A stretch of DNA of 62,580 bases, filler included. It is 9 parts of 9 records of this genome, joined end to end, with 100 filler letters (N's around TTAATTAATTAA, not from the genome) between each part and the next. Parts side by side here need not be neighbours in the genome. Positions count along the whole stretch, not along the records: positions 27,680 to 35,646 come from SRR31156797_34697; 8 more parts are not named here. The stretch is one strand, 5' to 3'. Below are positions 1 through 62,580 of the stretch, in pieces; within the stretch, counting starts at the first letter, position 1, and every line of letters begins with the position of its first letter. Below the pieces are notes generated by a model, which had not been told where the DNA came from, searched no databases, and was given only the letters and a program-made list of their open reading frames with translations. The position numbers were made by a program, and so were the translations under genes.

Positions 1-1
1 G

Positions 2-268
2 TTTTCAATTGAAGAGAATAATCCCTATGTCCGCCGCGACCTTTCCAAATGCATCCTGTGTCGAAAATGTGTTGAAGTCTGCCGGGGGATTGCCGGGAAA
101 AATATCCTGAGCATCGGTTTTCGGGGGTTCAATTCAAAAATCATTACCGGATTCGATGACGCTCTTATTGCGGAAGAATGCAAGGGATGTTTGATTTGCG
201 TCGAACATTGTCCAACCGGCGCTCTATTTAAACCTGAAGAAACTTTTCAGGAAAAGGATGTAGTTTAA
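2..268 (+). CDS. C-terminus (5'-truncated) of NuoG/HoxU-like 2x[4Fe-4S] subunit
   Basis: Manual translation of frame 2: ...RRDLSKCILCRKCVEVC...GFRGFNSKI...CKGCLICVEHCPTGAL...VV*; two ferredoxin Cys motifs; stop 1 nt before nuoE-like start. Confidence 0.85.
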   Translation, partial: FSIEENNPYVRRDLSKCILCRKCVEVCRGIAGKNILSIGFRGFNSKIITGFDDALIAEECKGCLICVEHCPTGALFKPEETFQEKDVV

Positions 269-269
269 A

Positions 270-716
270 ATGGGCGATTCTATAAACCGGACAACGGAAA
301 TCCCTCAAGAACGGGCAAAGCTGTTACCGATCCTGAAAAGGCTGCACCATGAGAATAATGGGCTCACCCGGGAACTGATGCAGCAGACCGCCGATGAACT
401 GGGATTAAACATTAATGAAGTATATGGAACCGCTACTTTCTATTCATTTCTGATCCCCCAAAAAAGAGGCCGGCACATCATCCGGATATGTAAATGCTTC
501 CCCTGCGAAATGAAGGGCGCTCCGGCCGTCATTGAAACCATTGCGGAAACCCTTGGCATACGACCGGGAGAAATCACTCACGACGGCCGGTTTTCATTTG
601 AGATGGTCAACTGCATCGGGGCTTGCGACCTGGCCCCCGCCATGCTGATTAACGATGACCTTCATGGCGATTTAACGCCTGCCAAAATAGCGGACATATT
701 GAAAACATATTCCTGA
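270..716 (+). CDS. NuoE/HydC-like [2Fe-2S] subunit of NADH-linked oxidoreductase
   Basis: VYGTATFYS, ICKCFPC, CIGACDLAPAM motifs. Confidence 0.9.
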   Translation: MGDSINRTTEIPQERAKLLPILKRLHHENNGLTRELMQQTADELGLNINEVYGTATFYSFLIPQKRGRHIIRICKCFPCEMKGAPAVIETIAETLGIRPGEITHDGRFSFEMVNCIGACDLAPAMLINDDLHGDLTPAKIADILKTYS

Positions 717-732
717 AACCGGGAGGAAGGCT

Positions 733-1980
733 GTGGCCCAGCAGCGAATAGTGCTCAGAAACTGTGGAAAAATAGATCCAGGCGATATTGAAACCTATCT
801 GGCCGGAGACGGTTTTCAGGCTTATGAGAAGGCGATGGATCAGCTTGGCCCTGAAAAAATAATTGATGAAATCAAGGCGGCCGGACTCACCGGGCGGGGC
901 GGGGCCGGATTTGGAACCGGATTAAAATGGGAACTGGCCCGCAACGCCCCGGGCAAGGAAAAATACATCATCTGCAATGCCGACGAAGGTGAAATGGGGA
1001 CTTTCAAAGACCGTTATATCTTGACTCACGACCCATTCACCCTGATCGAAGGTCTGGCTATTGCCGGTTATGCTGTTGGAGCAAGCAAGGCTTTCATCTA
1101 TTTACGGGATGAATACCACTATCTGCACGACCGTCTCGTCAATGCAATCGAACAGGCCAAATCAAGGGGCTATCTCGATTATACTGATATTGAGATTTTT
1201 GAAGGGGCCGGCGCTTATATCTGCGGCGAGGAATCCGCCCTGATGAATTCCATGGAAGGATTGCGCGGCGAATCCAGATATAAGCCGCCTTTTCCTCCAA
1301 CGCGGGGCCTGCTCCAGAAGCCGACCATTATAAATAATGTTGAAACCATAATGAACGTTCCTCAAATCATCCTCAACGGTTCGGCCTGGTTCAACAGCCT
1401 GGGTACGAACAAAAGCAAGGGGACAAAAGTATTTTCCATTAGCGGAGATGTCGAAAAGCCAGGCGTTTATGAGCTGATCATGGGCAGCTCGCTAAAGGAA
1501 CTTGTTGAAGATATCGCGGGCGCGGAAAATATTAAAGCCGTTCAAATCGGCGGGGCGTCAGGGGCAATTCTTCCCTATTCAAAAATCGATACGCCTTTGG
1601 CTCATGAAACAGTGCTGGGTTCAGGGGGCGTACTGGTGCTGGACCAAAGCCGCGACGTAATCGACCTTGTTTATAAGGACCTCGAGTTTCTGAATGAGGA
1701 ATCCTGCGGCAAGTGCACTCCTTGCCGGGAAGGAACCGAAGTCATGGTCGAAATATTCAGCCGCATGACCAGCGGCGAAGGCAAGGAAGACGATATAGAT
1801 GCTCTCCATGATCTTTCCCGGGCCATGTCCCTTGCGTCTTTGTGCGGATTGGGCCAGGCCGCGCCAATTCCCGTATTGGATTCGTTGAAATATTTTTATT
1901 CAGAATATGAAAACCGCATCAACCAGGCGGTCATGCTTAGAAGCATTCGCCCGCAGAACAGGCAAATTAATAGAGGTTAA
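733..1980 (+). CDS. NuoF-like FMN/NADH-binding subunit (short form)
   Basis: GRGGAGF, CNADEGEMGTFKDR, GAGAYICGEESAL, ESCGKCTPCREG; GGAGG RBS, GTG start. Confidence 0.92.
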   Translation: MAQQRIVLRNCGKIDPGDIETYLAGDGFQAYEKAMDQLGPEKIIDEIKAAGLTGRGGAGFGTGLKWELARNAPGKEKYIICNADEGEMGTFKDRYILTHDPFTLIEGLAIAGYAVGASKAFIYLRDEYHYLHDRLVNAIEQAKSRGYLDYTDIEIFEGAGAYICGEESALMNSMEGLRGESRYKPPFPPTRGLLQKPTIINNVETIMNVPQIILNGSAWFNSLGTNKSKGTKVFSISGDVEKPGVYELIMGSSLKELVEDIAGAENIKAVQIGGASGAILPYSKIDTPLAHETVLGSGGVLVLDQSRDVIDLVYKDLEFLNEESCGKCTPCREGTEVMVEIFSRMTSGEGKEDDIDALHDLSRAMSLASLCGLGQAAPIPVLDSLKYFYSEYENRINQAVMLRSIRPQNRQINRG

Positions 1981-1995
1981 AAAGGGAGGCGTCAA

Positions 1996-2583
1996 GTGGC
2001 ATCTTGGGATGAAAAAACATATATATGCACTTACTGCGCAAAAAAATACGACAACTTTGATTCTTTAAAAGCCCATGTTTTAGCAGACCACCGCGGCGAG
2101 CCGCTTCCCGCGCCGGACGACATTATCCAATTGACGATCAACAAGAAGGAATACAATATAAAAGTCGAACCGGAATGGACGTTGTATTTTCTCATTCACG
2201 ACATATTGGGCCTGATCGGCGCCAAGCAGTTTTGCGACCGCGGCGCCTGCGGATCATGCACCGTTATTATGGATGACCGTCCGATTCTGTCCTGCATGAC
2301 CCTGGCCGTTGAATGCGACGGCAAAAGGATTGAAACAGTGGAAGGCATCGCCCATGACGACCACCCCTTGATCGACGCCTATACCAAGCATCACGCCATG
2401 CAATGCGGTTACTGCACGCCAGGATTTGTCGTTTCTTCAAAATCCCTTTTAGACCGCAACCCCGATCCTTCCGAGCAGGATATAAAGGAAGCCCTGGCCG
2501 GCAATCTTTGCCGTTGCGGTACATATCCCCAACACCCCAAGGCTGTTCTGGAAGCGGCAGAGGTCATGAAGAAAGGATCTTGA
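1996..2583 (+). CDS. Xanthine dehydrogenase family [2Fe-2S] subunit (CoxS/PaoA-like) with N-terminal C2H2 finger
   Basis: CDRGACGSCTV, MQCGYCTPG, GNLCRCGTY. Confidence 0.92.
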   Translation: MASWDEKTYICTYCAKKYDNFDSLKAHVLADHRGEPLPAPDDIIQLTINKKEYNIKVEPEWTLYFLIHDILGLIGAKQFCDRGACGSCTVIMDDRPILSCMTLAVECDGKRIETVEGIAHDDHPLIDAYTKHHAMQCGYCTPGFVVSSKSLLDRNPDPSEQDIKEALAGNLCRCGTYPQHPKAVLEAAEVMKKGS

Positions 2584-2612
2584 GGGTATAAACACGTGGA
2601 CAGGAGTGCAAA

Positions 2613-3587
2613 GTGAAAGCATTCAAGCATATTAACGCGCATTCGATAGAAGAAGCTGTTTCAGCCCTTCAAAGATACGGGAATAAAGCCGCTGTTATCG
2701 CAGGCGGGACTGATCTGCTGGGCAAAATGAAAGACCGTATTTTGCCGAATTACCCGGAAGCGCTGATCAACATCAAAACCATTCCGGGCCTGGATTTCAT
2801 TAAGGAAGAAGACGGCCTGCTGAAAATCGGCGCCTTAACCCGACTGCATGACATTGCCGTCAATCCGGCTGTCATGACCAGATTCACGGCCCTGGCCCGG
2901 GCGGCCCAAAGGACGGCCTCCCCCAACCTGAGGCAAATGGGAACAATAGCGGGCAATATCAGCCAGGATATAAGGTGCTGGTATTATCGCACTGCTGAAA
3001 ACCGTTTTCCCTGTCTCCGCAAGGGAGGAGGCCGGTGTTACGCCATTAACGGAGACAGCCGATTTCATTCCATATTCGGAGGCAGCGTGGAAGGGGGATG
3101 TTTCGCGGTTCACCCAAGCGATACGGCGCCCGCGCTTATTGTACTTAAAGCCGATATCATCACTTCGAAGCGGTCGATGCCCGCGGATAGTTATTTCCAG
3201 GTCAAACCCACGGGGACTACTGTTTTGGAACCGGATGAAATAATCACCGAAATACACATCCCTGCGCCGAAAGCAGGCGCCAAAAGCGCGTTTCTTAAAT
3301 TTGCCAAGCGAAATTCTATTGATTTTCCAATCGTCAATTGCGCCGCTAATATTTTCGGGTCAAATGGAAAAATTGAAGAAGCAGGGCTCTGCCTCAACGC
3401 CGTTTATGTAATTCCTTACAGGGCTGAAAAAGCGGAACAGGCTTTGAAGGGCCGTACCCTGGATGAACAAACCGCCAGAGACGCGGCCGATGCCGCGGTT
3501 GAAAGCGCCAAACCCATGAAAGACAACAGCTACATGGTTCAGGCAGCAAGGGCATTGGTTTCAAGAACAATTCTTGAGTGCCGTTAA
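2613..3587 (+). CDS. Xanthine dehydrogenase family FAD subunit (PaoB/HcrB type with [4Fe-4S] insert)
   Basis: IAGGTDL, LRQMGTIAGNI, RCWYYR..CLRKGGGRC..CFAVHPSD. Confidence 0.92.
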   Translation: MKAFKHINAHSIEEAVSALQRYGNKAAVIAGGTDLLGKMKDRILPNYPEALINIKTIPGLDFIKEEDGLLKIGALTRLHDIAVNPAVMTRFTALARAAQRTASPNLRQMGTIAGNISQDIRCWYYRTAENRFPCLRKGGGRCYAINGDSRFHSIFGGSVEGGCFAVHPSDTAPALIVLKADIITSKRSMPADSYFQVKPTGTTVLEPDEIITEIHIPAPKAGAKSAFLKFAKRNSIDFPIVNCAANIFGSNGKIEEAGLCLNAVYVIPYRAEKAEQALKGRTLDEQTARDAADAAVESAKPMKDNSYMVQAARALVSRTILECR

Positions 3588-3698
3588 ATAGTTTCTGTTC
3601 ATAAATGGTTATTATTCCCAATTTCTTTGTCGAACTTGGAAAGAGGCCCTAATTTCTGGACAGACACTAAATAACAACGGATTTTTCAGAGGTGCAAT

Positions 3699-4358
3699 TT
3701 GCCGAGGCCGCAACGTAAACACGCCGAAGTTGAGGCGGTTAAAAATAAAATACTCCAAAATGCCGTGGAATTGATTAACAAGGTCGGCTTTGAAGGCTTC
3801 ACCATGAATAAGCTGGCCGACATGATGGGCGTATCAGCCCCTTCCATTTACAGCTATTATAAGAACAAGGACGATTTATACCTGAATATAATAACACTGG
3901 GTTTTGAGGAACTCCATAGCGATATCGAAACCGCGTACATGTCCAGTGAGGATCCTTTTGAAAGAGTTGCCGCCATTTTCGAAGCGTACCTGCATTTTGG
4001 TTTTCATAAATCCAATTTTTACAACCTGATGTTCACCTGGCACATGCCTCATTACAAAGACTATATAGGAACGCCGCTGGAATCGACGGCTCATGTTGAG
4101 TTGCTCGCCGCAATGAAAGTAATGCACCTGGTCATGAAAGCCATAAAAGAGTGTGTGGAAAAAGAAAAGCCAATGCTCGAACAAGACATGCAGTTCTACA
4201 TGGTTTATTTCTGGAGCAATATGCACGGATACATTGCGGGCGTTAATAATAGCCTGCTTGAATATATGCACGACGACCCATTATCCGTAAAAAGTAAGAT
4301 AACCGAACTGTTGACCAAAGTATTCAGGGCGGAAATGAATGAATACTGTAACAGATGA
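3699..4358 (+). CDS. TetR/AcrR family transcriptional regulator
   Basis: N-terminal HTH GFEGFTMNKLADMMGVSAPSIYSYYKNKDDL. Confidence 0.9.
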   Translation: MPRPQRKHAEVEAVKNKILQNAVELINKVGFEGFTMNKLADMMGVSAPSIYSYYKNKDDLYLNIITLGFEELHSDIETAYMSSEDPFERVAAIFEAYLHFGFHKSNFYNLMFTWHMPHYKDYIGTPLESTAHVELLAAMKVMHLVMKAIKECVEKEKPMLEQDMQFYMVYFWSNMHGYIAGVNNSLLEYMHDDPLSVKSKITELLTKVFRAEMNEYCNR

Positions 4359-4412
4359 GGCGGCCTGTAAGCCGGCGCCTTTATCCTTAACGATCCCGGA
4401 GGGAGTGATAAG

Positions 4413-6878
4413 GTGAAAGACAGCTCCAAAAAACAATCGTCCAGAATGGTGGAAATGTTCGATAATCTCAAGGCGGATAAATACGGCCTTAAGGAAAGCA
4501 ACTACATCGGCGGGCGGGGACCGCGAAAAATAGACGGACGCGCCAAGGCTTCGGGCAAGGCCGAGTTTACCATGGATATTCAACTACCGGGCATGCTTCA
4601 TCTGCGCTTCATGGATTCGCCCTATCCTCACGCAAAGATAACTAATATGGATACATCAAAAGCTGAGAACCTTCCCGGCGTCCGTTATGTTCTGCGTTAC
4701 GACGATCCCGAACTCCCGCCAACGGAAAACGTTTGGGGGCATGTGCCCGGTTTTGTAACCAATGAACCGACGCTGCCCGGCATTGCCTATTTTGAAGGAC
4801 AACCGGTCGGGGCGGCCGTAGCCGCGGAAAGTGAATCCATTGCCGAAGAAGCGCTGAGATTGATTAAAACGGAATGGGAAGAGCGGCCGTTTAACCTGGA
4901 TCCGATAAAAGCCAAGGCAACGGACGCGCCCTTATCCCATCCGGAAAAATACCCGGACAGCAATCACTGGAATCGAGGGGTTTTGGATGAGCTGCAAACG
5001 GGAGATGTTAAGAAAGGCTTTGCGGAAGCGGATAAGATAATCGAATTCAACTTTACGCGGAATAGCCACACCTGGATCGGGCCGGAACGCCCTTGCGGGG
5101 TCGTCAGGTGGCTCGATGACGACACTCCGGAAATCTGGGTAAAACAGCAACGCCCGCACCTGGTCAAACGTAATGCGGCTTCGTGGTTTGGCGGCATTCC
5201 AATGAACAAAATTATTTTACACATTCCCTATCAAGGGGCCAGTTTCGGGGGCTGGACGCAGGTGGACTGGAATATGGGTCCGCTGTACTGCGCCGCACTT
5301 ATAGCCAAAAGAACCGGCAGGCCGGTAAAATACACTTTCAGCCGGCGTGAGGATTTTTACGGCGGCTCCATGGACGGGGGCGTGTATCATCTCAAGGTAG
5401 GATGTAAGAATGACGGCGTTATTACGGCGGTTGAAGGCAGCACCGAACAAATAAATTCGATCTGGCCGGTTTTCAATATGGTCCGGCATTTTCAGGAAAA
5501 TACAAAGATACCCCATTTGTATGGAAAAACGGAAGCGGTTTGGATTAACCAGGGGCCCGCGGTTCCGGTCAGGTGCGAATGGCTTCCGGTTTGCTTGACC
5601 TTTACCATGGTCTTTGACCGGGTTGCGGGGGAATTGGGTTTGGATCCCATTGACGTGGCCTTGATAAATGACGGCGGTGAAGGCCGGGATATGACCTGGC
5701 TGGACCAGGAGAAGAAAAAACGGGGGTTTGAGGTCCGGGACAGCCTGAAGGAATGCGTGGCAAAAGGCAAGGCCGCCATTGAATGGGACAAGAAAAAGCA
5801 TGCGCCGGGAGCAATGCGCCTGCCCAACGGCAGATTGCACGGCCTGGGATTTACCTGGACCCACGAATGGGATGATTCCATTGGGTCGGGTGAAATGGCT
5901 ATTCGTATCGAACGCAACGACGGGACGGCAACCATCCTGGCCATGGGCTGTGACAACGGAGTTGACGCGGAACATGCTTACTGCCGCATTGCCGCGGATG
6001 AGCTGGGTTTGAAACTGGAGGATGTGCATTATAATCCAAAGCATGATCCCGGTTTTTTTCGCATGACGCCCGACTCGTCAACCTGCACGTCGATCAACGG
6101 TTTTGCAGTCAGGCACGCCGCCCGGATTCTTAAACAACAGATTCTTGATTCCGCTGTCCGCGCCACGGGGCCCACCCAGCGAGGCTCTTTCAAGCCTTTA
6201 TTTCCCAGGACAAAATCCGCGGACCTGGATATAAAGGACGGAATCATTTTTAAAAAGTCCGATCCGAACGAAAATATAACTCTTGCCGATTTTGTGCGCG
6301 CGGCCGGCCTGAACGGGGTTATGACCAATTCCGAAAATATGGGGGCGCGCACGGCGTATTCCGAACCATTTTTCGCCCATGGGTACCACGTACAAACCGG
6401 AGGCTACAATCCCCACAATCCGCGCCCCAGGTTTTGCCGCCAGGCCCATTTCATGGAAATTGAAGTTGATGATGAAACCGGCCAAATCTTCGTGACCCAT
6501 GTGGTCAACGCCAATGACGTTGGAAAAGTCATTAACCGTATGGGTTGCGAAGGACAGCAGTACGGCGGCAGCATTATGGGCGTCGGGCGGGGGCAATTTG
6601 AAGAGATGATATACGACCCTGTCACCGGCGTTATGCTTAATGGGAACCTTATCGATTATAAAATACCGACCATACTGGATGTGGGCCCAGTGGATACAAT
6701 TCTGGTTGAAACCGGCATGGGTTATGGGCCGTACGGCCTGGTCGGCATTGGCGAAGACATTGCCACGGTAATACCCGCGCTGATGGCGCCCGCCTTTTAC
6801 AATGCAACAGGCGTGTGGGTGGAAGAGTTTCCCTTGACGCCGGATGTGGTTTTAAAAGCACTGGGAAAGGCAGTATGA
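4413..6878 (+). CDS. Xanthine dehydrogenase/aldehyde oxidoreductase family molybdopterin-binding subunit
   Basis: KASGKAEFTMDI, SPYPHAKI, EIEVDDETG, DVGKVIN..GQQYGG..MGVG, DYKIPT, VGIGE. Confidence 0.92.
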   Translation: MKDSSKKQSSRMVEMFDNLKADKYGLKESNYIGGRGPRKIDGRAKASGKAEFTMDIQLPGMLHLRFMDSPYPHAKITNMDTSKAENLPGVRYVLRYDDPELPPTENVWGHVPGFVTNEPTLPGIAYFEGQPVGAAVAAESESIAEEALRLIKTEWEERPFNLDPIKAKATDAPLSHPEKYPDSNHWNRGVLDELQTGDVKKGFAEADKIIEFNFTRNSHTWIGPERPCGVVRWLDDDTPEIWVKQQRPHLVKRNAASWFGGIPMNKIILHIPYQGASFGGWTQVDWNMGPLYCAALIAKRTGRPVKYTFSRREDFYGGSMDGGVYHLKVGCKNDGVITAVEGSTEQINSIWPVFNMVRHFQENTKIPHLYGKTEAVWINQGPAVPVRCEWLPVCLTFTMVFDRVAGELGLDPIDVALINDGGEGRDMTWLDQEKKKRGFEVRDSLKECVAKGKAAIEWDKKKHAPGAMRLPNGRLHGLGFTWTHEWDDSIGSGEMAIRIERNDGTATILAMGCDNGVDAEHAYCRIAADELGLKLEDVHYNPKHDPGFFRMTPDSSTCTSINGFAVRHAARILKQQILDSAVRATGPTQRGSFKPLFPRTKSADLDIKDGIIFKKSDPNENITLADFVRAAGLNGVMTNSENMGARTAYSEPFFAHGYHVQTGGYNPHNPRPRFCRQAHFMEIEVDDETGQIFVTHVVNANDVGKVINRMGCEGQQYGGSIMGVGRGQFEEMIYDPVTGVMLNGNLIDYKIPTILDVGPVDTILVETGMGYGPYGLVGIGEDIATVIPALMAPAFYNATGVWVEEFPLTPDVVLKALGKAV

Positions 6879-6930
6879 ATCTTCTTTACAATTACGGCGT
6901 CCGTAAAAGCTATGGAGGAGAAGAGTTAAA

Positions 6931-7302
6931 ATGAGGTTTTCGTTTATACTCTGGTTTTTGACGACTAAATTAACCAAGGCTTTTAAAACAAATGAATCCT
7001 TACGGAAAATAATCAGCGTTCGCGACCTGGCCTTTGTCATCAAAACAAAAGATGACAAGCGGGGCAAACGTTACGTTTTCAATAACGGTGAATTTTACGC
7101 TGACGATGATTTGAATAATTATGACATGGCCTTTATCTGGCGTAATTCCGCTGTTGCCTTCAAAACACTTAGCTCCAAGGACGATACGGCCATCCAGAAG
7201 GCCATAAATGATTGGGACTTGCATCTGGGCGGCGACCCCAATCTGCTTACCTTGTTTGGATTGATTCTGAACGTGGCCATGGGTAAATGGAAACGGGAGT
7301 GA
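6931..7302 (+). CDS. Small hypothetical protein, probable SCP2 sterol-binding-like fold
   Basis: 123 aa; pattern ..AFIW..AFKTL..IQKAINDWDLHLGGD resembles the SCP2 C-terminus; GGAGGAG upstream. Confidence 0.5.
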   Translation: MRFSFILWFLTTKLTKAFKTNESLRKIISVRDLAFVIKTKDDKRGKRYVFNNGEFYADDDLNNYDMAFIWRNSAVAFKTLSSKDDTAIQKAINDWDLHLGGDPNLLTLFGLILNVAMGKWKRE

Positions 7303-7376
7303 TTAAGAGATAGCTTTACTTATACAAGTCAAGACTTGATTATTTCTGATTTTTCGCCTTTTGCCTTCTTTCTGGA

Positions 7377-7476
7377 NNNNNNNNNNNNNNNNNNNNNNNN
7401 NNNNNNNNNNNNNNNNNNNNTTAATTAATTAANNNNNNNNNNNNNNNNNNNNNNNNNNNNNNNNNNNNNNNNNNNN
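7377..7476. other. Artificial contig spacer
   Basis: 44 N + TTAATTAATTAA + 44 N; identical spacers at 12567-12666, 18280-18379, 27580-27679, 35647-35746, 43815-43914, 49107-49206, 56661-56760. Confidence 0.98.
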
Positions 7477-7478
7477 TT

Positions 7479-7637
7479 CAGTCAAATGATCAGGATGTAA
7501 AAGGGAGCGACGATAATACTGCGGAAGGTGAAGACATTGAATTTACTGATGAATTACAAGACAGCGATCTTGAAGACCCAAGATCAGATGACTCTCCAAA
7601 GAAAGATTCAGGAGGATGTTCTATAAATGCGATCTAA
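7479..7637 (+). CDS. C-terminal fragment of a protein with acidic linker ending KKDSGGCSINAI*
   Basis: Manual translation, open from contig edge; stop overlaps the start of the next gene. Confidence 0.7.
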   Translation, partial: QSNDQDVKGSDDNTAEGEDIEFTDELQDSDLEDPRSDDSPKKDSGGCSINAI

Positions 7638-8991
7638 TTTGTTTAAATACTTTTCAACCATTCTTATCGCGCTTCTTCTTTCAGGATGTGCCAACGAGAT
7701 CCATAGAGATGGAAAGGTTCTGTACTATGAAAAGGACAATGAAGATCTCTATCTCATCTATCAGTATAAAAATGAAAATCATCTTCTGAATGCAAGACTT
7801 GATCCGATGATGGAAAAATGGGACAAGACTATTTCCGGTCATCCGGGAACACCTTCAACCGAAATATACAAAGATCATATCGCATGCAACTGCAAAAAAG
7901 ACAAAGTATGCATCCTTTCTAAAGATAGTGGTGAAAAGATCCTTGATTTCGATTCTTCTCTAGTTTTCAGTCCAAATTCAAAGGGCTTTCTGCTTGAAGG
8001 CAACAACGTGATCTCAATTTGTGATTCGAACAGTCTTTGTGTCTATGACCTTGAAAAGAAAGAAAAACTTTGGTCTATCGATATTGGTACAGACATTTCA
8101 ATTGCAACAGATCTTCAGATCAATGAAAACACTTTAGTTTTTGGAACTGATGACGGAACTGTTCATGCACTTTCAGTATCAGATGGAAATAAGATCTGGA
8201 ATACAGAGGCTCTTGAAGAGCTCTCATCTATTCATCTTTTTAGCGATACTGTTGTGATAGATCACGGCGAGATAGACGGTCTTGATATAGCAACAGGTGA
8301 AAGCAAATGGATTAAACAGCATTCTGCAAAGATAAGATGCGTTATGGATGGAATTCTTGTTATTCAGGACGATGACTTCTTCACAGCTGTCTTTGTTGAA
8401 AATGGCTCAGAGAACTGGACCTATCCTAGAAACGGTACAACCTTTCTTACATGTCAGGAAGAACTTTCACTTGTTACTTTTACAGTTAAGAACTACAGCG
8501 AAGAGATGGCAGATGCTCAGGCACTGGACTACTTTGACAAAGTCTATATTTTTGATGCAGGATCATTTGAGAGAGTTTTTGATTTTAATTCAGATTCCGG
8601 TCAGATCGTTCTTAACCTCACAGGTTTTAAAACAGATAAATATGACATTGCTCTTGAAGATGGAGATAACACTGAAAAGATCCTCATTGACAGATATCTT
8701 GTTGATGGTTTTACAAAAGATATCAGCTTTGAGTTCACTGTTGAAAATCCAGGGCAGCAGATCTATATCAACAACATGTATTCTGACATTAATCATTCAA
8801 TTTTTAGAAGAACCAACATTAATGATCAGACTGATGAGACAAACTATCTTTTTGAAAGTGAGACCGGTGAACTTCTTGGAAAAATGATCGGCTACCCTGA
8901 AATTATTACACCATCTAATTCATATGATATCGTTACTTATGATCAGTATTTTAATATTTTAGAAAAATCTCTTGAAGATTATCTGGAATAG
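7627..8991 (+). CDS. Lipoprotein with PQQ-like/BamB-type beta-propeller repeats
   Basis: Lipobox LLLSGC; repeats YDLEKKEKLW, ALSVSDGNKIW, LDIATGESKW. Confidence 0.75.
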   Translation: MRSNLFKYFSTILIALLLSGCANEIHRDGKVLYYEKDNEDLYLIYQYKNENHLLNARLDPMMEKWDKTISGHPGTPSTEIYKDHIACNCKKDKVCILSKDSGEKILDFDSSLVFSPNSKGFLLEGNNVISICDSNSLCVYDLEKKEKLWSIDIGTDISIATDLQINENTLVFGTDDGTVHALSVSDGNKIWNTEALEELSSIHLFSDTVVIDHGEIDGLDIATGESKWIKQHSAKIRCVMDGILVIQDDDFFTAVFVENGSENWTYPRNGTTFLTCQEELSLVTFTVKNYSEEMADAQALDYFDKVYIFDAGSFERVFDFNSDSGQIVLNLTGFKTDKYDIALEDGDNTEKILIDRYLVDGFTKDISFEFTVENPGQQIYINNMYSDINHSIFRRTNINDQTDETNYLFESETGELLGKMIGYPEIITPSNSYDIVTYDQYFNILEKSLEDYLE

Positions 8992-9987
8992 CTAAGAATT
9001 TCTAACTCTTTTATATTTTAAGAAAAGCCTGAACAAGATGTTTTGTAAGCATGGAGCTTTGCTTAAAAAAGCTCCTGCAAACTCACGTCTTTTCTTTTGC
9101 TTAACATACAATTCTAATCCACGCATCTGATATTTCGGGTCAACTATCCTTTTTGCGACCTCTTTACCACTTATTACAGCTCCCGGGATGCCCTCTCCCG
9201 TAGTTTTTAAGGTAAGACCTGCAGCATCACCAACTAGGAAGATATTTTTAAAAGTGCAGCCTTTAAAGAAAGTATTCACGCTTCCTGCCTTTATCTCAAC
9301 TGATGAAGATAGGCTGTGCTCTTTTATTTTTTCTCTGAGCAACGCTCTTAGATCATCAACATTTGCACTATCCGGCATGTATATCCCGACACTTGTAAAC
9401 TCCCTGTGAGGAAAAAACCACAAATATCCTGCACCAAATAACTTTTGATCAACAAACCAGACAGGCTCGTCCATTTTCAGGTCTATATCGGCATTTATTG
9501 CGATCGACAGTTTAGGTTTTAAGCCCAGATATTTTGCAACGATCGAATTTGCACCATCAGCTCCAACAAGATGTTTATAGAAGTATTCTCCTTTATCAGT
9601 TACAACCTTACCATTTTCGATCTTTTGCACTTTTTCTTCAAAATTGATCTGAACCTTTTCACTGTCGATCTGTGACAGTTGAAATTCTGATAGTTCAACT
9701 CTTGATACTGTTCTTAACGGTTGCTCAAATTTAACTCTGGAAACCTTATCGCCTATCATCACTACAACGTCCTTAAAGACTCTGGTGATCTCATCAGGAA
9801 TAAAAAGGTTTCCCGCAAGAGATGTTACTCCTCCTCCACAGTTCTTTTTTATTACCTTTCCACTTTTTTCTAGAATGAGAACTGAAAGATCGCTCTTTTG
9901 CAGAAATTGAGCACAGGTCAGACCGCCAGGGCCTGCACCGATGATTATTACATCAAAACTCGTTTTCAAAAGATTATCTGTTAACAA
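8992..9987 (-). CDS. FAD-dependent oxidoreductase, geranylgeranyl reductase family
   Basis: IIGAGPGG, CGGG, VGADGANS, GYLWFFP, LVGDAAG..TGEGI. Confidence 0.85.
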   Translation of the reverse strand: MLTDNLLKTSFDVIIIGAGPGGLTCAQFLQKSDLSVLILEKSGKVIKKNCGGGVTSLAGNLFIPDEITRVFKDVVVMIGDKVSRVKFEQPLRTVSRVELSEFQLSQIDSEKVQINFEEKVQKIENGKVVTDKGEYFYKHLVGADGANSIVAKYLGLKPKLSIAINADIDLKMDEPVWFVDQKLFGAGYLWFFPHREFTSVGIYMPDSANVDDLRALLREKIKEHSLSSSVEIKAGSVNTFFKGCTFKNIFLVGDAAGLTLKTTGEGIPGAVISGKEVAKRIVDPKYQMRGLELYVKQKKRREFAGAFLSKAPCLQNILFRLFLKYKRVRNS

Positions 9988-11323
9988 CTACAAAGAATTC
10001 TCTCCCGCCTCTATTTATGAGGAAAAGAACTGACTTAGTATTTTTTACGAATTTAACAACCTGGGATACTGATTTCACTTTTTTCTTATTTACAGCAACG
10101 ATCACATCACCTTTTAACACACCGGCGGCTAAGGCAAGTGAATCCGGAGCTACATCTTTAATAACAACCTTACCTTCTTTCATAGCAAGAGTGATCCCAA
10201 GCTCACCTGAAACAACCCCACTTGCTTCCTGATAGACTCCTGCAAAATCAAAATCTTTTTTAAGGATCAGTTTTAAAGTCTTTCTTTTTCCGTTTCTAAT
10301 AATGTTTACCGGAAGCTTTTTATTAAATTTACTAAAACCCACAGCATTCTTAAGTTTTGAAACGCTGTCGACTGTCTTTCCGTTGAATTTTGTTACAACA
10401 TCACCGGATTTTATTCCAGCCTTATCCGCAGGACTGTTCTTTGCAACACTGCTGATAAGAACTCCTTTTAGAGAACTCTTCAATTTAAGATATTTTCTAA
10501 GATCATCATTGAGCTCCTGGATAGTCACTCCCATCATAGCTCTTTGAATTTTTTTTCCGTTTTTCAGTTCAGAAGTGATAGATCTGACCATGTTTGCAGG
10601 AACCGCAAAACCTATTCCCATGTAGCCACCGGACTTTGAGAAAATTGCAGTATTCATTCCTATGACCTCTCCTTTAATATTAAGAAGCGGGCCTCCTGAG
10701 TTCCCTGGATTTATAGCTGCATCTGTCTGAATAAAATCCTCATATTCTGTGACATTCATTCCTGCTCTTCCCTTTGCTGAAACGATCCCGAAAGTAACAG
10801 TGTGAGAAAGCCCGAAAGGATTTCCTATAGCGATCGCAAAACTACCGACTTTGATCTTTTCACTGTTTGCAAATTTGAGTTCTCTGATATCACCTTTCTT
10901 GAATTTTTTGATCTTTACAAGCCCGACATCGGTCTGAGGATCAGTGCCTATAAGTTTTCCTTCGAACTCTTTTCCATTTATCTTAATCTCGATCTTTTCG
11001 GCGCCATCAATAACATGGTTGTTGGTTACAATAAGACCTTCTTTTTCATTTATGACAAAACCGGTGCCCATTCCTTCAGTTTTTGGGTTATAAGGCTGCA
11101 TTCTGCCCTTAAGTCCAAATTGACGCAGAAAATCAAAGAAAGGATCGCGGTAGTTACCTTTTGCCCTCTTGGTCACCTTTATAGCGGCTACACTCTTTTT
11201 AGCACTTTCAGAGATCTTAATTATCTCTTCTTCGATCGAGTGAATTCCACCTGCGGCGTGTGCCGTTGTGCCAAAAACTGAAACAGTAACAAGAACTAGT
11301 GCAAAAAACTTTATCATCTTCAT
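9974..11323 (-). CDS. degP: DegP/DegQ (HtrA) serine endoprotease with two PDZ domains
   Basis: VTNNHV, IQTDAAINPGNSGGPL; start moved to 11323 (GGGGAGG RBS, signal peptide). Confidence 0.93.
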   Translation of the reverse strand: MKMIKFFALVLVTVSVFGTTAHAAGGIHSIEEEIIKISESAKKSVAAIKVTKRAKGNYRDPFFDFLRQFGLKGRMQPYNPKTEGMGTGFVINEKEGLIVTNNHVIDGAEKIEIKINGKEFEGKLIGTDPQTDVGLVKIKKFKKGDIRELKFANSEKIKVGSFAIAIGNPFGLSHTVTFGIVSAKGRAGMNVTEYEDFIQTDAAINPGNSGGPLLNIKGEVIGMNTAIFSKSGGYMGIGFAVPANMVRSITSELKNGKKIQRAMMGVTIQELNDDLRKYLKLKSSLKGVLISSVAKNSPADKAGIKSGDVVTKFNGKTVDSVSKLKNAVGFSKFNKKLPVNIIRNGKRKTLKLILKKDFDFAGVYQEASGVVSGELGITLAMKEGKVVIKDVAPDSLALAAGVLKGDVIVAVNKKKVKSVSQVVKFVKNTKSVLFLINRGGREFFVVVNR

Positions 11324-11396
11324 AAGATATCCTCCCCAAATAAACAACCATCCAGTTTTAAATAACAGCTGAAGCGGCTTTTTTATTTCAGACTTC

Positions 11397-11735
11397 TCAA
11401 AGTTTACGAAGTTTCTCCCCGGCAAGGAAGTGCATGTGAAAATGAAAAATTATCTGGCCGGCATCCTTTCCGGAGTTTACAAGAACCCTGTAACCGCTCT
11501 CCTTGACACCGAGGATCTCAGCCACTTTTTTAGCAACTGTGAAAATTGAGGCAAAGATCTGATCATCATCTTTGGTTACATCATTTATAGAAGCAATGTG
11601 TTTCCTTGGAATAATTAATAGATGATGAACATAGGCCGGATTAATATCCTTTATCACAAAAAAATTATCATCCTCATAAACTTTTTCTGAAGGGATATCC
11701 CCTCTTTCGATCTTACAGAATAAACAATCTTCCAT
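11397..11735 (-). CDS. hinT: HIT family purine nucleoside phosphoramidase
   Basis: MEDCLFCKI, HFHMHFL histidine triad; GGAGG RBS. Confidence 0.92.
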   Translation of the reverse strand: MEDCLFCKIERGDIPSEKVYEDDNFFVIKDINPAYVHHLLIIPRKHIASINDVTKDDDQIFASIFTVAKKVAEILGVKESGYRVLVNSGKDAGQIIFHFHMHFLAGEKLRKL

Positions 11736-11749
11736 TTTTTCCTCCAAAG

Positions 11750-12565
11750 TTACTTCTTTTTGACATGAAAAATATACATTACTGTCGTGAAAAAAGAAAG
11801 CATAAGCGTCACAGCAGTGATCTGAGGAATATGAAGCCCAAATGAAACAGTGAAGAGATTTGCAGCAAAGGGAAGTGATGACAGAATAACACCTTTAAAG
11901 ATTTTATCTCTCACTTTTGCAGATATGACAATGAGGTGAAGAAAGGTGGCAAGAAAGGGTTTAACCATAAAGATGCTTCCCCCACTCGGGTCCCCTGTCC
12001 AGAAAACTGTTGAAGCTTTTGTTTCAAAGTCTCTTTGTGTAATTATTAGATCCTTCTCATCAGGAAGCACTTCTTCAACACTTCCTGCTATCCTTGAACA
12101 TTCTTTCCATAGTTTCGGCTGCTCAGGGGAAGCAATTATAGTTTCAACTCCGTACTGTTTTTTAAGAACATCGAGGATAGATGAATTCGTCGAAGGCTTT
12201 ATCTTATCAATTGCGTAATATCCGATTATTTTCTTATCTTCAGCAAGCGCAATATAGCTGAGATCCTCATTGAAGTCCGGCATTGCAACACCTTTAAGAT
12301 GATAATTCTTGTCAGCTTTCATAACTTTAAGAGGCGCCATTGCAAGAGTTGTCCCATCTTCCATTTTGCTTGAGAACAGTTTGTCTTTCTTTAAAATATC
12401 ATTGTACTCTTTATTTTTCTGAGCGGCCATATTGAGCGCTTCGACCTTTGCCAGAAACTCTTTTTTATCAACTCCCGGAGCTGTTTCTATCCCATAAAGA
12501 TTAAAATGCGGAAAAGTAAGGAAAGAATCTGTGTCAAAGATGAGTCTTTTTATTACCGCACCACT
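11750..12565 (-). CDS. Degenerate P-type ATPase-like membrane protein (5'-truncated)
   Basis: Frame open to contig edge: IKRLIFDTDSFLT, IGYYAIDKIKP, EVLPDEK, VFWTGD, two C-terminal TM helices. Confidence 0.6.
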   Translation of the reverse strand, partial: SGAVIKRLIFDTDSFLTFPHFNLYGIETAPGVDKKEFLAKVEALNMAAQKNKEYNDILKKDKLFSSKMEDGTTLAMAPLKVMKADKNYHLKGVAMPDFNEDLSYIALAEDKKIIGYYAIDKIKPSTNSSILDVLKKQYGVETIIASPEQPKLWKECSRIAGSVEEVLPDEKDLIITQRDFETKASTVFWTGDPSGGSIFMVKPFLATFLHLIVISAKVRDKIFKGVILSSLPFAANLFTVSFGLHIPQITAVTLMLSFFTTVMYIFHVKKK

Positions 12566-12666
12566 ANNNNNNNNNNNNNNNNNNNNNNNNNNNNNNNNNN
12601 NNNNNNNNNNTTAATTAATTAANNNNNNNNNNNNNNNNNNNNNNNNNNNNNNNNNNNNNNNNNNNN

Positions 12667-13904
12667 TTCTCCGTCTGCTTCCGGAAGGGTTCCTTCGTCG
12701 CCCGATTCCGCACCAGTTCAACGGTCCAGAACAGACCCATCCCCCGAACGTCACCGACGCATGGGTGTTTCTGCCGTAGTCCTTTGAGACGTTTGCCGAG
12801 GTAGTGGCCCATCTCGGTCACGCGGTCGAGCAGCTTGTCTTCCTGGATCACGCGCAGACTGGCCAGTGCTGCGGCGCACGCCAGTGCGTGGCCCGAGAAG
12901 CTTTGGCCGTGGGCGAACATGCAGTCGTCAAAGACCTTGGCGATCTTGCTGCTGAAAACCGTTGCGGCCAGTGGACAATACACCCCCAGAGCCTTGCCCA
13001 GCACCATGATGTCGGGCTCGATGCCATAGTGCTCGATCGCAAACATCTTGCCCGTTCTACCGAGCCCCGTCATCGTTTCATCGATGATCAGGACAATGTC
13101 TTGCCGATCGCAGATCTGCCGCAGCCTTGGAAAATACTCCGGCGGGGGCGGGAGGATGCCGTTGGAGCCGACGACCGGTTCGACGATCACGGCCGCCACT
13201 TGGTTGGATCCTCCTTCCAGTTCGATCATCTGGTCGATGTACTCGGCACAGTCCAGATCGCACCCGGGATAGGTTTTCCCGAAGGGACAGCGGTAACAAT
13301 AGGCGTCGGGTGCGTGCTTGAAGCCCGGCGTGATCAGCGGCTCGGCGAACCAGCGTCGCGGGTCGCCCCCGGCCGCGAGCGCTCCGCCGATCGAGCCGTG
13401 CCAGGAGCGATAGCGCGAGATGATCTTGTGAGGGTAGGGATAGTGCATACCGGGGGTGAGGTTGGCGGGGCCTCGCTCGATCATCCGCGTGTACTGGTAG
13501 AAACGGGCCGCCTTGAGGGCCGCTTCCACCGCGCCCGCTCCGCTCTGGGCGAACCAGATGCGTTTGTCGGAATCGCCCGGCGTGATCTGGGCAAGTGTTC
13601 GCGCCAGTGCCGCCGTGGGCTCCGTGGCGAAGTCGTCCGTGACATAGACGACCTTCTCCATCTGTTCCCGCATCGCCTGCAACACCTTGGGATGTCGAAA
13701 GCCCAGGTTGATGGACTCATGGGCGCTACGCAGATCGAAGATCCGCCGGCCGTCGGGGGTATGAATCCAGCAGCCTTCCGTCTTCTCGACGGGGATCGGT
13801 GCATAGTCTCGCTGGGTGCTCCAGCATTGCATGAGATGCCGGCCTTGGACGGCGGCGACATCGATGTTCGTCTCAGGCGGTCTTTTCGCGTTTGTCGTGT
13901 CCAT
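12667..13904 (-). CDS. Class III PLP aminotransferase (taurine/omega-amino acid type), 3'-truncated
   Basis: SWHG, EPVVGSNG, IDETMTGLGRTG, PDIMVLGKAL, GDVRGMGL; AAGGAG RBS before ATG 13904. Confidence 0.88.
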
Positions 13905-14155
13905 CACGGGCTCCTTGACATTGACATTCACAGGCCGGATAAGTATACCAGATGGAAGGCGTCCGCGGTCGCTAGAGTTGTGTTAGGCGGTGACAGGGGG
14001 GGGATTCCCGCACCGGCCCACCATGTGCGAATGGGTCGCGGTGAGAGGACGATGCGGGATCCATCGATCTGGAAGAGAGCAACCATAGAGGGTTCCCTTC
14101 TGGAGGGCGGACGCGCTGTAGCGTTAGGCAGATGTCGGAAAGGAATGAGTCACAA

Positions 14156-15559
14156 ATGAACCAACGCATGCCACGTGGCGAGGAAGGCGATACGAACCTA
14201 TCAGTGCAACGAAAGGCGTGGGCTTCTCAACACGTCGGCTCTGGGACTCAGGCCCTGCTGGATCGAGATGCGGCGGTGTTCCTGCGCCAGTCGCTCTCCA
14301 CGCCGTGTCTCTCGGCCGTGCGCAAGGCCGAGGGCATTTGGATCGAGGATCTGGATGGCCGGCGGTACATGGATTTCCATGGCAACAACGCCCATCACAT
14401 CGGCTATGGCCATCCCCGGCTGATCGAAGCCCTGACGCGCCAGATGCAGGAATTGTGCTTCGCCCCGCGACGCTACACCTGTGAAGTCGCGGTTGAACTG
14501 GCGGAGAAGCTTGTCGCCATTGCGCCCGGGGTAGGGGCGAAGGATCATTCGCCCTTACGCAAGGTGTTGTTTGCCACAGGAGGATCGGATGCGATTGAGA
14601 TTGCGCTGGCCTATGCCCGCGCCGCAACCAGGCGATTCAAGACCATTTCTTTTTGGGATGCCTTTCATGGCGCTGGGTTTGGGGCGCGCAGTGTGGGCGG
14701 CGAGAAGATGTTTCGCAGCGGTCCGATCGGCCCACTGCTGCCTGGAACGGAACACGTTCCACCTTTCGGTGACTACCGCAATGCCTGGGGGGTGACCGCC
14801 GGGGCGGGAGAACTCTGCGCCAATCAGATTCGGTATATTCTGGAGAAGGAGGGAGACATCTGCGCCGTGATCGCCGAGCCGATCCGGGCGGTCCCGTATG
14901 TTCCGCCGGCGGGATTCTGGCAGAAGGTGCGTCGGGCCTGCAACGAATTCGGTGCCCTGTTGATCTTCGACGAGATTCCTACGGGGCTTGGGAAGACCGG
15001 CCGGATGTTCGCCTGTCAGCACGATGACGTCGTGCCCGACATTCTGGTGTTGGGCAAGAGCCTGGGCGGCGGCGTCGTGCCGATTTCGGCCGTGCTGTGT
15101 CGGTCCGAATTGGACGTGTGCGGCGCTTTGGCCTACGGGCACTATACACATGAGAAGAATCCGGTGACCACGCGGGCCGCTCTGACAACCCTTCAGATCA
15201 TCGAAGACGAAGGGCTCGTGGCCCGGGCCGCCAGGTTGGGTGAAACGGCCTTGACGCGTCTGGAGGAAATGAAGCGGCGGCATCGGCTCATCGGCGATGT
15301 CAGAGGACGCGGATGTCTGCTGGGTATTGAGCTTGTGCGGGATCGCCAGACCCGAGAGCCTGCCTGCGCGGCGGCCGATATGGTTCTCTACCGGGCCCTG
15401 GAGCGGGGCCTGAGCTTCAAAACCACCATGGGCAATGTGCTGACTCTGACGCCTCCGCTGATTACCACGGAAGCGCAGATGCATGATGCGCTGGACATCG
15501 TCGAAGCGTGTATTGCCGAGGCTGAGACATCAATCGCATCTCCTTCGACCGGAAAATAA
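14156..15559 (+). CDS. pbfA: Class III PLP enzyme, PbfA-like (R)-1-hydroxy-2-aminoethylphosphonate ammonia-lyase
   Basis: EGDTN, FLRQSLSTPCL, MDFHGNN..GYGHP, FAPRR, WDAFHGA, HYTHEKNP match my recollection of PbfA; start uncertain (14132/14156/14168). Confidence 0.72.
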   Translation: MNQRMPRGEEGDTNLSVQRKAWASQHVGSGTQALLDRDAAVFLRQSLSTPCLSAVRKAEGIWIEDLDGRRYMDFHGNNAHHIGYGHPRLIEALTRQMQELCFAPRRYTCEVAVELAEKLVAIAPGVGAKDHSPLRKVLFATGGSDAIEIALAYARAATRRFKTISFWDAFHGAGFGARSVGGEKMFRSGPIGPLLPGTEHVPPFGDYRNAWGVTAGAGELCANQIRYILEKEGDICAVIAEPIRAVPYVPPAGFWQKVRRACNEFGALLIFDEIPTGLGKTGRMFACQHDDVVPDILVLGKSLGGGVVPISAVLCRSELDVCGALAYGHYTHEKNPVTTRAALTTLQIIEDEGLVARAARLGETALTRLEEMKRRHRLIGDVRGRGCLLGIELVRDRQTREPACAAADMVLYRALERGLSFKTTMGNVLTLTPPLITTEAQMHDALDIVEACIAEAETSIASPSTGK

Positions 15560-15584
15560 GCCTCTCAAAGAGCATTCCGTCATC

Positions 15585-15600
15585 TGGTATGGCAGTTGCA
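15585..15600 (+). promoter_or_regulatory. Putative sigma54 -24/-12 promoter upstream of nifA
   Basis: TGGTATGGCAGTTGCA, with GG-N10-GC spacing. Confidence 0.6.
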
Positions 15601-15810
15601 TATCCAATAAGGGAAAGCCTGCTCCCCTGGGGGCGGCCGGCCAGGTTCTGACCGTTGATTGGATTGTGCCGCTTTTCTGTAAGTTATTATTTAATAAATA
15701 CTTCGACGGCCCATGGCGGTCTCTGGAGGTCGGGGTAGAAGGCCTGTTATCATCCGCCTGTGCCTACGATAATGTAGGAAAGCAGGGGCGGTGCAACGAA
15801 AACGTATGAA

Positions 15811-17400
15811 ATGGAACACGTTATGAAATGCGGAGAGACCGACCATGAGGCCCGAATCCGGCCACTCGATGCGCTGCGGACCATTGCCAAGCCCCTGAGT
15901 GCCTACTTCGGGCAACGGCAAATGCTCCAGCAAGTGCTGGCCAATATGGAGGAACAGTTCGGTTTGCGCCGCTGCACCGTGATGCTGCTGTCGCACAGCG
16001 GCGCGGAACTCGTCTTTGAAGCGGCCGGCAGTACGACATCGATGCCGCAGGAGTGTGCTTCCTACCGTAAGGGGGAGGGCGTGACCGGTCGGGTGCTGGA
16101 GACGGGGCGCGCCGCCATTGTGCCACGCATCGCCGCCGAGCCCGCCTTTCGCGGGCGCATCCATCAGCGGGGCTCCGAGGAGAACGAAGCCGCTGGGTTC
16201 ATCTGCGTTCCGATTTCCATCGGCTCGCAAGTGGTGGGGACACTCGCTGGTGATGTGCCGCATGACGCCAAGATCCAAATGGAGGACGCGACCGACCTGA
16301 TGGGGATTGTCTCGTGCATGATTGCCCACGATGTGCAACTTCGGCGCGAGGCGCGCCAGCGCTTTGAAATGCTCGAGCAGGAGAACCGCCGCCTGCGCGG
16401 TGAGATCGAGAGTTGTGAGCGTCCTTCCAATCTGGAGGGCAATTCCCATGCCATGCGCGAGGTCTTTCGCCGGATTCACCAGGTGGCGCCTTCCGACACG
16501 ACGGTGCTGATCCGTGGGGAATCGGGGACGGGCAAGGAACTCGTCGCTTCCGCCATTCACTACGCCAGTACGCGGGCGGGCGGTCCGTTCGTGAAGGTCA
16601 ATTGTGCGGCCTTGAGCGAAAGCCTGCTCGAAAGCGAGCTCTTCGGCCATGAGAAGGGCGCCTTCACCGGCGCGCTACAACCTCGTATCGGCAGAATTGA
16701 GGAGGCCCAGGGCGGTACACTGTTTCTGGATGAGATTGGGGACTTTTCTTTGTCTTTGCAGGTCAAGCTGTTGCGTGTGCTTCAGGAGAGGGAATTCCAG
16801 CGGGTCGGCAGCAATGAAACGATCACGGCCGACATTCGCATTCTGGCCGCCACGAACCGGGATCTGGAAGCGGCCATGGCCGACCAGCAGTTTCGTCATG
16901 ATCTCTATTATCGCGTCAACGTGTTCGCCATCCACATGCCTCCCTTGCGCGAGCGAAAGGACGACGTCATGGTCCTGGCCGATCACTTCGTGACGAAGTT
17001 CGCCAAGAAGATGGGCAAAGAGGTTCGCCGCATCAGTACCAGCGCGATCAACATGATGTATGCCTATCACTGGCCCGGGAACGTGCGCGAACTGGAGAAC
17101 TGCATCGAGCACGCCGTGCTGCTGAGCAGTGACAACGTGATTCATGCCTATGATTTGCCGCCGACGCTGCAGACGCCGGAGGAGGGCGGGGCGGCGGTCT
17201 CGCCCACGTTGAAGTCGCGTGTCCATCTGCTCGAACGGGATATGATTGTCGATTCGCTCAAACGCCACGACGGCAGCGTCAAACGAGCCGCGACCGAACT
17301 GGGCATCACCGAACGCATGATCCGCTACAAGATCAAGAAACTGGATATCGATTATCGGTGCCTGTTTCGCAGGAACTCCCGGCCGCGCTCATCGGTATGA
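15811..17400 (+). CDS. nifA: NifA-type sigma54 activator (GAF-AAA+-HTH)
   Basis: GEGVTG GAF domain, [26 protein letters not shown]-terminal HTH; adjacent to nifH. Confidence 0.88.
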
Positions 17401-17445
17401 GAACTATCGTATGCAATACCGCGGTACCGCTGCGCGCCCAGCGCG

Positions 17446-17493
17446 TCTGACAAAAGTGTTACAATCGATCCGTTTTGTGACAATTCTGTCACA
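17446..17493. promoter_or_regulatory. Tandem putative enhancer (UAS) sites for nifH
   Basis: TCTGACAAAAGTGTTACA (17446-63) and TGTGACAATTCTGTCACA (17476-93). Confidence 0.6.
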
Positions 17494-17713
17494 CGCCCTC
17501 CGCCGGCCCTCTCCGCATGTTCTATGAGCCTGGCCTGGCGCACTGGCCCCCAAGAGTGACAACCATTTCCTTTTGACGGTTTCCAGGCGGTTGCCGTCGG
17601 TCCGCATGTCTACCCACGATGGCGGAAAAAGGTTCGCGCAAAACCTTCGTCCCTTGGTCCGTATCGCCATTCTGGAGCGATTTCAGCGAAAGGACTGACT
17701 GGGTCGCACACTC

Positions 17714-17728
17714 TGGCACGCCACTTGC
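17714..17728 (+). promoter_or_regulatory. sigma54 promoter of nifH
   Basis: TGGCACGCCACTTGC, canonical TGGCACG-N4-TTGC. Confidence 0.9.
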
Positions 17729-17748
17729 CTAAAGGTAAGGTGTCGTGA

Positions 17749-18279
<531 letters not shown>

Positions 18280-18542
18280 NNNNNNNNNNNNNNNNNNNNN
18301 NNNNNNNNNNNNNNNNNNNNNNNTTAATTAATTAANNNNNNNNNNNNNNNNNNNNNNNNNNNNNNNNNNNNNNNNNNNNAAATAACGTTTGATATTCTTC
18401 ATTTTCGAATGTTTTTCCAAATGTAATTCAATTTGAATAGTTTTTATAATCGATACTTTCTTTTTTACTAAATTGCTAAATGTTTAATTGCGCTAATAAC
18501 TTATACAAAAAAAACCTGGAAATAAAAAGGGATTACCAAAAA

Positions 18543-19100
18543 ATGCAACAACTTATAGATTATATAAACCAATATGCAAAACTTGATAACGATGCAATTG
18601 CAGAACTGAATTTAAGAACCAAAATTGAAAGATTTTCGAAAAAAGAGTTTATTCTTGAGCAAGGACAATATTGTAATAAAATTTGGTATATAAAATCGGG
18701 AATGGTTCGCAAATTCCATCTTCACGAGGGTAAAGAAATTACCGCCTGGATTCACTGCGAAAATGAAACCATTACATCGTTGCACAGTTATTTTCACAAA
18801 ATTCCGTCAGTGGAATATTTGCAGGCCTGCGAAGACACAGTACTCATTGGTATTTCACGACAAAACAGTGAAATGCTGGCAAGGTTCCCGCAATTTGTAA
18901 CGTTTAGCAATGCATTAATGACGGAGCAATTTGTGCAGGTTGATGTAAATACCAGAGAATTCAATTTAATGACCGCCAAAGAAAAATACGAATACCTGAA
19001 ACGAATCTCGCCGGAAATTATTAAAAGAGCAAAATTAGGGCATATTGCATCGCTAATGGGCGTTACACAGGAAACATTAAGTAGGATAAGAAAACAATGA
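18543..19100 (+). CDS. Crp/Fnr family regulator (Bacteroidota type)
   Basis: cNMP-binding barrel and IASLMGVTQETLSRIR HTH. Confidence 0.9.
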   Translation: MQQLIDYINQYAKLDNDAIAELNLRTKIERFSKKEFILEQGQYCNKIWYIKSGMVRKFHLHEGKEITAWIHCENETITSLHSYFHKIPSVEYLQACEDTVLIGISRQNSEMLARFPQFVTFSNALMTEQFVQVDVNTREFNLMTAKEKYEYLKRISPEIIKRAKLGHIASLMGVTQETLSRIRKQ

Positions 19101-19107
19101 TAATTTT

Positions 19108-19121
19108 TTGATCTACATCAA
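19108..19121. promoter_or_regulatory. Crp/Fnr-type operator
   Basis: TTGAT-CTAC-ATCAA palindrome, followed by GAACTTTG (TAnnTTTG-like) at 19144. Confidence 0.7.
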
Positions 19122-19168
19122 AAAAAATGCATTTCCGGTTTCCGAACTTTGCCGGAAATATTAATGCA

Positions 19169-20017
19169 ATGCAAAAAAATTCGGTATTTAAATCAGAAAA
19201 AGGAAAAACAGAAATCCTTGAATTTTACGACAAAATTCTTGATAAATGGCCTCAAAAATGCCGTAAACAATTTATAAAAACCCGTTATGGTTTTACGTTT
19301 GTTATTGAGTGTGGAGATAAAACCAAACCACCAATAATTTTACTTCATGGCTCGGGCTCAAACGCTGCTATGTGGAGTGCCGATGTACACAAATATTCAA
19401 AAAACCATAGAGTTTTCGCTATTGATATAATTGGAGAGTGCGGGAAAAGCACAGAAAGTCGACCGAAATTTACCGATGCACACTATTCTAACTGGTTACT
19501 CGATATTATTACTGAACTACAAATTTCGCATGCTACAATAATTGGTTGTTCTCTTGGAGGCTGGATTGCTATCGATTTTTCAATTCATCATCCGGAAAAA
19601 ATAAATAAACTGGTTTTAATTGCAACCGGAGGAATTTCGCAAATTAAGTTTTCTTCCATATTACTTATAATGATTACATCGGTAGCGGGAAAATGGGGAT
19701 TCAATAAAATGAATAAAATGATTTATGGTAATCTGAACCTCGATATACAAACGCTCCGGTTTATTCAAATGGTTAAAAAATATTTTATTCCGCGAACCGA
19801 TATATTGCCACTATTTTCTGATAAACAATTGCAAACCATAAACAAACCTGTTTATTTTATTGGTGGTGAAAATGATTGTTTCTATAACCCATTCAAAGTT
19901 TCTAAACGACTTAAAAAGAATAACATAAAATCAGAATGTAAAATCCTTAAAAACACAGGACATGTAATTACTCATTCATCAAACGAAATTATTCCATTTT
20001 TAGAAAACAATAGATGA
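19169..20017 (+). CDS. Alpha/beta hydrolase
   Basis: LLHGSG, GCSLGG nucleophile elbow, TGH. Confidence 0.88.
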   Translation: MQKNSVFKSEKGKTEILEFYDKILDKWPQKCRKQFIKTRYGFTFVIECGDKTKPPIILLHGSGSNAAMWSADVHKYSKNHRVFAIDIIGECGKSTESRPKFTDAHYSNWLLDIITELQISHATIIGCSLGGWIAIDFSIHHPEKINKLVLIATGGISQIKFSSILLIMITSVAGKWGFNKMNKMIYGNLNLDIQTLRFIQMVKKYFIPRTDILPLFSDKQLQTINKPVYFIGGENDCFYNPFKVSKRLKKNNIKSECKILKNTGHVITHSSNEIIPFLENNR

Positions 20018-20331
20018 AAACAAATGAATTCAGTGGAATCCTAAAAGATTTTATTATTCACGCAAAAAACGGAACAAAACAAGATATAAACTTCATTATG
20101 GGTCATTTAACAGGTGAGTCGTCGTTGCCAATTACCCGCTATGTAGATTTTGCTATTAGCCTGGTTACAAATAATGAAGGAATTAAACAGCTTGAATTTT
20201 ACCTTTTTAATGGTTCCCTAATTCAGCGAAATTATTGTTCTCTTTTTTTTAACCGGCGAGGCGACTGGCTAATTGTTAAAGAAGCATTTCAGCAAGGTTT
20301 AATTGACGAAATTCAAGCCTATTCACGGTAA
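20014..20331 (+). CDS. Hypothetical protein
   Basis: 105-aa ORF whose start adjoins/overlaps the hydrolase stop. Confidence 0.6.
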   Translation: MKTNEFSGILKDFIIHAKNGTKQDINFIMGHLTGESSLPITRYVDFAISLVTNNEGIKQLEFYLFNGSLIQRNYCSLFFNRRGDWLIVKEAFQQGLIDEIQAYSR

Positions 20332-20522
20332 TTTTCAAATAAAATATTGAACCGGAGTTTTCAATTCTTCAATAAAATCATTCGTCAATTCGAAAGAAAT
20401 TACTGTCAAAAAATAGTATATTCGCGGCAGTTTCAATTCTTTATTAAATTTTTAAAATTTATATGAACTATGAAATTTATTTTCATGATTTCATATAATT
20501 TTGATTTTTGAAAACCAACTAA

Positions 20523-21344
20523 ATGGAACCTCGACAAATAATTATGAATTACAGTACACAACTAGAAATAGCCATTAATGCCGCAGTGCAGGCGGGCGAA
20601 GAGATTTTAAAAATATATAACGATCCTTCATCCGACTTTTCAATTGAAAAAAAGGCCGATAATTCACCCTTAACCATTGCCGACAAAAAAAGTCATATTG
20701 TAATACAGAATTTTCTGTCAAAAACAAACATTCCGGTTTTAAGCGAAGAAGGCAGAAGTATTGAATTTAATGAACGTAAAAACTGGGATTTGCTTTGGAT
20801 TGTAGACCCACTCGACGGCACCAAAGAATTTATAAAACGAAACGGTGAATTTACCGTTAACATTGCACTTGCTAAAAACGGAAAACCTGTATTAGGTGTA
20901 ATTTATGTTCCGGTAACAAAAACATTATATTTTTCTGAAAATAAATTAGGTGCTTTTATTGCTGAAAATATTGAGGGAGAAATATCCCTGAATTCGTTAC
21001 TGAATAAAAGTGAAAAACTTCCAAAACATAAGAAGCATAAAAATTATTTAGTGGTTGGCAGCCGTTCACATATGAGTAGCGATACAGAAGAATACATTAA
21101 TAAATTAAAACAAAAACATCAGCAAATTGATATTATTTCCAAAGGAAGCTCGTTAAAAATTTGTATGGTTGCCGAGGGGATTGCCGATGAATACCCGCGT
21201 TTTGGACCTACTATGGAATGGGACACTGCAGCGGGGCATGCCATTGCAAATGCGGCGGGCAAAAAACTTTGGCTTACTAACTTTTCTGATGAACTAACAT
21301 ATAACAAAGAGAATCTGTTAAATCCGTATTTTATAGTAAAATAA
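20523..21344 (+). CDS. cysQ: 3'(2'),5'-bisphosphate nucleotidase
   Basis: KADNSPLTIAD, WIVDPLDGTKEF, GSSLKIC, TMEWDTAAG; start may be 20544. Confidence 0.95.
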   Translation: MEPRQIIMNYSTQLEIAINAAVQAGEEILKIYNDPSSDFSIEKKADNSPLTIADKKSHIVIQNFLSKTNIPVLSEEGRSIEFNERKNWDLLWIVDPLDGTKEFIKRNGEFTVNIALAKNGKPVLGVIYVPVTKTLYFSENKLGAFIAENIEGEISLNSLLNKSEKLPKHKKHKNYLVVGSRSHMSSDTEEYINKLKQKHQQIDIISKGSSLKICMVAEGIADEYPRFGPTMEWDTAAGHAIANAAGKKLWLTNFSDELTYNKENLLNPYFIVK

Positions 21345-21353
21345 GAAGGTACA

Positions 21354-21971
21354 ATGATTGAAAATAACATACATCCGGAATTTGATAAAATAAAAGATAG
21401 AAAATCGAAGGAGTTATACCTGAAGCAACGGGCAAAAGTAATTTGGTTTACAGGCTTGTCAGGATCAGGAAAAACAACTTTAGCAAGTGCACTTGAAAAA
21501 AGGCTTTTTGAACTAAATTACTTTTGTCAGATTCTGGATGGCGATAATGTACGATCGGGTATTAATAAAAATCTCAAATTTACAGAAGAAGACAGGAATG
21601 AAAACATCCGTAGAATTGCTGAAGTTTCCAAACTGTTTATGAACTGTGGAATTATACTTATTTGTGCATTTATAAGTCCTACAAATGAAATTCGGGAAAT
21701 GGCCCGTAAGATTATTGGCGACGACGACTATTTGGAAATTTTTGTAAACACCCCACTTGAAGTCTGTGAAAGCCGCGATCCTAAAGGTTTATACAAAAAA
21801 GCCAGAACTGGTGAGATTAAAAATTTTACAGGAATTTCATCTCCATTTGAAGCTCCGGATCGTCCTTTTGTAGAAATAAATAATTCAAATGCAAACATCG
21901 ATGAAACGGTTACCGATTTATTAAAGGCAATTATCCCGGAAATAAAATTCGACCCACTTTTAGAGCTTTAA
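21354..21971 (+). CDS. cysC: Adenylyl-sulfate kinase
   Basis: WFTGLSGSGKTT, LDGDNVR, RDPKGLY, FTGISSPFE. Confidence 0.96.
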   Translation: MIENNIHPEFDKIKDRKSKELYLKQRAKVIWFTGLSGSGKTTLASALEKRLFELNYFCQILDGDNVRSGINKNLKFTEEDRNENIRRIAEVSKLFMNCGIILICAFISPTNEIREMARKIIGDDDYLEIFVNTPLEVCESRDPKGLYKKARTGEIKNFTGISSPFEAPDRPFVEINNSNANIDETVTDLLKAIIPEIKFDPLLEL

Positions 21972-22028
21972 ACTCTATTTACTGATAATAAATCGCTCTT
22001 ATTCATATTATAAAACTCGACCCAGGAA

Positions 22029-24530
22029 TTAACTTTGAACCGTACCTGTAATTGATTCCTGTTTCAATTTTTTTCGACTGCTTTTATTTCCATTATCTCC
22101 GTAACCATAGCCATAACCATAGCCGTAACCGTAGCCGTAACCATAGCCGTATCCGGCACTAAATCCGTAATTTTTCTTGCTTCGTTTAATATTATTAACA
22201 ACAATACCAACACCTTTTAATTGGTGCCTGGAAACTTCACCCAATGCAGTTTTAAGTCCTTGTTTATGGGTATACTTATGACGAACAATAAAAATATTGG
22301 TATCAACAATTTCATTTAATTGAAATAGATCGGCAACAAATCCAATTGGAGGGGTATCAATTACAATAACATCGTATCTTTGTTTTAATTCATTTAAAAG
22401 TTGCAACATTTTATCATCAGTAAGCATTTCAGACGGATTTGGTGGAATTGGTCCGGCAGGAAGTAATTTTAAATAAGGATGTTTGGTTGTAAACGTTATT
22501 TCTTCGAGGCTAGCCTTTCCAATAATATAATTAACAACACCCAGTTCCGATTTCAAACCAAACTCTTCAGCCATTTTTGAATTTCTTAAATCCAAATCGA
22601 GAACAACCGTTTTTTTGCGCATTAAGGCAAACGAAGAGGCAATATTTATTGCATTATACGATTTTCCTTCCATTGGGAATGCAGACGAAACGGCAATTAC
22701 AGGATTATCTTTCCCTTTGGTCATTAAATTTAATTTATTGCGGATTGCACGATAAGGCTCACTGGCTGGCGAATTTGGTTTATCCAACACCAAAGTTCTG
22801 CTTTCAAATTCCCTGTTATTATGAAAAATATGACCTATTATAGGAAAATCGGTAATTGCTTCAATTTCTTCCTGTGTCATAATTTTTGTGTAGAAAAAAT
22901 CGCGAAGAAAAATAATTAAAGCAGGAAATGCCAAACCAAGCAAAAATGCTATGGAATAGATTCTTTTAGTTTGTGGTTTAACAATTGAGCCATTACGTGC
23001 TTCTTCTATAACCTGACTATCGGGGATATTCGATGCTTTCGCAATTTGCGCTTCCGAAAGTTTCTGTAACAGAAAAGTATAAGTTTCATTATTAAGGTTA
23101 TAGGTTCTTTCAATATTAACATAATTACGTTCGGTAGCCGGCAACCTGCGAACCTGCGCTTCAAAACTTCGGATTCGTGTATTTAAATCGGTTAATGCAA
23201 TATCTGATTGTGAAATAATATTTGTTGTATTTTCAAGCAACGAACTTTTTACGCTTTCAATTTGAGCGTTTAACCGGATTATAGTTGGGTGTTCAGAACC
23301 TGGCCGAATAGATGTCTGACTCGATTTTTGAGTAATAAGCTCGTTTAACTGCAATATCAAACTATTTAAGAGCGGGTCGTTAATTCCCATGGCCGAAGGG
23401 GCGATAACAGTTTCCAGGTTCTGGTTGGTTTCGATATAATCTTTTAAATAGTGATAATATTTATTTTGAGTTTCCAACGCTACCTTTTCTTTATCAAGGT
23501 CGTTCATTTGCTGAAGTAACTGCTGCGATTGCATTGAAATATCCAACACCTGGTTTTCGCTTTGAAAACTTTCCATTCGGTTTTCAGAAATATTCAAAGA
23601 ATCGGAAATATTTTCTAATTGAGAATTTATAAACTGAATAGTACGGTTTGCATTTTCATTCTTTTTACCCAGGTTATCTAACTGATAAACTTCGGTTAAC
23701 TTATTTAAAAAATCGCAGCCTTTTTGAATGTTATAATCCCGAACGCTCAACTCCAAAATCGAAGTCTCTTCTATAGGCAAACTTACTGTTAACCGGCTTC
23801 TATATTGGCTAACTAAGGATGCCGGCGTATGAAACCTGAATTTATAATTGTTATTCACTTTGGGGTTAAACCGTTCATTTAAAAGAATGGTAAATGAAAA
23901 TTCATCAGAGTTTAATTTTATTCCAGGTTCTATTTCACGAATAAAAGAAACCTCGGCAATACTTTTTATATATTTTTCATTTAAATAATCAAAAACCGCA
24001 ACATCTTCTTTCTCAACCTGAATAACTAATTTCCCATCAGGTTTAATGGTTAACATAAAATCAGTTTCAACCAGTTGCGAATGTTGTTTATCCCAGATAA
24101 CCTGAAACGGGACTTGATTATATCTTTCGGATACGGCAACTCTTCCAATTCCGAAATAACTAATTTCAAAATCAAGTTCTTCAAGGGTTTTGGTTACTAT
24201 TGGAGTAGAATTCAACAAAACTATCTGATTAAAAATATTTCGCATGCTATTCATTACCCCTAATCCGCCAAAAATATTCCCCGATGGCCCGGAACTACCT
24301 CCCAATAAAGGAGAGCTGGTTTTTTCTTCTTCAACTAATAAGGTTGATTTTATTACGTATTCCGGTGTAGTATATCGATTATAAACATAAGCAGCTCCAA
24401 TGCAGATAAAAACACACAAAAAGAACCAATACCAGTTACGTAGAATCCGGTAAATAATTTTTTTAATATCATTAGAATCATCGCTAACCTGATGATTACC
24501 ATTCAAATTTGGGAATTCGGTTTGGGTCAT
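22029..24530 (-). CDS. wzc: Polysaccharide co-polymerase / BY tyrosine kinase
   Basis: Wzz-type N-terminal TM, EGKS Walker A, LDLDLR, VIDTPP, C-terminal (GY)n tyrosine cluster. Confidence 0.93.
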   Translation of the reverse strand: MTQTEFPNLNGNHQVSDDSNDIKKIIYRILRNWYWFFLCVFICIGAAYVYNRYTTPEYVIKSTLLVEEEKTSSPLLGGSSGPSGNIFGGLGVMNSMRNIFNQIVLLNSTPIVTKTLEELDFEISYFGIGRVAVSERYNQVPFQVIWDKQHSQLVETDFMLTIKPDGKLVIQVEKEDVAVFDYLNEKYIKSIAEVSFIREIEPGIKLNSDEFSFTILLNERFNPKVNNNYKFRFHTPASLVSQYRSRLTVSLPIEETSILELSVRDYNIQKGCDFLNKLTEVYQLDNLGKKNENANRTIQFINSQLENISDSLNISENRMESFQSENQVLDISMQSQQLLQQMNDLDKEKVALETQNKYYHYLKDYIETNQNLETVIAPSAMGINDPLLNSLILQLNELITQKSSQTSIRPGSEHPTIIRLNAQIESVKSSLLENTTNIISQSDIALTDLNTRIRSFEAQVRRLPATERNYVNIERTYNLNNETYTFLLQKLSEAQIAKASNIPDSQVIEEARNGSIVKPQTKRIYSIAFLLGLAFPALIIFLRDFFYTKIMTQEEIEAITDFPIIGHIFHNNREFESRTLVLDKPNSPASEPYRAIRNKLNLMTKGKDNPVIAVSSAFPMEGKSYNAINIASSFALMRKKTVVLDLDLRNSKMAEEFGLKSELGVVNYIIGKASLEEITFTTKHPYLKLLPAGPIPPNPSEMLTDDKMLQLLNELKQRYDVIVIDTPPIGFVADLFQLNEIVDTNIFIVRHKYTHKQGLKTALGEVSRHQLKGVGIVVNNIKRSKKNYGFSAGYGYGYGYGYGYGYGYGYGDNGNKSSRKKLKQESITGTVQS

Positions 24531-25327
24531 TATTTTAATAGATTTAGAGTAAGTAAAACTATCGACAATAAAGAAGCAGCAATTGAAATCGGCGCTGCGT
24601 ACGGCATATTTTTGGCTCCGTAAATTTTTGTACTGTGTTCAACATAAACAATGTCGTGAGGAAGAATATAATAAAATGGAGAATATATTATGTTCGGATC
24701 GGTAAGGTTTAATTCTACTATTTGCTTCCCCTCGGGCAACTCACGAATCACTTTTATGTTTCTGCGGTTCCCGTAGTCTGTAATATCACCGGCGGCGCCA
24801 AGAGCTTCAAAAATAGTTAGTTGGTTTTTTACCATTAATATTTGTCCGGGCACACGAACTTCTCCTAATACCGTAATATTCCGGTTAACCAGTTTAACAA
24901 AAACCGAAGCACTCTCCAGGTAAATATCAACCTTTTCCTGTAAGCGGTCATTTATTTCAGAAATAGTTAATCCTCCTACTTCAATTTTTCCCAAATACGG
25001 GTATTCAATATTCCCATTTTCATCAACCAGGTATGTAATAATTTCCATTCCATTGGAAGAACCTGCACTCCCGGTCATCCCCTGAGTTCCGGTAAGGTTT
25101 AAAAAAGCTGCATTTAACGGATCGTCACTAATTACCTGAATAAACAATTGATCGTTTGGCCTAACCTGGTAAATTTCAGGAAAAGGCCCGTTTTCATGTA
25201 ATATTTCAGTATTTATTCCTTTTAAATAGGTTACTTGTTTTAGTGGCGTACTGCAGGAAAATGTTAGAAATAAAATAACAACAAAAAGGTGAAAAAGATT
25301 TTTTTGGGAAATAGCATTTATAAACAT
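24530..25327 (-). CDS. wza: Polysaccharide export lipoprotein
   Basis: LTFSC lipobox, YLVDENGNIEYPYLG, TVLGEV, LTIFEALGAAGD; start moved to 25327. Confidence 0.9.
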   Translation of the reverse strand: MFINAISQKNLFHLFVVILFLTFSCSTPLKQVTYLKGINTEILHENGPFPEIYQVRPNDQLFIQVISDDPLNAAFLNLTGTQGMTGSAGSSNGMEIITYLVDENGNIEYPYLGKIEVGGLTISEINDRLQEKVDIYLESASVFVKLVNRNITVLGEVRVPGQILMVKNQLTIFEALGAAGDITDYGNRRNIKVIRELPEGKQIVELNLTDPNIIYSPFYYILPHDIVYVEHSTKIYGAKNMPYAAPISIAASLLSIVLLTLNLLK

Positions 25328-25559
25328 GTGTCTGAATTTAGAAGTTAAAAATATAAAATATTTAGTTGAAGTTGATCCTATATTATTTATTATTTTTAAT
25401 AATATTTCAAATAACACCAAATAAAATAACCGATGTTTATATATTTGTATTAAAAAAGGTTAGCCACATTATATAAAAACCAAAACCAAAATATCCTCAA
25501 AATTACATTAATAATACAATTCTAAACTACCCTGTAATCAAACCATACTTAATGAACAA

Positions 25560-26801
25560 ATGCCTGATATTACCCACAAAAATAAAGCAATATTTTTATT
25601 TACACTTTTTGTATTTTTCATAAATATAAAAGCTGTTTTTTCGCAAAACGAGCAAGAAACTTCAGAAGAACTGGTTAAAATGGGTTTTGAAAATGTGAGC
25701 ACCAGAATTTCTTCGGGAAATATATATGCTTCAATAGAAAATAATATTTTCAGATGGGAGCCCCTCGCTATATCAGCTGCACTCGATATAATTTCTAAAA
25801 ACGTGAATGATTCTGTAATTATTCATTTGATAACAATAAAAAAAGGAATACCAACAAATAATATTTCGGTAAACGCATTGAGTTGGAAATCATTTCGAAA
25901 TGGGAACATAAATAAAGATGAAATTTCTGAGAACCTTACTGTAAACCAAAATATAAATGAAGCATGGCAAATTCTAAAAAATTCAGAAAAAACAAATAAA
26001 AACACAGGGAAAACAGACGTTGTTATTTATCCCCACTTTTTATACGAGAATACCCAGCTTCGAAAAATTTATGAAACACAAATTAATATTGCCCCGGCTG
26101 CAGAATTTTCTTTATGGAAGGGAAATAAATTTACCGGACAAGTCATATTTCCAATACATAACGAACTTGGGTATGAGGGTAATTTCATACGCCCAGGGTA
26201 TGTTACTATTTCACAAGACTTTAGACTTAAACATTCCTGGTTTGGGAATATTGCAACAGGTAACTTTAACAACAGCAGATATGGGATTGCGGTAAAAATA
26301 TGGCACCCATTAAAAAATGAAAACTGGCATCTTGAAATTAAAGCCGGATTAACAGGATATTCTCATTTCTTTGATAATAACTGGAGACATGGAGCTCTAA
26401 ATACCATAACCTGGTCTTCTTCACTTTCATGGTATTATTCGCGATACCACCTAATATTTAAAGGCGGAATTTCACAATACATTTATGGTGATAAAGGATT
26501 ATTTGCCTCGTGCACCCGATTATTTGGAGAAACAACTGTAGGTTTTTACGCACAATATAACGAACATAATTTCAACGGAGGCTTTAACGTATCTATACCG
26601 TTCCCATTTAGAAAAAGATGCATACGAAACCGAATACGAATTAACATCCCAAACCATTACAAAATAAACTATAATTCTGGTAATGAGTTGCTTTATGCAC
26701 AAAATTTCACAGCAAACATAGGTATAAACTCAATAAATTATTTTAATTTTACTAAATCGATTAAATACGAAATTATTAACCTTTTAAAATATACTCCATG
26801 A
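25560..26801 (+). CDS. YjbH-domain outer-membrane protein (EPS-associated)
   Basis: Signal peptide, LVKMGFENV, aromatic beta-strand pattern; divergent from wza. Confidence 0.65.
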   Translation: MPDITHKNKAIFLFTLFVFFINIKAVFSQNEQETSEELVKMGFENVSTRISSGNIYASIENNIFRWEPLAISAALDIISKNVNDSVIIHLITIKKGIPTNNISVNALSWKSFRNGNINKDEISENLTVNQNINEAWQILKNSEKTNKNTGKTDVVIYPHFLYENTQLRKIYETQINIAPAAEFSLWKGNKFTGQVIFPIHNELGYEGNFIRPGYVTISQDFRLKHSWFGNIATGNFNNSRYGIAVKIWHPLKNENWHLEIKAGLTGYSHFFDNNWRHGALNTITWSSSLSWYYSRYHLIFKGGISQYIYGDKGLFASCTRLFGETTVGFYAQYNEHNFNGGFNVSIPFPFRKRCIRNRIRINIPNHYKINYNSGNELLYAQNFTANIGINSINYFNFTKSIKYEIINLLKYTP

Positions 26802-27514
26802 AAAAGCATACAAAAATTAGTCTTTTTAAAAAATTCATTTGTTCATTATTTCTGGTTCTCATTATTTTTTCCTGTTCCAAACAAAAGTATGTACAAAACT
26901 TCGACGATATATTTGATATTTCCGGAGTGCAAACCTTAAACCAGCATATAGAAAACATTTCTTCTGCCGATGAACTAACAGCCATTTTTAGAAATTCAAC
27001 CTATCAGGTACCTAAAGAAATTGCTAAAATTGATTTAGATGATTTAATCGATCATTATTCAAAAATGATTCAAATATCGTCGCAGGAAGTTGATATGTTA
27101 CTAAAAAACGATTCTAAAACGTACATCGAAGTTATTAATAGAATAGGTAGCCTACCACCTCAAATTTCAGATTTGAAATTAGAGTTTGATGCTGTTAAAA
27201 AAAGTGAACTGAATAAATACCTTTTAAAACAAAAAGCCGAAACCGATAATTTTTACAGCGACGACTATTATTCAGCTGTTATGGCATTTCAAAAATATAT
27301 AAATGAAGAAATAATTGAACCAGCTGTTAATTTAAAAAGTAGTGTTATTACCATTCCTCCAGGAAATGGAGACGTTGATCCGGATCCTGAGACTGAAATT
27401 GCATTTTATATAATTATTGCTTTAAACAACAACTGGGATATGTGGTGGACCTACTGGACCGATGGAACAAGAACAAAACACAAAGGAGCAGCTGGCTCAT
27501 TCCCCGGAGAATAA
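26798..27514 (+). CDS. Hypothetical lipoprotein
   Basis: IIFSC lipobox; ATGA overlap with upstream gene. Confidence 0.7.
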   Translation: MKKHTKISLFKKFICSLFLVLIIFSCSKQKYVQNFDDIFDISGVQTLNQHIENISSADELTAIFRNSTYQVPKEIAKIDLDDLIDHYSKMIQISSQEVDMLLKNDSKTYIEVINRIGSLPPQISDLKLEFDAVKKSELNKYLLKQKAETDNFYSDDYYSAVMAFQKYINEEIIEPAVNLKSSVITIPPGNGDVDPDPETEIAFYIIIALNNNWDMWWTYWTDGTRTKHKGAAGSFPGE

Positions 27515-27534
27515 TAAATACTTCAAATATGTTC

Positions 27535-27570
27535 AACACCTGACAGAATTAATTGCCAGGTGTTTTTTAT
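27535..27570 (+). terminator. Intrinsic terminator
   Basis: AACACCTG...CAGGTGTT followed by T-tract. Confidence 0.75.
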
Positions 27571-28013
27571 TTTCAAATGNNNNNNNNNNNNNNNNNNNNN
27601 NNNNNNNNNNNNNNNNNNNNNNNTTAATTAATTAANNNNNNNNNNNNNNNNNNNNNNNNNNNNNNNNNNNNNNNNNNNNCCGTATTAACTACAGGGTCTG
27701 GATGGACAGTAGGTACATCAAGTTATGATAAAAATGAAATGCAAGACCTTGCATTCGGCAGTCTTCGGGTCATACTCACAGAATCACGAACAGCCCTCAG
27801 TAAAAAGGTTAAGGATAAAGCAAACACCAATTTTTCATTGTATATCAGGTAATCTAAAACTGGTGGCCTTTACCTTTTCTTCCCGTCTTCCCCAATTAGA
27901 CCAGTACTAGATGGAAATGGAATATGAACTATCTACTTGTAGATAATTGTTTGTCATTGCTAGGTTACCCTCCTACTCTATCTTCTCAAATCGCCCAAAA
28001 AAACGGAAAAACG

Positions 28014-28042
28014 TTGACATGCGAAAGTCATTAGAGTAGGCT
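28014..28042 (+). promoter_or_regulatory. Putative sigma70 promoter of the transferase operon
   Basis: TTGACA-N17-TAGGCT, about 230 nt upstream of ATG 28272. Confidence 0.55.
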
Positions 28043-28271
28043 AAACATTCTAATTAGTGAAATAGACGTTCTGTCTTCTGATAATTCAACGTCTTTTTTC
28101 CAACTCACTTCTTGTAGTAATTCTACTATCAGATTTATGCCCTTCAGCTGTTCCCACAGAGCCAATCGGCACAAAAGAAAAGATATATATCATTTTTTGC
28201 CAACCTGATTCGCACAACTCCGTGTTGAATTCTCGCAATGTATGGTTCGGCTATAATTCTGGAGGATTTCT

Positions 28272-29141
28272 ATGCAAGAAAAAACTCACCATTCTGATCT
28301 TGGAGGAGAACGGGTTCGTACGGCTTTGCTGCTCGCAGCAGGAACTGGCAGTCGTCTCTCTCCACTAACAGATATGACCCCTAAATGTCTCGTCCACGTT
28401 AATGAATTTACAATCCTGGAGAGACTTATCCGCTCACTTCAGGAGTATGATTTTAAACGGCTGGTTATAGTCGTCGGCCATCAGGCTGATTCAGTTCGTG
28501 AATACCTTGGAACCAGGGCGGGAGGGATGGAAATATCCTATATTACTAGTCCTCTCTATAAAACGACTAATAATATCTACTCACTATGGCTTGCTAGAAA
28601 AGTCATAGATGAGCCGTTTATGCTTATTGAAAGTGATCTAGTTTTTGACACCCCAATGCTGGAGGGGATGCTGGTTTCTGATCGCATAGCAGTGGGGAAA
28701 ATACTCCCTTGGATGAACGGTACAACAGTAACTGTAAACAGATCGAATGAGGTTGATGCCTTTCATTGCGGTATCAATAAACTGGACGATAGCCATTTCA
28801 AGACCGTCAACATCTACAGTCTTTCCAGGGCTACCTGGGCCTTAGTTTGTGAAAAACTGGACCACTACATCTCCAATAATTTAGTGAATGGTTATTATGA
28901 AACCGTCTTTGCGGATATGGTGGACGATGGCAGCATTACTTTTTCGCCGGTATACTTTGACTCCAGCCTCTGGTACGAGATTGATACTCTAGCCGATCTG
29001 AGAGCCGCTGAAACCGTTTGTGACCTCTTCGATCAGCAACTACCCTGTGAACTTTTTGTCAGTAGTTCAGCTCTGCCGGCTCATTCCGCAGGTCTTGAAG
29101 GTGCTGTGTCATCAACTTCTTCGCCAAAGGTTGTTCATTAA
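28272..29141 (+). CDS. LicC-like phosphocholine/aminoalcohol-phosphate cytidylyltransferase
   Basis: LLAAGTGSRL..PKCL, TNNIYSLWLA, IESDLVF, WYEIDT; GGAGG RBS. Confidence 0.88.
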   Translation: MQEKTHHSDLGGERVRTALLLAAGTGSRLSPLTDMTPKCLVHVNEFTILERLIRSLQEYDFKRLVIVVGHQADSVREYLGTRAGGMEISYITSPLYKTTNNIYSLWLARKVIDEPFMLIESDLVFDTPMLEGMLVSDRIAVGKILPWMNGTTVTVNRSNEVDAFHCGINKLDDSHFKTVNIYSLSRATWALVCEKLDHYISNNLVNGYYETVFADMVDDGSITFSPVYFDSSLWYEIDTLADLRAAETVCDLFDQQLPCELFVSSSALPAHSAGLEGAVSSTSSPKVVH

Positions 29142-30244
29142 TGATGATGCCCAACAAAAAAACTACCGCTCAAGAACGCTACGATTATATCTCAAGTCAA
29201 CATGGTGGTTATTGGCGTGATGATTTTATAGATCACAACTATCTCTATAACCTCTATTTCCCGCCTGAGGATTTCTTTAGCCATTGCAAAGAAAACCTTC
29301 ATCAACTGATTCTTAATTACCCTGTCGGCCAAAGTGAGCTTGCTCATCTGGCTGGCGAGTTGATTCACCAGCAGCCTGAGCAAATTGTAGTGGGCAATGG
29401 AGCCGCAGAGCTTATCAAGATTATTGCCGGGATGGATCGGAAAATGATTGTTCCGGTCCCGTCGTTTAATGAATATGTCAATGCCGCACGAGCAGGTAGT
29501 GTCATTGAATTTCCGTTGCTGGCACCTTCCTTTCAATTAGATGTTGATGCATTTGGAGAAGAGGCTATTCGTGCTAAAGCGCGTATTGCCGTGGTAGTTT
29601 CACCGAATAACCCGACATCACTGTTGGTGCCCAAGAAAGAGCTGATTCGCCTACTGAAAATCCTGGAAGATCATAACTGCATGCTCATAGTCGATGAATC
29701 ATTTATCGATTTTGCAGAAAATAGCGAGGATGAAAGTCTTGAAAACGATATTGAAGATTATCAAAACCTGGCGATTATAAAAAGTATGAGCAAGGCCTAT
29801 GGTATCTGCGGAATACGGATAGGCTATTTACTGACCGCCAACACGGACTTTCGGGCGCAGGTCAGACAGGGACTCCATATCTGGAACATAAATGGTTTTG
29901 CTGAAGAGTTCCTACGATGCGCTCCCCAATACAGGCAGCAGTTCAAAATAAGCTGTAAGAAGGTACAGGACGATCGCGATGAATTTTACACACTCCTTCA
30001 GCAAATTCCTGGAACCGAGGTCTATAAACCTGATGCGAATTATATTTTTTGTCGTCTGCCGGACGGGGGGCCTTCCGCTCCCGAGGTAACCCAAAGACTG
30101 TTCATCGAGCACGATATATACATAAAACACTGTAAGGGTAAAGTGCTACCAGAGTCGGACCGTTACGTTCGCATTGCCAGTCGGACCCAGAAAGAAAACC
30201 TCGAACTTGTACGTGCATTGCGCGCTGTTCTTGAACTGGTTTAG
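29141..30244 (+). CDS. Class I/II PLP enzyme (CobD/HisC-like)
   Basis: GNGAAELI, PSFNEY, SPNNPT, VDESFIDF, KSMSKAYGICGIRIGY. Confidence 0.88.
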   Translation: MMMPNKKTTAQERYDYISSQHGGYWRDDFIDHNYLYNLYFPPEDFFSHCKENLHQLILNYPVGQSELAHLAGELIHQQPEQIVVGNGAAELIKIIAGMDRKMIVPVPSFNEYVNAARAGSVIEFPLLAPSFQLDVDAFGEEAIRAKARIAVVVSPNNPTSLLVPKKELIRLLKILEDHNCMLIVDESFIDFAENSEDESLENDIEDYQNLAIIKSMSKAYGICGIRIGYLLTANTDFRAQVRQGLHIWNINGFAEEFLRCAPQYRQQFKISCKKVQDDRDEFYTLLQQIPGTEVYKPDANYIFCRLPDGGPSAPEVTQRLFIEHDIYIKHCKGKVLPESDRYVRIASRTQKENLELVRALRAVLELV

Positions 30245-30883
30245 ATGAGCATGAAAACAACGCAAAAAACTATACTGTCTTACGCTGGAGATTTACCAAA
30301 TATTTGTTCATTGGTAGGGCTCTTTTGTACCTTGCTCGCCATATATTTTTCAATCATTGGTCTATTCCATGCTGCCATGATCGGTATGATTTGGGCTGTG
30401 TTTTTTGATTGGAGCGATGGCATTATCGCCAGGAGGATGAAAGGCCGTACTGAAGAACAGGGGGCTTTCGGGGCACAACTCGACTCACTTATTGATATTG
30501 TCAGTTTTGGTGTCTGTCCGGCGGTATTTCTGCTTAGTTATGGTCATTTCAGTGCCTGGTACCTGCCCGGTGCCTTTCTCATACTTGCAACCGGTGTTAT
30601 TCGCCTGAGTTTTTTTAATGTCTTTGGGTTGGTTGATAAATCGACCTATTTGGGCCTTGCCCTAGACAATAATGTTCTCCTGCTGGCTGTCGTCTTCTTG
30701 TTTAGTCCGATGATGAGTCAGGGAGCATTCTCGATTGTACTTTATATTGTACTCATGCTTTTGGCGGTGTTGAATGTTGCGCCGATCAAAACACCCAAAT
30801 TTGCAGGCAAATGGTACTTCGCCCTCACCGGCTATACAGTGCTGATGTCGATACTTTTTTCCTGGCAGTGGTATACCCTCTAA
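30245..30883 (+). CDS. CDP-alcohol phosphatidyltransferase
   Basis: DWSDGIIAR...GAQLDSLID signature; multiple TM helices. Confidence 0.92.
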   Translation: MSMKTTQKTILSYAGDLPNICSLVGLFCTLLAIYFSIIGLFHAAMIGMIWAVFFDWSDGIIARRMKGRTEEQGAFGAQLDSLIDIVSFGVCPAVFLLSYGHFSAWYLPGAFLILATGVIRLSFFNVFGLVDKSTYLGLALDNNVLLLAVVFLFSPMMSQGAFSIVLYIVLMLLAVLNVAPIKTPKFAGKWYFALTGYTVLMSILFSWQWYTL

Positions 30884-30904
30884 CGGTACGTCTAAAGCAA
30901 TTTT

Positions 30905-32182
30905 ATGAATATAGAGATGAGAGCACCCAAGCCTGGGCTGAGAGGATTCATATCAAATAGTGATAATGAACTGGTCATATTTGCTGCAGACAATTTTTCG
31001 CAGTTCCCGCGTCGTGATGATTCCATCCGATCAAGCTGTGACCGTGCCCTGGCTGCCGCCTCTAGCTCCGATCTGGTATTGCTCCGTGGAATCCAGAACC
31101 GAGAATACTATGTCTGGCTTCGTTCATTCGACCTGGGGCCTGATAACGTTATTGAGTATAATCAGTTGTCTTCTGAATTCACTCTTTCGCAATGCATTCT
31201 CAGGAATCCTGAACCTGTATTAAAGCACATAGAAAAGACAGGCAGAAAACCGGTATATGCTCCCTGGTTTTCAGGACAAATGGAAGCGGAAGCTGCCCAA
31301 GTTATAGGTGCGGATCTTTTTGGCGCAACCGAGGCAGCCACCACACAATATAACGAAAAAGCCGAATTCAAAAATATCTGTAAAGAGCTTGGAATAGCGG
31401 TTGTCGTGGGAACGACTTTTACGATCGCTTCGGAAAATAAAGAAAATTGCAGTGACATGGGGCGCGTCATCCTCAGACTTTTAGCAAAGCACGAGGAGGT
31501 TATAATACGTGGCACGCTGGGAGAATCGGGCATGTCATTGTATAGAACGGTTGGAGATGACATCCAGAACCTGTATGACAAGATAGTTGCCAGTGGCGAG
31601 AAGAAAGTAATCATCGAACCGTTTTTGGATGTCATATCAAGTCCTAATGATCAATGGGCAATCGGTAACAACAGAACCATACATCATCTGGGGGTGGCCG
31701 ACCAGATATGTGAAAAGGGTATGGTACATGTCGGAACCCAGAGCTGCCAACAACCAGCAAGTCGTATTTCTGACTATATCATGGAGACATCGCGTACAGT
31801 AGTCGAACATATGTCTGCAACTGGCTATAAAGGGGTGCTTGGCATCGATTATATTGTGACTAGTGAAGGAATCTTCCCTGTTGAAAATAACGCACGCTTC
31901 AATGGCTCAACATTTGTTCGACTCATCCTTGACCAACTTGAAAAAAGCCACTTTTTCACTGCATGCTGGAAATTTATCAAGATTTCAATCAAACCCTGTT
32001 CCTTTTCTGAACTCACCCAAAGGCTTGGGTCACTGCTCTATGATGGTAATAAACCCAACTCGGTTTTTCCATACAACTGCAATGCAATAGAATTAAACGG
32101 CAGCTTTGCTATGATCCTCTTCGCCGAAGATAACAATCACCTTGTGCACCTTGAACAATCCCTACACAAAATTGGTATTTAA
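30905..32182 (+). CDS. ATP-grasp ligase, probable pre-ATP-grasp/PGM1-like peptide ligase
   Basis: DRALAAASSSDLVLL..YYVWL..LG N-domain; NEKAEF; IIEPFL; GVLGIDYI; ENNARFNGST; LLYDG..VFPYN..GSFAMI C-domain. Confidence 0.7.
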   Translation: MNIEMRAPKPGLRGFISNSDNELVIFAADNFSQFPRRDDSIRSSCDRALAAASSSDLVLLRGIQNREYYVWLRSFDLGPDNVIEYNQLSSEFTLSQCILRNPEPVLKHIEKTGRKPVYAPWFSGQMEAEAAQVIGADLFGATEAATTQYNEKAEFKNICKELGIAVVVGTTFTIASENKENCSDMGRVILRLLAKHEEVIIRGTLGESGMSLYRTVGDDIQNLYDKIVASGEKKVIIEPFLDVISSPNDQWAIGNNRTIHHLGVADQICEKGMVHVGTQSCQQPASRISDYIMETSRTVVEHMSATGYKGVLGIDYIVTSEGIFPVENNARFNGSTFVRLILDQLEKSHFFTACWKFIKISIKPCSFSELTQRLGSLLYDGNKPNSVFPYNCNAIELNGSFAMILFAEDNNHLVHLEQSLHKIGI

Positions 32183-32258
32183 CGGGCCTGATGAGCAATC
32201 AAATAGTCGCGTCGTAACCACCGTATCAGAAACATTCACAGTTATTCGGAGCAACATC

Positions 32259-32387
32259 ATGGGAAAAGAACGCAAAAGCAACAAAGAAGGAAAGAAGAAA
32301 GCAGCCCTGACCCCAAAGGAAAAAAAAGCAGCCAAGAAGGCTAAAAAAGGATCAGGTGATAGTTTTATTAAGAGCACTAATACCTGA
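32259..32387 (+). CDS. 42-aa Lys-rich small protein
   Basis: GGAG RBS 7 nt upstream of ATG; MGKERKSNKEGKKKAALTPKEKKAAKKAKKGSGDSFIKSTNT. Confidence 0.75.
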   Translation: MGKERKSNKEGKKKAALTPKEKKAAKKAKKGSGDSFIKSTNT

Positions 32388-32484
32388 GCGTTTACTCAGC
32401 CGATCATGTTTCCTGTTAGATCCTTGCCGGCGGTAATTCACTCAGATAAGTTTGGTAATCAATGCAAACACCAACAGGACAAGT

Positions 32485-33330
32485 ATGAACATTATACATA
32501 TTTCTGATCTTCATTTCGGGCCTCGACATTGGCTTGGTGACGATGGTGTCCTGTTGGAAAGGATCAACTTCTACGATGCTGATATCGTAATCAATACCGG
32601 CGACAATACAACAGACGGGCTTGAAGATGAATTTGCAAAAGCAGGCGAATTTCTGAAGGCCATAAAATGTAAACACGTGATTTCTACCCTTGGAAATCAT
32701 GACAAAAGAAATATGCGTTCACATGAGCTTTTTCGAAAATATATATCTGATAGAGAAATTATTCGAATAGCTGAATCTGAGACAATTCGTAAGAAGCACC
32801 TCTTTCTCAAGCAGAACATCACCAGAGTTGATGACCACTTTACCGATGTAAATTTCGTTCAGCTTGTCCAGGTAAATGGACTGGCAGTACTGTTTATCGG
32901 TATAGATTCCAACGAAATGTACTGTGATGACGGATTTGTCGAACAAGAGGTGCTGAGCGCAGTATCAGAAAAGATTAATCAGACCAGCTATGACATTGCA
33001 CTCTTAATGACGCATTATTCGATACTTGGTACGGATGAATGTCCTCTGAAAAATTCAGCAGTCCTGATTGATTTGGTCCAAAAACATAAAATCGAGTTCG
33101 TCTTCTGCGGGCATACGCATGATCTTGAATTAATGCGAACTACTGATTTATATCAAGGCCACTCCTTTAATCATTTCATGTGCGGCACTTTGTCATCAAG
33201 CAATATCGAAAACAATGACAACATGTTCCTCTACTATAAAAATCTTGGAATGAAAGATATGCAGCTCCTTCTGACCAGGATTCATCTCAAGAATGGCTAC
33301 ATGCATTTTACCGAGGAAACAGTTTTTTAG
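32485..33330 (+). CDS. Calcineurin-like metallophosphoesterase
   Basis: HISDLH, TGDNT, GNHD, GHTH. Confidence 0.9.
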   Translation: MNIIHISDLHFGPRHWLGDDGVLLERINFYDADIVINTGDNTTDGLEDEFAKAGEFLKAIKCKHVISTLGNHDKRNMRSHELFRKYISDREIIRIAESETIRKKHLFLKQNITRVDDHFTDVNFVQLVQVNGLAVLFIGIDSNEMYCDDGFVEQEVLSAVSEKINQTSYDIALLMTHYSILGTDECPLKNSAVLIDLVQKHKIEFVFCGHTHDLELMRTTDLYQGHSFNHFMCGTLSSSNIENNDNMFLYYKNLGMKDMQLLLTRIHLKNGYMHFTEETVF

Positions 33331-33475
33331 TTCCATCACCCATACAATCAAACAAACCATTCTTTGGACCAGCGTGGGAACCACCCGGCCCCGAGTATAA
33401 CCATTTATTTGAAATAACCTCCGCACAAATTGGAGGAACATTTTCAATGCAGAAAAAAAGTTAAACAACACCATA

Positions 33476-34501
33476 ATGGCATCATCAAATTTCGAAAAAG
33501 AAAAACAAACTTTCCTCGATTACGTCAATGACAATATCGAGTTACTACGAAACGCCGAATCGTCCTTTTCAACACTTATACAATCACTGCTGGCAACCTC
33601 TCCAGAACTGTCGGGATCCACTGTTACATCTCGCCTTAAGGGCAGTAAAGAAAGCATTAAAAAGTTTTCACGAAAATATCAGTCAGAACTTGAGAAGGGA
33701 AAAAAAGCATATGAGATAAAAGATTTTATTACAGACCTAATAGGGGTTCGGATCATCTGTCTTTATGAAAAAAATATTAAGGAGGTCGGTAATATTCTTC
33801 GGGATAACCTCTGCTTAATTGATTCTACGGATAAATCCCAACTCATTGAACAGGCAGAAAACACCTTTGGCTACAAAGGGCTCCATCTCGATATGAAGCT
33901 TGATGAGGCACGGGAAGCAATGCCTGAATACAGCAGATATAAAGACATCGTCTTCGAGGTTCAGATTCGAACCATTATACAGGATGCATGGTCTGTTCTT
34001 GATCATAAAATAAAATATAAAAAATCGATTCCTCACGGGCTGAAAAGGCGAATTAACAGCCTAGCAGCGCTTTTTGAAACAGCGGATCGTGAATTTTACA
34101 GTATTCAGGAAGAAACAGAGAAACTCGAACAGATAATAAAGGAAGAATCAAAGAGTACGGATGCCAAAAGTGAAGTGCTCAATGCATTCCATTTCGCTAA
34201 AATTTCTGAGACCTATTTCCCTGGAACCCGTTTGGCCTCACACAAGATTGATGCGCTGGTCGATGAAATAGTGAAAATGAAGCAGATCACCAACGGCTCT
34301 TTTGAAAAAATAGTCCGAGATAATATTGAAACAATAAAGGGATACCAAGAGCTCCTTGATGGGAAACATACACTGACCCTCTATACAGTTATCCGGCATA
34401 TCTTGTATTTCTGCGACAAGTCGTCATTTGCACATATTTTATATGACAACCAAAGGAACACTTTTGAGAATTGGCTTAAGAAACAAAAATCGTCCAATTG
34501 A
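33476..34501 (+). CDS. Small alarmone synthetase-like RelA/SpoT-domain protein
   Basis: SRLK, DLIGVRI, GYKGLH, EVQIRT..QDAW...DH..KYK. Confidence 0.88.
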   Translation: MASSNFEKEKQTFLDYVNDNIELLRNAESSFSTLIQSLLATSPELSGSTVTSRLKGSKESIKKFSRKYQSELEKGKKAYEIKDFITDLIGVRIICLYEKNIKEVGNILRDNLCLIDSTDKSQLIEQAENTFGYKGLHLDMKLDEAREAMPEYSRYKDIVFEVQIRTIIQDAWSVLDHKIKYKKSIPHGLKRRINSLAALFETADREFYSIQEETEKLEQIIKEESKSTDAKSEVLNAFHFAKISETYFPGTRLASHKIDALVDEIVKMKQITNGSFEKIVRDNIETIKGYQELLDGKHTLTLYTVIRHILYFCDKSSFAHILYDNQRNTFENWLKKQKSSN

Positions 34502-34548
34502 TCAGAGGTCATTGTTTTCACACCCCATCATCAACTAAAAGGTATTGT

Positions 34549-35196
34549 ATGCCCCCGTTGCGAATTCGTTATCAATCTATTGAGATTGAGGATGTTGATA
34601 TTCATGTCAGAACGTTATGGGATAACCAACAATATTCGGACCCGGATGGAATTGCATCAAGACTGGGGATATCTTCTGCAACCTGGCCATTGTTTGGGAT
34701 TGTTTGGGCGTCTTCAGAAGTGCTTGCACATCTAATGTTTGATTATGAGATTGAGGGGCTTCGGATATTGGAAGTAGGTTGCGGTATTGGTCTTGCCAGT
34801 CTTGTTCTTAATCATCGTTTGGCTGATATTACATCTACTGACTATCACCCGGAAGCAGAAGCATTTCTTCACGAAAACACAAGACTCAACAACGGACCGG
34901 ATATTCCATTCATACGTACTGCTTGGGGGGATACAAATACCAGCCTTGGGACATTTGATCTTATTATAGGAAGTGACCTCTTGTATGAAAAAGGCCATTC
35001 CGCAGAGTTGTCACATTTTATTGATCAGCACTCTAAAATAAACTGCGATGTGATAATTGTTGATCCGGGAAGGGGACAATCTGCCGGTTTTAGTAAAAAA
35101 ATGACTAAGTACGGTTATTCCATCAGCAAAAAGCAGATCTGTCGTGACATTTTGAAAAAAGAGGCAAGTGGGAAAATTATGCATTATCACCGATAG
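34549..35196 (+). CDS. Class I SAM methyltransferase (Methyltransf_16/METTL21-like)
   Basis: WPLFGIVW, LEVGCGIGL, TDYH, IIGSDLLYE. Confidence 0.85.
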   Translation: MPPLRIRYQSIEIEDVDIHVRTLWDNQQYSDPDGIASRLGISSATWPLFGIVWASSEVLAHLMFDYEIEGLRILEVGCGIGLASLVLNHRLADITSTDYHPEAEAFLHENTRLNNGPDIPFIRTAWGDTNTSLGTFDLIIGSDLLYEKGHSAELSHFIDQHSKINCDVIIVDPGRGQSAGFSKKMTKYGYSISKKQICRDILKKEASGKIMHYHR

Positions 35197-35551
35197 GTCT
35201 TTATTAATTAAATCTTGGCTGTGTCATGGAGAAATGGAAAAAGCCCACAGGTGAAGCTTGTCTCGTTTATTGTGGTATTTTCTGAAATCACTAACAGTGT
35301 AAAATTAAAATTTACTTTTGTTTACAAGGTCAGACGCTTAGAAGTACCAGTCTGCGTATAAAAATACCCTTCACGCGATTGTCAGCTGAGCTAATAAATA
35401 AACAAGAAAATACATTCTGCCGTAATTTTATCCAATAAACCTGGACCACTTCTGCAAATCAGCGAGCCATCGCAGGTTACGACGTAACTATATATTTGCG
35501 CTGGCAAGGCATAGCTTGAACACAATATCTACGAGTTAACCTTTATAGAAT

Positions 35552-35622
35552 AGGGTTATCAATAGTTGCATTTCACGGTCCTGCAATCTACCTCGGAGTG
35601 TGTTGCAATTATTGATAACCCT
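35552..35622. repeat. 71-bp element with 19-bp terminal inverted repeats (MITE-like)
   Basis: AGGGTTATCAATAGTTGCA ... TGCAATTATTGATAACCCT, 18/19 match. Confidence 0.7.
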
Positions 35623-35748
35623 GAAGAACTGAACTGCGGAGCGGATNNNNNNNNNNNNNNNNNNNNNNNNNNNNNNNNNNNNNNNNNNNNTTAATTAATT
35701 AANNNNNNNNNNNNNNNNNNNNNNNNNNNNNNNNNNNNNNNNNNNNTT

Positions 35749-36084
35749 GTTCTTGTCAATGGATATTCCTTTTCAGCAGCAGAGTATTTCGCTGCCGTTT
35801 TGCAGGAATACGATTACGCCTCGGTCATCGGACAAAACACAACCGGAAAGAGCCGCAGCCAGATTACCATCACACTGCCGGACGGCGGCGCACTGCACAT
35901 TTCCAGCGGTGAGTACCTCACGCCGAATCGCGTAAGTCTGACCGAACAGGGCGGAATCCGGCCGGATATCAACATTGAGATGAGCGATGAGGATACAGCC
36001 AGCCTCTATGCCGGAGTGCTTGATCGCGCCGATGACGATCAGCTTCAAAAAGCGATAGAGCTTATGAAAAACGCTGCGAACTAA
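35749..36084 (+). CDS. S41 C-terminal processing peptidase, 5'-truncated
   Basis: VLVNGYSFSAAE..GQNTTGK..GIRPD..DDQLQKAIE. Confidence 0.85.
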   Translation, partial: VLVNGYSFSAAEYFAAVLQEYDYASVIGQNTTGKSRSQITITLPDGGALHISSGEYLTPNRVSLTEQGGIRPDINIEMSDEDTASLYAGVLDRADDDQLQKAIELMKNAAN

Positions 36085-36090
36085 ACGGAT

Positions 36091-36119
36091 GTCATATTGA
36101 CACTACCGGTTCATATACT
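36091..36119 (+). promoter_or_regulatory. Possible sporulation sigmaE-type promoter
   Basis: GTCATATT-N13-CATATACT. Confidence 0.5.
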
Positions 36120-36172
36120 AAACCGAAACGCAGACGTAAGCCACGTTGACGGCAGACCGGGATTAAGGTGCT

Positions 36173-37009
36173 ATGATTTGTCTGATGGACGCTGTGAACA
36201 CACCCGACGGGCGCCGGACGTCCAGGTTCGTACGCAGACTAAAAGGTTATAACGGTATTACCTGCCGGCAAATTGCCGTTTTAGGTATGCGCGTCGTGTA
36301 TATAACAATTGAAAAGCTGCCGGAAAAAAATCAGCGGGCTGTCACAAAACAGCTCGAGGATGTTGCTGCGCAGCTTCGCGCAAACCGAGTGGGGGCCGTT
36401 CTTTTTTCCGAAAACTTCCCGTATCGGAAATGGGTGTTAAGGGAAGGCTTTAAGGAAGCGAACGCAGGAAGCTTGATGGAACTATTAGCCGGTACGGTGG
36501 CGCAAAGTGCCGCTGAAAGCAGGCAGAGCGCCGCTGTGTTTACACAGCGCCTGACGTCCGCCGCCCTTCGGACGCTGACAGAGCTTTGCGGCTGTTTCAA
36601 AACGGTCATGCTTGTCTCCGATTCAGGAGAAGAAGCCTGCCGGATGCTTGGCAGACAGCTTGGAATTTCCGTGATTTTTAACCCAACCGCGGGTCAACTA
36701 AAAAAAACCGACGCGGCTGTTTTCTTCGACGCGCCGCGCCGTCCCGTTATTTTGAAGGAAGAAGCCATTGCCATACCGGCCGGCTGCGGAGCGCTCGACG
36801 GCGTGTCATATATGGCGGCTGTATCCGGTGTTGACATCGGGCTTGCCGACGGTATGGATATTGACGTTCCCGAAGGCTTTGCTTATTGGCCGTTGGTATC
36901 GGCGGCATTGGAATGCCGGGCGCTTGCGCCGGAGTCGGTGCAGCTGCGTGGTTTGCATTTTGAGACTTCCTGTCGACATTATACGACGCCCGGCGACTTG
37001 ACAAACTGA
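36173..37009 (+). CDS. Hypothetical protein
   Basis: 278-aa ORF with AAGGTG RBS; no motif recognised. Confidence 0.7.
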   Translation: MICLMDAVNTPDGRRTSRFVRRLKGYNGITCRQIAVLGMRVVYITIEKLPEKNQRAVTKQLEDVAAQLRANRVGAVLFSENFPYRKWVLREGFKEANAGSLMELLAGTVAQSAAESRQSAAVFTQRLTSAALRTLTELCGCFKTVMLVSDSGEEACRMLGRQLGISVIFNPTAGQLKKTDAAVFFDAPRRPVILKEEAIAIPAGCGALDGVSYMAAVSGVDIGLADGMDIDVPEGFAYWPLVSAALECRALAPESVQLRGLHFETSCRHYTTPGDLTN

Positions 37010-37026
37010 CAAGTTTTTACTATAAT
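36998..37026 (+). promoter_or_regulatory. Consensus sigmaA promoter for greA
   Basis: TTGACA-N17-TATAAT, exact consensus. Confidence 0.9.
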
Positions 37027-37105
37027 TAGTGCTTAAATACGGCAGTAATATACAACGATGTGTTAGTTACCGCCGTATACACATTTGGATGAACTATGTT
37101 TTCAT

Positions 37106-37134
37106 GTGTCGGATTTCCGGCACGGTATTTTTTT
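37106..37134 (+). terminator. Terminator-like hairpin in the greA leader
   Basis: GTGTCGGA-TT-TCCGGCAC followed by GGTATTTTTTT. Confidence 0.55.
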
Positions 37135-37268
37135 AGTATTTTTTAGTACTGATTCTCTTTAATAAACCATGGGGCTTATTGTTTTACCGCAGTTATAATT
37201 TGCAAATTTAAAGGTATTCGGAGATTGGCCCGACATCGGATCGGTCCTAAATAGAAAGGATGGTGGCT

Positions 37269-37745
37269 ATGGGAAAGGAAGCAAGATTTAAAATGAGTGC
37301 GGAACGCCTCGCGGAGCTCAAAGAAGAGCTTCAATTTCTTGTTACAGTCAGGGAGAAAGAGGTGGCCGAGCAAATTAAGGAGGCCCGCTCTTTTGGCGAT
37401 CTTTCCGAAAACAGCGAATACGATGAAGCCAAAACAGAACAGGGCAAGCTGTATTCAAAAATAGCGGAAATAAAAAAACTGATTGAAAATGCCGAAATCA
37501 TCACGCAAAGCGACGAGACGGATAAAGTCAGCATTGGCAGCGTTGTCACCGTCAAAGACTGCGAGTTTAATTCGGAAGAAACGTATCAGGTTGTCGGCTC
37601 GCAGGAAGCCGACCCAAGCGTTATGAAAATCTCGGACGACTCCCCGCTGGGGAAGGGGCTTTTAGGACACAAGGTTGGCGATAACGTCGAGATTGACGCG
37701 CCGGCCGGACGTCTCAGTTTTGAGATACTTAAGATTGGGAAATAA
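37269..37745 (+). CDS. greA: Transcription elongation factor GreA
   Basis: ARSFGDLSENSEYDEAK, ISDDSPLGKGLLG. Confidence 0.97.
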   Translation: MGKEARFKMSAERLAELKEELQFLVTVREKEVAEQIKEARSFGDLSENSEYDEAKTEQGKLYSKIAEIKKLIENAEIITQSDETDKVSIGSVVTVKDCEFNSEETYQVVGSQEADPSVMKISDDSPLGKGLLGHKVGDNVEIDAPAGRLSFEILKIGK

Positions 37746-37750
37746 ATAAA

Positions 37751-37781
37751 AGGGGGATACAGCGCGTGCGCTGTTCCCCCT
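37751..37781. terminator. GC-rich hairpin between greA and lysS
   Basis: AGGGGGA-T-ACAGCGC-GT-GCGCTGT-TCCCCCT; T-rich tail only on the minus strand. Confidence 0.55.
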
Positions 37782-37883
37782 GAAGAGCTTGTTCTGTTTT
37801 ATCTAAGCGGTGATTATTATACAAATGAGCAAAGCCTCAATAAGAGGACTAAGATGTTTATGCGCGGGACGCGGGAGGACTTA

Positions 37884-39389
37884 ATGGCAGACGAAAACGT
37901 TATGGCACAGCAGGACCAGGAGCAGGAGCTTTCGGAGCTTGTACAGATTCGGTTTGATAAGCTGAAGAAGCTACAGGAAGAGGGACAAGACCCGTTCCAA
38001 ATTACCAAATTTGAGCGGACGGCCTATTCAGCCGACATTAAAGACAGCTTTGACACACTGGAAAACGAGACGGTCTCTCTGGCCGGGCGCGTTATGGCGC
38101 GCCGGGGTATGGGCAAGGCGATCTTTGCCGATCTGCTGGATGCCAAAGGCCGGATACAGCTTTATATCCGGCGTGACGATGTCGGCGAGGACGTATTTGC
38201 CGTTTTTAAAAAAGGTGATATCGGCGACATTATCGGTGTGACCGGTTTCGTTTTTAAAACAAAAATGGGTGAGATCTCCGTCCACTGTAAACAGCTCCAG
38301 CTGCTGGCAAAATCGCTGCGGCCGCTGCCTGAAAAATTCCACGGGCTCACCAGCACGGAGCTCAAGTACCGCCAGCGTTACGTCGACCTCATTATGAACC
38401 CTGAAACGCGCAGGATTTTCGAGATTCGAAGCCGCTTTATCCGCCACGTGCGCGCTTTTCTCGATGCGCGCGGATATATGGAAGTTGAAACGCCGGTTCT
38501 CAATACGATTTCCGGCGGCGCGACAGCGCGTCCGTTTATTACACATCACAACACGCTGGACCTTGACATGTACCTGCGCATTGCCACCGAGCTGCATTTA
38601 AAGCGGCTGATTGTGGGCGGTATCGAGCGCGTGTACGAGATCGGCCGTATCTTTCGCAACGAGGGTATGGATACCAAGCATAACCCGGAGTTTACAACGG
38701 TCGAGCTGTATGAGGCGTATGCCGACTACAACGATATGATGGACCTGTTTGAAGCGCTTTTATCCAGCGCCGCCATGGACCTTTTGGGCACCTATCAGAC
38801 CTCGTGGCAGGGTGAGGAAATCGACCTGACACCGGGCTGGCCCCGGCTGACGATGGCTGAGGCCGTCAAGCAGTTTTCCGGCGTTGATTTCACGTCGTTT
38901 AATACGACGGAGGATGCCGTAAAGGCCGCCGCTTCGCTCGGCGTTAAGATGCCCGATGGCAAGGAGCCGTCCTGGGGCGAGCTGCTGTACGAATGCTTCG
39001 ATCAACGCGTGGAGGACAAGCTGATTCAGCCCACGTTTATTACCGACCATCCCGTCGAAGTGTCGCCGCTGGCCAAGCGCCGGGCAGACGACCCGAGACT
39101 TACCGAACGCTTTGAGCTGTTTATCTGCCGGAATGAAATGGGCAACGCTTTCAGCGAGCTCAACGACCCCGTTGATCAGAAGCAGCGCTTCCAGCGCCAG
39201 GTGGAGCTGCGGCGTGCCGGCGACGATGAGGCGTGCATGATGGACGAGGACTACATCAATGCCCTGGAATATGGCATGCCGCCCACAGGCGGGCTTGGAA
39301 TCGGCATCGACCGATGCGTCATGATGCTGACAAACAACGCGTCGATCCGGGACGTGCTGCTGTTCCCGACTATGAAACCGATAGATTAA
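37884..39389 (+). CDS. lysS: Lysyl-tRNA synthetase (class II)
   Basis: [49 protein letters not shown]. Confidence 0.98.
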
Positions 39390-39468
39390 AACTGAAGCTG
39401 CGGCCGTAAGGGTTTCCTTATTGCCACAGCTTCTTTAATAAGGTATGATTGGTGTGAAGGCTCTTAAA

Positions 39469-40227
39469 ATGGAAGAGATTACAAGCCGAAAAAACACGCT
39501 TGTCCGTCATCTGAAAAAGCTCGGAACGGACGGCGATTACCGCCGGCAGTCCGGTGAATTTCTGTGCGACGGGGACAAGCTGCTGCGTGAGGCCGTGCTC
39601 AGCGGGGCGGTGATCACGGCTGTCTTGACGAGCCGTGCAAATCAGGACTACCTGCCGGACAGTGCGCCGGTTTATCACGCGCCGCGGGATATTATTGAGG
39701 CCGCCTCGCCGCTTAAAACGCCGCAGGATGTTGTTTTCTCCTGCGCGCTGCCCGCGACGGATAAAAATACGCCCACATCGGGATTGCAGCTTATTCTGGA
39801 AGGGATACAGGACCCCGGCAACATCGGTACCATTCTGAGGACGGCCGGCGCGTTTGACGTCGCGCGCGTCATTTTAACGGGTAATTGTGCCGACCCGTAC
39901 GGCCCGAAGGCCGTCCGGGCCTCCATGGGCGCAATCTTTCGCCTCGTGCCCATCACGAGGGATTTGGAAGGGATCGCCCGTCTTAAAGAAGCTGGAATAA
40001 AGCTTTATGCCGCGGCTCTCGGGGAGAACTGTGCGGACGTCCGGGAAGCAGATTTCCAAAACGCCGCTGTTGCCATCGGCAGCGAGGGCAGGGGTTTGTC
40101 GATGGAACTTCTGGACCTGTGCGACGACAAAATAAAGATACCAATGGCCGACACCGCCGAGTCGCTCAATGCCGCCACCGCTGCCGCTATTATAATGTGG
40201 GAAGCGGCAAAAGCATACCGCTTGTAA
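39469..40227 (+). CDS. TrmH/SpoU family RNA 2'-O-methyltransferase
   Basis: ITSRKN, IQDPGNIGTILRTA, GSEGRG, ESLNAA. Confidence 0.93.
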   Translation: MEEITSRKNTLVRHLKKLGTDGDYRRQSGEFLCDGDKLLREAVLSGAVITAVLTSRANQDYLPDSAPVYHAPRDIIEAASPLKTPQDVVFSCALPATDKNTPTSGLQLILEGIQDPGNIGTILRTAGAFDVARVILTGNCADPYGPKAVRASMGAIFRLVPITRDLEGIARLKEAGIKLYAAALGENCADVREADFQNAAVAIGSEGRGLSMELLDLCDDKIKIPMADTAESLNAATAAAIIMWEAAKAYRL

Positions 40228-40273
40228 TCAAACCCCTTTGCTGTGACCTTTCGATCTTGAGTTGAGTTAGTTG

Positions 40274-40320
40274 AAGGCTCCTTTGGCAAAGGAGCTGTCT
40301 GCGTAGCAGACTGAGGATTG
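40274..40320 (+). repeat. REP-like structured repeat, left copy
   Basis: AAGGCTCCTTTGGCAAAGGAGCTGTC-TGCGTAGCA-GACTGAGGATTG. Confidence 0.9.
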
Positions 40321-40324
40321 ACAG

Positions 40325-40720
40325 ATGGAAAGTAATATCTTACCAAGAAATAAAAGGTTAATAGAACGAGCAAGAAATATGCGTAATAACGCGACTAAAC
40401 AAGAAAATCATCTTTGGTATGATTTTCTTAAGAATCAGAAACATCAATTTTACCGACAACGTATCGTTGGCGCATATATTGTTGATTTTTATTGTCCTAC
40501 TCTAAAGCTCGTCATTGAGGTTGACGGGATGCACCACTATGAAAATGAGGCGCTGGAGTATGATAAACAGCGCACGGAATTTTTAGAAAGTTTGGGTTTA
40601 GTGGTCTTGCGTCTTAATAACTTTGATATAGACCATAACTTTAAGTACGTATGTCAAATGATAACGCAGACAATCCTCAGTCGCCTGGCGGCGACAGCTC
40701 CTTTGCCAAAGGAGCCTTAG
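40325..40720 (+). CDS. DUF559 (Vsr-like/YcjD) endonuclease-domain protein
   Basis: ARNMRNNAT..E..LW, FYRQ..YIVDFYC..LVIEVDG.HH, D..RT..L..LG..VLR. Confidence 0.92.
   Translation: MESNILPRNKRLIERARNMRNNATKQENHLWYDFLKNQKHQFYRQRIVGAYIVDFYCPTLKLVIEVDGMHHYENEALEYDKQRTEFLESLGLVVLRLNNFDIDHNFKYVCQMITQTILSRLAATAPLPKEP
40671..40718 (-). repeat. REP-like structured repeat, right (inverted) copy
   Basis: Reverse complement AAGGCTCCTTTGGCAAAGGAGCTGTC-GCCGCCAGGC-GACTGAGGATTG. Confidence 0.9.
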
Positions 40721-40798
40721 TCCAAACAAATTTTATGTAACCTCTGCACAGCATCCTCCTTCTTGGCGTATCATTTAAAAGAAAGAGAGAGAATGGAT

Positions 40799-42025
40799 AT
40801 GGCAGCGCTGAAATATTGGGTGTGGCTGGCATCTCTTCCCGGCCTGCGGGCCGCCGCGGCTTGCCGGCTTCTGGACTGGTTTGGATCACCAGAACAGATT
40901 TTTTTCGCTGACGATGAGGTTTATAAGGAAATTCCGGGGCTTTTAAAGCAGGAGCTTACGGCTTTGTCTGAAAAAAATCTGTATGAGGCCAAACGGATTC
41001 TGGATGACTGCGAGACGTACGGCTTTCAGATCATGACACTGCACGACGGGGCTTACCCCTCCCGGCTGCGAAATATTCCCGATCCGCCAACCGTGCTGTA
41101 TGTCAAGGGCCGGCTGCCGGTTATGGACGAGGAGGCCGCAGTGGCTGTCGTCGGGACGCGCCGGTGTACGCCGTACGGCCTGAAGGCTGCCGAGAGGATT
41201 GGATACGAGCTCGCGCGCCACGGCTGCGTTGTCGTTTCGGGGCTGGCGCGGGGGATTGATACGGCTGCCGCCAAGGGTGCGCTGCGCGCGGGCGGCCGCG
41301 TTGTCGGGGTTATAGGCTCAGGGCTTGACATTATTTATCCGCCGGAAAACAAGCTGCTTTTTGACGATGTCACAACACTCGGCGCGATTATCAGCGAATA
41401 CGCGCCCGGCTCGCCGGCACTGTCTGCCCATTTTCCCCAGCGCAACAGGATTATGAGCGGTGTCAGCGTTGGGGTAACGGTTGTTGAAGCGCCGCTGAAA
41501 AGCGGGGCGCTGATTACGGCCTCCCGCGCGCTCGATCAGGGGCGGGACGTTTTCGCACTGCCGGGCAACGTCGACACCCCGGCCTGCAAGGGCTCCAATA
41601 TGCTGTTGAGAGAAGGCGCTGTTCTTGTCACGACGGGGCGCGAAATCGCCGAGGAATACGCCGCCTTATTTCCGGATAAAATTGTATCCATGCGGCAAAA
41701 AATATCGCTTGACCCGGCGATGGAAAAACGCCTGATCGACGATTATGATGCGGCTAAACGGCAGAAAACGGCAAAAAAAGAGATTGACAATCAAAAAACC
41801 GTGGAATATATTGACCTAAGTAAACTCCGGCAGGAGCTTGACGACGACGCGTATAATATACTCATGTCGATCGGACCCCGGACGGTGCATGTCGATGAGA
41901 TCATTACTCAAAGCGGTTTGGGGGCGTCCGTTGTGCTGCCGGCCCTGACGCTGTTAGAGCTCGACGGCTACGTTGAGCAGACGGCAGGCAAACATTTCAG
42001 GCTCTTATACGAGCAGCCGGGCTGA
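40799..42025 (+). CDS. dprA: DNA processing protein DprA
   Basis: YPSRLRNIPDPP, VAVVGTR, VSGLARGID, FPQRNRIMSG, SGALITA; start may be 40793. Confidence 0.96.
   Translation: MAALKYWVWLASLPGLRAAAACRLLDWFGSPEQIFFADDEVYKEIPGLLKQELTALSEKNLYEAKRILDDCETYGFQIMTLHDGAYPSRLRNIPDPPTVLYVKGRLPVMDEEAAVAVVGTRRCTPYGLKAAERIGYELARHGCVVVSGLARGIDTAAAKGALRAGGRVVGVIGSGLDIIYPPENKLLFDDVTTLGAIISEYAPGSPALSAHFPQRNRIMSGVSVGVTVVEAPLKSGALITASRALDQGRDVFALPGNVDTPACKGSNMLLREGAVLVTTGREIAEEYAALFPDKIVSMRQKISLDPAMEKRLIDDYDAAKRQKTAKKEIDNQKTVEYIDLSKLRQELDDDAYNILMSIGPRTVHVDEIITQSGLGASVVLPALTLLELDGYVEQTAGKHFRLLYEQPG
41784..41812 (+). promoter_or_regulatory. Putative sigmaA promoter inside dprA, upstream of topA
   Basis: TTGACA-N17-TATATT. 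Confidence 0.65.
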
Positions 42026-42120
42026 AAACACCCGCCGGCCATACCGCCGGCTTTCATATAGAGCGGTTCACCCGATAATACCGCTGAAACTTACATATTT
42101 CGAAATGAGGACTTTACCGG

Positions 42121-43814
42121 ATGGCAAAAGCAAATACCAACCTCGTGATCGTTGAATCACCGGCAAAAGCAAAAACAATCGGCAAATACCTTGGGACTGG
42201 TTACAAAGTAACGGCGTCCATGGGGCATCTGCGCGATCTGCCGAAAAGCCAGCTGGGTGTCGATCTGGAAAACGGATTTACGCCGGACTACAAGCCGGTT
42301 AAGGGACGCGAGGAAACAATCAACGAACTGAAAAAAGCTGCGGAGTCGAGTGACAAAGTTTATCTCGCAACTGACCCGGACCGCGAAGGCGAGGCTATCT
42401 CCTGGCATTTAAAGGAGCTTTTAAACCTCGAAGATGACCGGGCGTTTCGTGTGACGTTCAATGAAATCACCAAAAAGGTTGTGCAGGAAAGCATCGAGCA
42501 CCCGCGCGCAATAGACCAAGACCTTGTCAACGCCCAGCAGGCCCGACGCATTTTAGACCGAATCGTTGGCTATAAGCTCAGCCCGCTTTTATGGCGCAAG
42601 ATCAAACGCGGTCTGTCGGCCGGGCGCGTACAGTCTGTGGCGACACGCATGGTTACCGACAAGGAGGAGAGCATCCGCGCGTTTGTCCCGGAGGAGTATT
42701 GGCTTCTGGAGGCGGATATTTCGCGCACGGTGAAGGACGGACGCTTTAAGGCCGGTTTTCATGGTAAAGCAGGCAAGAAAATGGAGCTGCACAGTGAAGA
42801 GGACGTCGACACAGTTGTCACGGCTGTCCAAAACGCGCCGTTCACCGTCGAGAGCGTCAAGCGTACCGATAAAAAACGGTCGCCGTCTCCGCCATTTATC
42901 ACCTCAACGCTGCAGCAGGAAGCGTCGCGAAAGCTGGGCATGACGCCGCGCCGCGCGATGTCCATTGCACAGCAGCTGTACGAAGGCGTTGACATCAAGG
43001 GTGAGGGGACCGTCGGTCTTATCACCTACATGAGAACCGATTCGCTGCGTATCTCGGAGGAGGCCCTTGCCGACGCGCGGACACTCATTACCGGGCAATA
43101 CGGCGATAAGTTTTATCCCGGCAGCCCGACGCGTTATAAAACAAAAAACTCGGCGCAGGATGCTCATGAGGCGATACGGCCCTCGAGTGTTTTCACGACG
43201 CCGGATAAGATCAAGGACAGCATCACGAAAGACCAGTACCGGCTTTACAAAATGATTTGGAGCCGCTTTATTGCCAGCCAGATGACGAACGCGATTTACG
43301 ACAGCGTCACAGTCGATATCGGTTCGGCCGGGTACACGTTCAGGACGAGCCACACCGTCATCAAATTTGCCGGCTTTACGACCGTTTATGTGGAAGGCCG
43401 CGACGACGATAAAGAGGAAGATTATTCGCCGCTGCCGGATCTTGAGGTCGGCGAGCTTTTAAAGCTGGAGGACATCAAGAAGGAACAGAAATTTACACAG
43501 CCGCCCTCCCGGTATACGGAAGCCACGCTCATCAAGGCCATGGAGGAAACAGGCGTCGGGCGTCCAAGCACCTATGCGCCAACCATTTCCACCATACTGG
43601 ACCGGGAATACGTCGTCAAGGAAGGGCGCTATCTTCGCCCGACGATGCTCGGCGAGGTCGTCACGACGCTTATGAAGGAGCGCTTTGGCGATATTGTCGA
43701 CCTTAAATTTACGGCGCGTATGGAGGAAAGCCTCGACAGCGTCGAAAAAGGCGTTAAGAACTGGAAGAGCCTGCTGTCTGATTTTTATGGTGAATTCGAC
43801 ACATCGCTGCAAAA
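42121..43814 (+). CDS. topA: DNA topoisomerase I, 3'-truncated
   Basis: VIVESPAKAKTI, LATDPDREGE, SAGRVQS, ITYMRTDS, QDAHEAIRP, GRPSTY. Confidence 0.98.
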
Positions 43815-43914
43815 NNNNNNNNNNNNNNNNNNNNNNNNNNNNNNNNNNNNNNNNNNNNTTAATTAATTAANNNNNNNNNNNNNNNNNNNNNNNNNNNNNN
43901 NNNNNNNNNNNNNN

Positions 43915-45459
43915 CATAATGGAGTGAAGGTCTCGCTGAAGACGGCAGTCAACTACGAAGGCGTGAACTTCATTACGGTGCCGACAATTATTGCATCGAG
44001 GCCGTTTGGAGAAGAATTCCCGGAGTTTGCGGAAGGGCAGAAGCGGGGTGGGTATTACCTCGTCATCGACATCAAGGGGAGAGACGCGAAGATCGAAGCC
44101 AGGCTGGCGGGAGACGCATCCCGGAAGATGTATCCGGATCAGTTTCGTACGTTTACAAAGGATATGGAGCCCCGGTGGTTTTCCAGCCTGCCGGACCTTC
44201 CGGCATCGACCGGCTTGAGCAACGGGGATTTCGAGAAAGGGTTGGATGGCTGGCTGAGCTGCTATCGGTATCTTTCGGATGAGAATCCCGGGTATGCCTG
44301 GAATACCGGGACTCCGCCGGTTGAGCGGGATGGTAAGGCACTTCGGCTTTTTACCCGCGAGAAGGGGCAGGACTGGGCGGATGATGAATATACCCAGTTG
44401 TATCAGATCGTTTCCGTATCTCCGGATGAATCCCCTGTTCTGAGAGTGGACTACCTTTTGTCTGAACCACCGAAAGAAGGTGGAGGATACATCCGCCTTG
44501 TCGGGATGAGTGAAGATCAATTCAAGTGTTTGATGATGCTTCGGTGGGGAGGCAATGAAGAGAAATCGCATCACCTGCCCCGGGCTGTCGGGTATCATCT
44601 GAATGGAAGGCAGCAGAGCTGGTTGTATCTGCAGCATCTCGGAGAGCAGAAAAAAGGGTTCTACTGGCGAATCCCGGAAAAGCCGGGCGTATGGAACTCC
44701 GTGACGGTGAATCCATGTGAGCTGTATGATGCTGTTCATGGCAGTGGTGCCTGGAAAACGTTGGGAGTGCAAAAGATTCAGGTTGCGCTTGGGACATGGG
44801 CGAACAAGGATAAAGGCGCGCGGAATGAAGCATGGTTTGATAATGTGTCTCTTGCGCCGGGAGACACTTCCTCATCCGTAAATGGAAAGGCATTGGCGAT
44901 CACGGATGATACGTTCCGATGCGGATTCGGGCAGAAGATAGAAGATGCGGAAATCGCACATCGCAAACAGCGAGAGAAGATTGCGAAGATGGCTGGCCTG
45001 CCGCGGCAGATTCAAAACGGCAACGCAGAACAGGCTCAAGCGGAGGGAAACTGGCCGTTGTACTGGTATCATAGCGCGGATTATGTACAGTGGTCCGAAG
45101 AGGCTTCGGAAGGTTCGCGTTGCCTGAGGCTTGAAGACAACAGTAAGGAGGAGATGAAAAACGGAGACTGGAGGACACCATTGATAGGTGTTACACCGGA
45201 TTCCCGCTATCGGCTGCTCTGGTCATGGAAGTATCAGGACGCCCGGAATCTAGAAGTTGCCGTGAGGCTGTACGATGCCAATGGAGTGATTGTCCGGGTG
45301 ATTCCGAAACAAGCAGAAGGCAGTTGCGATGCCTTTCGGCCGGAAGAACTGGCCTTCGACGTTCCTGGGAAAATTCGTGCTCTTGATGTTCTCGTTCGTA
45401 CGGTTGATGATGGGACAGGTACGGCATGGGTGGATGAGTTTCGGCTTGAAGAGAAGTAA
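43915..45459 (+). CDS. Hypothetical protein with carbohydrate-binding (CBM4/9-like) domains, 5'-truncated
   Basis: LSNGDFE..GW, WFDNVSL, IQNGNAE, AWVDEFRL; frame open to contig edge. Confidence 0.65.
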   Translation, partial: HNGVKVSLKTAVNYEGVNFITVPTIIASRPFGEEFPEFAEGQKRGGYYLVIDIKGRDAKIEARLAGDASRKMYPDQFRTFTKDMEPRWFSSLPDLPASTGLSNGDFEKGLDGWLSCYRYLSDENPGYAWNTGTPPVERDGKALRLFTREKGQDWADDEYTQLYQIVSVSPDESPVLRVDYLLSEPPKEGGGYIRLVGMSEDQFKCLMMLRWGGNEEKSHHLPRAVGYHLNGRQQSWLYLQHLGEQKKGFYWRIPEKPGVWNSVTVNPCELYDAVHGSGAWKTLGVQKIQVALGTWANKDKGARNEAWFDNVSLAPGDTSSSVNGKALAITDDTFRCGFGQKIEDAEIAHRKQREKIAKMAGLPRQIQNGNAEQAQAEGNWPLYWYHSADYVQWSEEASEGSRCLRLEDNSKEEMKNGDWRTPLIGVTPDSRYRLLWSWKYQDARNLEVAVRLYDANGVIVRVIPKQAEGSCDAFRPEELAFDVPGKIRALDVLVRTVDDGTGTAWVDEFRLEEK

Positions 45460-45485
45460 CTCGTGTATTGCCGATGGAGACAACA

Positions 45486-46442
45486 ATGACTTCGCGTGAA
45501 CGATTTATTGCTGCTTTGGATCGCAAACCGATTACGGGACGTGTGCCTCACTTCGAGCTTGTGTTCTACCTGACGATGGAAGCATTCGGTCGAGTGCATC
45601 CGACGCATCGGGCTTTCCATCAATGGGGGCAGATGAGTGCGGCCGAGCAGAAGCTGCATATCGAGGATATTGCGGATGTCTATATTCAGTCAGCGAAGCG
45701 GTATGAGCACTCGGCAATCTTTGTGCATGGGTATCCCGGTGGCGGGGAAGAGGATGAGTTTCGTCTGCTGGATGAGATTCGCAGGCAATCGGGAGACGAG
45801 TACTTCCTGTTGATGCATGGGGATTCGACCTACGCGATCCCGACTGGTGAGGATATGGGGGAGTTCTGTTGCCGGTTGTATGGCGATCCGGATGCAACGT
45901 GTGCGGAGGCGAAGCGGCTGGTTGATGAGTATCTCGCCAAGGGGGAACGCTATCGCAAGCATGGTGTGCTGGATGGATGGGGATTGTGCTCGGATTACTG
46001 TTTCAATACGGGGCCCTTTTTCAGTCCGGATATGTTTGATCTGTTCGTGACGCCTTATCTCGCGGAGCTCTGCAAGGGATATCGTGAGCAGGGGTATTAT
46101 GTCATCAAGCATACGGATGGGAATATCATGCCGATCCTGGATCGACTGGTAGATGCGGAGCCGCATGCAATTCACTCGATCGATCCGCAGGGGGGCGTGG
46201 ATATTGCCGAGGTCAAGAAGATGGTGGGGGATCGGGTCTGCCTGATTGGCGGGGTGAACTGCGGCCTGCTGGATACGGGGACTGCAGAAGAGTGTGCGGA
46301 ATCAGCTCGTTACGCCTTGAAGCATGGGATGCCGGGAGGAGGGTATATCTTTTCAACGAGCAACTGCGTGTATACCGGGATGCAGCTGGATCGGTATGAG
46401 CTGATTCTCGACATCTGGCGGAAAGAAGGTAATTACGAGTAA
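45486..46442 (+). CDS. Uroporphyrinogen decarboxylase family (MtaA/CmuA-like) protein
   Basis: MTSRERF, KHTDGNIMP, CLIGGV, GGYIFSTSN. Confidence 0.88.
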   Translation: MTSRERFIAALDRKPITGRVPHFELVFYLTMEAFGRVHPTHRAFHQWGQMSAAEQKLHIEDIADVYIQSAKRYEHSAIFVHGYPGGGEEDEFRLLDEIRRQSGDEYFLLMHGDSTYAIPTGEDMGEFCCRLYGDPDATCAEAKRLVDEYLAKGERYRKHGVLDGWGLCSDYCFNTGPFFSPDMFDLFVTPYLAELCKGYREQGYYVIKHTDGNIMPILDRLVDAEPHAIHSIDPQGGVDIAEVKKMVGDRVCLIGGVNCGLLDTGTAEECAESARYALKHGMPGGGYIFSTSNCVYTGMQLDRYELILDIWRKEGNYE

Positions 46443-47120
46443 TCAAGGCAGCTTCGCGCGGGCGACAAGTTTGTCCGCCTGGCGGGTTGGTTCGGGGATG
46501 CGGTAGCGGGGGGAGCACTGCATGATCAGGTCGATGGCGGTGGGTAGATCGATTTTGTGACCAATGCTGGCATAGACAGGTCTGGTGCGATAGCGGGTTC
46601 GTACGACAGCTCCGATTGTCTCGCTTTCATCGCATAACGGGGTGATCGCTCCCTTCTCTTCTTCGGGTTCCTTGTGTGTGCCGACCAGGCGGCTTTTGGC
46701 GCAGCCGAGGCTGGGTTTATCCAGGAACAAACCAAGATGGCATGCCAGGCCCAGGCGGCGGGGATGGGCGAGGCCCTGCCCGTCGAACATCAGGGCATCC
46801 GGTTCGTGCTTCAGCTTTTCGAACGCGGCAATCAGGGCGGGCGCTTCCCGGAATGACAGCATGCCGGGCACATATGGGAACGTAACCGGGGTGCGAGCAA
46901 CGCAGGTTTCGATGATACATTGGTCCTCGATGTCCCAGAGGATGACTCCGCCGATGCATTCCTTGCCATCCCGGGAGAAAGCAAGGTCGGCTCCTGCAAT
47001 CGTTCGACAGGAGAATCCCCGGGGGGTTGTCGCGGAGACCTGGGACGCCAGGGCTTTCTGGATCCTGATCGCTTCCGTCGGGCTGACGTCCCATTTGTGC
47101 AGTGCTGGGGGCAGTTTCAT
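46443..47120 (-). CDS. nfi: Endonuclease V
   Basis: AGADLAF, FPYVPGMLSFRE, DGQGLAHPRRLGLACH, RIPEPTRQAD. Confidence 0.95.
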   Translation of the reverse strand: MKLPPALHKWDVSPTEAIRIQKALASQVSATTPRGFSCRTIAGADLAFSRDGKECIGGVILWDIEDQCIIETCVARTPVTFPYVPGMLSFREAPALIAAFEKLKHEPDALMFDGQGLAHPRRLGLACHLGLFLDKPSLGCAKSRLVGTHKEPEEEKGAITPLCDESETIGAVVRTRYRTRPVYASIGHKIDLPTAIDLIMQCSPRYRIPEPTRQADKLVARAKLP

Positions 47121-47124
47121 CTTC

Positions 47125-48270
47125 TTACCGGTTTCCTCCGGTCTGAACACGGTAGGGCAGCAGTTCTTCGCGGACGGGGCAGGTGACGACGCCCGGGCGG
47201 TCGCCGTCCGTGCAGGCGTTGCAGGAGATGCAGATTGCCCGGTGCTGACCCGCCTTGAGCTGGTTGAACAGGTCGGGCTCGCAGATAAAGGGTCGCGAGG
47301 CGGAGACGAAATCGAACCGCTGCGATTCGATCATTCGCTCCATGGCTTCGACGGAGCGGAAGCCTCCACAAACTCCCAGGGGTGTGCTGAAGGGGACTGC
47401 TTTGCGGATTTCTCTGAATGCGTCCATGAAATAGCCTTCTTCGTCAACGGCAGGATTGACCTTGCGGGATGGGGCGTGGACCAGGTCGGCGTCGACCATC
47501 CATGCGCTGAGTTCGATTCCGTCTATCCCTGCGTCTGCGAGTGCCCGGCAGTGTTGCCCCGCTTCCTCCGGAGTAAGCCCACTTTCGAGGCAATCGGTTG
47601 CGTTGATCTTGATCAGCACCGGGAAATCGAAGCCGACTTCGGTGCGGACATTGTGGTAGATTTCCAGGGCGAAGCGGCGACGGTTCTCGGGAGTTCCTCC
47701 CCAGATGTCGGTCCTGCGATTGGTATGCGGGGATAGGAACTGCGAGATCAGGTAGCCGTGAGCCATGTGGAGCTGGACTGCATCGAATCCTGCTTCTTTC
47801 ACGCGACCGGCTGCCTGTGCAAAGGAAGTGATGAGTTCCCGGATTCCGGTTTCTGTGAGTTCCTGAGGTGTAATGCCTGTTCGTGTATTGGTGATCGTCG
47901 AAGGTGCCAGAGGTTCAGGGACGCATTCAGGACGGCACTGGCGGCCACCATGTACGATCTGCATGGCGATCTTTGCCTGTGGGCTGACGCCATGGACGGC
48001 ATCGACGATGGTTTTCCAGTGCGAGACCTGAACGTCGTCGCAGATTGCGTTCTGGTTCGGACCGGACTGGCCGCTGCGATCCACGAAGGCATACCCGGTC
48101 ATGATGAGCGGACATCCGCCTTCAGCAAGAGAGACATAGATATCTCGCAGCTCAGGAGTTGGAATGCCCTCCGCATCGCTTCCACCTTCGGAGGTGGCGG
48201 AACGGATGAGGCGCCCCGGGATTTCCAGGGAGCCGAACGAAATTGGATGGAAGACTCTCGGTTTGGCCAT
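47125..48270 (-). CDS. NADH:flavin oxidoreductase (Old Yellow Enzyme family)
   Basis: QIVHGGRQ, AGFDAVQLHMAHGYLISQFLSP..NRRTD.WGG, CISCNAC. Confidence 0.93.
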   Translation of the reverse strand: MAKPRVFHPISFGSLEIPGRLIRSATSEGGSDAEGIPTPELRDIYVSLAEGGCPLIMTGYAFVDRSGQSGPNQNAICDDVQVSHWKTIVDAVHGVSPQAKIAMQIVHGGRQCRPECVPEPLAPSTITNTRTGITPQELTETGIRELITSFAQAAGRVKEAGFDAVQLHMAHGYLISQFLSPHTNRRTDIWGGTPENRRRFALEIYHNVRTEVGFDFPVLIKINATDCLESGLTPEEAGQHCRALADAGIDGIELSAWMVDADLVHAPSRKVNPAVDEEGYFMDAFREIRKAVPFSTPLGVCGGFRSVEAMERMIESQRFDFVSASRPFICEPDLFNQLKAGQHRAICISCNACTDGDRPGVVTCPVREELLPYRVQTGGNR

Positions 48271-49104
48271 TTACTTGTTCCCGCTGTGAAAATCGCGTCC
48301 GAAGACTTCTGCCGTGAATGTGAAGAGCTGAGTTTTTTCTTTCTTCCAATCGTTCGGTTTGAGCCCGGCTTTTCTGCAGGTCTGTTCGAGGAATTTTTCA
48401 CGGGTCCAGCCGCGCTCGTAGGCTACCTGAGGCAGGAGAACTCCCGTGCGGAAGCCTTGGATAATGTACAGGCCATCACGTCCTATGACGATGTCGTGGA
48501 TGTCCGAAATCTCCTTCATCGGGGTGAGGTAGCTGATTTCGTAGTGGAGGTTCGGGATATCTGCTTGTGTGACTGGATTCCTCGTGAAGCGAGGATCGCG
48601 AAGAGCGTTATACGTGTTTTTGATGACGGATTGGAACAGTGGTTCACGGGCGATCATTGTGCCGATGCATCCGCGGAGGTTTCCATCGGTGGTGAGTGTC
48701 ACGAAGCATGCGCCGTCTGCCAGTAGTCTGTCCGGAAAGCTTGTGGTGTCCGGTGCGGGGGCAGGCTCGTTCAGAATTTTGTGGTTGAGAGATGTCTGCA
48801 CCAGACCGAGGAGGGTGCTGCGTTCTTGTTCTGTCAGGGTGTATGGACGCGGCGTGAAGACGAAAGACTGGTAGGTGACGCAGTTGGTCCAGTCGCCTGC
48901 CAGTTCGCTGGAGAAGGAAAGCTTGACGCGGGTGGCTTGTGCACCGCTATGCATGGCGATGGTTTTGAGCAGGAGTTTGACCGGGCCGCGGCCGCATATG
49001 GTGTCTTTGGTTTTCTCGAGATGTTCGAGGAAGGTGTCGTAATCGTCGTTTTCGATTGGTCTGGCGGCGTCATTGGCGAGTTTTTTCAGGTTTGCCTGAA
49101 TGTC
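48271..49104 (-). CDS. Fused MEMO1-AMMECR1 (AmmeMemoRadiSam B+A) protein, 5'-truncated
   Basis: Frame open to contig edge with MEMO motif TICGRGP..CVTY, then ACFVTL..LRGCIG, DPRF, LLPQV. Confidence 0.85.
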   Translation of the reverse strand, partial: DIQANLKKLANDAARPIENDDYDTFLEHLEKTKDTICGRGPVKLLLKTIAMHSGAQATRVKLSFSSELAGDWTNCVTYQSFVFTPRPYTLTEQERSTLLGLVQTSLNHKILNEPAPAPDTTSFPDRLLADGACFVTLTTDGNLRGCIGTMIAREPLFQSVIKNTYNALRDPRFTRNPVTQADIPNLHYEISYLTPMKEISDIHDIVIGRDGLYIIQGFRTGVLLPQVAYERGWTREKFLEQTCRKAGLKPNDWKKEKTQLFTFTAEVFGRDFHSGNK

Positions 49105-49208
49105 GTNNNNNNNNNNNNNNNNNNNNNNNNNNNNNNNNNNNNNNNNNNNNTTAATTAATTAANNNNNNNNNNNNNNNNNNNNNNNNNNNNNNNNNNNNNN
49201 NNNNNNAT

Positions 49209-50216
49209 ACAAGAAGTGATAACCCAACAAGAGAAATGCTTGAAAACCTATTTACTCAAGTTGAAAATGGAGCTGGTTGTGTTTGTACACATACTGGTAT
49301 TGCTTCAGTTGCACTTTTATTTGAAACAGTTTTAAAAGCAAATTCTCAAATTCTAGTTGAAGCAGATTGTTATGGTGGAACATTTAGATTACTAAAAGTA
49401 TTTAAAGAAAAATACAATGTAACTGTACACTTTGCAGACTTTACTAAATTTGATGAAATGGAAGAGATTTTAAAGAACAATCCTATTGATTTAGTTCTTT
49501 GTGAAAGCCCTACAAACCCAGGGTTAAAAATCATTGATTTAGAAGAAGTAGCTAAACTATCACATAAATACCATTCGCTTTTTGCAGTTGATAACTCACT
49601 TGCAACATTTATTTCTCAAAAGCCACTAGATTTAGGAGCTGATTTCTCACTATTTTCTACAACTAAATACATCTCTGGACATGGAGCTGTTGTTGCAGGT
49701 GCAATTGTTGCTAAAACTCAAGACTTAGCAGAGCAAATTCACTACTACGCAAATGCAGGTGGAAGAAGTCAAAATCCAATGGATGTATATCTTATCACTT
49801 TAGGTATTCCAACACTTAAAGTTAGAATGAGAGAACATCAAAATTTATCTATTAAAATTGCACAGTTCCTAGAAAATCAAGATTATATTACAAAGGTAAC
49901 GCACCCTGCTTTAGAATCACACCCTCAATATGACTTAGCTCAAAAACAAATGGAGTATATTCCTGGTGTATTCTGTGCTGATTTTGAAAGCCTAGAGCTA
50001 GCAGAGAAGTTTATTGAAAACACTAAAATCTTTGGAGAAAAGTGTTCATTTGGAAGTCCTGATTCAAGAATTGAAATTCCTGCAAAAATTTCACATGCCT
50101 CATTCTCTAAAGAAGAGTTAGAAGCAATTGGAATAGCAGAGGGAACAGTTAGATTCTCAATTGGTTTAGAAAATATTGATGATTTAATTGAAGATATAAA
50201 GCAGGCAGTAAAATAG
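49209..50216 (+). CDS. Cys/Met metabolism PLP enzyme (MetB/MetC family), 5'-truncated
   Basis: TRSDNPTR, YGGT, ESPTNP, STTKYISGH, RFSIGLE. Confidence 0.9.
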   Translation, partial: TRSDNPTREMLENLFTQVENGAGCVCTHTGIASVALLFETVLKANSQILVEADCYGGTFRLLKVFKEKYNVTVHFADFTKFDEMEEILKNNPIDLVLCESPTNPGLKIIDLEEVAKLSHKYHSLFAVDNSLATFISQKPLDLGADFSLFSTTKYISGHGAVVAGAIVAKTQDLAEQIHYYANAGGRSQNPMDVYLITLGIPTLKVRMREHQNLSIKIAQFLENQDYITKVTHPALESHPQYDLAQKQMEYIPGVFCADFESLELAEKFIENTKIFGEKCSFGSPDSRIEIPAKISHASFSKEELEAIGIAEGTVRFSIGLENIDDLIEDIKQAVK

Positions 50217-50218
50217 CA

Positions 50219-51715
50219 ATGAGTAAAAACTATTTCAATCACATTCCTTGTGGGCAAACACTTCCTGTAAACAATATTCATGCAGTATCAGTTTCTATGC
50301 CAACTATTCAAGATGTGATTGATTATGAAGAGCAGACTCCTGAGATTTTAGAAGTTATAAAAAGTGGTTATCCAAGATTTATGCTTCACCCATATTTAAA
50401 AGAGTTAGCCCTTTATATAAAAAAGAAGTATGAAGTAAGTGATTCATATGAAGTGGTACTTTTAAGTTCTCAAAGGGCAGTTAAACTTGTAAGTGATAAA
50501 TACTATATTCACAATAAAATAGAAATAGACGAGCCTTTTGGTGTGATTTTAGTTCAAAATGGAACATCACAACTGCAAAGGGTTTTAAGTTATATTCAAC
50601 ATGTTGGATGTAATCTTTCTTCAAGACTAGCGGAGCTTTACCTTTTTGAAAAAGGTTTACTAAAAGAGCTTCATAAAGAAGAATTAGAAAATAAAGATGA
50701 TGCAAAAGATATAATCATATCTACTTTAGCAAATGCTTATAAACAACCATCTGAAAATGTACACTTAGCTCCTTCAGGTATGAATGCTATTTATTCAGTT
50801 GTAAGAGGTATAAACTCAATACAAGCAAGAAATGGAAGAACAGTCTTAGTTCAACTAGGCTGGCTTTATTTAGATACTATGAATATTGTAAACCATCATT
50901 ATCAAGAGTCAAAAAGTTTTCCACACCTTGATAGACTAGACCTTCTAGAAGAGTATTTAAAAGAAGAAGGACTTAAAGTAAGTGCTATTATTACAGAACT
51001 TCCAACAAACCCTTTATTAAAATGTCTTGATATAAAAAAGCTTAGAAAACTTTGCGATAAGTATAATATTCCATTAATCATTGATACAACATTTGCAACG
51101 CCTTTTAACCTTGATTTAACAGACTATGCAGATATCTTTGTAGAATCACTTACAAAGTTTGCCTGTGGAAATGCAGATGTTTTAATGGGAGCAATTATTT
51201 TAAATAAAAAACACCCTTTATCTCATATGAATTGGGAATTTTTTAAACACTGTGAACCTGTATATATTAAAGAGCTTCAAAGGTTAGCTTATGAAATAAA
51301 AGCTTATGAAAAAAGAGTTAAAACTATTTCAACAAATACTAAAAAGCTTATTTCATATCTTGAAAACTCTAAACTAATAAAAAAAGTTTATCACTGTATG
51401 GATGAAGAGAATAAAGAGCTTTATTCTCAAACTATTATTGATGACAACTCATATTGTGGAGTTATATCTATTGAGTTTACAAAACCTTTAACACAAACCT
51501 ATGATAAGTTAAATTTTGCAAAGGGACCAAGTCTAGGTACAGAGTTTACTCTTCTTATGCCTTATACCTATTTAGCACACTATGATTTAATACTTACAAA
51601 AGAGGGAAGAAAACATTTAGAAGATGTAAAACTGCCAATAGATTTAATTCGAATCTCAGTTGGGATTGAACCCATTGAAGAGATAATCAATGAGTTCAAA
51701 AAACTAGAAGAATAA
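50219..51715 (+). CDS. Long-form (Str2-like) cystathionine gamma-synthase
   Basis: HAVSVSMP..YEE..GYPRF, ELPTNP, SLTKF..DVLMG, KGPSLGTEFTL, RISVG. Confidence 0.75.
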   Translation: MSKNYFNHIPCGQTLPVNNIHAVSVSMPTIQDVIDYEEQTPEILEVIKSGYPRFMLHPYLKELALYIKKKYEVSDSYEVVLLSSQRAVKLVSDKYYIHNKIEIDEPFGVILVQNGTSQLQRVLSYIQHVGCNLSSRLAELYLFEKGLLKELHKEELENKDDAKDIIISTLANAYKQPSENVHLAPSGMNAIYSVVRGINSIQARNGRTVLVQLGWLYLDTMNIVNHHYQESKSFPHLDRLDLLEEYLKEEGLKVSAIITELPTNPLLKCLDIKKLRKLCDKYNIPLIIDTTFATPFNLDLTDYADIFVESLTKFACGNADVLMGAIILNKKHPLSHMNWEFFKHCEPVYIKELQRLAYEIKAYEKRVKTISTNTKKLISYLENSKLIKKVYHCMDEENKELYSQTIIDDNSYCGVISIEFTKPLTQTYDKLNFAKGPSLGTEFTLLMPYTYLAHYDLILTKEGRKHLEDVKLPIDLIRISVGIEPIEEIINEFKKLEE

Positions 51716-51716
51716 C

Positions 51717-52058
51717 TTAGAGTTTAAGTACCCCTTGAACTCTATTTGTAGTATCATTTTTAGATAAACTTAGTCTTACAACTGAGTTTTCATTTGCTTT
51801 TAGATTATGCATAACATCACCATCTAAAGCAACAATATCACCTTTTACTAAAGAAAAAATCTCTTCCTTTACTCCAAAATCAATAGAACCTTCAACTATT
51901 TCAACTGTAATTGGAAACTTTGTTTTGTGGTCTTTCATTATTTGATTTTTTGTAAATACTATTCTTATCTCTTTTCTATTTTCATCATCAAACATAGGTG
52001 TTATTAAAACTTTTTCTTCACTATATTCTATATTGTCATAAATATTAAACTTTTGCAT
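51717..52058 (-). CDS. Cupin domain protein
   Basis: MKDHKT..EGSI..GDIV..HNL. Confidence 0.8.
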   Translation of the reverse strand: MQKFNIYDNIEYSEEKVLITPMFDDENRKEIRIVFTKNQIMKDHKTKFPITVEIVEGSIDFGVKEEIFSLVKGDIVALDGDVMHNLKANENSVVRLSLSKNDTTNRVQGVLKL

Positions 52059-52120
52059 TTGAAAACCTTTTTATTGGAAGTATAATCAAATACAAAAGCT
52101 TAGCTGTTGATTTCAATCAA

Positions 52121-53593
52121 TTAAAAAATCTGAGCGTTTAAAAATAGAAAGATTCCCAAGATAAACATTACTATTGGAGCAATTATTTCTAAGGCATAAG
52201 TTATTTTATGAGATTTTTCACTTAGGTTTTTAACACTAACGCCTAAAAATGAACTTGCAAAAATTACAAGACCCATTCCAAAACTAATAGCAATAGAAGC
52301 TAAAATAACTGCAAAATAAGTTTCTAGAACAAAAGCATAAATAAACAGTACAACAGTACCAGGACAAGGAATTATTCCTGAAGTTATAACAAAATATAAA
52401 TCTTGCTTCATAAAGTTTGGTTTTAAACTATTTGTTGTTTTAGGTTTACTTGTACTCCAAGGACTTTGTGATGTTTTAGCAGGTGTTGAACAACAAGAGC
52501 TACAAGAACAACCTTTATTTTTAAGCTTTCTATATAAGATATAAATAGCTAAAGCCATAATAAGTACAGCAGAAAACTTTGTTAAAATCTCAACAGAATC
52601 ATTTACAAAGTTATTTAAAACTGACTGTAAAATAAAGATAGAAACAATAACTAAAATCAAAGCTCCAACAATATGAATAAAAGCACTAGCTTGTGAGATT
52701 GCAAAAGCTTTTGTATATGAGCTTTTATTTGCCATAAAATATGAAAAGGCTAAAGACTTTCCATGTCCAGGTCCTAAAGCATGAATAACCCCATAAACAA
52801 AAGATACAACTAAAAGCATAAGTAAAGCTAGGTTATCACCATTTTCAATTCGTACAAGGTAATATTTAACTTTTTTAACAAAATCTTTTAAAAGAGATTC
52901 ATTCTCTTCTTGTTTGTTTTGTTCTTCATATAAAGTTTGCTCTTCAACTTTTTCGTTTGTTTGCTCTATTTGTTCAATATTATTTTGTTTTTCAGAGTTT
53001 TGAGCAAGTTCACCTTCAAGGGTGAAGTTAAAAATCAACTCTTCTCTTGTAAATACTTTTGTTGTTTTAACATCTTCTATTTTATTGACTTTAGATAACT
53101 TATCAAAATGCACTAATATAAAATAGTTTTCATCATCACTTACTCTAAAATATAAAGCATGTTCATTTTTTACTTCAAAATTTAAATCAATTGTATAATC
53201 AAAATGTAAAATAGAGTTCTTAATATAAACTTTTTTTTCTGATACATTAATAGGTAGAAAACTGTTTTTATCTAAAGTCTTAGAATAAGAAAGCTGAACA
53301 AGATAATCTCTTGGAATTACATATTCATAAATAGCTTCCCCTATAAGTTCTAACTCATCTTTATCAAAAAAATTATTGGCATTTTTATCATAAACCTCTT
53401 TTAAAGAGTCAGTAAAATCTTTTGTTAAAACCCAAGTAACTTTTGCAGTATTTATTTTTTTAGGTGAAGCATCAACTTCAATATAGAATTTTGTTTCAGG
53501 AGAGTAGACAGTACAAATAGCGCACCCATAAAGTGCACTACTTGAAATAAATAAAAATAGAAATATTTTACTTATAAGAGTTTGCAATTTCAT
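52121..53593 (-). CDS. DUF1007-like domain fused to RcnA/NiCoT-type metal transporter
   Basis: YGVIHALGPGHGK, GIIPCPG; periplasmic N-domain with CAIC. Confidence 0.82.
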   Translation of the reverse strand: MKLQTLISKIFLFLFISSSALYGCAICTVYSPETKFYIEVDASPKKINTAKVTWVLTKDFTDSLKEVYDKNANNFFDKDELELIGEAIYEYVIPRDYLVQLSYSKTLDKNSFLPINVSEKKVYIKNSILHFDYTIDLNFEVKNEHALYFRVSDDENYFILVHFDKLSKVNKIEDVKTTKVFTREELIFNFTLEGELAQNSEKQNNIEQIEQTNEKVEEQTLYEEQNKQEENESLLKDFVKKVKYYLVRIENGDNLALLMLLVVSFVYGVIHALGPGHGKSLAFSYFMANKSSYTKAFAISQASAFIHIVGALILVIVSIFILQSVLNNFVNDSVEILTKFSAVLIMALAIYILYRKLKNKGCSCSSCCSTPAKTSQSPWSTSKPKTTNSLKPNFMKQDLYFVITSGIIPCPGTVVLFIYAFVLETYFAVILASIAISFGMGLVIFASSFLGVSVKNLSEKSHKITYALEIIAPIVMFILGIFLFLNAQIF

Positions 53594-54578
53594 TTGCTAC
53601 TTTTAGTAAGTTTTTATCCCAGTTTTCAGCTAATGGGTCTATTACAACAACATTTGATTTGATAGTACCTGAGATTGTTTTAGCACCTTTTTTTGAAAAT
53701 TGTGGAGCTACAAATACAACCTTGATATCATGTTTTTTTGCTTCTTCAATTAACTCAACTAACTGAGAAGGTTTTGGCTCTTTTCCTTCAATCTCAATAG
53801 CTATTTGCTCTAAGTGATATTTCTTTGCAAAATATCCCCATGATGGATGAAATACCATGAAAGCTTTATGTTCATACTTTTTTAAAATAGATTTTAATTG
53901 AGCATCTAAAGACTCTAATTCTATTAAAAATGTTTGTAAATTCTTTTTATAAAACTCTTTGTTCTCTGGGTCAATTTTAACTAACTCTCTATAAATAATC
54001 TTTGCTTGATTTTTAACTAATGTTGGTTCTAACCAAATATGAGGGTCAAGTCCAGTATGCTCATGTCCATGCTCATCTGTTTTCTCTTCTTTGTATTCAT
54101 CGTGATCTTTATGTTCATCTTCGTGGTCGTGATGTGCATGGTTATGCTCTGGTCCATCATGGTCATGGTGAGCGTGTTCATCTTCATGGTCGTGCTGAGT
54201 ATTTCCATTTTCTTCATGCTTAGCTAAATGCTCATCATGGTCATGGTGAGAATGAGCTGCCATTTCTATTTTTTTGATACCTTCTGAAGTATCCACTATC
54301 TTCATATCTTTATTTGCATTTTCAAACTTCTCTAACCAAGCATTTTCAAAAGGAACACCAATTGCAAAATAGATTTCAGAATTTGCTAGCTTTTTCATTT
54401 GAGATACTTTTGGTTCATACGTTGCAGGAGAAGCTCCTGGCTTAACCATAACATTTACATTTATTTTATCGCCAGATATTTTTTCAACAAAAAACTTTTG
54501 AGGCACTATACTTACGGTAACCTCTTTAGAAAATAAAATTGCAGTAAATGCAAAAAAAGTTATAAGAATATTTTTCAT
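53568..54578 (-). CDS. znuA: Zinc ABC-type substrate-binding protein with His-rich loop
   Basis: PATYEP, DPHIW, FHPSWGYF, EGKEP; His/Asp/Glu loop of about 65 aa. Confidence 0.9.
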   Translation of the reverse strand: MKNILITFFAFTAILFSKEVTVSIVPQKFFVEKISGDKINVNVMVKPGASPATYEPKVSQMKKLANSEIYFAIGVPFENAWLEKFENANKDMKIVDTSEGIKKIEMAAHSHHDHDEHLAKHEENGNTQHDHEDEHAHHDHDGPEHNHAHHDHEDEHKDHDEYKEEKTDEHGHEHTGLDPHIWLEPTLVKNQAKIIYRELVKIDPENKEFYKKNLQTFLIELESLDAQLKSILKKYEHKAFMVFHPSWGYFAKKYHLEQIAIEIEGKEPKPSQLVELIEEAKKHDIKVVFVAPQFSKKGAKTISGTIKSNVVVIDPLAENWDKNLLKVANEIANSYK

Positions 54579-54601
54579 ATATTACCTTTATGATATTATT
54601 T

Positions 54602-54664
54602 TGCAACCCAGTTGCATTTATTTGAAATAGTAGTATATTAAAACTTTTATGCAACTTAGTTGTA
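54602..54664. promoter_or_regulatory. Two putative Zur/Fur-family boxes
   Basis: TGCAAC-CCA-GTTGCA (54602-16) and TGCAAC-TTA-GTTGTA (54650-64). Confidence 0.7.
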
Positions 54665-54718
54665 TTTTTTAGCTTTCTTAGTATAGAAAATTTAAAATTA
54701 ATAAGATATAATCCAAAT

Positions 54719-55093
54719 ATGAACATAGAAAAAATAGCTAACGAATCCAACGTAAAACTAACAACTGCTAGAAGAGCAATCTTAGAAATACTTATTAATA
54801 CAAAGCGTCCTTTATGCTATGAGGACATAAAAGATGAACTAAAAATGGACAAAGCTACATTTTATAGAAATATTTCTATTTTTGAAGAACAAAACATCAT
54901 TACTTCATTTGAATCAAATGATAGAAAAAGATATTTTGAATTTCAAAAAAGCGAGCATTCTCACTTTATTTGTACAGCCTGTTCAAAAATCGAGTGTATC
55001 CATGAAAGCCCTACATTTAATCTAACAGGGTATAAAATAGATAATATTGTTATAAAGGGTATTTGCCCAAATTGTTTACAAAAAGGAAATTAA
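54719..55093 (+). CDS. Fur family regulator, probable Zur
   Basis: DKATFYR, HSHFICTAC, GICPNC; divergent from znuA. Confidence 0.85.
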   Translation: MNIEKIANESNVKLTTARRAILEILINTKRPLCYEDIKDELKMDKATFYRNISIFEEQNIITSFESNDRKRYFEFQKSEHSHFICTACSKIECIHESPTFNLTGYKIDNIVIKGICPNCLQKGN

Positions 55094-55096
55094 CAT

Positions 55097-56377
55097 ATGA
55101 TTCAACCATTGATTACTTTAGAAAAGTTTATCAATAAAGAAGCCCTAAGTGGAATCTTATTATTTGTTGCAACTGTTGCTGCTGTAATTGTTGCTAACTC
55201 AAGTCTTGGACAAGCATATTATGACTTATGGCACTTACCTCTTGGTATAAATATTGGAGAAATAAAAGTCTCAATGACACTGACATATTGGATTGATGAT
55301 GCTTTAATGGCATTATTTTTCCTAATGGTTGGTTTAGAAATAAAAAGAGAGATGTTAATTGGAGAGCTTTCAACAATAAATAAAGCTTCTTTTCCATTAA
55401 TTGCAGCAGTTGGTGGTATGGCAATCCCAGCACTAATATATGTAGCATTAAACCCTAGTAATCCTTTAGGATTTGGTGTTCCAATGGCAACAGATATTGC
55501 TTTTGCTCTTGGTATTTTAATGCTTTTAGGAAAAAGAGTTAATCCAGCATTAAAACTATTTTTAGTTGCTTTAGCAGTAGTTGATGATTTAGGTGCTGTT
55601 TTAGTTGTTGCAACTGTTTATACAAGTGATATTCAATCACAATACTTCATTCATGCAGGTATTATTTATGCACTTATTTGGCTTTTAAATAAAAGAGGTG
55701 TAACTAATCTTTTACCTTATCTTTTATTAGGTATTGCTCTTTGGGTTTATATTCATGCAATTGGTATTCACGCAACTATTGCTGGTGTTTTATTAGCTTT
55801 TGCTATTCCAATTAGTTCAAAGATTGATGAAAAAGAGTTTATCAATGATACAAGACAATCAGTAGATGAGTTTGAAAAAAATATGGATGAAGTTCCTGTT
55901 TTAAATCATCATCAAATTGATGCATTAGAAACTATTGGTTATGGATATGATAAAGTTCAAAATCCACTTGTAAGATTAGAGCATAACTTACATGGCTTAT
56001 CAGCATTTTTTATTATGCCTTTATTCGCATTCTCAAATGCAGGGGTTTTAATTGACTTCTCAACGGTTCATGCAAACCTACCAATTGTTCTTGGTGTAGT
56101 AATTGGTCTTGTTATTGGTAAACCAGTTGGTATTTTAGGGTTCACTTATTTAGCGCACAAATTCAAAATTGTTAAGAAACCAGATACTATTTCTTGGAGT
56201 GAAATTTTAGCAGTTGGTTTTATTGCTGGTATTGGGTTTACAATGTCAATTTTTATTACTCATTTAGCCTTTGTTAGTGAAGAAGTAATTGCCGCAGTTA
56301 AACTTGGTGTATTTGCAGCTTCATTTGTTGCTGCTGTTATTGGTGTTATTTTACTACTTAGAGTTAAAAGAAATTAA
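55097..56377 (+). CDS. nhaA: Na+/H+ antiporter NhaA
   Basis: GLEIKRE, ATDIAFALG, AVVDDLG, GIGFTMSIF. Confidence 0.96.
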   Translation: MIQPLITLEKFINKEALSGILLFVATVAAVIVANSSLGQAYYDLWHLPLGINIGEIKVSMTLTYWIDDALMALFFLMVGLEIKREMLIGELSTINKASFPLIAAVGGMAIPALIYVALNPSNPLGFGVPMATDIAFALGILMLLGKRVNPALKLFLVALAVVDDLGAVLVVATVYTSDIQSQYFIHAGIIYALIWLLNKRGVTNLLPYLLLGIALWVYIHAIGIHATIAGVLLAFAIPISSKIDEKEFINDTRQSVDEFEKNMDEVPVLNHHQIDALETIGYGYDKVQNPLVRLEHNLHGLSAFFIMPLFAFSNAGVLIDFSTVHANLPIVLGVVIGLVIGKPVGILGFTYLAHKFKIVKKPDTISWSEILAVGFIAGIGFTMSIFITHLAFVSEEVIAAVKLGVFAASFVAAVIGVILLLRVKRN

Positions 56378-56432
56378 CAATTTTTTAACACAAGTAATAT
56401 AAAATATTCCCAAAAATTATAAAAGGCATAAA

Positions 56433-56660
56433 ATGAAAAAAACTCTACTTGGATTATTAGTAGCTGGTTCTACTTTATTTGCTTCATCTATTGAAGTAAA
56501 AGACTCTTATGTAAGAGCTACACCTCCAGGGTTACCAAACTCTGCTGCATTTATGACAGTTGTTAATACTAGTGATAAAGATGTTGCTATTGTTAAAGCA
56601 TCATCAATAGTATCAAAAGTTGTTGAATTACATACTCATGATATGAAAGATGGTGTTATG
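56433..56660 (+). CDS. Copper chaperone PCu(A)C, 3'-truncated
   Basis: Signal peptide, VRATPPG..SAAFM, VELHTH..GVM. Confidence 0.88.
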
Positions 56661-56760
56661 NNNNNNNNNNNNNNNNNNNNNNNNNNNNNNNNNNNNNNNN
56701 NNNNTTAATTAATTAANNNNNNNNNNNNNNNNNNNNNNNNNNNNNNNNNNNNNNNNNNNN

Positions 56761-57165
56761 GGTATAGCTCAATATGGTTATTTAGATACAAATCCTGTAT
56801 TTGATAACCCAAAATTAAAACCTGTTATGTCTCTTTGGGCACAAAAAATTGCAACAAGAGTTTTAAAGAAAAATCAAAGTGTTGGTTATGGTGGAGAATT
56901 TACTGCAAAAGAGGATATGACTGTTTCTACTTATAATTTAGGTTATGGTGATGGGTTTCTAAGGTTAAATGGGAAACATGAATATCTTACTCCTAAAGGT
57001 TTTAAAATATTAGGAAAAGTTTCTATGGATAATCTATCTATTAACTCAGAAGATGAAGAGGTTTGTATTTTTGATGATGTTACAAAACTTGCAAAAATTC
57101 ATGATACAATAACATATGAAATAACAACAACACTTAACCCAAGTATTCCAAAAGAGATAAAATGA
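56761..57165 (+). CDS. alr: Alanine racemase, 5'-truncated
   Basis: GIAQYG, VGYGG, GYGDG, GKVSMD, TITYEI. Confidence 0.93.
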
Positions 57166-57833
57166 CAAAAATACTTTTTTCTGTATTATCAATAGTTTCA
57201 CTCTCTAGTGCTTTAAGTATTGAACAGATAAAAGATATTCAAAAACAAAATGGTTCAGTTGAAGCATTGAAATATTATAAACAATTAGCAAAAGATAATA
57301 ACAAAGAAGCTATTTTTCAAATTGCAAAAATTTATATTGAGGGAAAAGGTATAAAAAGAAGTTACACTACAGCAAAAGAGTACCTCGAAAAAGCAAAAGA
57401 CTTAAATCACAACAAATCAACATACTACCTAGGAAAACTATATCTATCAAAAAAAAGCCCCTACTTCGATTTAACATTGGCATATAACACTTTTGTAGAA
57501 GCTGCAAACAATGATTATGCACCTGCACAAAATATGGTTGGACAATTTCTTGTAAATGGTATAGCAGTTGATAAAGACTATACTTTAGCTGTCAAACTTT
57601 TTGAAAAAGCAGCAAAACAAAACTATGTTCAAGCACAATGTAATCTTGCTTTTATGTATGCAGCAGGGAAAGGTGTTTTTCCAAACTTCGGCAGAGCTCA
57701 TCAGTTTGCAAAAAAAGGAAAAGAGATGGGTGTGAAAAGATGTGAATATGTTTGGAAAGAATTCAACTTAGCCAAATATCCTGAGGATAAAGGCTTTAAG
57801 TTTAACTTCTATACAACTCCTACAGAAGAATAA
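57162..57833 (+). CDS. Sel1-repeat secreted protein
   Basis: Signal peptide; [27 protein letters not shown]. Confidence 0.88.
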
Positions 57834-59184
57834 GAGTTGCAAGACCTAAGAAACTAAAAAATCCAACTACATCAGTAACTGTTGTTAATATTACAGTTGA
57901 ACCAATTGCTGGATCGATACCAAATTTATCTAATACTATTGGAATCATTGCACCAAAAAAACCTGCACTTAAAAGATTTATAACCATTGATAAAGCAATA
58001 ACTAAACCTAAGAGTGGGATTTTAAACCAAACAAATGCAATAATCCCAATAACTACTGCAAATATCAAACCATTTGCCAAAGAGATGATAACCTCTTTAT
58101 TTATAGTTTTCTTTGCATCTTCATAGCTAATCTCACCTAGTGCCATTTGTCTTACTGTTACTGTTAGAGTTTGTGTTCCTGCATTTCCACCCATAGATGC
58201 AACTATAGGCATTAAAACTGCAAGTGCAACCAAAGATTGAATAGTTGCATCAAAAAGACCAATAACTATTGATGCAAAAATTGCAGTCATTAGGTTTATT
58301 CCTAACCAAATTGCTCTTTTTCTACCAATAAGGTAAACACTCTCTTCATGCTCAGCATCATCATTTACCCCGGCTAAAGAGTAAAGTTGTTTTGTATCTT
58401 GCTCTTGAATAATATCATGAATATCATCGTGTGTAATTCTACCAACAAGTTTGTTGTTTTCGTCAACAACAGCTAAGGCACTTAAGTTATAGTGAGTAAA
58501 CATCTCTACAACATCTGCTATTTCACTTTTATGTTCACATGAATAATTTTTGACTTTTTCTTGAGGAACCTCACTAAACATTTGGTCTTTTTCAAAAAGA
58601 ATCAACTCTTCAAGTCCAATAGAACCTAAAAGCTCCCCTTCATTGTTTAATAAAAACACATGAAAAATATTATCTAATAAATCTTCATCTTTTAGTCTTT
58701 TTAATCTCTTTAGTGCTGTACCAATTTTTTCATTTAGTTTTGCACTAAAAAGCTCACTTTGCATGTACGATCCAGCTTCATCATCGGCATAAGAGTTAAG
58801 CTGCTCAATAATTTGTTTATCTTCATCATCAAGTTTTGAAAGAATAGTTTGTGCAAACTCTTCATCTTTTTGTGATAAGTTATAGATTAATTCAGAAGCA
58901 TCATCACTATCCATTTTAGATGTAATATTTACAATCTTTTTATCACTGATTACCTCAGCAATCTCTTCTTGAATATAACTTGGCATCTCACATAAGATTT
59001 GTGCAAACAAGTCACTTGGAGTTTTTTTACAAATCTCAACATAACTGTCAAAATCAATATCTCTTAATTTTTCTAACTCTTTTGATAAATCGTATGGGTG
59101 AATTTCGCTGTTTCCGTTTTTAAAGTTCTCTATCTCTTCTAATAAAACACTTTTTATCTCTTCTTGTTTTGAAATCTCTTCCAT
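57820..59184 (-). CDS. mgtE: Magnesium transporter MgtE
   Basis: CBS pair, GGNAGTQ, IDPA, TTVTDVVG. Confidence 0.95.
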   Translation of the reverse strand: MEEISKQEEIKSVLLEEIENFKNGNSEIHPYDLSKELEKLRDIDFDSYVEICKKTPSDLFAQILCEMPSYIQEEIAEVISDKKIVNITSKMDSDDASELIYNLSQKDEEFAQTILSKLDDEDKQIIEQLNSYADDEAGSYMQSELFSAKLNEKIGTALKRLKRLKDEDLLDNIFHVFLLNNEGELLGSIGLEELILFEKDQMFSEVPQEKVKNYSCEHKSEIADVVEMFTHYNLSALAVVDENNKLVGRITHDDIHDIIQEQDTKQLYSLAGVNDDAEHEESVYLIGRKRAIWLGINLMTAIFASIVIGLFDATIQSLVALAVLMPIVASMGGNAGTQTLTVTVRQMALGEISYEDAKKTINKEVIISLANGLIFAVVIGIIAFVWFKIPLLGLVIALSMVINLLSAGFFGAMIPIVLDKFGIDPAIGSTVILTTVTDVVGFFSFLGLATLILL

Positions 59185-59185
59185 A

Positions 59186-60151
59186 TTAAATCCATTTGTT
59201 CTTTTTTAATAAATAATATTGTAAAGCACCCATTGCTACTAAAGCTACTATAAATAACCCAAAAGCATCTTTGTTTTCAGCCCCAGGCATTCCTCCTACA
59301 TTTATACCAAAAAGTCCAGTTAAAAAACCTAGTGGTAAAAAAATAGCAGAGATTATAGATAAAACATACATTCTTTGGTTCATTTGTTCACTCATTTTAT
59401 TTGTAATCTCTTCTTGAACCAAAGCTATTTTGTCATTTATTGCATCTAGTTCTTCTATATATCTTATTAGTTGGTTGTTAATCTCTCTTAATTGAATTTT
59501 ATCATAATCACTAAGCCATGAAATTTTATCATGGTACAAAATATACATTGCTTCTTTTTGTGGAGAAAGATATCTTCTTAATGTTATTGCACTTCTTCTT
59601 ATTGTTGATACTTTTGTTCTAAGTTCTAAACTGTTTGATTCTATAACTAACTCTTCAACTTCAGAAATACTATCTTGCATATTTTCAATAGTACCTTCCA
59701 TTCTTATAGTAAGTCTTTCAAGTAAAGTAATTAAAAACTCTGCACTATTTGTAGGACCCTTTTTTAATTTGAAACTATTTAATATATCTTTTACAGATAA
59801 AAGATCTCTTTTTTTTGTACTTACAATTAGATTAGGCGTAATAAAAAGCCTAATAGAAATCATATCTTCTGGGTCTTGATTTGGATTTAAATTTACACCT
59901 CTTAAAGCCAAAAGAATTGTGTCTTCTAAAATAGTTGTTCTAGGTCTTGTTTCTTCAGTTAATAACGCATCAATAGCAATTTGATCTATTCCACTATAAT
60001 TTGAAATCCAATCAATTGCTTCTTTACTTGAATAATCAAAATGAACCCACAAAAGCCCCATACTTTCATCATAGTTATGAAGCTCTTCAAAGCTTAAGTG
60101 TTTAGCTGAACCTTGATTATCGAACAAAACAGCATGAGATAAACCACCCAT
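59186..60151 (-). CDS. zntB: CorA-family transporter, ZntB type
   Basis: ETRPR, LRGVNLNP, FLPLGFLTGLFGINVGGMPG (GIN motif). Confidence 0.88.
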   Translation of the reverse strand: MGGLSHAVLFDNQGSAKHLSFEELHNYDESMGLLWVHFDYSSKEAIDWISNYSGIDQIAIDALLTEETRPRTTILEDTILLALRGVNLNPNQDPEDMISIRLFITPNLIVSTKKRDLLSVKDILNSFKLKKGPTNSAEFLITLLERLTIRMEGTIENMQDSISEVEELVIESNSLELRTKVSTIRRSAITLRRYLSPQKEAMYILYHDKISWLSDYDKIQLREINNQLIRYIEELDAINDKIALVQEEITNKMSEQMNQRMYVLSIISAIFLPLGFLTGLFGINVGGMPGAENKDAFGLFIVALVAMGALQYYLLKKNKWI

Positions 60152-60219
60152 TTATTTCCCTTGTTTTTTATAATTAATATTATAGATTATAACAAAAATA
60201 TTCATACTTTCCCTTACAA

Positions 60220-60939
60220 CTAAATTGTTAGAGCATCATGCCATTGAACAATTGATAATCTATATCCACTTTTTACTTCTAAAACTTCATGTGTAAAATA
60301 TGGATTACTTAAAAAAACTATCATATCTCCAGCTTCTGGTTCTAGTTTGATATTATTTTTATCTTTTTCGTATAAATAATTAAATACTAATTCTCCACCT
60401 TGAAAACAATTCTTTTTTTCCTCTTTACAATGTGAAGTTGAGAATAAAACAGTTGTAAGTTTTCTATTATTTGCAACACATTTAAATCCAACAAGTTTCT
60501 CTTCATCTAATAGCATATTTGAATCATCACTATGAGCCACATAAAAAGAGCCTTTTGTATATTCTAAAACTTGTATTTTAGTACTTGTAGTCAATGCTAT
60601 ATTAAAAAACTCTTCAATTTTTGGTTGAAATGTTTTAAATACTTTGTCATATAAAGATATGAATTCTTCATCCATTTTATAGATTTTTGTTTTTCTTACA
60701 TCTTTATCTATATGGTTTGCATAGTTTTCAGATTTTACTTTTGCCTGTATTGCATCATCATCTTTTCTTGTTGATTTTACAATCTCTTGACAAATCTCTT
60801 TTGAAAAAAAGTTTTTAATAACTAAAAATGGGTAATCATGATATTGATTAGGTAGAATTTTTGTTTCAATATCAAGTGTATTTAGATAACTATCACAATA
60901 AACAAAATTGCTTATTTGCTCAAGCTCAAGCTTTTTCAT
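60220..60939 (-). CDS. 2OG-Fe(II) oxygenase
   Basis: HSD, FQGGEL, HEV..GYRLSIV. Confidence 0.88.
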   Translation of the reverse strand: MKKLELEQISNFVYCDSYLNTLDIETKILPNQYHDYPFLVIKNFFSKEICQEIVKSTRKDDDAIQAKVKSENYANHIDKDVRKTKIYKMDEEFISLYDKVFKTFQPKIEEFFNIALTTSTKIQVLEYTKGSFYVAHSDDSNMLLDEEKLVGFKCVANNRKLTTVLFSTSHCKEEKKNCFQGGELVFNYLYEKDKNNIKLEPEAGDMIVFLSNPYFTHEVLEVKSGYRLSIVQWHDALTI

Positions 60940-61027
60940 ATTTCTCCTAAATAAAAATTAAGGATGAAATTATAAGTTAAAAATTGTGATTTTTTCTAAA
61001 ATAAATCTTAAATATTTTTTTGAGGTC

Positions 61028-61051
61028 AAAAACCCCTACGAGATAGGAGTT
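61028..61051 (-). terminator. Intrinsic terminator after adk-cinA-like unit
   Basis: Minus strand AACTCCTA-TCTCG-TAGGGGTT-TTT. Confidence 0.6.
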
Positions 61052-61066
61052 CTTTTAAGGAATAAA

Positions 61067-61825
61067 TTACTTGCTAATATCTTCTAAAAGGTATTTTATA
61101 TTATTTTTTTTCAAGAAATCTTCAAATTTACTAAACTGCTCATTAACTAAAATCTCATCAATACCATTTAAAGAAAGAACAACCATTCTTTTGTCATCAA
61201 ACATTTTAGGCAAAGAAGAGAGTTCAATACTGTTTGGAACAGTTTTCATAATATCTATTAAATCGTTTTCACCACAATATGCAGTAAGTGTTTTTCTATA
61301 CTTCAAAACATCATTTTTAGCATAATGTTTGTCTAAAGCTTCAACAACCATTGCTTTACTCATAGAGGGAAAACCTGGTGTAAAAAAGAATCTATCTTCT
61401 AGATAAAATCCAGGTACATTATTTACAACATTTTTTAATAGTTTTGCATTTATTGGTAGATGTGACATATACACTCTATGAGGATAAGCTTCATCTCCAA
61501 ATTGTTTGATAATTAACTCTTTTGATTCTTTATGAAATTCCATTTTTTCATCAGTGAATACTTTTGCTGCAATTTGTCTTGTATAGTCATCTGGAGTTGC
61601 TCCAATACCACCATAAGAAAACATAACAGAGTTTTCATCTGCTTTTATAAGTTTATAGATGTTTTCCATTAAAGTAACATCATCTTCAATTACAAAAGAG
61701 GCTTTATGTTTCCATCCTCTTTTTAGTAATTCCTCATTTAAAAAAGCAAAATGGGCATCTTTTCTTCGTCCATTTAATAACTCTGTACCAATAATTACAG
61801 AATAAAAGTTAACTTCTTTTTTCAT
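61067..61825 (-). CDS. CinA N-terminal/MoCF-domain protein
   Basis: IIGTELLNG..D, GGIGATPDDYT, PGFP. Confidence 0.88.
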   Translation of the reverse strand: MKKEVNFYSVIIGTELLNGRRKDAHFAFLNEELLKRGWKHKASFVIEDDVTLMENIYKLIKADENSVMFSYGGIGATPDDYTRQIAAKVFTDEKMEFHKESKELIIKQFGDEAYPHRVYMSHLPINAKLLKNVVNNVPGFYLEDRFFFTPGFPSMSKAMVVEALDKHYAKNDVLKYRKTLTAYCGENDLIDIMKTVPNSIELSSLPKMFDDKRMVVLSLNGIDEILVNEQFSKFEDFLKKNNIKYLLEDISK

Positions 61826-62394
61826 TATATTTTCAATTTAATAAATGAATCCATCTCATCAACAATCTCTTTAATAGTTCTTTCACCATTAATCTTTTTT
61901 AATAAGTTTTTAGATTCATAAAATGATTGGATTTGCTCTAATGGTTCAGTATAAACTTTCATTCTATTATTAAATACTTCCACATTATCATCAGCACCTC
62001 TAGCTCTTCCGAGAACTCTATCTCTTGCTACTTCTTCACTAACTTGAACTTCAATTATGTTTACTAATTCAACCTCATCTTCTGTTTGTAAAAACTTATC
62101 AAGTTCATCCATTTGTTCAAAGCTTCTTGGATATCCATCAATAATAACAACATCAGTTGGAGCGTTTTTAATTGCATTTATAATAGTTTCAATAGCAATA
62201 TCAATTGGCACAATATTTCCAGCACTAATATATTTATCAATCAAAGCTCCCCTTTGGCTTCCACTTGCAACTTCAGCTCTAAACATATCTCCAGTTGAAT
62301 AATGTGTAATATTTATATGGTTTTCTGCGATTAGTTCTGCATCTGTAGTTTTTCCACTTCCAGGTGCTCCGATTATTAAAAATAGTTTCTTCAT
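61825..62394 (-). CDS. adk: Adenylate kinase, short LID-less type
   Basis: [30 protein letters not shown]. Confidence 0.93.
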
Positions 62395-62526
62395 CTATAC
62401 CCTTTTTCAAAACCCAATTGTAGCAAAAGTCATTTAAATTCTTTATGTGATATTAAAAGCTTTTTGAATACAATACTGAAAAACTTAAGAACAACTCGTT
62501 GTTAACTTTAGAAAAGGAAAAGACAT

Positions 62527-62580
62527 ATGAACTTAATGCTATTTGGTGCACCAGGAGCTGGTAAAGGAACACAAGCAAAA
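62527..62580 (+). CDS. adk: Second adenylate kinase, N-terminus only
   Basis: MNLMLFGAPGAGKGTQAK after AAAGGA RBS; cut by window end. Confidence 0.8.
   Translation, partial: MNLMLFGAPGAGKGTQAK

Follow-up and report, generated by a model that had tools for sequence, protein, structure and literature searches.

A conserved four-gene operon with a probable phosphate-linked product of ethanolamine type and an optional ATP-grasp ligase predicted to add an amino acid

One of the closest described relatives of the operon considered here is the IPCT/DIPPS system of hyperthermophiles, which likewise combines a LicC-fold cytidylyltransferase with a small membrane CDP-alcohol phosphotransferase and whose product is a soluble phosphodiester. 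The present genes differ in being unfused, in the lack of an inositol-phosphate synthase and in the addition of genes for a PLP enzyme and an ATP-grasp ligase. The Lic and Pnt systems provide the nearest solved relatives of the cytidylyltransferase (LicC for phosphocholine and PntC for 2-aminoethylphosphonate, AEP, the phosphonate isostere of ethanolamine phosphate), although the transferase of the operon is a CDP-alcohol phosphotransferase rather than LicD (one locus with an extra gene excepted), and neither a LicA kinase nor linked glycan genes nor a PEP mutase was found with it. In the assembly of the cobamide nucleotide loop, CobD, CbiB, CobY/CobU and CobS carry out phospho-amino-acid decarboxylation, amide formation, nucleotidyl activation and phosphodiester formation, a chemical grammar identical, step for step, to that proposed below; homology, however, is limited to the CobD-like step, and the genomes have their own CobD. 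In the HS:2 capsule of Campylobacter jejuni, Cj1436 and Cj1437 are PLP enzymes that make ethanolamine phosphate or serinol phosphate. The ATP-grasp enzyme Cj1438C forms an amide with such a PLP-enzyme-derived amine (PMC11800379), a logic that the operon would resemble in both its phospho-amine and its amide formation; Cj1438C, however, is TupA-like and takes its carboxylate from glucuronate, after which the phosphatase Cj1435 strips off the phosphate, whereas in the operon the phosphate is predicted to be kept for a phosphodiester. A preliminary description of this DNA knew of no characterised pathway with the present combination of genes, and our searches also found none.

The window, that is, the whole stretch of DNA analysed (62,580 nucleotides), consists of nine contigs (GC 0.29 to 0.60) joined by artificial linkers, and the genuine genomic context of the operon is 27680-35646 only. 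Wza/Wzc/YjbH genes were rejected as its upstream context, as they sit on a different contig. The features are as follows.

27580..27679, no strand: artificial junction between contigs, N44-TTAATTAATTAA-N44; the contig that carries the operon begins at 27680
28272..29141, + strand: NT, LicC/PntC-like nucleotidyl(cytidylyl)transferase, 289 aa
29141..30244, + strand: PLP, CobD/HisC-like class I/II PLP enzyme, 367 aa
30245..30883, + strand: CPT, CDP-alcohol phosphotransferase of PS-synthase architecture, 212 aa
30905..32182, + strand: AG, ATP-grasp carboxylate-amine ligase, 425 aa
32452..33330, + strand: calcineurin-like metallophosphoesterase, Pfam PF00149, 4.1e-16
35647..35746, no strand: artificial contig linker; the true contig of the operon ends at 35646

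The four ORFs and the tight coupling reported for them were confirmed: NT and PLP overlap by 1 nt (TAATG), the TAG of PLP is followed directly by the ATG of CPT (0 gap) and 21 nt separate CPT from AG. The four enzyme classes assigned earlier also hold, as judged by Pfam and the nearest solved structures.

The full order NT-PLP-CPT-AG is found in 37 of the 62 informative AG-anchored genome loci, and CPT-AG is seen in a further 16 whose flanks are too short for the remainder. The arrangement is far beyond chance, and the four genes form a genuine operon. It is kept, at 50-97% identity, in Desulfobacterota, Methanosarcinales/ANME-2, Bacteroidota, Chloroflexota, Kiritimatiellota, Chlorobiota and Gammaproteobacteria. 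The flanks vary between loci and transposases adjoin two of them (L089 and L059); a self-contained, horizontally mobile biosynthetic module would be the best explanation of the cassette. Of the 70 CPT-anchored loci that were informative on this point, 66 have PLP on the upstream side of CPT. The conservation of the ligase with the other three genes, on which the preliminary description made its reading depend, mostly holds, as AG accompanies them in the same order across two domains of life. In 80 CPT-anchored metagenome loci, 67 of them informative for AG (13 were not), the AG gene beside CPT is intact in 21, a remnant in six, cut by the contig end in four and absent in 36. CPTs with and without AG are interleaved on the CPT tree, where well-supported branches force at least 12 changes, and so NT and CPT do not co-diverge with AG; in two genomes (L004 and L055) the trio is on a separate contig from AG. 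The NT-PLP-CPT trio is the conserved core; AG is an optional extra, lost or unlinked many times. A metallophosphoesterase is an occasional fifth gene (its cluster occurs in 10 of 81 loci), placed after AG in Desulfobulbales, before NT in two Methanolobus loci and directly after CPT in L094 and L096.

PLP (Pfam Aminotran_1_2, PF00155, 1e-37, above the gathering score) has its Schiff-base lysine, Lys218, in the motif SMSK. It scores 175.7 bits against CobD (TIGR01140) and 144.4 against hisC, both below cut-off, and its nearest PDB entry is 6oux, ‘threonine phosphate decarboxylase-like’ (1.2e-38), followed by CobD (1e-25) and true HisC (<=1e-19). It is thus nearest to the CobD-type phospho-amino-acid decarboxylases rather than to HisC, and is predicted to be an O-phospho-amino-acid decarboxylase with phosphoserine as the favoured substrate, an assignment within which sequence cannot separate decarboxylase from transaminase. 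That CobD is the best family, together with a weak match of NT to CobY (1.5e-5), would also fit an alternative assembly of the cobamide loop, with CobD-like, CbiB-like (amide ligase), CobY-like and CobS-like steps; this reading, already disfavoured, is most improbable, given that in four of five genomes the cassette enzyme (173-180 bits) is a paralogue additional to a canonical, above-cut-off CobD encoded elsewhere, that CPT is a PS-synthase homologue and not CobS, that the relatives of AG ligate amino acids, that AG is dispensable and that no cobamide genes recur near the cassette loci.

Several observations bear on the amine that the PLP enzyme would supply. NT (Pfam NTP_transferase, PF00483, 3.9e-10, 40.2 bits, above the gathering score) has a GTGSRL loop at residue 24, ESD at 120 and a non-conserved C-terminal tail of ~40 residues. 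It is LicC/PntC-like, the nearest solved structures being LicC (1jyk, 4.5e-15), then PntC-AEPT (2.7e-9) and IPCT (1.6e-6; 2xme/4mnd). Its Glu120, kept in 89 of 91 orthologues, aligns with Glu104 of Tde-PntC, the PntC-type Glu that contacts the primary amine. One cassette (L009) additionally contains a LicD-family transferase, a family that uses CDP-aminoalcohol donors; this gene and the Glu of NT both suggest an amine resembling ethanolamine phosphate. In an alphaproteobacterial variant (L059 and L065), CPT-AG is kept, NT is different and PLP is swapped for a PhnW/AepZ AEP-aminotransferase homologue (2.8e-89; 300 bits, under the family cut-off of 360.8), which matches PDB 6pd1 (1.3e-47), the Tde-PntC fusion of PntC and AEPT in which the same two activities are similarly paired. 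This variant, too, points to a phosphoethanolamine-like amine; PEP mutase was not found in its two MAGs, which are small (2.1 and 1.5 Mb). Ethanolamine phosphate, from phosphoserine, is therefore the more likely amine, ahead of aminopropanol phosphate. Three AG-less loci carry a SAM methyltransferase after CPT in place of AG, which suggests that the amine is the site of tailoring.

CPT (Pfam CDP-OH_P_transf, PF01066, 2e-13, 51.4 bits, above the gathering score) carries the motif D55-x2-D58-G-x2-A62-R63-x12-G76-x3-D80-x3-D84. Its best match in both sequence and fold is the PS synthase of M. jannaschii (MjPSS, PDB 7b1k/7pow; 1e-10 by sequence), with which it shares the four motif aspartates, although the motif spacer is 8 residues in MjPSS and 12 in CPT. 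The AF2 model (pLDDT 84.4) aligns with MjPSS over its full length (Foldseek TM 0.64-0.70, E 3.5e-7), the next families being at E~0.1, so that CPT is structurally closer to PS synthase than to DIPPS (0.11). Ser63, Arg101 and Lys157 of MjPSS correspond to S81, R120 and K185, which are invariant in the CPT family, and at the position of Ala59, which is thus not invariant, 18 of 20 sequences have Gly or Ala. CPT is thus a full-length phosphatidylserine-synthase look-alike with its serine-site residues kept. Unlike the PS and archaetidylserine synthases, it always sits with a cytidylyltransferase and scores far under the family cut-offs (NF038087, archaetidylserine synthase, 105 bits against 240; pssA, 75.4 against 107).

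In the pathway that we tentatively prefer, PLP would decarboxylate O-phospho-L-serine to ethanolamine phosphate (or, as second choice, Thr-P to aminopropanol phosphate); no kinase gene would be needed because O-phospho-L-serine is a universal intermediate. NT would use CTP to convert the phospho-aminoalcohol to a CDP-aminoalcohol, from which CPT, a membrane enzyme, would pass the phospho-aminoalcohol moiety to the hydroxyl of a small polar acceptor, for example L-serine, a choice that rests on the invariance of Ser63, Arg101 and Lys157 at and near the Ser1 site of MjPSS. The product would be a soluble phosphodiester of the serine-phosphoethanolamine type, analogous to di-myo-inositol phosphate made via IPCT/DIPPS; solubility is suggested by the full-length match of NT to the fused IPCT-DIPPS model NF041135 (residues 17-248, 6.6e-16). 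Against this, no transporter or osmo-regulator genes are linked to the cassette. A literature search for serine-phosphoethanolamine returned animal studies only.

The main reading of the preliminary description was a membrane-lipid headgroup, with a solute also allowed. In a pathway of this kind, CDP-ethanolamine or CDP-aminopropanol would be used with diacylglycerol or archaeol, or CPT would join CDP-DAG or CDP-archaeol to a serine-like acceptor, and AG would then aminoacylate the amine to give an N-aminoacyl lipid of PE/AE type. We consider this somewhat less likely. The best family matches of CPT are all lipid synthases, and it retains the whole PS-synthase fold, including the short beta-sheet and C-terminal helices of the MjPSS lipid cavity, in which the helices surround the tails of CDP-DAG; such a fold suits a lipid no less than a soluble substrate; the pairing of NT with CPT mirrors the Kennedy route, and the methyltransferase in the place of AG recalls the methylation of PE to PC. 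However, with a CDP-aminoalcohol donor the lipid hydroxyl must occupy a small polar serine site whose residues are conserved, and with a CDP-DAG donor NT is left without a role. Archaeal and bacterial CPTs are ~62% identical, and the archaeal clade, nested among the bacterial sequences on short branches, shows no long one even though the two domains differ in lipid backbone, which argues that the substrates are independent of the domain-specific backbone. PS decarboxylase is present in all five genomes checked, in three of them beside a canonical CDP-OH transferase, with the canonical PssA-Psd route thus present apart from the cassette, and an ordinary PE route by the cassette would be redundant; the soluble-type hydrolases nearby, metallophosphoesterase and beta-aspartyl peptidase, also suit a lipid less. 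The likeness to PS synthase makes a phospholipid headgroup no likelier than a soluble phosphodiester. Of the Kennedy-like route proposed earlier, CTP activation, transfer and later modification of the amine fit the variants; CPT as a Kennedy-type DAG phosphotransferase was rejected in view of its PS-synthase likeness and serine-site residues.

The nearness of NT to LicC and PntC, both enzymes of surface decoration, and the LicD-family gene within the L009 cassette would also be compatible with transfer of the phospho-aminoalcohol from its CDP form, in the manner of the Lic and Pnt systems, to a glycan, a teichoic-acid-like polymer or a protein serine, whose seryl hydroxyl could suit the conserved site of CPT, with AG acting on the pendant amine. 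We regard this as improbable: across ~160 loci the cassette has no recurrent neighbour for a glycosyltransferase, a flippase or polymer export, the Wza/Wzc genes of the window belong to another contig, and the active site of MjPSS faces the cytoplasm. Enzymes of the PS-synthase type are not known to act on polymers.

AG falls just below the cut-off for Pfam ATP-grasp_3 (1.6e-4, 22.2 bits against 23.2) and has an invariant E327-N-N-A-R331. The earlier label of PGM1-like holds for its fold, the best matches being 8ynd, PGM1 (3wvq, 1.8e-12), BesA and LdmS (Foldseek E 4e-13 to 4e-11, with a poor model of pLDDT 65.6), and for its atlas neighbourhood, whose nearest clusters have PreAtp-grasp, PGM1_C or LdmS_N; by sequence, however, the nearest PDB entries are LdmS (7r8p, 8.5e-7) and BesA (1.9e-5), with PGM1 only at 0.06. 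The proposed Pfam scan for preATP-grasp_3 and PGM1_C gave no match at E<=10, and no TupA-type Pfam match was found. AG belongs to the LdmS/BesA/PGM1 neighbourhood, at ~15% identity and with all family scores far below cut-off, and differs in its predicted amine substrate, an aminoalcohol phosphodiester rather than an amino acid or peptide. The Asp-Met ligase LdmS, which uses Asp as its carboxylate substrate and has an adjoining peptidase gene, is its top NCBIfam match as well (a distant one, 46.8 bits), and in eight of ~160 loci AG has a beta-aspartyl peptidase gene (Asparaginase_2) as its direct neighbour or two positions downstream; aspartate would thus be the best guess for the carboxylate.

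It might be argued that AG is a free-standing amino-acid (dipeptide) ligase riding the same mobile island. Bdellovibrionota and Dadabacteria have AG homologues of 39-43% identity that lack the trio and are coupled with beta-aspartyl peptidase, and in Moorena such a homologue stands by itself; AG is apart from the trio, at 52-62% identity, in L004, L055 and L061, and roughly half of the loci have the trio but not AG. Such independence nevertheless has little probability, as CPT-AG adjacency (gaps of ~20-100 nt) persists over phyla and both domains, the pair survives in the alphaproteobacterial variant even though PLP and NT are both replaced, and the genomes of L004 and L055 retain the trio elsewhere. 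AG is best described as an accessory tailoring enzyme that acts late and is not part of the core: where present, as here, it would use ATP to amidate the free amine of the phosphodiester with an amino-acid carboxylate, and the occasional metallophosphoesterase and beta-aspartyl peptidase would serve turnover of the compound.

The module as a whole, with CDP-ethanolamine-type activation, a soluble phosphodiester and optional amidation by AG, is put forward as a tentative reading that may well need revision. The operon, shared by methane-cycling archaea and bacteria of marine sediments, probably yields an ethanolamine-type product linked through phosphate, to which the optional ligase would add an amino acid.

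The preliminary description had noticed a four-gene operon encoding a LicC-like cytidylyltransferase (NT), a CobD/HisC-like PLP enzyme (PLP), a CDP-alcohol phosphotransferase (CPT) and an ATP-grasp protein (AG), and this observation is confirmed: the operon is real, conserved and mobile. It lies on a contig of 7,967 bp (27680-35646, GC 0.42), one of the nine contigs into which the window is divided by eight N44-TTAATTAATTAA-N44 linkers (7377-7476, 12567-12666, 18280-18379, 27580-27679, 35647-35746, 43815-43914, 49107-49206 and 56661-56760). The GC content of the contigs spans 0.29-0.60 and points to a draft that is mixed or of metagenomic origin, and any gene neighbourhood that extends over a linker is artificial. 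The genes of the operon contig are as follows.

28272-29141, plus strand, NT, 289 aa
29141-30244, plus strand, PLP, 367 aa
30245-30883, plus strand, CPT, 212 aa
30905-32182, plus strand, AG, 425 aa
32452-33330, plus strand, metallophosphoesterase
33476-34501, plus strand, RelA_SpoT-type small alarmone-synthetase-like gene
34498-35196, plus strand, Methyltransf_16-type methyltransferase

The junctions originally claimed for the first four genes (TAATG, TAG-ATG and a 21-nt gap) were all reproduced exactly. The last two genes overlap by 4 nt; they (33476-35196) were rejected as members of the system, being kept only in the nearest relatives, the loci L001 and L006 (86-97% identity). A lysine-rich ORF of approximately 42 aa (32260-32387, plus strand) is found between AG and the metallophosphoesterase gene, inside an overlapping 81-aa ORF (32142-32387) that clusters with the ORF found at the corresponding position of the Desulfogranum marinum locus (L006, 9238-9483). 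An Rfam scan of the whole window gave no matches, and promoter and terminator scans of the operon contig gave signal at the level of shuffled sequence. A look-up of sequencing runs listed no RNA data set, just a probable source DNA run and sediment runs of small share. The genes for a Wzc-like tyrosine-kinase/chain-length protein, a Wza-like exporter and a YjbH-like protein (22029-26801), on a contig of GC 0.33, form a cluster for polysaccharide export that belongs to another organism or contig, and were rejected as upstream context; together with the APS-kinase and inositol-monophosphatase genes they are uninformative about the operon, since they are on a different contig. A NifH/frxC-family ORF (17791-18327, plus strand; 6.4e-83), truncated by a contig end and linker, belongs to a contig of GC 0.60 and is unrelated to the operon.

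NT passes the Pfam model PF00483 (NTP_transferase; 40.2 bits against a gathering score of 21.2) and has, at residues 21-29, the nucleotide loop LAAGTGSRL, with the N-terminal G-x-G-(T/S)-R-L motif of LicC/PntC-type cytidylyltransferases. The closest solved structures are LicC (4.5e-15), the Treponema fusion of PntC to a 2-aminoethylphosphonate (AEP) transaminase (2.7e-9) and IPCT (1.6e-6), and the family model for fused IPCT-DIPPS aligns with residues 17-248. Glu120, in an 'ESD' motif, aligns with Glu104 in the 'LLESD' of the Treponema fusion (Tde-PntC, 6pd1). According to the work on that enzyme, Glu104 touches the primary amine of AEP, and the LicC equivalent is Asp105 (PMC6697681). Glu120 is retained in 89 of 91 NT orthologues, with Asp in the other two. 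NT is, by sequence, a predicted member of the LicC/PntC-type cytidylyltransferases, amine-contacting acidic residue included.

PLP belongs to the class I/II PLP enzymes, its PLP lysine being Lys218 of the motif SMSK. It prefers the CobD model TIGR01140 (175.7 bits; equivalog cut-off 290.55) to hisC (144.4 bits), although each score is below its cut-off. Its best structural matches are 6oux, a 'threonine phosphate decarboxylase-like enzyme' (1.2e-38, 136 bits), which we take for the enzyme that decarboxylates L-serine-O-phosphate in norcobamide synthesis, and 3ftb (5.6e-38); two CobD structures follow at approximately 1e-25 (93 bits), and genuine HisCs at 1e-19 or weaker (at most 74 bits). Judged by these scores, PLP is nearer to the CobD-type phospho-amino-acid decarboxylases than to the HisC transaminases. 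A cobamide-type role for the operon is nevertheless very hard to credit: in four of five cassette-bearing genomes, canonical CobD genes above the cut-off (296-307 bits) occur elsewhere, and the cassette PLP is not among them.

CPT passes Pfam PF01066 (51.4 bits against a cut-off of 22) and carries the motif D-x2-D-G-x2-A-R...G-x3-D-x3-D, whose four aspartates (D55, D58, D80 and D84) do not vary among the 20 members aligned. The spacer from A-R to G is 12 residues in all 20, and not the canonical 8; relative to the phosphatidylserine synthase of M. jannaschii (MjPSS), the family has a 4-residue insertion here. The only PDB sequence matches are to M. jannaschii PS synthase entries (1e-10), and the best family models, archaetidylserine synthase and pssA, all stay under their cut-offs (75.4 bits against 107 for TIGR00473; 105 bits against 240 for NF038087). 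An AF2 model (pLDDT 84.4, pTM 0.82) superposes on MjPSS along its entire length (TM 0.64-0.70 over 193-209 aligned columns, E 3.5e-7); the next-best folds are DIPPS, PgsA1 and PIPS, with E about 0.1. According to the MjPSS study, the catalytic serine site involves Ala59 and Ser63, with the pocket lined by Arg101 and Lys157 (PMC8633023). The HMMER alignment equates these residues with A77, S81, R120 and K185 of CPT; the last three are invariant across the 20 aligned members, and position 77 is Gly or Ala in 18. CPT has the PS-synthase fold over its full length, together with the serine-site residues, yet fails the family score cut-offs.

AG is an ATP-grasp protein with an invariant E-N-N-A-R. 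Its closest sequence relatives are LdmS (NCBIfam 1.7e-12; PDB 8.5e-7) and BesA, the match to PGM1 (3wvq) having an E value of 0.06; against the LdmS equivalog NF047900, it scores 46.8 bits, far below the cut-off of 475. It had been labelled 'PGM1-like', and a Pfam check for PreAtp-grasp (PF18604) and PGM1_C (PF18105) had been proposed. Neither is found at E<=10, just ATP-grasp_3, GSH-S_ATP and GARS_A. The structure model is modest (pLDDT 65.6), and Foldseek ranks 1-21 are taken by 8ynd, 3wvq, 8yi6 and 7r8q/7r8p (E 4e-13 to 4e-11); the first hits are to an ATP-grasp peptide ligase of Streptomyces and to PGM1, BesA and LdmS, ahead of other ATP-grasp classes. The closest ESM-atlas clusters carry PreAtp-grasp, PGM1_C or LdmS_N on some members. 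The label therefore holds for the neighbourhood of the fold and in the atlas, but not for membership, and has to be loosened. Among 6,166 candidates scored, 405 are homologues of AG at E<=1e-3; where named, these are mostly 'hypothetical protein', with three generic ATP-grasp or carbamoylphosphate-synthase labels.

Conservation was followed first from AG, by a genome scan in which the seven proteins of the contig were run by tblastn against the best 80 of 94 relatives. AG is at least 48% identical in 72 of the 80 loci, 10 of which have less than 700 nt upstream. Among the 62 with a longer flank, the full NT-PLP-CPT-AG cassette is present in the same order in 37; a further 16 have CPT-AG (and PLP where the flank permits), the flank being too short to show all four genes, two (L059 and L065) have a variant arrangement, and seven (L064, L036, L049, L004, L030, L055 and L061) were flagged as having no adjacent CPT. 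Despite its flag, L064, from a Nannocystaceae MAG, has a CPT (44% identical) 1.5 kb upstream of AG, with two unknown ORFs between, and a fused NT-PLP of 634 aa (3983-5887). L036 retains a remnant of CPT and L049 a fragment of NT. The other four have no trio (NT-PLP-CPT) gene adjacent to AG; in the genomes of L004 and L055, the trio is on another contig, with no AG behind CPT there. In L089, CPT is followed by an IS200-type transposase gene. The eight distant AG homologues (39-43%; Bdellovibrionota, Moorena and Dadabacteria) are without trio partners. Among the carriers, D. marinum DSM 2058 (77-97% identical) is the nearest relative. Others include Desulfosediminicola flagellatus, Desulforhopalus, Desulfotalea, Desulfocapsa, Desulfosarcina and Desulfuromonadales, and the cassette is also carried by Methanococcoides, Methanolobus, ANME-2, Bacteroidota, Chloroflexota, Kiritimatiellales, Chlorobiota and Gammaproteobacteria.

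A metagenome scan anchored on CPT is free of the bias of selecting for AG, although a few of its loci coincide with contigs of the genome set (e.g. L128/L035), such that the two sets are not fully independent. It gave at least 577 confirmed relatives, of which the best 80 were analysed. PLP is immediately upstream of CPT in 66 of the 70 of these loci whose upstream flank reaches 400 nt or more. Downstream of CPT, AG is intact in 21 of the 80, cut by the contig end in four and represented by partial matches only, despite at least 1.4 kb of sequence, in six; 13 are uninformative, and 36 show no AG in a downstream flank of 400 nt or more. On a quick maximum-likelihood IQ-TREE phylogeny with 118 distinct CPTs, loci with and without AG are mixed; the AG label has to change 27 times, and well-supported branches force at least 12 of these changes. 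A Methanosarcinales clade (25 of 28 AG-positive) is nested within bacterial sequences, with short internal branches. The trio is the conserved unit, and AG is an accessory gene that has been repeatedly lost, decayed or unlinked. The suggestion that AG is unrelated to the trio, for which the AG-negative loci and the trio-less homologues could be cited, is improbable; the partnership in the preliminary description is genuine, but optional. Since the absence of AG recurs without visible co-divergence of NT or CPT, the simplest reading has AG working later than the trio or on what the trio makes.

Only two neighbours recur beyond the cassette genes, namely the metallophosphoesterase (10 of 81 loci) and an Asparaginase_2/beta-aspartyl-peptidase homologue (eight loci). 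The Asparaginase_2 gene is two genes behind AG in L002, L034 and L056, adjoins AG in L036, L070, L072 and L079, and is divergent from it in L073. Where an AG homologue without the trio is paired with it, the two may form a ligase/hydrolase pair for a beta-aspartyl compound; in L070 and L079, a TrpRS/TyrRS-family gene is divergently upstream. Three AG-less trio loci have instead, right after CPT, a class I SAM methyltransferase of approximately 285 aa.

L070, 8001-10263, trio-less AG homologue with Asparaginase_2
L072, 8001-10246, the same pair
L079, 1827-3889, the same pair
L036, 6694-9254, the same pair
L073, 6820-9137, the same pair
L102, 2213-3067, methyltransferase after CPT
L125, 3075-3923, methyltransferase after CPT
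L145, 2619-3491, methyltransferase after CPT

The variant loci L059 and L065 (Alphaproteobacteria) retain CPT (61-63%) and AG (50-51%). PLP is swapped for a class V enzyme with matches to the PhnW/AepZ model for AEP aminotransferases (300 bits; the cut-off is 360.8) and to the AEPT half of 6pd1 (1.3e-47), and NT is a different, MobA-like protein located behind AG. AEP is the phosphonate isostere of ethanolamine phosphate, and the simplest reading is therefore that the shared downstream enzymes take a 2-aminoethyl-phosph(on)ate. A search of the two genomes, both small and possibly incomplete MAGs, gave no PEP mutase. In L009 (4349-7302), PLP and CPT are separated by inserted genes for a class III aminotransferase, a 2-hydroxyacid dehydrogenase and a LicD-family transferase. 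The dehydrogenase is an ambiguous candidate for a SerA-like supplier of phosphoserine, as it matches glyoxylate reductase and PGDH models equally well. LicD enzymes use CDP-aminoalcohol donors, a donor type that fits the predicted product of NT; decoration of a surface or a protein, with which such a transferase would agree, is nonetheless distinctly unlikely for the system as a whole. No kinase gene is found among the recurrent neighbours of the surveyed loci, which would fit a precursor that is already phosphorylated and present in every cell, such as phosphoserine.

In the scheme that we propose, PLP would decarboxylate phosphoserine to ethanolamine phosphate, NT would activate this to CDP-ethanolamine, and CPT would move the phospho-ethanolamine onto an alcohol. 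AG would then amidate the amine with the carboxylate of an amino acid; in other loci, the amine would be methylated instead. Aspartate is our best guess for the acyl group, on account of the beta-aspartyl peptidase genes that accompany AG and because Asp is the carboxylate substrate of LdmS (PMC9486568). As for the alcohol, we tentatively favour, at rather less than even odds, a small polar acceptor, which would give a soluble phosphodiester. The serine-site residues are conserved in CPT, DIPPS provides a precedent to which the full-length match of NT to the IPCT-DIPPS model can be added, the archaeal and bacterial CPTs are close to each other, and the accessory hydrolases are of soluble type. 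Furthermore, the carrier genomes have a separate Psd (in all five checked, and beside a canonical CDP-OH transferase in three). A lipid headgroup is somewhat less probable, although CPT keeps the whole PS-synthase fold, including the helices that wrap the lipid tails in MjPSS, and every characterised close family is a lipid synthase; the earlier 'phospholipid' reading should be loosened.

The logic of the cassette resembles that of IPCT/DIPPS and of the Lic/Pnt pathways, and has a formal likeness to cobamide nucleotide-loop assembly. It is also similar to the Kennedy (CDP-ethanolamine) pathway, but the cassette is without a recurrent ethanolamine/choline kinase, and its CPT is PSS-type rather than the DAG-accepting eukaryote type. 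A further similarity is to the amidation system Cj1436-1438 of C. jejuni (PMC11800379). The cassette belongs to none of these systems: all equivalog cut-offs fail, the spacer of its CDP-alcohol motif is unusual, and this set of genes was not found described in the literature searched, which included few subscription journals and no supplements, so that a description may exist. The matches listed for serine-phosphoethanolamine in the same literature were animal studies only. The enzyme families and the chemistry are known; here they stand in an uncharacterised, widespread pathway common to both domains.

In its most far-reaching form, which we regard as unlikely to hold in full, the proposal makes the trio the first route in prokaryotes to a soluble phosphodiester of the serine-phosphoethanolamine type, built by a descendant of PS synthase in which CDP-ethanolamine replaces the lipid donor, with AG forming an N-aspartyl (or other N-aminoacyl) derivative. 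The compatible solutes would thereby gain a new class, one passed in marine sediments between ANME-2/methylotrophic methanogens and the sulfate reducers and heterotrophs that live next to them. The module itself is abundant, to judge from its CPT relatives in metagenomes and the number of AG homologues, and is shared at 50-65% identity by key marine-sediment guilds (ANME-2/methylotrophic Methanosarcinales, Desulfobulbales/Desulfobacterales, Desulfuromonadales and Bacteroidota). Because D. marinum DSM 2058, D. flagellatus and Methanococcoides and Methanolobus species are cultured, the question is directly testable. A new osmolyte and a new polar-lipid headgroup are both candidates for the product, and either would bear on the reading of sediment metabolomes and of intact-polar-lipid biomarkers. 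A PS-synthase scaffold that uses a soluble CDP-alcohol would, if true, be a new reaction for that scaffold, which matters for the enzymology of the CDP-alcohol phosphotransferases.

What the first reader, a model, noticed from the sequence alone, without database searches (positions are those of the whole stretch)
40274..40720. DUF559 nuclease gene bracketed by inverted, structure-conserving REP-like repeats: candidate minimal mobile element
Seen: an AT-rich 131-aa DUF559 gene sits between the GC-richer trmH-like and dprA genes, enclosed by 47- and 48-bp inverted copies. Each copy is a palindrome GCTCCTTTG-G-CAAAGGAGC, a second hairpin, and a TGAGGATTG tail. The copies are identical over 26+12 nt and differ only in the second hairpin (GTC-TGC-gta-GCA-GAC versus GTC-GCC-gcca-GGC-GAC), where pairing is preserved, which points to selection on structure rather than sequence. 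The left copy ends 4 nt before the ATG and supplies GAGG; the right copy encodes the last 16 codons. There is no transposase and no clear target duplication. Known: this layout parallels RAYT/REP systems, but RAYTs are HUH enzymes whereas DUF559 is a Vsr-like nuclease of unknown function. Inference: DUF559 recognises or nicks these hairpins and spreads the cassette and solo repeats.
Basis: partly seen in the sequence, partly recalled or inferred. Interest (0 to 1): 0.85.

Follow-up and report, generated by a model that had tools for sequence, protein, structure and literature searches.

The report
Hairpin-armed DUF559 nuclease cassette
A 445-base unit, made of a small DNA-cutting enzyme gene between two folded inverted repeats, sits inserted between two housekeeping genes and belongs to a widespread, apparently undescribed family of tiny selfish DNA elements.

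Summary
Arms 40274-40320 and 40671-40718 are identical over 26+12 nt and differ only in a second hairpin that keeps its pairing. They enclose a 131-aa DUF559 (Vsr-like) gene of low GC.

Among 84 related genes, 62 carry at least one such arm. Arms are absent from shuffles and near absent from 347 kb of control loci. Related genomes hold 17-76 arms beside 1-3 DUF559 genes, many as gene-less doublets. One genome has three full cassette copies in different flanks. Cassettes 88-94% identical lie in unrelated contexts, with no target duplication.

All 16 nearest relatives that reach upstream of dprA have trmH directly beside dprA, so this cassette is an insertion.

Not shown: that the nuclease acts on the arms, or any empty site within the same species. 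The window is nine joined pieces. Only 8 kb belongs with the finding, so solo copies in the source genome cannot be counted.

This scan has noted the same pairing before on other DNA. I found no published description.

The parts
40274..40320 (+). Left arm, 47 nt. It consists of hairpin 1 (40277-40295: pyrimidine stem GCTCCTTT, loop GGC, purine stem AAAGGAGC), hairpin 2 (40297-40311) and a tail (40312-40320, TGAGGATTG) that mirrors the purine stem. It contains GAGG (40313-40316), 8 nt before the ATG.
40325..40720 (+). DUF559 (Vsr-like PD-(D/E)xK) gene of 131 aa. The Pfam domain covers residues 11-116. Residues 116-131 are encoded by the right arm.
   Evidence: E 5.4e-28. E65, D67, G68 and H71 are invariant and D54 nearly invariant in 26 sequences. 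PDB 3hrl, E 3.9e-13.
40671..40718 (-). Right arm, 48 nt, an inverted copy of the left arm. Hairpin 1 (40697-40715) and the tail (40671-40679 on the other strand) are identical to the left arm. Hairpin 2 (40680-40695) has a different sequence but keeps its pairing.
39445..40227 (+). Upstream neighbour: a SpoU/TrmH-type RNA methylase gene. It is not part of the element. Its stop lies 46 nt before the left arm.
40763..42025 (+). Downstream neighbour: dprA. It is not part of the element. In relatives it directly follows the methylase gene.
35747..43814 (.). The assembled piece that carries the finding: an unknown 278-aa ORF, greA, lysS, the methylase gene, the cassette, dprA and the 5' part of topA. 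Spacers of N bound it on both sides.

Best explanation
The 445-bp unit 40274-40718 is one member of a large family of very small selfish cassettes in Clostridia. Each cassette holds a ~120-130-aa DUF559 nuclease gene between two inverted arms. Each arm consists of a pyrimidine/purine hairpin, a second hairpin of free sequence, and a tail that mirrors the purine strand of the first hairpin. The same arms also occur without the gene, singly and as inverted doublets, in tens of copies per genome.

SHOWN: the unit is discrete. It is an insertion relative to conserved gene order. Relatives are multi-copy, sit in unrelated contexts, and are more conserved than core genes. The protein is under strong purifying selection. 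The arm class in a genome matches the class around its resident DUF559 gene.

INFERRED: each arm folds in DNA, either single-stranded or extruded from supercoiled duplex, into a hairpin-plus-third-strand (purine-motif triplex) structure. The DUF559 nuclease binds that structure and nicks at or beside it. Host recombination or repair then copies arm-bounded DNA, using the ~47-nt arms as homology or as template-switch points. In this way the gene can enter gene-less doublets (homing-like spread) and arms or doublets can spread (REP/RAYT-like spread).

My odds: the unit is an inserted member of an evolutionarily mobile family, 0.9. The arms form a triplex-type fold, 0.5. DUF559 is the enzyme that acts on them, 0.55. 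The route is homing-like rather than RAYT-like: undecided.
For: Inverted repeats around the gene. 46 of 84 related genes score 30 or more in a flank-to-flank alignment, against 0 of 75 and 7 of 84 for controls shifted by 700 nt.

Three-part arm scanner. It found 151 arms in 447,528 bp of DUF559 loci, 116 of them within 150 nt of a DUF559 gene. It found 2 in 347,098 bp of unrelated dprA loci and 0 in 3 dinucleotide shuffles of each set. Of the 84 genes, 34 have both arms, 28 have one and 22 have none.

Mirror tail. Of 295 hairpin1+hairpin2 candidates chosen without regard to the tail, 50.5% have a tail that mirrors their own purine stem at 85% or more. The figure is 9.2% when the stem is read in direct orientation and 9.6% against other elements' stems. 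There are 52 distinct stems among the positives. The last stem base and the first tail base are linked: G-G in 40, C-T in 40 and C-G in 1 of 81 distinct arms.

Hairpin 2. 139 of 249 gaps hold a hairpin of 4 bp or more, against a mean of 18.6 (maximum 31) in 200 shuffles. There are 108 distinct sequences. Hairpin 2 is identical in both arms of a cassette in 0 of 34 cases.

Abundance in whole genomes. Arm and DUF559 gene counts are 41/2, 76/3, 17/2, 31/1 and 2/4 in five genomes, and 56/1 in the genome holding the closest relative in the species-genome collection.

Class match. Window-type arms number 56 in G050 and 0 in 9 other genomes. The other class numbers 0 in G050.

Mobility. G006 has three full copies (100, 97 and 93% identity) with unrelated left flanks. 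39 of the 40 most similar cassette pairs (87.6-96.7% identity) share no flank similarity. Homology between cassettes starts exactly at the outer base of hairpin 1. Cassettes are 82-90% identical in genomes whose flanking core gene is 69-79% identical. There is no target duplication in 32 of 34 cassettes.

Selection. Median dN/dS is 0.064 over 44 pairs.

Co-occurrence in 41 genomes. Both present in 18, arms only in 2, gene only in 5, neither in 16; Fisher p = 2.5e-5.

This locus. All 16 relatives that reach upstream of dprA have lysS-trmH-dprA-topA order without the cassette. GC is 0.40 against 0.57.
Against: There is no biochemical evidence at all.

No same-species empty site was seen. Contigs of three other runs (two other studies) carry the same filled left junction with 2-3 differences, and no contig skips the cassette.

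No further arm lies on the 8-kb piece or anywhere else in the window.

22 of 84 relatives have no arm by the strict scanner. 5 of 41 genomes have DUF559 without the arm pattern, and 2 of 41 have arms without DUF559.

In some lineages the cassette rides inside a larger unit. One is a 1,252-bp insertion with its own inverted ends in a terminator loop. Another is a 4.6-kb variable island. The arms therefore need not be the ends that move.

The doublets of G001 carry other second hairpins than the resident cassette, and they sit in a longer conserved unit.

dS is 0.44 between two copies in one genome, so those copies are not recent.

A PD-(D/E)xK nuclease has no known strand-transfer activity, so host functions must be assumed (established knowledge).

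The arm scanner was designed after I had seen the arms. The arms are related by descent, so the counts are not independent events. The relatives are incomplete metagenome-assembled genomes.
Confidence: 0.55

Rival explanations
1. Passenger model. The arms are an independent repeat family, spread by another enzyme or by host processes, or the whole cassette is carried by other elements (MITE- or MIC-like units with their own inverted ends). The DUF559 gene is cargo that became fixed between two arms and does not act on them.
For: The L054 cassette lies inside a 1,252-bp insertion with separate inverted ends. The G008 cassette lies at the edge of a 4.6-kb island that is absent from at least three relatives (G006, G030, G028). 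Arms occur without DUF559 in 2 of 41 genomes, and DUF559 occurs without the arm pattern in 5 of 41. The G001 doublets have their own second hairpins and extended conserved flanks. Holder et al. found no mobility gene near TM repeats.
Against: The gene is tightly built into the arms: the ribosome-binding GAGG lies in the left tail and the ORF ends inside the right arm. The orientation is constant, with tails facing the gene, in 34 two-arm cassettes. dN/dS is 0.064. The arm class matches between the resident gene and the genome-wide arms. Homology between cassettes begins at the arm's outer base. A Y1 transposase was not found in 3 of 5 arm-rich genomes.
Confidence: 0.2
2. Host-function model. 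DUF559 is a Vsr-like structure-specific repair nuclease that the host keeps in order to process or tolerate these folded repeats, or the lesions they cause. Its place between two arms reflects regulation or origin, not drive.
For: Purifying selection is strong. The family groups with Vsr, a repair nuclease. TM repeats are linked to genomic instability in E. coli (abstract). Many genomes have a single gene beside many arms.
Against: Gene presence is patchy among close relatives (23 of 41). Near-identical cassettes lie in unrelated contexts. One genome holds three copies, one of them frameshifted. Composition is foreign and the cassette is absent from the syntenic site in 16 of 16 relatives.
Confidence: 0.12
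3. Invertible or regulatory model. The inverted arms serve programmed inversion of the gene, or they act as RNA hairpins (terminators or stabilisers) for neighbouring genes.
For: 'DUF559 domain-containing protein' is enriched (odds ratio 14.3) among predicted programmed-inversion targets in PMC9881135 (table passage). The arms are stable hairpins.
Against: The 8-kb piece carries no recombinase. No strand-changing joint appears in contigs of 4 runs, although contigs drop rare forms. Neither hairpin 1 is followed by a T-run, and the terminator scan gave no more than chance: 1 found, on the minus strand within the right arm, against 1.3 expected. The mirror tail fits a purine-motif triplex, which according to Holder et al. 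cannot form in RNA. No Rfam family matched above threshold.
Confidence: 0.05

Closest known systems
REP / REPIN repeats with their RAYT (REP-associated tyrosine transposase) genes
   Same: An enzyme gene is flanked by inverted copies of a short structured repeat. The same repeat is dispersed in tens of extragenic copies, often as inverted doublets. The repeat class matches the class around the resident gene.
   Different: The enzyme is a Vsr-like PD-(D/E)xK nuclease, not an HUH/Y1 transposase; Pfam Y1_Tnp was not found in 3 of 5 arm-rich genomes. The repeat has two hairpins plus a mirror tail. The gene-bearing unit is itself multi-copy and moves between genomes. The ORF runs into the repeat.
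BoxC / PIT / TM intrastrand-triplex repeats (Holder et al. 2015, PMC4666352; sections 15 and 16 and passages read)
   Same: Both have three consecutive blocks: a pyrimidine stem, a purine stem and a second purine-rich block that mirrors it. These fit C-G-G, A-A-T and T-A-T triads. Both are abundant, intergenic and of unknown function and spread. A true TM_ECO-type motif lies about 170 nt beyond E. coli ycjD, a DUF559 gene.
   Different: Here the second loop is an 18-19-nt hairpin rather than the 1-6 nt used by that study's search. The stem sequence differs from the TM_ECO consensus. The paper reports no associated mobility gene and mentions neither DUF559, ycjD nor any endonuclease (0 occurrences each). 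At ycjD the motif has the opposite orientation to the right arm here, and the upstream hairpin is of another kind.
Free-standing homing endonuclease genes, including the Vsr-like I-Bth0305I (PDB 3r3p)
   Same: Both are small nuclease genes with patchy distribution and horizontal spread that sit as discrete insertions. PMC3424549 places DUF559, Vsr and 3r3p in one group.
   Different: No target gene, intron or intein is involved. The unit brings its own structured inverted arms. Gene-less doublets, not an uninterrupted host gene, are the candidate empty form. No filled/empty pair limited to the cassette was found.
IS200/IS605-type elements and MITEs
   Same: The unit is small and has structured ends. 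Like IS200/IS605 (recalled), it makes no target duplication (32 of 34). Miniature gene-less derivatives exist.
   Different: There is no transposase of any known family. The ends are true inverted repeats, unlike IS200/IS605. There is no target duplication, unlike most MITEs.
Vsr, the very-short-patch repair endonuclease
   Same: The two share a fold group. The acidic and histidine positions of the core are conserved: E65, D67 and H71 are invariant in 26 sequences.
   Different: No cytosine methyltransferase gene lies beside it on this piece. The gene is of foreign composition, inserted, and flanked by arms.

Membership tests
DUF559 (PF04480), Vsr-like PD-(D/E)xK nucleases | Match to the family profile above its curated cut-off | tested here: met
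   97.5 bits against a cut-off of 20.6, E 5.4e-28, residues 11-116
DUF559 (PF04480), Vsr-like PD-(D/E)xK nucleases | Conserved acidic and histidine core residues | tested here: met
   E65, D67, G68 and H71 are invariant and D54 nearly invariant in 26 aligned sequences. Their catalytic roles are recalled from Vsr, not tested.
DUF559 (PF04480), Vsr-like PD-(D/E)xK nucleases | Sequence relative with a solved structure of this fold | tested here: met
   3hrl 'Endonuclease-like protein', E 3.9e-13; weak matches to the AbaSI and PvuRts1I nuclease domains
DUF559 (PF04480), Vsr-like PD-(D/E)xK nucleases | Nuclease activity | not testable with these tools
   -
REP/REPIN-RAYT system | The associated gene is an HUH (Y1) transposase | tested here: not met
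   The gene is DUF559. PF01797 was not found in G001, G002 and G019, which hold 41, 76 and 36 arms.
REP/REPIN-RAYT system | The gene is flanked by inverted copies of a palindromic repeat | tested here: met
REP/REPIN-RAYT system | The same repeat is dispersed in many extragenic copies, including inverted doublets | tested here: inconclusive
   Met in relatives. Not testable for the source genome, because none is held and only 8 kb is linked. Extra depth (30 against 4.6) and 4 diverging contigs at the left arm in the probable source run hint at more copies.
BoxC/PIT/TM intrastrand triplex motif (criteria of Holder et al. 2015) | Three consecutive blocks able to form purine-motif triads, stem 6-15 nt, at most one mismatch | tested here: met
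   In the window 7 of 8 positions fit by the strict rule on both arms.
BoxC/PIT/TM intrastrand triplex motif (criteria of Holder et al. 2015) | Loops of 1-6 nt between the blocks | tested here: not met
   The first loop is 1-3 nt, depending on how the stem is counted. The second 'loop' is 18-19 nt and is itself a hairpin.
BoxC/PIT/TM intrastrand triplex motif (criteria of Holder et al. 2015) | Triplex forms in vitro or in vivo | not testable with these tools
   -
Homing endonuclease gene | Filled and empty alleles of the same site among close relatives | tested here: inconclusive
   The site is empty in 16 of 16 distant relatives (DprA 49-56% identical). Three other runs with near-identical DNA are all filled. 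In the G006 group the empty sites differ by 1.25-4.6 kb, not by the cassette alone.
IS / MITE | A transposase gene (autonomous element) and a target-site duplication | tested here: not met
   The only ORF is DUF559. There is no duplication in 32 of 34 two-arm cassettes, including the window's.
Programmed invertible segment | A site-specific recombinase nearby and both orientations present | tested here: not met
   The 8-kb piece carries no recombinase. No strand-changing joint was seen in contigs of 4 runs, which is weak evidence because contigs drop rare forms.

The most novel reading that the evidence does not exclude
DUF559 is a structure-specific nuclease whose substrate is an intrastrand purine-motif DNA triplex formed by each arm. 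With only this ~130-aa protein and host repair, the 445-bp unit copies itself and its gene-less doublets. That would be a transposase-free way for short structured repeats to spread, distinct from HUH/RAYT and DDE systems. It would also give the long-unexplained BoxC/PIT/TM triplex repeats, and the DUF559 family, their first function.
Probability: 0.3. Interest if true: 0.9.

Novelty: new variant of a known kind. Interest (0 to 1): 0.76.

Why it matters
DUF559 is a very large family with no assigned function: 6,018 relatives of similar length were found for this protein alone. Short structured repeats of the BoxC/TM type have been known since the 1990s without an enzyme or a means of spread (Holder et al.).

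A ~445-bp unit with one ~130-aa protein would be among the smallest gene-bearing selfish elements. Its arms show a three-way covariation between pyrimidine stem, purine stem and mirror tail, which points to a non-B DNA fold as the recognised feature. This makes several questions directly testable with oligonucleotides and one small protein:
- what DUF559 does;
- whether intrastrand triplexes are biological recognition elements;
- how these repeats multiply.

There is also a practical side. The arms break metagenome assemblies: several contigs here end exactly at an arm. They also create spurious protein N- and C-termini such as '...APLPKEP' and 'RLLWQRSC...'.

Tried and rejected
- Whole-genome search of the source: no genome is held.
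- Other copies in the window: none found. This says little, because the window is nine unrelated-looking pieces with GC from 0.27 to 0.60.
- Same-species empty site from public runs: 4 runs were laid as contigs. No joint skips the cassette, and parts without cover prove nothing.
- A clean filled/empty pair limited to the cassette among 41 relatives of G006: the differences found are 1.25 kb and 4.6 kb, and a third locus (L207) gave no syntenic match on its left side.
- Multiple alignment of 45 arms: hairpin 1 was out of register between classes, so I built no covariance model and used my own scanner instead.
- Rfam: only StyR-143 at E 0.017, far below its gathering score, which I take as chance.
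- Promoter and terminator scan: nothing above shuffles.
- Phage or plasmid carriage: rare, with 3 of 50,697 phage records and 35 of 72,556 plasmid records, all below 60% identity.
- E. coli ycjD as an exact counterpart: only partly so. The 3' end overlaps a degenerate motif, a duplicated 3' remnant and a true TM-type motif follow, and the upstream hairpin is of another kind.
- The PF04480 control search did not flag E. coli, although ycjD is annotated as DUF559. The first-look filter of that tool therefore misses some members.
- Structure prediction, complex prediction, the representative-protein search and the protein atlas were not used. Family membership was already clear, and no binding claim is made.
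- Chance as an explanation is rejected.
Full report
WHAT IS THERE

The window sequence and the repeat finder confirm two inverted arms, 40274-40320 and 40671-40718. They are identical over 26 nt (hairpin 1 and its surroundings) and over 12 nt (the tail), and they differ only in a second hairpin whose pairing is kept. Each arm folds as single-stranded DNA into two adjacent hairpins with a free 9-nt tail (z -4.0 to -5.6; 0 of 200 shuffles fold as well).

The arms enclose an ORF of 131 aa (40325-40720). It matches Pfam DUF559 at E 5.4e-28, and its nearest solved relative is 3hrl (E 3.9e-13). The left tail supplies GAGG 8 nt before the ATG. The right arm encodes the last 16 codons.

The unit has 40% GC (35% in its interior), against 57% in the neighbouring SpoU-type methylase and dprA genes. 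The 19-nt palindrome is not a chance match: 2 copies were found against 0.01 expected.

The tail TGAGGATT is the mirror image, not the complement, of the 3' strand of hairpin 1 (AAAGGAGC). A pyrimidine stem, a purine stem and a mirrored third block together form the pattern of a purine-motif intrastrand triplex. Holder et al. (PMC4666352) describe this pattern for BoxC/PIT/TM repeats. I read the outline, sections 15 and 16 and several passages of that paper. The lead came from earlier notes of this scan, and I tested it on my own data, as described below.

A CAVEAT ABOUT THE WINDOW

The window is nine pieces joined by N44-TTAATTAATTAA-N44 spacers, with GC from 0.27 to 0.60. The finding lies on the piece 35747-43814. 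That piece carries an unknown ORF, greA, lysS, the methylase gene, the cassette, dprA and the 5' part of topA. No whole genome is held. The absence of further arms in the window therefore says little about the source genome.

In the run that is probably the source, depth on the left arm is 30 against 4.6 beside it, and four contigs match up to 40320 and then diverge. This hints at further arm copies in that sample, though not necessarily in that organism.

IS IT AN INSERTION?

I fetched 80 metagenome loci encoding DprA relatives. The 17 closest (DprA 49-56% identical, LysS 71-78%) keep the order lysS-trmH-dprA-topA. All 16 that reach upstream of dprA have the methylase gene directly beside dprA. 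None of the 80 loci has a DUF559 gene. In the window the same interval holds an extra 46 nt, the 445-bp unit and 44 nt. Together with the foreign composition, this makes the unit an insertion.

At short evolutionary range I found no empty site. Contigs of three other runs from two other studies carry the filled left junction with 2-3 differences, and no contig skips the cassette.

THE FAMILY

The protein has 6,018 relatives of similar length in the large protein collection, the best at 67% identity. Several of them end in '...APLPKEP', which is the right arm translated. Several gene calls extended upstream begin 'RLLWQRSC...RLRIE', which is the left arm translated. The same arms therefore surround relatives elsewhere.

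I fetched the 79 best of 583 confirmed loci from species-representative genomes. Most are Oscillospiraceae and other Clostridia MAGs, with 42-62% protein identity. They hold 83 DUF559 genes.

A local alignment of each gene's upstream flank against the reverse complement of its downstream flank scores 30 or more for 46 of 84 genes (window included). Controls shifted by 700 nt give 0 of 75 and 7 of 84.

I then wrote a scanner for the three-part arm: a pyrimidine-rich stem, its complement, a hairpin of 4 bp or more, and a mirrored tail.
- It found only the two arms in the window.
- It found 151 arms in 447,528 bp of DUF559 loci. 116 lie within 150 nt of a DUF559 gene and 35 lie further away.
- It found 2 in 347,098 bp of the dprA loci.
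- It found none in three dinucleotide shuffles of either set.
- Of the 84 genes, 34 have both arms with tails facing the gene, 28 have one arm and 22 have none.
- 14 tail-to-tail doublets contain no gene.

The scanner was designed after I had seen the arms. The shuffles and the unrelated loci are the safeguard against that bias.

COVARIATION

I picked 295 candidates by hairpin 1 plus hairpin 2 alone. In 50.5% of them the following bases mirror the element's own purine stem at 85% or more. The figure is 9.2% when the stem is read in direct orientation and 9.6% against the stems of other elements. There are 52 distinct stems among the positives.

One position is especially telling. When the last base of the purine stem is G, the first tail base is G (40 distinct arms). 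When it is C, the tail base is T (40 distinct arms). There is one exception. A variable base three positions away is not linked. The window's arms have C and T.

G opposite G-C, and A or T opposite A-T, are the triads named in Holder's section 15.

For hairpin 2, 139 of 249 candidates picked by hairpin 1 plus mirror tail have a hairpin filling the gap. Shuffled gaps give a mean of 18.6 and a maximum of 31 in 200 shuffles. There are 108 distinct hairpin-2 sequences. In 0 of 34 two-arm cassettes is hairpin 2 the same in both arms, while the hairpin-1 core is the same in 19 of 34.

The window's pattern is therefore the family rule: the recognition-like parts (hairpin 1 and tail) are the same in both arms, and the second hairpin differs but stays paired. 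According to Holder's introduction, purine-motif triplexes cannot form in RNA. This favours a DNA-level structure. All these sequences are related by descent, so the counts are not independent events.

ABUNDANCE AND CLASS MATCH

In whole genomes of relatives, arms far outnumber genes. Five genomes hold 41, 76, 17, 31 and 2 arms of the CTCCCTT...AAGGGAG class beside 2, 3, 2, 1 and 4 DUF559 matches. The genome holding the closest relative in the species-genome collection (G050, 62% protein identity) has 56 arms of the window's own class (CTCCTTT..CAAAGGAG) and one DUF559 gene, which lies between two of them.

The classes are exclusive. Window-type arms number 0 in nine other genomes, and the other class numbers 0 in G050.

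Many arms form doublets. In G001, ten fetched doublets share both second hairpins and a ~25-nt spacer, and they sit in a longer conserved unit. In G002 the pairs are head-to-head around a conserved ~95-nt AT-rich core.

Among 41 relatives of G006, the arm pattern and DUF559 occur together in 18. Arms occur alone in 2, DUF559 alone in 5, and neither in 16 (Fisher p = 2.5e-5). These are incomplete MAGs, not phylogenetically independent, and only one arm class was searched.

Pfam Y1_Tnp (the RAYT and IS200 enzyme) was not found in 3 of 5 arm-rich genomes.

MOBILITY OF THE UNIT

- Different contexts. Of the 40 most similar cassette pairs (87.6-96.7% nucleotide identity), 39 share no similarity in 1.25 kb of either flank.
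- Sharp ends. Homology between such cassettes begins exactly at the outer base of hairpin 1 (A(A)AGCC...). In one pair (L054 and L063) that runs on past the right arm, it also ends exactly at the arm's outer base. Several other right ends coincide with contig ends and prove nothing.
- Several copies in one genome. G006 holds three full-length copies (100, 97 and 93% identity) with unrelated left flanks and a shared ~135-nt 3' module. One copy is frameshifted.
- More conserved than core genes. In relatives of G006 the cassette is 82-90% identical and lies on other contigs, while the neighbouring core gene is 69-79% identical.
- No target duplication in 32 of 34 two-arm cassettes. The ends read AAAG...CTTT. 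Unit lengths run from 436 to 683 bp, with a median near 450.
- Protein under selection. Median dN/dS among close cassettes is 0.064 over 44 pairs.
- Rarely on phages or plasmids: 3 of 50,697 phage records and 35 of 72,556 plasmid records. One viral contig ends in an arm with the window's hairpin 1 and tail and yet another second hairpin.

EVIDENCE THAT COMPLICATES THE PICTURE

The L054 cassette lies inside a 1,252-bp insertion that has its own inverted ends and sits in the loop of a terminator hairpin. The site is empty in the relative G008. The G008 cassette lies at the edge of a 4.6-kb island missing from at least three relatives (G006, G030, G028). A third locus gave no usable synteny. In these lineages the cassette may therefore be carried by larger units, and I found no filled/empty pair limited to the cassette.

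In addition, 22 of 84 genes lack arms by the strict scanner. dS of 0.44 between two copies in one genome shows that those copies are old.

HOW IT MOST LIKELY WORKS

The following is shown: a discrete, inserted unit that is mobile over evolutionary time; arms that are conserved in structure and covary; gene-less derivatives; matching arm classes; and a protein under selection.

The mechanism is inferred. Each arm folds in DNA into a hairpin-plus-third-strand structure. The DUF559 nuclease binds it and nicks nearby. Host recombination or repair then copies arm-bounded DNA. This could convert doublets into gene-bearing units (homing-like spread) or multiply arms and doublets (REP/RAYT-like spread).

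A PD-(D/E)xK nuclease has no known strand-transfer activity, so host functions must be assumed. I put 0.55 on DUF559 being the enzyme that acts on the arms. The rivals are the passenger model (0.2), a host repair function (0.12) and inversion or RNA-level regulation (0.05).

COMPARISON WITH WHAT IS KNOWN

In layout the unit works like REP/REPIN-RAYT, but it fails that family's defining feature, the HUH enzyme. Its arms resemble BoxC/PIT/TM triplex motifs but fail the short-loop criterion and the consensus. It resembles a free-standing homing endonuclease gene but has no host target gene. It has neither the transposase nor the target duplication of an IS or MITE.

E. coli ycjD, a DUF559 gene, is a partial parallel:
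- Its 3' end overlaps a degenerate motif, and a duplicated 3' remnant and a true TM-type motif follow.
- A 2026 paper (PMC12817139, passages read) reports that ycjD occupies the place of the eefRABCD operon between sapF and fabI in phylogroups A, B1 and C. It does not treat ycjD as a mobile element.

IS IT IN PRINT?

I ran four full-text searches: 'DUF559' (25 papers), 'DUF559' with 'inverted repeat' (3 papers), 'ycjD' (21 papers), and 'intrastrand triplex' with 'bacteria' and 'repeat' (20 papers) (listings seen). None has a title or abstract on such a cassette.

The nearest items are these:
- A table in PMC9881135 lists 'DUF559 domain-containing protein' as enriched (odds ratio 14.3) among predicted programmed-inversion targets, without discussion.
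- Holder et al. state that no mobility function was found near TM repeats.
- PMC3424549 groups Vsr, DUF559 and DUF2726 and notes 'No HGT observed'.

I did not open supplements, and subscription journals are not covered.

Earlier notes of this scan report the same pairing on many other genomes (253 notes hold the search words). I used them as leads only.

VERDICT

The window's copy is a clean, apparently intact member: the ORF is open, the core residues are conserved, and hairpin 1 and the tail are identical in both arms. It is a good substrate for the decisive experiments.

Noticed in passing
window 7377-7476, 12567-12666, 18280-18379, 27580-27679, 35647-35746, 43815-43914, 49107-49206, 56661-56760: Eight spacers of the form N44-TTAATTAATTAA-N44 divide the window into nine pieces whose GC ranges from 0.27 to 0.60. 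The window is a concatenation of contigs, possibly from more than one organism. topA is cut at 43814.
   Followed up: partly
L054:2261-3512 against G008:C13:48937-48943 (L194): A 1,252-bp composite insertion lies in the loop of a terminator hairpin that is intact in the relative. It has its own inverted ends (..CTCT[A/T]AAGGACAGTTTT) and carries a 166-aa ORF, apparently a membrane protein, plus a DUF559 cassette.
   Followed up: partly
L181-L183, L191 (G006 and G008 cassette copies), about 135 nt beyond the right arm: A conserved ~135-nt module with two small hairpins follows the right arm in several copies and also occurs elsewhere in those genomes. It may be the end of a separate miniature element.
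   Followed up: no
L160:5040-5840 (E. coli K-12, ycjD region): Beyond ycjD lies a duplicated remnant of the gene's own 3' end and then a TM_ECO-type motif. Upstream lies a long hairpin of a different kind. PMC12817139 reports ycjD in place of the eefRABCD operon in phylogroups A, B1 and C.
   Followed up: partly
L172-L180 (G002): In this genome the arms occur mostly as head-to-head pairs around a conserved ~95-nt AT-rich core. This is the opposite arrangement to the cassette and to the doublets of G001.
   Followed up: no
L161-L170 (G001): Ten doublets share both second hairpins, a ~25-nt spacer and at least 35-50 nt of conserved sequence outside the arms. The repeated unit there is therefore longer than the doublet (230 nt or more).
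   Followed up: no
L205:701-753 (viral contig end); L036 and L039 (contig ends): Several contigs end exactly at an arm, so these repeats break short-read assemblies. The viral contig's arm has the window's hairpin 1 and tail and a third kind of second hairpin.
   Followed up: partly
L182 (G006:C8 copy): A 1-nt deletion near the start truncates the DUF559 ORF after 19 codons in one of three copies. This is either a decayed copy or an assembly error.
   Followed up: no
34 two-arm cassettes of L001-L079 and the window: The second hairpin is never the same in the two arms of a cassette (0 of 34), although hairpin 1 often is (19 of 34). This could reflect avoidance of a long perfect palindrome or a left/right distinction. 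It remains unexplained.
   Followed up: partly
window 36173-37009: A 278-aa ORF upstream of greA has no Pfam match at E 0.001 or better.
   Followed up: no
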